Origin: Cirrosporium novae-zelandiae | Lineage: Eukaryota | Assembly (NCBI GenBank): GCA_026023565.1 | Contig: JAPETS010000006.1 | Location: 930,001 to 960,868, forward strand | DNA length: 30,868 nt | Direction: 5' to 3' | Part shown: positions 1-30,868 of the stretch, in pieces | Numbering within the stretch: the first letter of the stretch is position 1 | How the letters are laid out: the number at the start of each line of letters is the position of its first letter | The notes under the pieces: model-generated | Told to the model about the DNA's origin: nothing | What the model saw: the letters and a program-made list of their open reading frames with translations, nothing else | Databases searched by the model: none | Position numbers and translations under genes: made by a program

Positions 1-496
1 AAAGAATAAAAAGGAATTCACATTGGCTGTTTGCTAACCAACCTGCTGTCCCGATAATCTGTTTTCCTTTCCTTCCTAGCCATTTTGAAGTTAGGTTTCT
101 TGTTCGCTTCACACGCACAAGAAACAAATGATTGGTTAGCCCATTTGCTCGTGTGCATGTGACTCAAATCACACGGGGGGAAGACCCTCCGATCCGTAGA
201 AACACTACCGCGTATGCATGCAACGTGTGAAACTGAGACAAAGTGGTTGGGTTGAAGAGTATAAAAGGGTCCTAATTAGGTTTGCCAGAAAGCTAGTCCT
301 GGCGTTGGCTTTGATCTGGGTAGTACTACCTTTTTTAATCATCGTTTTCAGAAGACTATGCAATCGCAGAGGATCAAGCCAACTCAAAATCTAAATCTTT
401 TAGTCTTGAACATTGAGCATCGAATTTATACTAGTGTTGAGGGTTTGTCGGCATAATTATTCTATTTTTTGGTAGCTTGGTTTGTCTTTGGGACTT

Positions 497-1351
497 ATGA
501 AAGCGTTAATGGATCTTCCGACTCGTCGACATCCCTCACAGTCCTCTCGTAGAAGCCATGATTTGGTGCCGCTCTATGGGACTGCCTATCATGATCCTCG
601 TAGACCATCTCGTCGCTCCATCGGTCGTCGGTATGGTGAGGTTGACATGTCACGCTCATCTATGGTAGATTATGACTACGATAGCGGATATGAGCCCTCT
701 CGTCCGCAAAAGACAATTCCTTTTGAAGAGGCTGTTGAGCAGCTTCATGAATCGCTTGAAGAAGGGTCAAGGTATTACAAGCAGTTCCTAACCGTTTTTG
801 AAGAGGAGATTCGGAGTGTGGAGCGATATGCCGATGAAAATATAACGACAGCTCTGTGGCGTGCAAAGGTGAAGGACAGTGAGAAGAGAAATAGAAGAAA
901 GATAGGTAAAGGAGGAAGGAGAAGCGAGGATGAACAAGACCTAAAACAGCCAGAACTTGAAAGTCCAGCTCAAACCTTTCGCGATCCGATGGGTCAAATC
1001 GTCAAAGACTTTAGGGATGCATTGCAAGCAATCGATTCAAAACTGTTCGAATCCAGAGTACCCCACCGAGGACAAAGGTTTGAGAATGAGAATATAGTCC
1101 GGCTGCACAAGAAGCTCGCCGGACAATACAAAGAAATAAGAGCATTGTTCAACGGTGCATCTGAGAATCGAAATGATGCTGTAGAGCTTAGTAAAGAGAT
1201 AGAAATGGTATTGTCATATTTGAATAGCCATGGGGATCTTTGGGACAGAAATTCCACATCTGATGATATGCTTGGAAATGATTCAGGAGCAGAACACGCC
1301 AAGGAAGATTCATCGGGTAACGTTGAAGAAAGTCAAAGTGGTGAGGCATAA
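497..1351 (+). CDS. Hypothetical protein (~284 aa), charged, probably helical in the middle with an acidic/Ser-rich tail
   Basis: Uninterrupted ORF. The first in-frame ATG is at 497 (alternative at 509) and the TAA ends at 1351. Composition looks protein-like (EEAVEQLHESLEEG, IVRLHKKLAGQYKEI). No family motif recognised. Confidence 0.7.
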   Translation: MKALMDLPTRRHPSQSSRRSHDLVPLYGTAYHDPRRPSRRSIGRRYGEVDMSRSSMVDYDYDSGYEPSRPQKTIPFEEAVEQLHESLEEGSRYYKQFLTVFEEEIRSVERYADENITTALWRAKVKDSEKRNRRKIGKGGRRSEDEQDLKQPELESPAQTFRDPMGQIVKDFRDALQAIDSKLFESRVPHRGQRFENENIVRLHKKLAGQYKEIRALFNGASENRNDAVELSKEIEMVLSYLNSHGDLWDRNSTSDDMLGNDSGAEHAKEDSSGNVEESQSGEA

Positions 1352-1485
1352 CTCTCCGTTGATGGCAATAATGGTCTAACAATTATGAAGGATACGGCTG
1401 GTAGGGTCATAGTACCGACGCTTTGAACAGAACGTGCTTCATGTTTCATAGTGTCATTCGTTTCAGCATGTGGATTCCCATCAAG

Positions 1486-2651
1486 CTATGAACTACCCAA
1501 CCCGGGCCATTCTGTATTTATTCAGTTAATCCAAACACTGTCATTGGCATATTGTACTCACGAAACGTTGTTCTCTCAGGATTTTTCCTGGTAATTTTCA
1601 CATCTTCTCCAACTTTCAATAAGTGACCCTGAGCCTTTGGTTCAGGAAAACCATAACGTCCGAATACTAACAATTTTAGATCCCGTCAAAGAATACCCTC
1701 GAGATAGTACCTACCTGGGCTATATTTTGCTCCAGCATCTACTCTTCGATCTTTCATCAATTTCTTCAAAACATTACCCATTTCACCCTCGCCCGCTTTT
1801 CCCGTTCTATAATCAACATTAATGCTCATGCACCGTCCACAATTGGCCGTAAGGTCTATCTTTGTTTCATTATTTATGGTTAGTTCACCCCAGAAGTCCT
1901 CTTCATAGGCCCCAAGCTCCGAAGAGCCAACCACTATGTTTGGTCGGAATTTGGTGATATCCATCTTTTCTCCGGCAGATAGCCTTGCGGATACATCATC
2001 CAGTGAAGTCTCAGTCACAACCAGAAATGGGGCGCAGTCCGAGAACCCGATACTTGCTTTTTCAGTGTCAGAGCCAAGGACTGGAAGACTACTCGTGATG
2101 CTAGATATCCAACTAGAGGATTGTCCATTGGCACCAGGTGCTAGATTTCCAAGAACTTCTCGGGTATTATCCCCGATATAGGCCAAAACAACATCATAAC
2201 CGAGACAATCAGAAAACCATCGATTAAACTCTGTTCCCATATTGTATGCCTGGGTAGAACTCCGGTGCATGGTTACTTGGATGGACTCGAGATTGGTAGT
2301 ATCCGGTTGGAGAGGAACCTCCAGGGTCTTAGAACTTTTTCCAGGTGGACAGTATGTGACTTTAATCTTTCCTTTTACTCCTTTCATGGGATTTGGTTTT
2401 TCTATTTCCTGATGAAATAATGCCATTTCATAATGATGAACAATATGCATATTTGCAAAACCATTTGGATTGACCTTTAAGAGCATGAATCGACGGTCAT
2501 ATTGAAATCCTTGCTTGGTGATTTCGGCACTCGAGACGGCGGCCCCTCGCAGGGACTTGATCGGATACAGGTATAGCTAAAATGGGTATTGTTAGTATTC
2601 TCGCTATGACATTGACCTGAGGTAAAAAGAGGCTACCTGGGTGATTTTCAT
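1486..2651 (-). CDS. MOSC-domain protein (MOSC_N + MOSC; mARC/YcbX-like molybdenum cofactor-dependent family), 4 exons
   Basis: Exons on the minus strand: 2651-2637 (MKITQ), 2576-1715, 1666-1562, 1511-1486. Introns: 2636-2577 (GTAGCC..TACTAAC..TAG), 1714-1667 (GTAGGT..TAG), 1561-1512 (GTGAGT..CAG). The spliced protein contains LYLYPIKSLRG, DRRFML, GFSDCAPFLV, KFRPNIVV, EEDFW, NCGRCMSINVDY and KYSP|VFGRYG, and ends RTTFQWPGLGSS*. Confidence 0.92.
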
Positions 2652-4020
2652 GTTTATCCGCCAAACGGTCAATTGCGGAATTAAGTGGAGGGATAGTAAT
2701 TTCGAGGGTACTGCACTTAATATAAATATCAAGATAAGAAGATTATCAGTGTCAAGGGGGAAGCTGAAATAAAGTATGATAGATATCTTATCTAGGGGTG
2801 GTGGATTACACTGGGAGGCCCCAGAACGCTTATGATGGTCTTTTGGTCTAAGGTGGGGGTTTTACTTTACCCCTCCATTTACAATAATAGACATGATTTT
2901 TGAAATAGCCTAATGACTTTCTACGGTCATTATTTGTTGGACTAAAATAAGATAAAATAGAGAAACCTGTAAAGATGAAGAAGATTGATCGACCTCGTTA
3001 CTAATGTTACTAATTAATTAATCACTGTGACGGGATTGGGGCAAGACTTTCAAGGATTGCAAACAGGATTGCAAACAGGTACGGTACATCATCTTCCATT
3101 CAGGTACCAGAAGAACTCAGATGCAAGGCCAAGAACCTCATGCAATGCTACAGTAGTGATCTTGTAATGTCATGGCTTCTGACAGATTGGAGTTTTTTGA
3201 TGATAGACCTTCGGATTCGGGATTCTCGTAATTCCATACCATGACATAGGTACTTCGGTACTTAAAATCCTCACGGGTTCGGGGTACAGCCACAACGCCA
3301 AACAAGGATATCTAAGCGAATTTACCAGGTGCGTCATCTCCTCCACACCCTCAGCTTTCATCATTCTAAAACTCTTAACCTATCATGGTTCTTGCATGTC
3401 ACCCGGAAATCCCACCTTTTCTTAGCCTTTCCATGACCCTTTTCTACCTATTCCCTTTTTGGTCATATTGTTGTTCACCTTTCCCTCCTCCCCACCATCC
3501 CTTCTTCTATAGAGGCACAGTAGGCCCTAGGCTCAATAATCTGCTGCGCCCATCTCCCAGGTGTTAGGATGACTGCCTAACTTGCCTACCAAATAATAAA
3601 TATTAATTACAATATTACCATTCCCCAGGAACCAGTACCCTTAAGTTTTAAACCCTTACATAGTAATCCCCCAAACTGCAACTGATAGACACTCGGAAGA
3701 ATTCTTTTGTATTTGCCTCCTCCATCTTTCCAATCTTTTATTTGCCATCTCCCATTTATACTCTTGTTTCTTACATTTTCCATAAGGCTGACCTGACCAT
3801 TCGACTCTTTTAGCTACCGTCATCTGGACGCGAGAAACTTCTTACCGCCCTACCCGCCATTACCAAATTCCTTGGCGCTGAGTACGAACTTCACGAGCAA
3901 ACTTTTACGTCTCTGTTTGCGCAGTTAAAAGAACCTCCTCGGTGCTGCTGCGCCTCGTGCGCTTTCTACCTTAATATCTTTTCGAGTTTCTTTCATTGAA
4001 GCTCTAAACCAACAATCAAA

Positions 4021-5887
4021 ATGGAAACTACAACGCTGCGGCGAAAAGATACAACAAAAGGACCTCCGTTGAGGATCCTATCGCTCGGTAAGAAATATCT
4101 ATTTTTATCTTCTTTTGCTTCCAGCTGACTTTTCGTAGATGGTGGTGGTGTTCGTGGTTACTCGATGTTTATCCTTTTACAGGAACTTATGTATCGAACA
4201 TATGTTGAAACCGAAGGCAAAGCTCCTAGAAGAGATCAAATCCCTAAACCATGCGATTATTTCGACTTGATCGGAGGTACCGGCACTGGCGGTTTGATCG
4301 CCATAATGCTTGGTCGTCTTCGGTTGGATATTGAAACTTGCAAGGAGGTCTATGTCCGCATGACCAAACGTGTTTTTGAAACAGACAAGACTTTTGCTGG
4401 GATACCCTTTCGCTCAACATTATTCAAAGCCTCGAAACTTGAAGAGGCTATTCGAGAATGTGTTAGACAACATACAATCTTTGAGAATGAAGGCAATGAT
4501 AGCGATGCTGGAAATATAATGACTCCAATGACGCCACCGAACCGAGTCCACAGATCGATAAGCAAGGCCAGCATCAGTACAACGGACAGCTTCAGCTACC
4601 GAAGTCCGGTTTCAAGACCCATAACCCCCATGCGTTGGGGAAATCCTAATGCTCTCCTGGAGGACAAACGAGAGAATCGTACAAAGACGTGAGCAATGCC
4701 TAATCTCCTATCGAGAACCATGCTAACAATATTATAGTTGTGTGACTGCTGTTTACAAAGGAACACCAAAAAATGCTCCCTCCGCTGTGCTTCGTTCCTA
4801 TGACTCTCGCAAGGAACCATCGCCAGAAGAACATGTTACTATCTGGCAAGCTGGTCGTGCCACTTGTGCCACTGCATTAGCATTTAAGCCTATTCAGATA
4901 GGTCAATCTGTTTTCATCGACGAAGGTGGAGGAACATATAATCCATCACCTCTCATACTCGAAGAGGCTGCGGTGAATGAATGGCCTAACCGAGAAGTGG
5001 GGGTTTTTGTGAGTATCGGTACGGGGAAAAGACCCGGAGGCACAAGCGGCAGACAGCATGAATGGTGGGAAGGCTTTATTGGTGGTGGTATTGGAGATTT
5101 TGCCGAAGCCCGGAGAAGATTAATCAACAAGATCGAAGGCTGCGAAGATACACATCAGGCCATGTTAAAGGATCATCTTTCAAGCAAGGGTGTGAATCGT
5201 GATAATTACTATCGTTTAAATGTGGAAGTGGGCGTGGGTGAATTCGGGATGAATGAATGGAACCGACTCGCAGATATCAGCACCAGCACAAGAAGATATT
5301 TATCTAAGAGAGATGTCCAAAACATGGTTCTAGATGCTGCAACTAAGATGGCTCGAATTGAGAGGGCATGTCGAAGACATAAACAGGCGATGATGCACCC
5401 AGGCGTCGAACCAGAACAGCCTTTACATGAGATCCCTCCCCCATCAAATCCTATGGTCGTGGAACTTCCTGCAGAAGATGTTATACTGCCATTGTCTCCC
5501 CACACTCCTCAATACCCAATGTCCCCTCCACCTATTTTCCAACATATTGCAGCTTCAGAGGATAAATTTGCTGTGCTATCACCGGATCAAGATATGATGC
5601 CAGGTAGGCTTTCTGGCGATCGTTACTCAGACCATGATCCTCGAACTTCGCATAGTTCAGTACACTCACCAAGGCGGAGCTATGAAGATCACAGCGGGTC
5701 AGACCTACCTCCCCCACCACCGCCAAAGACGCCACTACCATACCCTACAGAACAAGGACATAGGCAGCAAAGAAGCAGACACCACCATCGACAAAGAAGC
5801 TCCAACAACAAACTGCCCTATCCGGATGAGGATGGACCACCTCCAGTTGTAAATACGGCTAGGAAACCGGAATTTGTTGGAAGATGA
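4021..5887 (+). CDS. Patatin-like phospholipase-domain protein (predicted catalytically inactive) with a Pro-rich C-terminal tail, 3 exons
   Basis: Exons 4021-4087, 4139-4688 and 4738-5887. Introns 4088-4138 (GTAAGA..GCTGAC..TAG) and 4689-4737 (GTGAGC..GCTAAC..TAG). Splicing restores LRILSL|DGGGVRG. Other patatin motifs: PCDYFDLIGGTGTGGLIAIMLGRL, IWQAGRATCA, FIDEG, YNP, VSIGTG, YYRLNV. Confidence 0.93.
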
Positions 5888-6321
5888 ACCTAATCACCTC
5901 ATCAAATAATTTCCTAATTCTTTGTGTGTTTGGTAAATGAAAGCGAGGTGTTTCGGGGTTGGTTGGATTTTGGGAGATTTTTATCTTTTTTTTTTAGGGT
6001 TTCAAAGCTAGCCCTAAAACGATTCAAAAATCAAGGAGGGGAGGCTCTGATGAATTAATCTGTGTGCTGCACTTCCTCCCTATAAGGGGTATGGGAATTT
6101 TTCCGGAAACTTACATGTGTTATTATTACTACTACCACACCCTACCTTACCGATTACTTTTTTTTGTGATAATAGGAAACTGATTTTATGATTTTATGAA
6201 GACGAAACATGGACTGATTCTCATTAGTATACCTTTTTCTTTTTTGCTTGTTTGCTTGTTTGTTTATTAAGAAATGATTCATTTTCGGGTGAACGCATCA
6301 TACTTATGATTTGCTTGCACC

Positions 6322-6343
6322 TGTTGTTGTTGTTGTTGTTGTT
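6322..6343. repeat. (TGT)n microsatellite, ~7 units
   Basis: tgttgttgttgttgttgttgtt read directly from the sequence. Confidence 0.9.
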
Positions 6344-7364
6344 AGCTTATTATTATATCCAACTTAGAATTAAGAGAATAAAAAGTGTGTAAAATATTAT
6401 TTATATTTATGTATATTTCTGTTACAGTACAACTTGAATGCCTAGGATATTGATACCAATAAAGAAGGAAGGGAAGGGAAGGGTTTTTTAAGGGGTTGAT
6501 GATTATCATTTATATTTATTTATATTTATACCTTGCCAGTGCTCTCTTTATGACTATAGCATTACTTGTCTATCCTGATATAACAATTTTTTTTCTCTGC
6601 TTCTTTAAAATATCTAATAAGTATTTATTTATTTGAGGGAAAAGTAAGTTAAAATACACCCCTTAACACTCCCCCCCCCTTCTGCTACCATAAATATCTA
6701 CCATCAACGCCAATAAAGTGACATACATGGCCATGGTAAGTAGCAACCTCCTTCCCCTTTCCTTTCCTTACTAACCTAAGAAGCAATGATGATGATGATG
6801 AACATATTGTCATCGGAGTGTAGTGATATTATTATTATTATTTTCTTTGTCAAGGAAGGAAGAAAGGAAGGAAATAAGATATAAAAAAGGTCTTTGGGTC
6901 TGTAGATCGTAGATACTGCTGCTGCTACTGTTGCTAAAGGCTAGTTGAAGCGGATTGGGAGATGTGGAGGGGGGGGCACTGAAGGTGTTTGATTGCATGT
7001 TATATTGAAAGGAGTGAAAAGGGAGGTATCCGAGTTACTATTCTTAAAAAAGTTCCTTTATTCCTCCCTTTTGTGTAGAGATAGATAGATTAGAAGCAGC
7101 ACTTGTGTACATAAGTCCCACCTAACCCAAATCTTTACCCCCCCCTATTTTAGAGGTGGCTAAGAGGAAATATAATCCACCCTGGAGAAATTTCTTGCAA
7201 GGAAGGAGATGGTCATCTGTAAGATGATGTTAATAAACAAAATTCTTTTAAGTTCGATGATGATATTTGGGGATAATTAGGGCTGTAGAAGTAAGTTTTT
7301 TTTTTTTAACTGTAGGGGAGAATTTAGTTGGTTGGCCCCCCCCTGCCTGCGGCTTTGGTAGGGC

Positions 7365-7422
7365 ATGAATGGAATGGGATGGGATGGGATGGAATGGGAT
7401 GGGGATGGGGATGGGGATGGAT
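7365..7422 (+). repeat. Compound (GGAAT/GGGAT/GGGGAT)n repeat
   Basis: atgaatggaatgggatgggatgggatggaatgggatggggatggggatggggatggat, about 10 units of 5-6 nt. Confidence 0.85.
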
Positions 7423-9364
7423 TTTATTTCCATGAAGTTGTTAATCTTAGGCTCTCTCTTTGGTCTTGGCTTCGAGCTATTTGGAATCAATCTCTTTATT
7501 TAATAAATTTTTAGAAGTTTCTCCTATGGAACGTATTGCAAATCCTTTAAACCCCCGAGATCCTTTTTTTTTATTAGTTTGTTGTCTATTAATAAGGGAG
7601 CAATAGTCTATTGGCTGGCTTTTCTAAAAGTATATTTGGTTACGCTATGCTGATGGGATATGGAAGTTCTTTGGTACTATACAAAGCTCCTACTGAGAGA
7701 GTAAACAAGCGCTGCATGTCTTATAATCTTCGGACATCTCTTTTGTGATATAGTTTTTATTATGAAATAATGATGGGCCCACAGTTCTGCGGTCTTCACA
7801 GGTTTAATGGATATATGCTTGATCAGAGAGATGTTTTAGGGACTAGTTCAGGAACAGATAAAGACAAACGGCAGACTAATATATGGCATCTTAGTTGATC
7901 GATATTGTGCCGGAGTGTCTTTTGGCTACCTATGGCAGGTAGGAGAGTGTACTAACTAGCTATCCAATACCTTCAACCTTGCAAAGCTCAGCTTCGAACA
8001 CCAAATTGTGGCGCAGTAAGGCTAATGTCTTAATGGTGACACACTCTTGGATAATTATGAATCCCCATATTATTCAAAGGCCTTTCATTCTCATCGCATA
8101 TCAAGAGGCAGCGGCACTAGTCCAGGGAAGGTTTCGTTAATCATGTGTACTTTACTTGTACTCGACAAACTGATACCCATGTTCCATGGTCAGTCATACC
8201 TCCGTAGCCAACGGAAACATTTTAGGACACGAAAAGCTCCATGTTCCGTCTTTGGGTGTCGGATGCCATTAATACTAGGCTGGGTTCGATTCCCAAGAGT
8301 GCTAGTGATTGGTCACCATGGTGTTAGTGTTCTCCTTTGGGTTGATGGTTTTCGAAGGCTCGTGGCCCTCCGTAAAGTACTTTAATAATCAGGAATACCA
8401 GACCTCTGAAATAACTGATGCTGGGCTTATGCCTCAGAGCTTAAACTCTCTACTGAGCTGCCCGGCCAACGATTTACGATAGGCTAGACAAGGTACATTG
8501 ACTCATTAGGAAGTTCTGCAGACCGATACAATGTATGTCTATCAATGCTGAAAGAACTGCGAGGCTGTTAAAAAATTCTGCTCCTGGTGGGCTGGGTCAC
8601 AGTTTATTCCTATCGTAGTGTCCGAAGCTGCCAAGTCTTCTTCCTCAAGGGAGGGGGGACTAGCTTGACTTTCAATAAACCTCGTAGACACCTATTTTCT
8701 AATAGCTTGAAAGTTCGTGCTCGAGGATCCGATGACTTCTCTGTGAAAGCGTACTTGAGTAGGTTAAAAAAGGCATTTTAGCCCATACATAACCTCTTTT
8801 TTCTCAGGTTTAATTATCATCTTAATACTTCTGGCGGAATACTGTATAGTATTCTGAGGAACTTGGATAAGAGCATGTTGAGATATGGGAGATCAGTGTC
8901 ATTTCGGAAGAGACCAAGAGCTGAGACGTGAACATCAATTCGTGCTCTGAGAGGTGAACCACGGCAGAACATGCAGCCACGAGGATTTCTTCCGTGTCGT
9001 AGGTTGAGCAAAGATTTGCTTTTGAAAGCACTGGTATAAATATTAATGTCACTACTTCTAAAGCTAGCACACTATTGAAAACTAGTGCGACGACGTAACC
9101 TGGGAGGAGAAATCATCTAATTAGTTGTGGAATCAAGTTAAATACGAGCTGTGAGGTTTCGATCGGGCCTCATGAGTCCTATAAATATGTGTTGAATACT
9201 GTATGTAGGCTTAAGAAATCGTTGAAAGTGTAGGTGCGTGCGACTTTGATGTGGGAGACGCCTTGATTTTGATTCGGTGAATAGCAAATAGTGACATTCT
9301 CTGTTTGAGTAGGTTAACAAGAGGATCTACTCTGTGAGCTAGAACGTCGAGCTTCGCTATCACT

Positions 9365-10531
9365 TTACCGCCACCGGTTTCCAGATGGCGTGGGACCGAA
9401 CTCGCGGAATCCTTCTCCAATTAGGCCTGCTTGGGCTCGACGAATCGACGCCCATGTGTCAAGGATGTTGTCATATCCGTGCTCTTCTGCTGCTGTCATG
9501 TTGGCATCGACCCATGTCTCGGGGTTGTTGCGAACCTGGTAATTCTTTTCAAATCCTTTCGGGGCACCTGGGCATAAAGAAGTGTCTAGGAGGGGTTTAT
9601 TTTCTGTCTTCGGACTTGTAAGGTCTTCTCTCACTTCCAAACTGACAATAAAGCGCACAGCCGCAGCAAGGGAAACCCTTACTATGTCCATGTATTTCTT
9701 GATGACATCAAGTCTATCTAGAGGAAGAGACTATGATTTGAGGCCTTCGAAGGAGATTGGTGCACTTAGTCCTTCCTCCGCGCCCGTGCGAGCGATTAAG
9801 ACAGTTTGATACTGTGCAACCTTGCGAAGACTTACGAAGCTGGTTGATATGTCTTTACAGTCCTTATCGCGGTAATCCAAACGATCGATAATCACGACAA
9901 TGGCGTTGTAGAGGGGAAATAAAGAGTAGTGTTGTGAGTTTGAAGGAAATAGTTTGATGATGTTATCGGCTCGCCCTTTGGCTTGATTTATAAGGCTAGA
10001 TGCTTGTGTGCGGAGAGAGCGATGTGCGTTAAGAACCCCAGGTATTGTCGAGGGACCTGTCGAGGTAATTCTCACTGGGTTTGCAAAGAAATGGCCGTAC
10101 TCGATGTTTGGTTCAGCATTGTAGCTCTGGAGCCATTCCTCGTAAATAGCTGCCAATATGATTTTAGGTGTTTGCGTTCTTTGTCCGAAGCAATCAGTGT
10201 GCTGGCCCGACTGCAGCTAGTAGAATGCTGTCGGTTCATTGCAAAAGTCTTTCAATTTGCCAGGCTCCACTTTGCCAACCGTATCTTCTAGAAGTATTCT
10301 GTAATCGTCTACCGTCGCCCATAATATTTTCGTATCTCTCAGCTGCACCTTGATTCTTGTGGGGGGTGTCCGACGATGCCATAATTCCTGGGCAAGCTGC
10401 CATAGAACCGGAACTATCAACGCCTTGTGAGTTGACAGAGGCGTCAATATGATATGTTTGGCGAGATAGGTATATTTATACCCTTCGGCTAAGAGAGTTT
10501 AGGAATCGCCTCGACAGTAATTATGTTTCAT
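9365..10531 (-). pseudogene. Pseudogene of an unknown protein: one 389-codon frame broken by three internal stops
   Basis: The ORFs 10217-10447, 9731-10156 and 9365-9691 are all in the same minus-strand frame, and the gaps between them are open. An in-frame ATG lies at 10531. Internal stops are TAA (10499-10501), TAG (10217-10219) and TAG (9731-9733). The read-through looks like a globular protein (...YNAIVVIIDRLDY...QTVLIARTGAEEGLSAPISFEGLKS*SLPLDR...IVRVSLAAAVRFIVSLEVRE...). Confidence 0.75.
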
Positions 10532-11297
10532 CGGTGGCTTAGATGACTCATTTGATTGTATTAGGTGCCGATAAAATTGTTGTGCGGGCATTATTTTTGT
10601 CTATACTTTATTGCCACATTTTTCCAAAGCTGGATTAAAGTTCACAAAGAACCAGAGAAGGATTAGCTAGATTAGCTGTCTCCTCCTAACACATATTCGA
10701 TATGGTCGTAAATGACGGATAATGCACAAGAATCCCTAAGGCTGCTGTCAAGTCTCCTATCCTCTTTGTTATTTCACGTAAGGATGTAGAAATTAGATTT
10801 ATGAAATATATGCTATATATATACTATTTGGTCTTGGCACAGAACATCAATATATCCTAGCTTGTAGCCAAGGTGCAACATTAATATCTTTAGTTCTCTT
10901 CTCACACGTTCCCTAACTCCTGGCCTACATTGAAGTGCTCAGCAATAAAGCCATTGTTAAGGACTTAAATGTAATAATTGATTCCCTCTAACATACTATA
11001 GACAGGTATAGTGCTAGATGCCTAGGTAGGCGGCACAGGATTGGAAAGTGCTACCTCAGGGCCTCCTCCTCCATCTGCCTAGCCCACTTCGCAACCTCCA
11101 ACCTTTCCCTCAGGGTCTGTTGATTAGAATGTTCACCGGCACCTAGAAGCTGAGCCCGTTCCTGACGCTAGGCACCCTCAAAAATGAGTGATGCCATGAC
11201 CTGCATCCCTCGAGATCATTTAGTTCAATCGGATATTCCCGCCACTTCTAGACGAGGATCTATCCAAGTGGATTATCCTACGCGTCGTAGATGGTGG

Positions 11298-11930
11298 TCA
11301 CGGAATTCTGGTAGGTGGCGTTCGGCGTGGTGACAAGAGGAGCAGGAAAGGGCGGCTCTCCGGCTCTTTCAGCGTCAACTCTTCGTATCCCAACATCACC
11401 ACTCGTTCTACCGTCCGATATCCCTTTTGTGATCCAGCAGCATCCTCATAGTGCTGGCACCATTCACACTCCCGAGTATGGCATAGTATTCTTGATCCAA
11501 TTTTGTATACTTGGAGTGGTAGAATTGGCCTTTCCTAGTGGAGGACGATGGACTCGCCGCTTGCCAAATTACCCTCTGCGTGGCGGCATTAAGGACTACA
11601 AAGCGAACGATGGCTTGGAGACTGAACGGGCTAGCATTCCGTGCCTTCACTGCTATTATTCAACTTTGCCATAAAATTTCCGAGGGCCATAGCTGCTTAT
11701 TGAGGGCATTTTCCTGAGTATCGCATGGTATCCTTGATCCGATGCCGTGTACTCGTAATGGTGGAATGGGCCGTTTCTAGTAGAGGTCGAAAGACTCACC
11801 GCTTGCCATATTACCCTCTTCATGGGGGAATTGATGACTATAAAACGAACGATGGCTCGGAGACTGGATGGACTAGCATGTCGTGCCTTCACTGCTACCA
11901 TCCAACTTTGCCATAGAATCTCCGAAGAGG
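11298..11930 (-). pseudogene. Degenerate gene fragment with an internal duplication, a nonsense change and a frameshift
   Basis: The minus strand reads SEILWQSWMVAVKARHASPSSLRAIVRFIVINSPMKRVIWQA...YHAIL. A second, out-of-frame copy reads SEILWQS*IIAVKARNASPFSLQAIVRFVVLNAATQRVIWQA...YYAILGSVNGASTMRMLLDHKRDIGR. After a frameshift near 11411 it continues VERVVMLGYEELTLKEPESRPFLLLLS. The AILGSxNG...LLxHKxxIG pattern resembles an uncharacterised fungal family I recall but cannot name. Confidence 0.6.
11474..11925. repeat. Diverged direct tandem duplication: 11474-11683 and 11716-11925 (210 bp each, 32-bp spacer)
   Basis: A gap-free manual alignment gives ~40 mismatches in 210 (~81% identity), about two-thirds of them transitions. 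The offset between copies is 242 bp. Confidence 0.93.
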
Positions 11931-13777
11931 ATTCTTTTAAAGTTTTGGGTCGTGGTTTCCTCTCACGGAAGCCTTCTAAGAGTGAGGCAGCATTTGATTT
12001 GCATGCTTTGCAACACGAGCACCGTTCGAGTAAAAATGAAAAACTACATACGAAAATGAAACTAGGAAAATGACCTTAGCGAGGCCTTCTAACAAAATGA
12101 GATTTTATATATTCGTAAATAGATGTTTATTATAAGATTAGATTGTCCATTTTGTTCGGTGTCGGATTGTGGTGGTAGTTTTGGGGATGTAGGCTACGTG
12201 TGAGAGGGGAACTGGTGTACATAAGTAGAGATATGGTAGAGTGAATGGATTGCTGCTAATATGGGAATTCTTGCGTAACGCACTTGGCTCAAGCTGGAGC
12301 GACTATTTTCCGCATCCCGAGGTTGTAAGGTTCCATCCATCCATTGATGACAACCCCTAGGATATAGAATAGGGCTTTGATAGGCATATAATCTAGTATG
12401 GCTAGTATGGATATGATGACTTGAGGTCTCGAGTTTAAAGTACGAGCTCAGCCTACTATGGAGATGATGATCATGCAACCTAGTCACGTGAGTGATGCCT
12501 GAGGCATGAATATGGCTTAATATCTTTACGTTATGAGGTCAAATGATGTGATGAGTAAATAAATCATTCAGAATGTTGTTGATTGGCACGAGTAAAGCTA
12601 TAGCTAATCATTTAAAAAGGGTGGAATGCAATTGTGACACTTGACGTTTTACAGGACCTGGTTAAAACGATGGGTAAGCAATGTAGCAGACGAAAGTCTA
12701 AGGCAGGAGTTAAAATATAGACAGCTAAAACCCCTGTCAAAATGCACCAAGTGGTCTACGTATTGACTAAATACCAAATATAGATAACTGAGCTTACACG
12801 TTAGATTCTAGACCCTAGTCAACATAACCACGCCAGCTACAGCCTTATGAATGCAAGGCTTTCTCTAATAATTCTTTTGGGAATTAATCATTTACAAAAA
12901 AGTCTCCTGGTAGTATTAGACTTTTATAATATTGTCCAGGGCTGGGAAAAGAATTTAGTTTATTTTTTGGAAATTGGTGATTTACAGTTTGCATGACATC
13001 GGACGGGATAGTTGCAACGCCCACAGTCTTGTATCAGAAATGGGAAAGTAATTAAAATCTTATCGGAAGCCAAAAGTTCCGGCGGATCCAGATGTGCCAG
13101 GTCGTCATAAGCTCCCAGCAATTCATCAATCCTTGAACCTTACCACAGTACCCCGGTACAAACTCATCGGTATCGGTTCATGTCCATCCTCCTTTCGCTG
13201 ATGCTTCTCCCTCGTACTTCCAGCCGCCTCATATTCACATCTTGCCTAGCTAGACCAACCTCTTCTTTCGAACAATATTCAAATCCCCTCCGTCCAGCTA
13301 GCTGGACCTTGGACTTCAAAAACTCTTGGTCTTTTTTCCAAATTTTCGACAACTCCTCACTTTCTAAACCTATTTCGTTTTCCATCGTCTAATTACTTGA
13401 ACAATATTCCCCGAGAATACAAGGCTGTGTTACTTTCGACAATCATCATACAGCGCTTAATACCCCTCTTATCAGATACCACAGTACTACTCTACACCAA
13501 ACTACCTCGAACAATCCTCATAGATATAATGAATTAAATCAATGACCTTTTTGTCTATCTCCTTACCTCTTGGATCTTGCCTCAAGTCTGCTCGTTATTT
13601 CAGATGAGCATTCTATAACGGCCGAACCATTCGACGACACCATCACAACCCACTCGTCTTAGGCTTCGGCCTTCTCTTAACTCACTCTCGCCCTTCGTAT
13701 TCAATAATTGCGAGGGAAGAGGGAAACCTGTTACATTTTGAATATTCTCAAAATAATATCCCGAGGAATCTTTCAAC

Positions 13778-16113
13778 ATGGCCGACTCATTTACGGTATT
13801 AAATACCGCCAACACTCTTATGGCACGAGCGTCAAGTGAGACCAAATCACCAGCATACAAGGTGATTGGAATATCGCTAGCTGTGGCCTCTGGTGTATTT
13901 ATCGGTTGCTCCTTTGTCTTGAAAAAAATGGGTCTTCTCAAGGCCAATGTGAAGTACAACCAAGAAGCCGGAGAAGGGTATGGGTATCTTAAAAATGTTT
14001 GGTGGTGGTCAGGTATGACCTTGATGATAATTGGTGAAGTCTGCAACTTTGTCGCCTATGCCTTTGTGGATGCAATCCTGGTCACTCCGCTAGGCGCTTT
14101 ATCTGTGGTAATCACAACTATTCTATCTGCCATCTTCTTGAAAGAACGATTAAGTTTTGTTGGCAAAGTGGGATGTCTTAACTGTATCCTTGGTTCTGTG
14201 GTTATTGTGATGAATGCCCCAGAAGAATCTTCCGCTGGAACAATCCAAGAAATGCAGAAATTCGTCATTGCCCCAGGGTTTTTGACCTATGCGGGAATAA
14301 TTATTGTGGGGTGTGTCTTTATTGCATTCTATTTAGGGCCTCGCTATGGCAAGCGATCAATGATGGTCTATATAAGCATCTGCAGCTTAATTGGTGGTCT
14401 TAGTGTCTCTGCCACCCAAGGCTTGGGATCAGCTATTGTGGCCCAGGCAAATGGAACACCACAATTCAACCAGTGGTTTCTGTATGTCCTTCTTGCATTT
14501 GTTGCCACTACACTTGTGACGGAGATTATTTTTCTAAACGTGAGTATTACCTAATTCTCTCTCCGGCCGAGAATATACTAACTGTCCAACAGAAAGCCTT
14601 GAACATATTCAACGCCGCTTTAGTTACCCCAACTTACTATGTATTTTTCACGAGCGCTACGATTGTCACGTCCGCTATTCTTTTCCAAGGCTTTCACGGA
14701 ACTGCGACGTCAATCACGACTGTTTGCTTGGGATTTCTACAAATATGTACGGGTGTAGTTTTATTGCAACTTTCCAAGTCGGCAAAAGATGTACCTGATG
14801 CAGCTGTATTTTCTGGGGATCTTGACCAAGTCCGGACTGTGGCTGAACAAGAACAACCCGAATCTGAACCGAAAGCCGATGCCATTCGCGGAACAGCAGC
14901 AATTATTCGGCGCATCTCCATGTCCAGACAGAAAATGGAGGTAGAGGAAGCCAAAAGAATACAGGAAGAAAAGATAAAGGATCAGCTTGACCCTGTTGAC
15001 GAAAATGCACAATATGAATGGGATGGCATTAGAAGGCGGAGAACAATAAGCAGTGCTGGATCGACAAGTATCCGCAGACGGAAGACGCTTCACCCGCCAC
15101 TTGGGCTCACCCACTTTCCCGATGATGCGTCAGATGAACCACGTACTGACCAGAGTGATGGACGAAACAGTGTGTTCGAAAATCTCCGTACGCGGGCACA
15201 GAGCATGCTTGTTCCTAATCAAAGGAGAAATCTTGGAGCCAGAACCCCGGATTCTCGCAGTCCCATGCATCCGGTTGCATTGACTAGTATCGCAGTACCA
15301 GGCCGAGAGATGGATTCCCATGCCCCTAGCTCCGCCCCTCCATATTCTGAAGTCCCAACTACCGACCCTGCTCATATATACGGCCTACCACAAGCGTTGA
15401 GGAATAAAGGAACAGAAGGGACAGTGGAGGACGTACAAAGTGTAGATGGCAGTGAAGTTGATAACCATCGAAAGCCGGCAATCAAATGGGCAGTAGATGA
15501 AGAACAACGACCATATTCTCGCTCGACATTGGCTCCAGAACCTCCACCCCATGGTGGTAGCGGTAGTAGTGGTACGAAACGGCAGTTTTCTTTTACAAAT
15601 GTCTTCCACAGAAATAGAAACGAGGACGAATATTCTGAACGACCTACCAGCAGCCGACCTAGCAGTAGCCGACCAACCTCAAGTCGTGGGGTCACTAGTT
15701 CTCGCCACATCATACGTCCAACACCACTAAAGAATGCAACCGAAGAAGAGCAGCTAGGTCTTGTAAAAGGTGATTCACATGCGACCAACACCTCTTACCA
15801 TCCATACCGAGAAGATGATGACAGCTGGGAACGAGTCAGCTCTGGACAGAGCCGAGAGATATCCCCAGTGGAAGATGATGAGGAAGCAGAAGATGAGAAC
15901 TATCATGTATACCCAGAAGAGGACTCACAACAGCGTTGGTTTAGCGAATCGAGACGAGTACCTGAACCAAGGAACATCATACCCCGAGGTTCGAGAGGCA
16001 GCAGGAGCAGCGATGAACATAGCGAAAGTGATGATGACTCTAGAAGATGGGAACCCAGGAGTAGGGACGGAAATGGGACAGGACACGGCGCTAACAGAGG
16101 ACCGTACTTGTAA
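13778..16113 (+). CDS. NIPA-family (DUF803) magnesium transporter with a long disordered C-terminal tail, 2 exons (~760 aa)
   Basis: Exons 13778-14539 and 14593-16113. Intron 14540-14592 (GTGAGT..TACTAAC..CAG). NIPA motifs: IGISLAVASGVFIGCSFVLKKMGL, YLKNVWWWSGMTLMIIGEVCNFVAYAF, AILVTPLGALSV, FLKERL, YISICSLIGGLSV, FLN|KALNIFNAALVTPTYYVFFT. The ATG context is caacATGg. Confidence 0.95.
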
Positions 16114-16573
16114 AAATTTACGGTCCTTTTTTTTCTCCACACATACATATCAAGGAGGATTGATTGATTCAACAGGGAAAAACTCATTCATTCATGTATT
16201 TATGATCATGGCGCCCTTCCGTGTAACATTAGATTCCCCCCCGCCCGGCCTTTCACCGTGTTAGCTTTTCATGAACAAAAGGAAACGAAAGCAATGAGCA
16301 TGGATGTGAAACATCAGCATGAATCATCGAAACGGTTTGGAATGGTATGGGGGACTTTTCTTTTCTCTTTCTCTCTCTGATGATGGTGAAATGAATTGAT
16401 GAATGAGAATTCCTGAACCTTCAAAGGAGGTTCTAATCATGTACTGTACCTATCTAGGTAGATAGGTAATTAAAACAAACAGAACAGAATATATATCTGC
16501 GAAATCCCTTCACCTCTCACCAAGACAATGCAGTAACATATGCAACAGCTACATATGTGACAGCTCGCGCGAT

Positions 16574-16613
16574 CTTTCTTTTTCTTTTTCTTTTTCTTTT
16601 TCTTTTTCTTTTC
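16574..16613. repeat. (TTTTTC)n repeat, ~6 units
   Basis: ctttctttttctttttctttttctttttctttttcttttc read directly from the sequence. Confidence 0.85.
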
Positions 16614-16973
16614 ACACTGCGGTGGGGTGAATTTGTATGTATGCTCACAGTAGAAGGATAAAGGCTTGCTTGCTTGCATCCTAGTACCCACAAATAAGAG
16701 CAAAACAGAAGTAATTATTAACTTGCCCACCCCCCCTCCCCTCTTCCCCTCTCTCTATAATCTATACATAACATACCTAGGTAGCTACCCATCCCATCCT
16801 TACAAGCATCCCCACAACACAACACCACAGCACAGCACCCACCAACGCCACTTCAACACTTCACATCAAAAAAAAAAAAACATAACCTTTCCAACCCCCT
16901 TCTAGTCCCTTTCTATTCCTTTTACTAAAAAAATCAAAATCAAAAATATCCCTTTCTTTATTTCTTTCTTGAG

Positions 16974-16993
16974 CACACACACACACACACACA
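16974..16993. repeat. (CA)n microsatellite
   Basis: Run of about 10 CA units. Confidence 0.9.
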
Positions 16994-17350
16994 TCTTCCA
17001 AAAAAATTTTGTTTCCTTCATCTTTTTTCTTTAAGGGTACTTAGGTACTTTTTACTTTACTTTTTACTTCTAGGATAGGGTGTTTTTTTTTCTTGTCGAT
17101 TGTTAGAGAGGGAGGGCAGATAATTCGGAAATCTGCACTTAGTCTACAGTAGAGGGTCATTCCTTTATCTATACCCTTATAAGTACCCTCAACGGCATTT
17201 AATTAACCCACGTAATCTACCTGGCCTTCTCTTCTCTTCTCCATACATGCTCTTATACTCCATATTCCATACAAAATATATCTATACTCACCCCTCCCCC
17301 CTTCCTTTCTTTCTTACTTGCCTTTTTTTCTGCTTGCTTATAGGCAAGCA

Positions 17351-17373
17351 ACACACACACACACACACACACA
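17351..17373. repeat. (AC)n microsatellite
   Basis: Run of about 11 AC units. Confidence 0.9.
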
Positions 17374-17560
17374 GATAGAGATATAGATATAAGATTTTCC
17401 TTTAAGAAAAATAGAAAATAAAAATAAAGAAATGAATAATTAGGGGAATTATTCTTGACTAACTAATTAACTAATTAACTAACTCTCTTTTTTTTTGTTT
17501 ATTGGTTCAATTGATTGGAGATGGGATGGTAAGTTGGGGGAGTTAATGTTAATTAAGGGT

Positions 17561-17590
17561 GGTTTGGTTTGGTTTGGTTTGGGTTGGTTT
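17561..17590. repeat. (GGTTT)n pentanucleotide repeat, 6 units (one variant)
   Basis: ggtttggtttggtttggtttgggttggttt read directly from the sequence. Confidence 0.85.
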
Positions 17591-17874
17591 ATACTAGGGA
17601 GGTAGAGTAGGTAGAGGAGCTGAGCTGTCGTCGTATCTATAAGTGGGCGTAACGTCGAGAGGTTTTTTCCCTTTCTCTTGCTTTTTCGTTCTTGTTATTA
17701 CTTATGAGGGAATTGATATTTTTTTAACATGGATCTGATATTCAAAAGTATCGAAGTACGTAACTAATATAATATATATGAATATATATATGTATATAAC
17801 ATATCCCACTTCTCCCCCCGGCGTGTCTCCTTTAATCCCCCTATTCCTTGTCCCCCCAAACCAAAAAAAAGCCC

Positions 17875-19665
17875 TTACAATTCCTCCTCTTCCTCTAACA
17901 AACTCTCCTGACTCAAAAAATCAATCAGTGGTGGTCGAGGAAGACTGTCCATGAGACTCTCCGGTAGAAGTTGAGTTGCTGTTAGGATGGCTCGCCTGTG
18001 CGGTTGTAAAGGTTCTGAGAGTTCTTCATGCCGGTCTGCGGTTTTATTTATAGGATGTGCTGAAGCTGGTGCCGGGGGAGATGAGGATATTTCACGTGTA
18101 TGGGTTTGTGTCGCCCCCCCGGTTTTACGTTGAGATGGAGATGAAGATACTAGGTCTATGACTTCTTCGTCCTCGATAGGCCGTCGTTTTCGTTTTTGGG
18201 AGCCGGGGTGGAATGGAGAGCTGGGTTCGTGGCGTGTTGGTGGCATGTTGAGTTGGGATGAAGGTTGGGTTACGTCGACTGTGGAGACTTGGGAAGGGGG
18301 GAGGGGGTTGTTGTTGGTGGTAGTGGGGGATTCGGGTCGGGAAGATCCTGTGTTTGTTGTTTTTGAGTCGATGGAAGGGTCAGGATCGAGATGATACGGT
18401 GATGATGGAGCTTGGGTGTAGTGCATCAAGTCGCCTATGAGTTGGTCGGATGCTTCCTCCTGGGATAGGGAGTGCGGGGTTGGTGAGGGGTGTTGAGATT
18501 TGTGACGTCGAGATGGCGATGGGGTGGATTGAGACGCTTGGATTTCGTCCGGAAGAAAGGGGAGGGAAAATTGAGCGTTGTCTGAAAGGTCTACTTGGGT
18601 TTGTTCAAGGCGTCTTATAAATGTGGATATGGGAGTGTTGGCTATAAGCTGGGTGTTATGATCCGATGCTTGAGGATTAGGTCTTTGGGTGAAAAGAGCT
18701 CGAGGTGTTGGATCGTTTGGAGAGTGGTGGGATGATGATAGGATGGCTTGGGTTTCTGCTCCAATTGGGTATTCCTCGTCTAAATCTGAATCGTCTGCAG
18801 TCTCGTCGTCCGAGTCACGGATTTCTGTCTTGATAGGCTTGTCACTGGTTGATCTTGCAAGATCTGGAGAAACGCTGTGCAGGACCATCTCTTCTTCGTT
18901 ACTTTGGCTTTTCTGTGTCTGGGGAGTAAACTCTGCCTCTTTTGGTAGTTCTTCTAGTCTTGATGCAAAGCTCTGTGTATAGTCTGTGGCATTTTCTTGT
19001 GATACACTGCTTTTAATAACTGGTTTTGGTGGCTTAATCGGGCTTTTCCTGGATCGCATAGATGAAGTGAGGGGTGCAAAGAGATTTGTCGACCTTTCTT
19101 TTAGTGGTGACCTTGATAGTGCTCTAACTGACCGAACACTTCTGATAGATAGCGGTGTAGCATCTGGAGACTGCGAGGATGGAATTATCCTAGGCTTTGG
19201 CCTATGTGGTGTTTCTGGGACTTGCATCATTGTCTTTTTTAATGGAGATTTATGCTTCTCCACCGGTGTAGGATATTCTATTTTTTTGCTTCTATTCACC
19301 CCCGTGGGACCCTTTGTAGATTTTGTTATTACCATTTCATTCTCTTTATCATCCTCTAATGGCCTAGCGGCATATTTCGGCGTTGGATGTCCATAGACAA
19401 TCTTGCGCCTTTTGGGACGTCTGGAGGAGTCCATTTCATCAGCATCGACGTAATCCAGCTCCAAATCCGAAAGATCTGGAGCCTTGATAGGTGTGATGTA
19501 GCCAAGTTGTGTAAGCGTCGATTGTTCAAGTTGAATCTTGGAGCGTGGATGTAATGACCGGAAGTTGGAGACCGTACGGCGGTATTCGGGTGGAAGTTGT
19601 GGCTGTCTTACTTTAGGAGCGGTATTTGAATCCAAAGATAATCGACTTTTGGAGCGTGAAGCCAT
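17875..19665 (-). CDS. Uncharacterised, largely disordered S/T/P/Q-rich protein (~596 aa), probably nuclear
   Basis: Long uninterrupted ORF. The first ATG is at 19665 (MASRSKS...), whereas the track start at 19701 is a TTG. It carries NLS-like RRPKRRK and KRKRR, about 22 SQ/TQ dipeptides, QSTLTQLGYI near the N-terminus and ILTATQLLPESLMDSLPRPP at the C-terminus. A GCTAAC..CAG acceptor at ~19689 suggests a possible upstream intron, so the start is uncertain. Confidence 0.85.
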   Translation of the reverse strand: MASRSKSRLSLDSNTAPKVRQPQLPPEYRRTVSNFRSLHPRSKIQLEQSTLTQLGYITPIKAPDLSDLELDYVDADEMDSSRRPKRRKIVYGHPTPKYAARPLEDDKENEMVITKSTKGPTGVNRSKKIEYPTPVEKHKSPLKKTMMQVPETPHRPKPRIIPSSQSPDATPLSIRSVRSVRALSRSPLKERSTNLFAPLTSSMRSRKSPIKPPKPVIKSSVSQENATDYTQSFASRLEELPKEAEFTPQTQKSQSNEEEMVLHSVSPDLARSTSDKPIKTEIRDSDDETADDSDLDEEYPIGAETQAILSSSHHSPNDPTPRALFTQRPNPQASDHNTQLIANTPISTFIRRLEQTQVDLSDNAQFSLPFLPDEIQASQSTPSPSRRHKSQHPSPTPHSLSQEEASDQLIGDLMHYTQAPSSPYHLDPDPSIDSKTTNTGSSRPESPTTTNNNPLPPSQVSTVDVTQPSSQLNMPPTRHEPSSPFHPGSQKRKRRPIEDEEVIDLVSSSPSQRKTGGATQTHTREISSSPPAPASAHPINKTADRHEELSEPLQPHRRAILTATQLLPESLMDSLPRPPLIDFLSQESLLEEEEEL

Positions 19666-19783
19666 TGGTATGCCGAGAGTCGATAAACCTGAAGTATCCA
19701 AAGAGTTTAGCAGTTAGCACTGAGCTAATAATACTTTTGTAATGATGATGGTATTCGACTGTGACACGGTATGAGCGATCAAA

Positions 19784-19821
19784 ACGCGTCTAAATGAGAA
19801 ATGCCAAGGCGGAAGACGCGT
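19784..19821. promoter_or_regulatory. Two MluI cell-cycle boxes (ACGCGT) in the divergent promoter
   Basis: Perfect ACGCGT at 19784-19789 and at 19816-19821, within the 505-bp spacer between the SQ/TQ-rich gene and RAD4. Confidence 0.6.
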
Positions 19822-20170
19822 GATGTCATTAGTAATTCGGCCGATTTGGGGAGAGTTCAAGGCATCAAGATCTTCCTAGTTGACAATCAAGACTTTCACT
19901 TCCTCGTTGCATGGAAATATGTTTCCTCGGATCCTACAGCCCTTTTGACGGAGCCTAGTTTTTCACTACTATGACTAGAAGAACAGCATCCACCCCCATC
20001 CCCGACAGCTTTCTTCACCTCTTAAAAATGCCATTAGACTAGATAATCTATCAAAGAAGAGAAGCAAAGGAAACTCACAATTAGTCGCCCTACTAAAGGG
20101 TTGATCGTCGAAGCGTTAGACAACATTAATTATTTTCTGTACATAGCAGGAACTATCCAAATATTGCAAA

Positions 20171-23041
20171 ATGGCCAGGAGGTCTACTAAAACCCGGGCT
20201 TCTACGCCAGCTACACGACGCAGTCGACGAAATGCGCGCCAAACTCCAGAGCCTGTCATCCCAGATGTATACCGAGAAATGCTTGAAGAAGCTGCCAATT
20301 CAACCCCGACTAGTTTTAGTGATGAAGGCAGGACCGTTAAAAGACGTAGGGTTGGCGGTAGAACAGTTCAAAAGCAGGAAGATGAACCCAAGACATTGCC
20401 GAATGATAGTCTGTCCGAAGACCATGACGAAAATGGAAACATAGCTACCGATACCCTCGAACCTCAGCTTGAGCAGGTTGCTTATAGGGATGTAGAATCA
20501 TCCGAAGAAGATGAGGATGGGATGGACTGGGAAGAGGTGGATATAGCTCAAGCAGCAGAAACAACACCAAATAGAGAGAGAATATTCAACAAGGATCAAG
20601 GAGCCATTGATATTGTCCTTGACCCAACCCCATCCTCGAATGAGCCATTGAGGGTCAGGAGAAAACCTGCTACTGTTCTAGAACGTAAGATGAAATTAGA
20701 AACCCATAAAACGCATCTTCTTTGTCTAATTGCACATGTTCATATTCGGAACATTTGGTGTAATGATTTTCAGCTTCAGGTATCATTTCCGGAATTGATT
20801 TGTCCTTACAGTAACATTTTGATGCTGACATCCGGAATAGGCTTCGTTGAGACCTATTCTAAGCAAACGTACTGTGTCGTACCTTAATCCATCAGAAGAC
20901 AAGTCTCAATTTCAGAAAGCGAGGTCCTTCCGAGATGGGCTTGAGCAAGCTTCGGAGATGTGGAAAAAGACCTTCAAAATTACGGCCAAGGGATTAAGAA
21001 GACCATATTGGGCTGAGAATACTGATTCTTTGAAGGATGTACGTAGACCTGAAAATTAAAGCTGACCTAAAGCATTTGTATTTAATAGTGCAAGCGCTTA
21101 CATTGGAACAGGTCAGACTATCTGACGACTTTGACCAAATTGCAGATCTATCAGATTTTCGAGAAGCAGCCGAAAAGCTAGAAGGCTCTCGAGATGTGGG
21201 CGCACAGCTTTTTTGTGCTTTGTTGCGAGCCGTGGGAGTTGACGCACGTCTAACCTGTTCTTTACAGCCGTTACCATTTTCAGGCATTGCAAAGGGCATG
21301 ATCCCTCAGAGAGCAAAAAGGGACTGGATTGTTGTGGACGCCGATGGCTACCTTTCTTCTGGTAGTGAAAGTACAAAAAACCCTTCGGATGCAGAGAGCA
21401 ACCTTCCAGCGTCCCCCGTTGCTGAGTCTAATACACCAGCTCGTCCAAGGCGGCGACTTGGACAGCCCAGCTTTGCACCTAATCCTCCAAATAGGACACC
21501 TAGGCCTACCCCGAAGCCTTCTCATGTCAGACGTCCCATCAAAGAATCTTCCCATCCCGTCTACTGGATCGAAGCCTTCAATTCTGCTCACCAGAAATAC
21601 CTTGCCGTTGACCCGCTTGTCACGGGAACTATTGGTAGACCATTTAAACTTGCTCCTCCTGCCTCTGATGCTTTGAACAATCTCAGTTATGTCCTATCTT
21701 TTACCGAAGACCTTACCGTCCGTGACGTCACTCGACGCTACACCCAATTCTACAATGCCAAAACCCGTCCCAATCGCATTGACAAAACTCCCCAAGGCTC
21801 CAAATGGTTCCGTCGAGCGCTACGATACCTTCGCAACCCTTTCCCGACAGACGCCGAACAAATCGAAGATGCCGAACTAGCGGCTCGTGAAGCACAGGAG
21901 CCAATGCCCAGAAATATCCAAGATTTCAAACACCATCCGTATTACGTTCTGGAGCGACACTTGCGTCGAAATGAAGTCCTACATCCAAAACATGAGGTTG
22001 GAAAGGTTAGTGCAGGACCAACAGCCCCTCTAGAATCCGTCTTTCGACGCAAAAACGTCCATCCCGTGCGAAGCGCAGATGCGTGGTATCGAGTTGGGAG
22101 AGTAGTTAAAAGTGGCGAACAGGCTTTGAAGGTTGCAATGCCTAGCCGACGACGAACTACCCGTCTAAATAATGCAGAGATGGGTGAGAGCGATGAGGAA
22201 GAAATGGAGCAAAGACCTGGAACAAGACTATATGCTTTCTTTCAAACAGAACCCTATATCGCACCGCCCGTGACAAATGATCTTGTCCCCAAAAACGCTT
22301 TTGGGAACATTGACCTTTACGTCCCTTCCATGCTACCTGACAACAGCGCGCACATTCGGCATCTCCTCGCAAAACAAGCCGCCCGCATCTTAAACATAGA
22401 CCACGCCGACGCCGTTGTAGGATTTGAATGGAAAGCAGGTCGGGGGACCGCCGTCAAGGATGGCGTAGTCGTGAGTAAAAATTTCGAAGAGGCCATGAAG
22501 GAAACACTCGAGGGTATGGAAGTATTACAGGAAAACAAAGAAATAGAGGCAAGAAGAAAAGAAGTTCTGGATACTTGGAGGAAGTTTCTGCTGGGGCTGC
22601 GGGCATATGGGAGAGTCAGAGAATATTTTGCGGAGGGTGATATTGAAGAGGATGAAGTAGATGAGGAAGAAAAAGAGGTTTCTAGAGGAGATGAGGAGGA
22701 AGACTATGAGGGCGCTAGAGGAGAAGGAGCGGGGGGGGGGTTCCTACTTGAGGCTAATAGCGCATCAATTACTGAGCCAACAGCAAAGCCGAGGATTCTT
22801 GATCACGACATAGAAGCAGAAGAAGGTGGAGGATTCCTCGTTGCTGATGAAAATGAAATTGATGCTCCAGCACCGATACCACACCCCTCACCTTATACGC
22901 AAGAGCCTCCAGAACTCTCGCACCACTCTGACGATGACGACGGCGGAGGAGGAGGATTCCTTCTGGAAGAAGACGATGATACAACCTCGCAATACCCCCA
23001 TTCGCATCTAGCTACAGCTTCCTTGCCTCTAGAAAATCCTC

Positions 23042-23122
<81 letters not shown>

Positions 23123-23517
23123 CCTTAACACGAGATTTAGATCAGGATCCAGATTCATACTCAAACCCCCACCCCCAAAACACCAACACCAACCCCCACC
23201 CAGAACCCCTCCTACGCCAACCCACCCTTCTAGAATTTGCCTCCCCCACCACCATCACTATAACCTCCACCAAATCTCCACACCCACCCATCCAAACCCA
23301 AACAGAACCCCAACCCCGAGAAGAAGAAAAAGAAATCGAGGATATAATAAACGTAAATGCACATGTCGATGGGGATGAAGGGCTCAAAGAAGAAAAAGAA
23401 GGAGAAGAAGGACAGAAAGAAGAAGGTACCGATAGCGACTCCTCAATCGATAAAACATCATTGATTTCGCATGATCCTGAGGATGATGAGGATGATGAGA
23501 TGGGATTTTTTGGGTAG
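20171..23517 (+). CDS. RAD4: DNA repair protein Rad4/XPC (nucleotide excision repair damage sensor), 3 exons (~1070 aa)
   Basis: Exons 20171-20779, 20841-21038 and 21112-23517. Introns 20780-20840 (GTATCA..GCTGAC..TAG) and 21039-21111 (GTACGT..CAG, acceptor chosen to keep frame). Motifs: HKTHLLCL..H..IRNIWCND, GSRDVGAQLFCALLRAVGVDARLTCSLQPL, PVYWIE, RDVTRRY, MPRNIQDFKHHPYYVLERHLRRNE, RSADAWYRVGR, VPKNAFGNIDLYVPSMLP, ADAVVGFEW. These match the transglutaminase-like and BHD1-3 domains. Confidence 0.97.
23044..23121 (+). repeat. (AAC)26 perfect coding trinucleotide repeat giving poly-Asn in the Rad4 tail
   Basis: 26 uninterrupted AAC codons, in frame. Confidence 0.95.
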
Positions 23518-24275
23518 GGTGTTGGGGTTGGGGAGAGAGGGTATGGAAAAAGGGGGGGGGTTGGATTTATCAAGGATGCGGTTTATGGTTTATAGGTAGA
23601 TGAATGAATAGATGGATATATCTAGCTGTCTAACTGTGTCTTTTTTTCCCCTATACTTCTCCTTCTTATCCCCCCCCCTCCAGCCTATCCTCCTAATTAA
23701 TACCCAAACCCAAACCCAAACCCAAGCCTTTTTTATTTATTTCCCCCCCCTCACCTCCACCACCCCCCCCCCAAAAAACCCCCCTCGCAAACAGAAACGC
23801 CGGATAGATAGATCGGTAGATAGATAGATAAAACAACAATAAAAAATTTGGATAATAATATATAAAAAAACTATGCTTATACGTATACATATATTTACTT
23901 CTATTTTATTTATATTTCAGATCTAATTCTAGTTCTTCTGTATCCTCTTAAAAAAAAGCAGCTCCATCCAACACGGACCATACTATACTAACCAACGGCT
24001 AATTACAGTAGAAAACTCCAAACTTATTCGGGTAAATAAATTATGCAGGGTCATAGTCTATTATTCTTTACTCGGTAGAAGGCTGAATGTAACATGTAAC
24101 ATGTATCTAGGTAGTCAGAACCAGTAAATCAGAGGCTTATGATTTCAATGGCTTTATTGGATTTCTTATTAGCTTGGTCCATGTGGAATCGCTTCGGAGG
24201 ATAGCTTTCTATAAAACCCTCCTACACACCACCGACCCTCCAACCCCTCCCCACGCTATCTCCAAAAAAAAACCC

Positions 24276-27200
24276 CTACAAAAACCCCACCCCCTTCCAC
24301 CCTTCAACCCACTTCTCAACCCACCCCCCCCCGACCTCTCCACAATTTCTAAGCCTCTCACTAACCGCACATGTAGCTTCCGTATTGAAAATCCTCTCAT
24401 TCCCTCTTCCCTTTTCCTCACTCTCCCCACCACCCCCTTCTCCTTCTTCTTCTTCTTCCTCCTCATCAGCCATTCCCTCAAAAAAATCCAAGAGTTTAAG
24501 TCCCGGACACTCGGATATAGAAGGTGGAGGGGGGTTTTGTTGTTGGGAAAGCAATTTCAGGGTTTTGGTCCATGTGGGTAGGGGGGTTGGGGTTAGTAGG
24601 GGTTTATGTTTATGAGGGGAAAGGGGAAGGGAGGAGAGAAGGTGGGTTTGGAGAGTGGACCAGGGGATTGGATGGGGGTTTGTTATGTTGTGGATTTTTA
24701 GTTTTGGGGGGGTTGGAGAGGAGGAGGATAATATGATATCGCGGATTGTATCTGCGGCAATGTCGATGGGGACCCAATCTACCGTTTGGGATCCGTACTT
24801 GAGGGTTGGGAGGATGCCGAGGTGTGAGGAGGTTTTGAACATGATGGGCCACATGTCGTTGGTGCTCCACCAGCCGGTTCTGGTATCGCCGCATAGTTGG
24901 CCTACGCGGAGGATTGTGGCGGTGTGGTTTTGATTGTTTTTGTGGTGGGTGGCAGTATAGGTTTCTAGTAGGCGCTCGATGATGTATTTGGATTGGGCGT
25001 AGCCTGTGGGGAGGGGGTTTAGAGGAGAATGAGGGAGTAGGGAAGTTGGAATCGTGGGTGGGGCGGCAGGCCCCATGGATGCGGCAATGGAGGAGGTGAA
25101 GAGAAATTGTGGGGGTGGGAAGCACGACGATGTGGTTGCGAAGTGTAGGAGGTTGAGGGTTCCACGGATACAGTCGGAGGCGAAGGCCGGGAGAGGCTGG
25201 TTGAAGTTTACTTTCCAGGCGTTGTGGAGGATTGTTGTTGTGGTGGTCTGTAGGGTTTGGTAGGTCGAGGCTGGGAGGCCTAGGAGGGGGGATGTCATGT
25301 CGTAGGTGAGCGGCTGGATTTTGTTGGTGGAGAAGAGGGATTGGGCGTCGAGGCCGCGTGCTTGGATTGCGTTGTATAGGCGGGTTTCTGGGTCGGAGCC
25401 TCGAAGGAGAGCGTAGATTTTTGAAACTTTGGGGGATCGAGTGAGGGATTCGAGGAGGGTGATGCCCAGGCCACCCGATGCTCCGGTGAGGAGAATCACT
25501 TCGCCTTCGTCGCCAGGTCTCTCTTTTATGTGAGTAGGACCTTGCCAGGATTTAATTTCGTTGGAGTAGGTCTCGATCATGTCGTTAATAAGTGCGGTGT
25601 AGTCTTTCTTTACGTCTTTTTCGTCTTTATTTTCGAAGTAGGTCACTAGTTGTTCCACACTTGGCTGCTCGAAGATGACACCTAGGGACATGGGACCGAG
25701 TCGCTTTGAGAGCGTGGCACGGAGGGAGAGACTGAGAATCGAGTTTATTCCCAGGTCGTAAAAGCTTGTGGAGGGGTCGAGCTCAGAGGCGGGGACGTTG
25801 CAAAGATTCGCCACAGCTCTGTGGATGAATAATGAAAGTGGTTCGTCTGGATCTTGGGATTCTGTTGTGTCAGAAGCTCCGTTCTCGAGGGCAGAATATA
25901 GATCTTCGATTTCCTTGCTGAAGATCTTGAGGACTTCGCCACGTTTGACATTGCCTTTAGGGGTAATAGGGAGTGAAGTGTCTTCAGGGACGATGTAGAT
26001 CATTGATTGCATAATCTTTGAGTGTGCAGCTTGCTTTTTGTTGACTTCTTGGATGGCTTCCCATACTTTTTGACGAACGGAGGGACCTGATGGGTCCGCA
26101 GTCAGCTCTAGAATTGCTGCAGTACATGGTCTAGAATGACCAAGGATAGCGGCCTTGCATATTAGATCGGAAGAAGCGACTATATCCATCTCAAGAGGGA
26201 GGGCATTGGTGTTCTCGCCATTTGAATGAACGAGCATATCATCCTTTCTTCCCTGGAGGACAAAAAGTCCACTATTCGGGGGATCTTGTATGAACATATC
26301 ATTCGTTCGATATGGCTCATCTTCTGGCTTATCGATCCACAATTCCGCAGCAAGTTCAAACCCTTTCCAAACTATGCATTCATACATACCCTCCCCAATC
26401 TCTTGCATTTCGATTTTCGGATTGTCGGGATATAAATTTCGGAATGCATAACATCGGGGGTTATCTCTTGTATGTGGAATTGTTCGAAAAGGTGGTCCGA
26501 TCTCTGTCGAGCCATAGGTGCTTTTCACATTGCAGCCTTTTTCTACCAGAGAAGAAACAATTGAGTCGGATAGACGGGCTCCGCCTGGTTGTAGTATCTT
26601 AAGTGAAGATAGAGGCGTAAAGTCATTTCCATTGGTAGATAGATGGTCATGTAAATTTTCGATGAGGGTTGGCGCACAGTGGACGCAATCTATAGGATAT
26701 CCCATCGAGCCCAAGGTATTCCAAGCTGCGAGAATAGCTGATGACGACGGAGGCCATATTCGAGGAGGAAATGATAACGCCTGGCCGTTGGGAAACCCCG
26801 AAAGAGCTGTTGAAATCCCCGCAATGTGGTAGACAGGAAACAGAAGAAACCAGTTTTCGATATGAAATTCTGGGAAAATTCGATACATGCGGGCAATTAG
26901 CATCATGCTCCTATTTGTATGAATAATTGGTTTTGGCATTCCCGTCGAGCCACTTGAATGGATTATGTACGTTTGTCGTTCCCATGGATCCCTACCATCC
27001 TCGAATTTGAACGCTTCAACTTTACCTATTGCCTTTGGATTATTTTGCAAGATTTCTTCAACCATGTTGATTTTTTTAATTCCTGCTAAATCCTGGTTGA
27101 TAAATCTAGATTCTACCACAGCCGCTACGGCATTGCATTTCTGCAGGAGGTGGTGAGTGGCTGGCAAAGCATTTCCATGGGCTAGTAGAAGTACTCGAAG

Positions 27201-27617
27201 GTTCAACTTTTGTAAGGCAAGCTCGGTGACAAAGTATTCAAAGGTATTTCCCTGTCCAAGTAGAGCTACTGTTGGTTGTTCTTTGGACGCATTTGCAACC
27301 TCCAACTCCGATTGCAGAGTATCCAAATAGCTAGCAGCTATGGTTTCTGTGTACTGATCAAATTCATACCATGTTACTGGGGCATATGAAGTGTCCTTTT
27401 CCGAGGTCTTTGGATATAAGAAAGCTGTCTGTTCAGGAAAGACCCGGGCATTGTGCCGCACCAAAGCACCCAGGGTTACAAGGTCTGGACTTGAGAAGCG
27501 AGTAGACCATGGATGTCCGTGAAGAAACCATAATTCTTTAGTTTTTTGAGGCGCTGAAGGAGAGACAATGACGCTTGGATCGGAAGAATTATAGTCGGAG
27601 AATTCAATAGAACCCAT
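24276..27617 (-). CDS. NRPS-like A-T-R enzyme (adenylation-thiolation-reductase; carboxylic acid reductase-like), intronless, ~1113 aa
   Basis: First ATG at 27617 (MGSIEF). A domain: YIIHSSGSTGMPKPIIH, YGSTE, YRTND, GRKDD, PITPKGNVKR. T domain (~25840-25630): FYDLGINSILSLSLR, IFEQPSVEQL. SDR-type R domain from ~25500: ILLTGASGGLG, ILHNAWKVNF, FTSS, GYAQSKY (YxxxK), LRVGQLCG, WVPID. There is no condensation domain. Confidence 0.95.
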   Translation of the reverse strand: MGSIEFSDYNSSDPSVIVSPSAPQKTKELWFLHGHPWSTRFSSPDLVTLGALVRHNARVFPEQTAFLYPKTSEKDTSYAPVTWYEFDQYTETIAASYLDTLQSELEVANASKEQPTVALLGQGNTFEYFVTELALQKLNLRVLLLAHGNALPATHHLLQKCNAVAAVVESRFINQDLAGIKKINMVEEILQNNPKAIGKVEAFKFEDGRDPWERQTYIIHSSGSTGMPKPIIHTNRSMMLIARMYRIFPEFHIENWFLLFPVYHIAGISTALSGFPNGQALSFPPRIWPPSSSAILAAWNTLGSMGYPIDCVHCAPTLIENLHDHLSTNGNDFTPLSSLKILQPGGARLSDSIVSSLVEKGCNVKSTYGSTEIGPPFRTIPHTRDNPRCYAFRNLYPDNPKIEMQEIGEGMYECIVWKGFELAAELWIDKPEDEPYRTNDMFIQDPPNSGLFVLQGRKDDMLVHSNGENTNALPLEMDIVASSDLICKAAILGHSRPCTAAILELTADPSGPSVRQKVWEAIQEVNKKQAAHSKIMQSMIYIVPEDTSLPITPKGNVKRGEVLKIFSKEIEDLYSALENGASDTTESQDPDEPLSLFIHRAVANLCNVPASELDPSTSFYDLGINSILSLSLRATLSKRLGPMSLGVIFEQPSVEQLVTYFENKDEKDVKKDYTALINDMIETYSNEIKSWQGPTHIKERPGDEGEVILLTGASGGLGITLLESLTRSPKVSKIYALLRGSDPETRLYNAIQARGLDAQSLFSTNKIQPLTYDMTSPLLGLPASTYQTLQTTTTTILHNAWKVNFNQPLPAFASDCIRGTLNLLHFATTSSCFPPPQFLFTSSIAASMGPAAPPTIPTSLLPHSPLNPLPTGYAQSKYIIERLLETYTATHHKNNQNHTATILRVGQLCGDTRTGWWSTNDMWPIMFKTSSHLGILPTLKYGSQTVDWVPIDIAADTIRDIILSSSSPTPPKLKIHNITNPHPIPWSTLQTHLLSSLPLSPHKHKPLLTPTPLPTWTKTLKLLSQQQNPPPPSISECPGLKLLDFFEGMADEEEEEEEGEGGGGESEEKGRGNERIFNTEATCAVSERLRNCGEVGGGWVEKWVEGWKGVGFL

Positions 27618-27725
27618 GGTTGATGTCAAGGAGGCTGATGTAGAAGCAAGGGATGAAAAACGAAAGGCCAAACAGAAAAACAAGAAAAGTAGCAGCGGGG
27701 TACATATCTACAAATGAGAGAGCTT

Positions 27726-28132
27726 GATAATGAACAGGTGGGATAAATTATGACCATTTCGAATGAGTACCTAGGTATTGAGCATGGATGAATATGGACG
27801 AGTATGGATGAGTATGGATGAGTATGGATGAGTATTATTGATTGTGTATTGGTGGTGGGTTTTGACGTCTCATTCGATTACAAGCCTTACGTGGGCTTAC
27901 TGAATCTTACGGCAGAAGAAACCAACGATACCGGATGACCGATACAGATAATTATCTAAAACTCCGACCACCTGCCATCATATCATCGCCATTTCGCGTT
28001 TCCTTATCAATTGACCATCCACTAACTGATACCTACTTCCGATAACCGTTGATGCCCCCAATTTTTGTTTTTTCTCTTACAATGCTGCATGACAATCTAA
28101 TCGAGAACTTTACTAGCATCTGCCTAAGATAA
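27726..28132. promoter_or_regulatory. Cluster of seven GATAA sites (candidate AreA/NIT2 nitrogen-regulation elements)
   Basis: GATAA on + at 27726, 27742, 27947, 28041 and 28128. TTATC at 27952 and 28004. The cluster includes the palindrome AGATAATTATCT (27946-27957). Confidence 0.55.
27780..27835. repeat. 10-bp tandem repeat (GAGTATGGAT) x ~5.5
   Basis: gagcatggat gaatatggac gagtatggat gagtatggat gagtatggat gagtat. Confidence 0.9.
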
Positions 28133-28345
28133 TGAGGTACCATTTTTGCTAGTAGGGGGTACTCTGACCCTGAAATCCTTCTTTCAGTCGATCATCATCT
28201 CATGGGTCGCATGATACCAGACCTAGAAAATGCTAGGACGATGGAGCTCCAGTCCCAGCTATTCTACAAGAAAGCTGGGGAACCCTTCCTTTTTTTTGGT
28301 TGATCAGTGCTCCTTTGTGAAAACAACGAGAACACCTACCCCACC

Positions 28346-30071
28346 ATGTTGCCAGCTGCCATCAAGAGGTTCGAGCTCCATCCTGAGCCTGGTTCCTTTG
28401 CATCAGGCCCAAATGGTCTCCCTTCCAACAAGGACCTCGATCCGGTCCCAAGAGATTCCGAAGATCGGAAATGGACATGGCCTTCATTACTTGGTTTTTG
28501 GATTGCGGAAGCTTTTACTATCTCCATGTATCAAGTTGCCTCTACTTCCATTAAGAAAGGTCTAAGCCCAGGCATGGCTATCGGAGCCATCATCGTTGGC
28601 CACTGTCTGGTCTGTATACCAGCAATGGCCAACGGTTATGTTGGATGCATTTATGGCATCAATTTTCCAGTGATGATGCGATCGACTTTTGGTATTTATG
28701 GAGCATATTTTGCCGTGTTTGTGAGAGGAATTGTTGCCTGCATCTGGTAAGTTCAGGCAATATATACACGTTATACGTTATACAGCACCCAGCTAAATCA
28801 TTTCACCTAGGTTTGGCACCCAAAGCTTCCAAGGAGGCCAATGCGTCCAAACAATGCTCGAAGCAATCTGGCCATCATTCGAAAACTTCCCCAACCATAT
28901 CCCCACAAGCGCGCACGTAACAAGTGCGGAGATGCTCTGCTTCTTCATCTTCATCATCATCGAAGCGCCCCTCCTCTGGGTGCGGGTAGCCAAACTCCGC
29001 TACCTCTTCATGATGAAAACAATCGTCATGCCCATCTTCGGCCTAACACTCTTCATCTGGGCCGTCGTGGCAGCCAAGGGCTTCGGTCCAACCTTCTCCA
29101 AACCAACAAAAATCATCGATGGCACCCCCGTCGTCGTAGTCTTCTTCCAATGCATCACCAGCGCCATCGGGCCCAAAGCGACCCTCGCCCTAAACATGCC
29201 CGACTTCACCCGGTACGCACGCCACCCTCGCCAAGTCTTCTGGACGCAAGCCGCAGGCCTCATAATCCTCGTAACCCTCTGCGGCATCCTCGGCGCAACC
29301 GTAACCTCCGCCTGCGAAACCATCTACGGAGTCTCCACCTGGAACCCGCTCCAAGTCTCAAAACTGTGGAACAACCGGGCCGCCCAGTTCTTCTCAGCCC
29401 TCTGCTGGGCCTTTGCCGTAATCGGCACCAACATCTCCGCAAACTCCGTCTCCTTCTCCAACGACCTCTCGCTCTGGTTCCCAAAATGGATCAACAACCG
29501 CCGGGGGGCCTACGTCTGCATGCTCATCTCCATCGCCTGCACCCCCTGGAACATCCAATACTCGGCCAAAACTTTCTCCGCCTTTTTGGGATCTTACTCC
29601 CTCTTCCTCGGCCCCATCGCTGGAATCATGATGGTTGATTACTGGATCCTGCGCCAGAGATTCTTAAACATCCCCTCCCTATACCGCCACCCAGACCTCT
29701 ACTCCTTCTTCCACGGTCTCAACCCCCGCGCCTTCATCGCCTTCGTGTGCGGGATCACGCCCAACCTACCGGGTCTTGCGAATGCGACGGGCCAGAGTGG
29801 GGTCCCGACGGGTGCTATTTACTTGTATAGTTTGAGTTGGTTGATTGGGACGGTGATTGCGAGTACGGTTTATTATGTACTGGGGAGGGTGTGGCCGATG
29901 GATGTGGGGAAGGGTGAGGGTGGGGATGAGATTGTGGGGGTTGGGGAGGCGGAGTTATGGAAGGGGGAGGTGGGGGTGGGGGAAGGGGGTGATGGTAAGG
30001 GGGGTGTTGTTGGTGGGGAGGAAGGTTATGAGGTTAAGAGGGGTGCTGTGGGGGTGGAGAGGAACTTTTAA
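28346..30071 (+). CDS. NCS1-family nucleobase:cation symporter (Fur-type uracil/allantoin-like permease), 2 exons (~553 aa)
   Basis: Start ccaccATG at 28346. Exons 28346-28746 and 28811-30071. Intron 28747-28810 (GTAAGT..GCTAAA..TAG). Motifs: NKDLDPVP, RKWTW...FWIAEAF, YGINFPVMMRSTFGIYGAYF..FVRGIVACIW|FGTQ, NMPDFTRYA, GTNISANSVS..NDL..WFPKWINNRRG, PWNI, FLGPIAGIMMVDYW, GLNPRAFIA. Confidence 0.95.
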
Positions 30072-30246
30072 GGAAAATACATATCCATATACCTACAGTA
30101 TATACATCCAAACAAAATAAAACGATCCATCCATCCATCCATCAACTACCCACCCAATCAAATTCCAAAAAATAAAAAACCCCCGTTCCCCATTATAGTA
30201 CAGTTAATTCATAATGCTCAATAGAAAGGATAATTAAAGGCCTAAC

Positions 30247-30278
30247 ATCCATCCATCCATCCATCCATCCATCCATCC
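30247..30278. repeat. (CATC)n tetranucleotide microsatellite, 8 units (a shorter run lies at ~30125-30143)
   Basis: catccatccatccatccatccatccatccatc read directly from the sequence. Confidence 0.9.
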
Positions 30279-30868
30279 TAGTAGGGGGACAAGTACTGTA
30301 GGTAAATTGATTAAAAAAAAAATTTCATTTTCATGGAGTTATAACTTTACTTATAAATGGGGTTGTTGAGGGTATATACATACAGTATAAATAAATAAAT
30401 AGATAACTAATCCTTGTAGTCTAGTGAGGAGAAGTTTTTTTTTTTTTCTTTCTCTGGGTTAGAAACTCCGAAGATACCTACCTACATAATCAGTAGAAAT
30501 GATAATTAACTGTTACGTTGTTCCCTATTACAGTAGGTTAGACTGCTAGTCTAGGGGACATAATTAATAATTATGCCCTATTCTAGGGCTAGGCTAACCT
30601 TTTTATAAGGTGAGGAGGAGGAGGAGGAGGAAGAGGCTCTTCAGCCTTGGAATTCTAGACCGCCAGTCTGTCAAATAATATCACACTCAGTTGGACTACC
30701 CCTACTGGTTAGTAGAAGGCCGAGTAATATATGTGACAGGATTAAAAAAAAAGAAGAGAAAGAAAATATGTCAAGTGGTGGAATGAATTATTTCGATAAA
30801 TAGTATATGCTTGTTCTATATTTAACTAAGTACGTAAGAGAAGGGGAAGTACTTATTTCTCCCCTCCC

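Follow-up and report, generated by a model that had tools for sequence, protein, structure and literature searches.

A conserved divergent pair of NRPS-like carboxylate reductase and NCS1 permease as candidate core of a variable nutrient-assimilation cluster in fungi

In this study, we analysed a window (the whole stretch of 30,868 nt from Cirrosporium novae-zelandiae) in which an NRPS-like A-T-R carboxylate reductase and an NCS1 permease lie head-to-head, and found that the linkage and the divergent orientation of the two genes are conserved in other fungi. On balance, and with considerable room for doubt, we favour a reading in which the pair is the conserved core of a variable fungal nutrient-assimilation cluster, likely combining ureide- or hydantoin-type import with carboxylate reduction. 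Fungal catabolic gene clusters composed of a permease, a pathway regulator and enzymes are known, as are A-T-R reductases; new is the occurrence of the same reductase in other lineages together with a Zn2Cys6 regulator and homologues of hydantoin/allantoin racemase and N-carbamoyl-D-amino-acid hydrolase. The earlier note on this DNA knew of no characterised pathway with the pairing of NCS1 and A-T-R, and our literature search likewise found nothing joining Fur-type NCS1 permeases, hydantoin-racemase or D-carbamoylase homologues to an A-T-R reductase.

The divergent pair and its surroundings

The reductase gene is a single exon on the minus strand (24276..27617), encoding 1113 residues plus stop in an open frame with four Pfam domains, and its product is identical to database protein P0002 (100% identity). 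Its 5' end had previously been set at 27683, which is an upstream TTG of the open frame, while the ATG lies at 27617. The permease gene on the plus strand consists of two exons, join(28346..28746, 28811..30071), and encodes 553 residues, identical to database protein P0122 (100% identity). Exon 1 (28346..28746) carries residues 1–134 with the last codon split and covers positions 2–99 of the Pfam profile PF02133; exon 2 (28811..30071) carries residues 134–553 and the stop and covers profile positions 101–440 (E 2.7e-76). The 64-nt intron between them (28747..28810, plus strand, GTAAGT...TAG) occupies a position common to the related loci L007, L009 and L012. With these gene models the head-to-head arrangement with a spacing of 728 bp, as read in the earlier note, is exact: the divergent intergenic region, presumably a shared promoter, spans 27618..28345 from ATG to ATG. 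It contains six HGATAR sites, among them the palindrome AGATAATTATCT at 27946–27957; compared with an expectation of 2.85 sites this excess is not significant (P 0.06). A 10-bp tandem repeat is located at 27779–27835, and CGGGCAAG, a motif of five of the nine spacers compared, is missing from the window.

RAD4 (21037..23517, plus strand) is arranged tail-to-tail with the reductase gene, and the region beyond the permease (30072–30868) has 35% G+C with arrays of (CATC)n, (ATCC)n, (ATAA)n and (GAG)n, which agrees with the previous description of RAD4 on one side and low-complexity DNA on the other. The same description had seen no PKS, tailoring enzyme or efflux pump in view, and none was found among the 14 long ORFs scanned in the window. 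A hydantoinase or other amidohydrolase was not encountered among the window ORFs scanned either, and no racemase, hydrolase or transcription factor was found in the 30.9 kb of the window, which stops 797 bp past the permease.

Linkage of reductase and permease in other fungi

Co-occurrence of both orthologues, which the earlier note had named as a check of its pair, was found in named species, where the genes are adjacent or next-but-one in nine and on the same contig in 12 more, as well as in metagenomic lineages. Locus tags or accessions are consecutive in seven species, namely Mollisiaceae sp., Oculimacula yallundae, Neodothiora populina, Meristemomyces frigidus (two assemblies), Colletotrichum acutatum, Dothideomycetes sp. 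NU459 and Aureobasidium pullulans (four strains), and next-but-one in Rhynchosporium agropyri and Elasticomyces elasticus; such numbering is a proxy for adjacency only and carries no information on orientation. For the 12 further species, the shared contig is read from contigs of equal size for both genes. The species with a linked pair are spread over Leotiomycetes, Dothideomycetes and Sordariomycetes. Among the metagenomes, 30 loci correspond to 20 organisms, 13 of which are informative in that the sequence upstream of the reductase extends for 1.2 kb or more. An NCS1 orthologue lies upstream and divergent, as in the window, in seven of these 13 lineages, at 57–78% identity (best HSP per locus), and an eighth shows a strongly diverged NCS1 at the corresponding position. 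The NCS1 copy of L010 appears frameshifted, and that of the L021 group has at most 42% identity to any orthologue.

Because the pairing recurs across fungal classes, it exceeds what chance would produce. Compact fungal genomes contain many genes arranged head-to-head, so that two unrelated genes might have become neighbours here by chance. The recurrence of both the adjacency and the orientation in many genomes from other classes contradicts this explanation and renders it highly improbable. The pair can furthermore be regarded as a conserved unit, since its flanks are not conserved: downstream of the reductase a RING-finger gene is found in L007, L009, L012 and L018, where the window carries RAD4.

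Neither gene strictly needs the other, since NCS1 is absent beside the reductase in five of the 13 informative lineages, within the sequence covered (only about 2 kb for L008 and L026), and NCS1 orthologues (53–69% identity) are likewise present among Eurotiomycetes, yeasts and basidiomycetes, groups without any reductase orthologue among the 120 matches listed. The two-gene module proposed earlier therefore stands as far as linkage across classes is concerned, but is better described as the core of a larger, variable cluster. The persistence of the reductase without NCS1 in these five lineages and the wider NCS1 orthogroup, among the matches listed, would also fit two co-located but metabolically unrelated genes, one for a general importer of pyrimidines, allantoin or uridine and one for a reductase of broad specificity, for example for aromatic-acid detoxification; they would share a bidirectional promoter and be kept together because breakage harms both. 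Against this explanation, which we consider unlikely though worth keeping in mind, stand the retention of the pair across four classes while the flanks change and the independent linkage of this reductase to genes for a racemase, a D-carbamoylase and a Zn2Cys6 regulator of the pathway type, as described below.

The reductase

All four domains of the A-T-R protein were located on the minus strand: the adenylation core (AMP-binding, residues 54–384, 26466..27458, PF00501, E 1.2e-26), the adenylation C-terminal subdomain (AMP-binding_C_3, residues 459–577, 25887..26243, PF23562, E 1.5e-27), the carrier (PP-binding, residues 598–660, 25638..25826, PF00550, E 4e-12) and the thioester reductase (R) domain (NAD_binding_4, residues 710–958, 24744..25490, PF07993, E 8.6e-37). 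The adenylation core contains the motif SSGSTGMPK. An Asp in the A4 motif is a mark of amino-acid-activating domains, and a His at this place marks carboxylic acid reductases (CARs). The A4 motif of the window enzyme carries the CAR-type His264, present in all 27 ungapped rows of the alignment of relatives, and its FP[l/V]YHIAG aligns with MPMSHV/IAG of bacterial CARs; judged by this signature, the predicted adenylation chemistry is shown to be of the CAR type and not of the amino-acid type. The canonical A10 Lys position is taken by Asn556 (23 Asn, 4 Ser and 1 Thr in 28 rows) and Lys554, two residues before it, is invariant, with the reservation for both residues that the loop alignment is possibly shifted. 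Ser626 of the carrier, the site of phosphopantetheine attachment, is found in 28 of 28 rows, and the R-domain motifs TGASGGLG and Y873-x3-K877 (TGxxGxxG and YxxxK) are invariant among aligned rows. As far as can be read from its residues, the catalytic motifs are intact and the enzyme looks active.

In a single-sequence search, no solved structure related to the adenylation core came out below E 1e-5. For the R domain, the best solved relative is 8aep (5.7e-31 with the single sequence, 5.3e-61 with a profile, full-length alignment), which we take to be the R domain of a broad-specificity fungal CAR, a breadth that would suit a reductase metabolically unrelated to its neighbour. In the same direction point the relaxed substrate ranges given for NcCAR and TtCAR in a 2022 survey (PMC9605436), which distinguishes seven clades of fungal CARs and NRPS-like A-T-R enzymes of the NcCAR type. 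The window enzyme resembles fungal CARs in its A-T-R architecture, A4 His, carrier Ser, both R-domain motifs and the full-length match of its R domain to 8aep. It differs from them in that its family displays Asn, Ser or Thr at the A10 Lys position with a Lys two residues upstream, and in its conserved permease partner.

For the thioester reductase, the model TIGR01746 scores 141.7 bits, under its cut-off of 213.35. Two known A-T-R enzymes of primary metabolism were compared and rejected as identities. Lys2 shares the architecture, but the alpha-aminoadipate reductase model TIGR03443 reaches only 94.4 bits against a cut-off of 1030.1, and the A4 residue is His, not Asp. The glycine betaine reductase ATRR has a second, aldehyde-reducing R domain and is an NRPS-like enzyme that works in primary metabolism or salvage and not in the making of natural products; the window enzyme would resemble it in such a role. 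An ATRR-type architecture is rejected, since NAD_binding_4 occurs just once and the last 150 residues align with the end of 8aep, a single R domain.

The permease

The window permease belongs to the same NCS1/Fur family (PF02133, TIGR00800) as FurA, FurD and FurE of Aspergillus nidulans, for which the literature names allantoin, uracil and uric acid. TIGR00800 scores 251.7 bits on exon 2 alone (cut-off 353.1), and 318.8 bits against the same cut-off on the orthologue of L019, a 471-residue stop-to-stop frame without the N-terminus. The C-terminal tail is Gly/Glu-rich and repetitive, with 36–39-nt repeats at 29934–30064. As the only solved relative we found the hydantoin permease Mhp1 (structures 2jln and 4d1a). 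The Trp/Gln of its TM3 and the two Asn of its TM8, presumably the residues that bind the hydantoin ring, are kept in the window permease (WFGtQ and TNisaN), and Mhp1 Trp220 and Gln42 are both replaced by Thr.

Other members of the NCS1 family carry thiamine, nicotinamide riboside and pyridoxine. A Thi7-, Nrt1- or Tpn1-like importer could be paired with a reductase that restores the aldehyde or alcohol form of a vitamin from its oxidised acid, for example 4-pyridoxate, nicotinate or a carboxylate of the thiazole or pyrimidine type, and the acid-to-aldehyde chemistry would suit such salvage of vitamin or cofactor precursors. We consider this improbable: neither TPP nor any other riboswitch was found in the spacer, the NCS1 intron or the 5' region, for the NCS1 orthologue of L019, allantoin permease models in NCBIfam rank ahead of CytX, a hydroxymethylpyrimidine transporter, and the genes joining the cluster elsewhere are homologues of hydantoin racemase and D-carbamoylase, not of vitamin enzymes.

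Racemase, carbamoylase and regulator genes in related loci

In related loci, genes next to the same reductase were shown, by sequence comparison, to be homologues of racemases and D-carbamoylases and Zn2Cys6 transcription factors. The gene order is transcription factor, racemase, C-N hydrolase, reductase in L004; racemase, transcription factor, C-N hydrolase, reductase in L011; and racemase, Zn2Cys6 factor, NCS1, reductase in L019. Overall, a racemase homologue occurs in L003, L004, L011 and L019 and a D-carbamoylase homologue in the first three of these. Among named genomes, the racemase lies four gene numbers from the reductase in Scytalidium, a racemase-hydrolase fusion lies two gene numbers from NCS1 in Taxawa, and racemase and reductase are found on different contigs in Xylogone. 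The C-N hydrolase matches the D-carbamoylase 1erz at 3.3e-72, with the next family following only at 3.2e-12, and retains the motifs FPE, KYRK-HLPG and ICNDRRWPE; for the racemase homologue, the matches to racemases of allantoin and hydantoin lie at about 1e-20, with an allantoin racemase as best solved match. In the tree, reductases linked to NCS1 are intermingled with those linked to a racemase, and hence both form one orthogroup. No amidohydrolase-type match, i.e. no hydantoinase or dihydropyrimidinase, was found among 123 flank ORFs of nine loci (ORFs of at least 118 residues within 7 kb), a scan that small exons or genes more than 7 kb away could escape.

The automatic names given to reductase orthologues by other sources ('NRPS-like protein biosynthetic cluster' or FUB8-like) would rather suggest a minimal secondary-metabolite locus, in which the A-T-R enzyme makes a reactive aldehyde that leads to a small natural product and NCS1 serves precursor supply or self-protection; amino-acid-reducing A-T-R enzymes that build piperazines, described in the survey (PMC9605436), provide a precedent. 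This explanation is quite improbable in view of the neighbours, which are hydrolytic and catabolic, and of the absence of any PKS, NRPS, tailoring enzyme or efflux pump from the window and from the flanks of the nine related loci scanned. The A4 residue is moreover His and not the Asp of amino-acid-activating domains, and a permease with a Zn2Cys6 factor and hydrolases is the pattern of a fungal catabolic cluster.

The occurrence of the same reductase elsewhere with regulator, racemase and carbamoylase homologues underlies the favoured reading, in which the pair forms the core of a catabolic cluster that is hyu-like and variable in content. In bacteria, hyu clusters serve hydantoin utilisation and include the NCS1 permease Mhp1. 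The related loci resemble them in that they group genes for an NCS1 permease, an N-carbamoyl-amino-acid hydrolase and an enzyme of the hydantoin racemase family, and the window permease does so in its TM3 and TM8 residues. In contrast to hyu clusters, the fungal cluster is eukaryotic, with a Zn2Cys6 factor where a regulator is seen, it shows no hydantoinase in the flanks scanned, and its most constant member is an ATP/NADPH-dependent carboxylate reductase; the window itself displays permease and reductase only, with Thr in place of Mhp1 Trp220 and Gln42. The yeast DAL cluster contains DAL4, an allantoin permease, and the racemase-like DCG1, and thereby likewise places a Fur-type NCS1 beside an Asp/Glu/hydantoin-racemase-family gene in a nitrogen-catabolic context. 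It differs from the fungal loci described here, which carry a D-carbamoylase homologue and the A-T-R reductase and no allantoinase, allantoicase or ureidoglycolate lyase in the scanned flanks.

Proposed pathway and significance

We propose a model in which the Fur-type NCS1 symporter would bring in a ureide or hydantoin-like nitrogen compound, which the racemase and carbamoylase, where present, may open up and de-carbamoylate. The A-T-R enzyme would adenylate a carboxylic acid of the pathway, either the imported compound or a product of it, load it onto its carrier domain and release it as the aldehyde using NADPH. For permease and reductase, we infer co-regulation, the direction of transport, the class of substrate and one shared pathway. 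The racemase, D-carbamoylase and Zn2Cys6 neighbours within the same orthogroup strengthen the earlier proposal of ureido or N-heterocyclic salvage as opposed to secondary-metabolite export, with the modification that the reductase need not act on the imported molecule itself, since a downstream acid could be its substrate instead. More specifically, and only as a tentative, rather doubtful proposition, the cluster may represent a eukaryotic assimilation of hydantoins or N-carbamoyl (ureido) acids not yet described, in which NCS1, racemase and D-carbamoylase feed the NRPS-like reductase and the resulting acid or ureido acid is converted to an aldehyde.

If such a ureido/hydantoin pathway holds true, it would constitute a third primary-metabolic role of A-T-R enzymes, beside Lys2 and glycine betaine reductase, and would give a function to a CAR-like clade without characterised member that is widespread across Pezizomycotina. 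Should the link between the two genes be functional, fungal D-carbamoylase and hydantoin-racemase homologues would join the enzyme families exploited by industry in the hydantoinase process, and aldehyde biocatalysis would gain a new carboxylate reductase. It would further provide a testable function for a reductase family widespread in plant-associated and rock-inhabiting ascomycetes, among them Colletotrichum, Aureobasidium, Rhynchosporium, Diplodia and Hortaea, and would hint at how fungi might draw nitrogen from hydantoin-like or ureido compounds.

The divergent reductase–permease pair

We analysed a head-to-head gene pair consisting of an NRPS-like A-T-R reductase gene (24276..27617, minus strand) and an NCS1 permease gene (28346..30071, plus strand), whose start codons are 728 bp apart. 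The earlier note had described this arrangement as flanked by RAD4 on one side and by low-complexity DNA on the other, with no PKS, tailoring enzyme or efflux pump in view, and this description proved correct throughout. RAD4 (21037..23517) lies tail-to-tail with the reductase, the 797 bases from the 3' side of the permease to the window end have a G+C content of 35% and contain microsatellites, and neither PKS, tailoring enzyme nor efflux pump was found among the recognised window genes, which further include a MOSC protein, a patatin-like protein and a NIPA-type Mg transporter. A 608-aa open frame at 17875-19701 (minus strand) has no Pfam match and sits in a region of strong G-over-C skew (0.42 at 18001-19000).

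The open frame of the reductase (24276..27683, minus strand) starts upstream at a TTG, and its first ATG at 27617 yields a protein of 1113 aa that is identical to the database protein P0002. Pfam places AMP-binding at residues 54-384, AMP-binding_C_3 at residues 459-577, PP-binding at residues 598-660 and NAD_binding_4 at residues 710-958. Catalytic residues were checked family-wide on an alignment of 28 reductase orthologues, in which the carrier Ser626, the NADPH motif T711-G712-x-x-G715-x-x-G718 and Tyr873 are each present in all 28 rows, while the A4-motif His264 and Lys877 are each present in 27/27 ungapped rows. In a profile alignment, the segment FPlYHIAG of the reductase aligns with MPMSHV/IAG of bacterial carboxylic acid reductases (CARs). 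His at the A4 position is found in acid-activating enzymes, Asp in alpha-amino-acid activators. Because of the His-type A4 motif, a free alpha-amino acid is disfavoured as substrate, which argues against such a compound as the acid that the enzyme would reduce. The best solved relative of the R domain is 8aep (5.7e-31 with the single sequence, 5.3e-61 with the profile), a structure of the R domain from a fungal CAR.

Assignment to better known families was rejected in each case. The protein stays far under the cut-offs for Lys2 (TIGR03443, 94.4 bits vs 1030.1) and for the bacterial CAR equivalog (NF041592, 65.2 vs 1300), and its single reductase domain sets it apart from ATRR. The likeness of the A domain to oxalate-CoA ligase (1.2e-9, profile) hardly exceeds that to FadD5 and EntE and was set aside, and a language-model look-alike search returned generic AMP-binding clusters only. 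At the position aligned with the catalytic A10 Lys of bacterial CARs the window protein carries Asn556 (23 N, 4 S and 1 T in 28 rows), with an invariant Lys554 two residues upstream (TPKGNVKR; window 25950-25958, minus strand, residues 554-556); the catalytic Lys may have moved, or the adenylation site may be unusual. Residues ~1050-1075 are low-complexity and Gly/Glu-rich with a EEEEEEEGEGGGG run, and the family consensus is shorter there.

The permease gene comprises exon 1 (28346..28746, plus strand) beginning with the ATG at 28346, a 64-nt intron delimited by the splice signals GTAAGT...TAG (28747..28810) and exon 2 (28811..30071), which remains open up to the stop codon. The spliced product of 553 aa is identical to P0122, and PF02133 spans the splice, matching profile positions 2-99 and then 101-440. 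By its sequence the permease is classed as a Fur-type NCS1 protein, and its only solved relatives are structures of the hydantoin permease Mhp1 (~1e-15). The TM3 Trp/Gln and two TM8 Asn are common to both proteins, whereas Trp220 and Gln42 of Mhp1 are both Thr in the window permease; in Mhp1 the TM3 and TM8 residues named bind the hydantoin ring. The Gly/Glu-rich, low-complexity C-terminal tail of the permease arises from 36-39-nt tandem repeats at 29934-30064 (plus strand).

Conservation of the pair across fungi

Metagenome contigs were scanned with the reductase alignment, giving 30 loci from 20 organisms as separated by nucleotide identity, of which 13 lineages with at least 1.2 kb present upstream of the reductase start were informative. 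In seven of these 13 (L007, L009, L010, L012/13, L017/28, L019 and L027), tblastn with the window permease revealed an NCS1 orthologue upstream and on the opposite strand, as in the window, with 57-78% identity (best HSP per locus) and spacers of about 0.6 to 3 kb. The position of the permease intron is common to the window, L007, L009 and L012. The NCS1 match in L010 (403-1876, minus strand) consists of five separate HSPs that fall in three frames, and this copy may be a pseudogene. The organism represented by L021-24 carries a very divergent NCS1 gene in the equivalent place (L021 3301-4831, minus strand), with at most 42% identity to any orthologue. The 3-kb spacer of L012 (6943-9967) contains four plus-strand ORFs of 118-175 aa without Pfam match, and in a related Rhynchosporium genome one numbered gene lies between reductase and permease.

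The earlier note had proposed a synteny search for both orthologues, and the two are indeed linked in other fungi. For named genomes, linkage was read from locus tags, accession numbers and contig sizes, all counts being lower bounds and numbering a proxy for adjacency that carries neither distance nor strand. Among the matches listed, consecutive numbering is seen in at least seven species: Mollisiaceae sp. (EG329_008428/008427), Oculimacula yallundae (VTL71DRAFT_2483/2484), Neodothiora populina (AAFC00_005801/005802), Meristemomyces frigidus (two assemblies), Colletotrichum acutatum (CaCOL14_000400/000399), Dothideomycetes sp. NU459 (g3943/g3944) and Aureobasidium pullulans (four strains, by accession). 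At least two further species among these matches, Rhynchosporium agropyri (RAG0_00370/00372) and Elasticomyces elasticus (LTR56_007343/007345), show next-but-one numbering, and in at least 12 more both orthologues reside on contigs equal in size (Amylocarpus, Rhexocercosporidium, Phlyctema, Lachnellula subtilissima, Colletotrichum navitas, Diplodia corticola, Diplodia seriata, Baudoinia, Phialocephala subalpina, Mollisia scopiformis and two Cadophora species). The best non-self relatives among the matches listed have 51% identity for the reductase and 75% for the permease, and the organism of the identical permease is assigned to the class Xylobotryomycetes.

Gene order is largely scrambled between ascomycete classes, and the flanks of the pair change as well, with a RING-finger gene 3' of the reductase in L007, L009, L012 and L018 at the place taken by RAD4 in the window. 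The pair is thus kept across four classes despite scrambled order and changing flanks, which argues for selection acting on the divergent pair itself. A rival explanation is co-location of the two genes without a shared pathway, which we consider improbable. It draws on the five of 13 lineages in which the reductase occurs and no NCS1 gene was found (L001-3, L004-6, L011/18, L008 and L026, the last two with ~2 kb searchable), and on the distribution of the permease orthogroup, which among the matches listed reaches Eurotiomycetes, yeasts and basidiomycetes, groups from which no reductase orthologue appears among these matches. The gaps in L003, L004 and L011, each 3-4 kb long, yielded no NCS1 remnant at E up to 10, and no coding similarity was seen between those of L004 and L011. 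Near the bacterial reductase relatives (59 loci) no homologue of NCS1, racemase, hydrolase or TF (the Zn2Cys6/Fungal_trans regulator) was found, and the only full-length relatives among them are two Polyangiaceae MAG genes (L031, L032; 27% identity over residues 42-1107). The bacterial loci therefore offered no clue to function.

An extended cluster in other lineages

A Pfam scan of 123 ORFs from the flanks of nine loci, combined with a tblastn cross-search, revealed a larger cluster around the reductase in L003, L004, L011 and L019. In L004, a Fungal_trans TF (504-2105, minus strand), an Asp/Glu/hydantoin racemase (3197-4099, plus strand) and a C-N hydrolase (4388-5540, minus strand) are followed by a 4.4-kb gap and the reductase. 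In L011 the racemase is followed by the TF and then the C-N hydrolase, with a gap of 3.2 kb before the reductase, and in L003 racemase and hydrolase precede the reductase. L019, whose reductase is almost identical to that of Aureobasidium pullulans in the tree, combines racemase (3731-4687, minus strand), TF with Zn_clus and Fungal_trans domains (5339-7215, plus strand), NCS1 (7642-9054, minus strand) and reductase (10001, plus strand). No racemase, hydrolase or TF homologue was found in the window by tblastn; only 797 bp of the window remain beyond the permease, in the direction in which TF and racemase lie in L019.

The C-N hydrolase matches 1erz at 3.3e-72, with the next family, N-carbamoylputrescine amidohydrolase, at only 3.2e-12, and retains the FPE, KYRK-HLPG and ICNDRRWPE segments; these similarities clearly point to a close homologue of N-carbamoyl-D-amino-acid amidohydrolase. 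The best solved matches of the racemase are allantoin racemase 5lfd (1.8e-20) and hydantoin racemase 3qvj (5.7e-20), and it retains the two Cys-containing motif segments. Neither protein has an NCBIfam equivalog. Many predicted gene models (P0243, P0244, P0270, P0302 and others) join the racemase and D-carbamoylase homologues (PF01177 plus PF00795, 400-540 aa), representing either true fusions or merged neighbouring genes. In Scytalidium lignicola the racemase is 4 gene numbers from the reductase and in Taxawa tesnikishii a fusion model is 2 numbers from NCS1; in Xylogone, racemase and reductase are on different contigs.

A tree of 54 reductases (FastTree, local support only) tracks fungal classes, and NCS1-linked and racemase-linked reductases interleave in both of its main branches. 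We therefore assign them, on the tree topology, to one reductase orthogroup in a variable cluster and exclude two paralogues. Of the two-gene module proposed earlier, the recurrence of the pair across fungi was borne out, while the restriction to two genes did not hold for some other lineages, where the reductase belongs to a larger cluster with varying combinations of TF, racemase and hydrolase.

The intergenic spacer

Six HGATAR sites lie in the spacer of the window, a perfect palindrome (AGATAATTATCT) among them, compared with 2.85 +/- 1.63 expected from dinucleotide shuffles (P 0.06), and six sites are reached in 20/302 equal-sized windows; the GATA sites are therefore no evidence of nitrogen control. 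A UaY-type TCGG-N6-CCGA site was found in none of nine spacers, and no riboswitch was detected, the sole Rfam row being far under the gathering score. Five of nine orthologous spacers (L012, L019, L027, L010 and L021) contain the octamer CGGGCAAG, with 8 copies in all and more than one in both L012 and L019; it often adjoins CGATAAG. As a common promoter motif it was rejected, since it is absent from the window spacer and three of the five carriers are closely related to each other; it can be regarded as a candidate site for the Zn2Cys6 factor of the cluster. A 10-bp tandem repeat, TGAGTATGGA, with 5.7 copies lies within the window spacer at 27779-27835.

Functional interpretation

A permease combined with a Zn2Cys6 regulator and hydrolytic enzymes is the usual pattern of fungal catabolic clusters. 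The fungal set of NCS1, hydantoin-type racemase and D-carbamoylase corresponds to the hydantoin-utilisation clusters of bacteria and partly to the DAL4-DCG1 neighbours of yeast. However, the bacterial scheme has no counterpart of the carboxylate reductase present in the fungal cluster, and a hydantoinase was not found in any of the fungal flanks scanned (123 ORFs, nine loci). We lean slightly towards a model in which permease and reductase are linked in one pathway: the permease would import a ureide or hydantoin-like nitrogen compound, racemase and carbamoylase, where present, would process it, and the reductase would convert a pathway carboxylic acid to the aldehyde. Vitamin salvage, biosynthesis and chance were also weighed and given smaller weights. 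The suggestion of ureido or N-heterocycle catabolism made in the earlier note is strengthened by racemase, D-carbamoylase homologue and TF in related loci. The functional link between permease and reductase is weakened by the five of 13 lineages in which no NCS1 was found and by the wider spread of the permease orthogroup among the matches listed.

According to the earlier note, no characterised pathway is known to pair an A-T-R enzyme with NCS1, and our full-text literature search agrees: no paper was found that connects an NCS1 permease with a reductase of the NRPS-like or carboxylic acid type, or that connects either of these with hydantoin-racemase and carbamoylase genes of fungi. An NCS1 or uracil permease and an NRPS-like gene are both named in PMC8306183 and PMC5372324, where no connection is drawn between the two, and a survey from 2022 covering 84 fungal CARs describes seven clades, two without a characterised member (PMC9605436).

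Catabolic gene clusters in fungi are already known. We rate the system as a conserved, uncharacterised and probably catabolic cluster of fungi in which an A-T-R reductase is the constant member.
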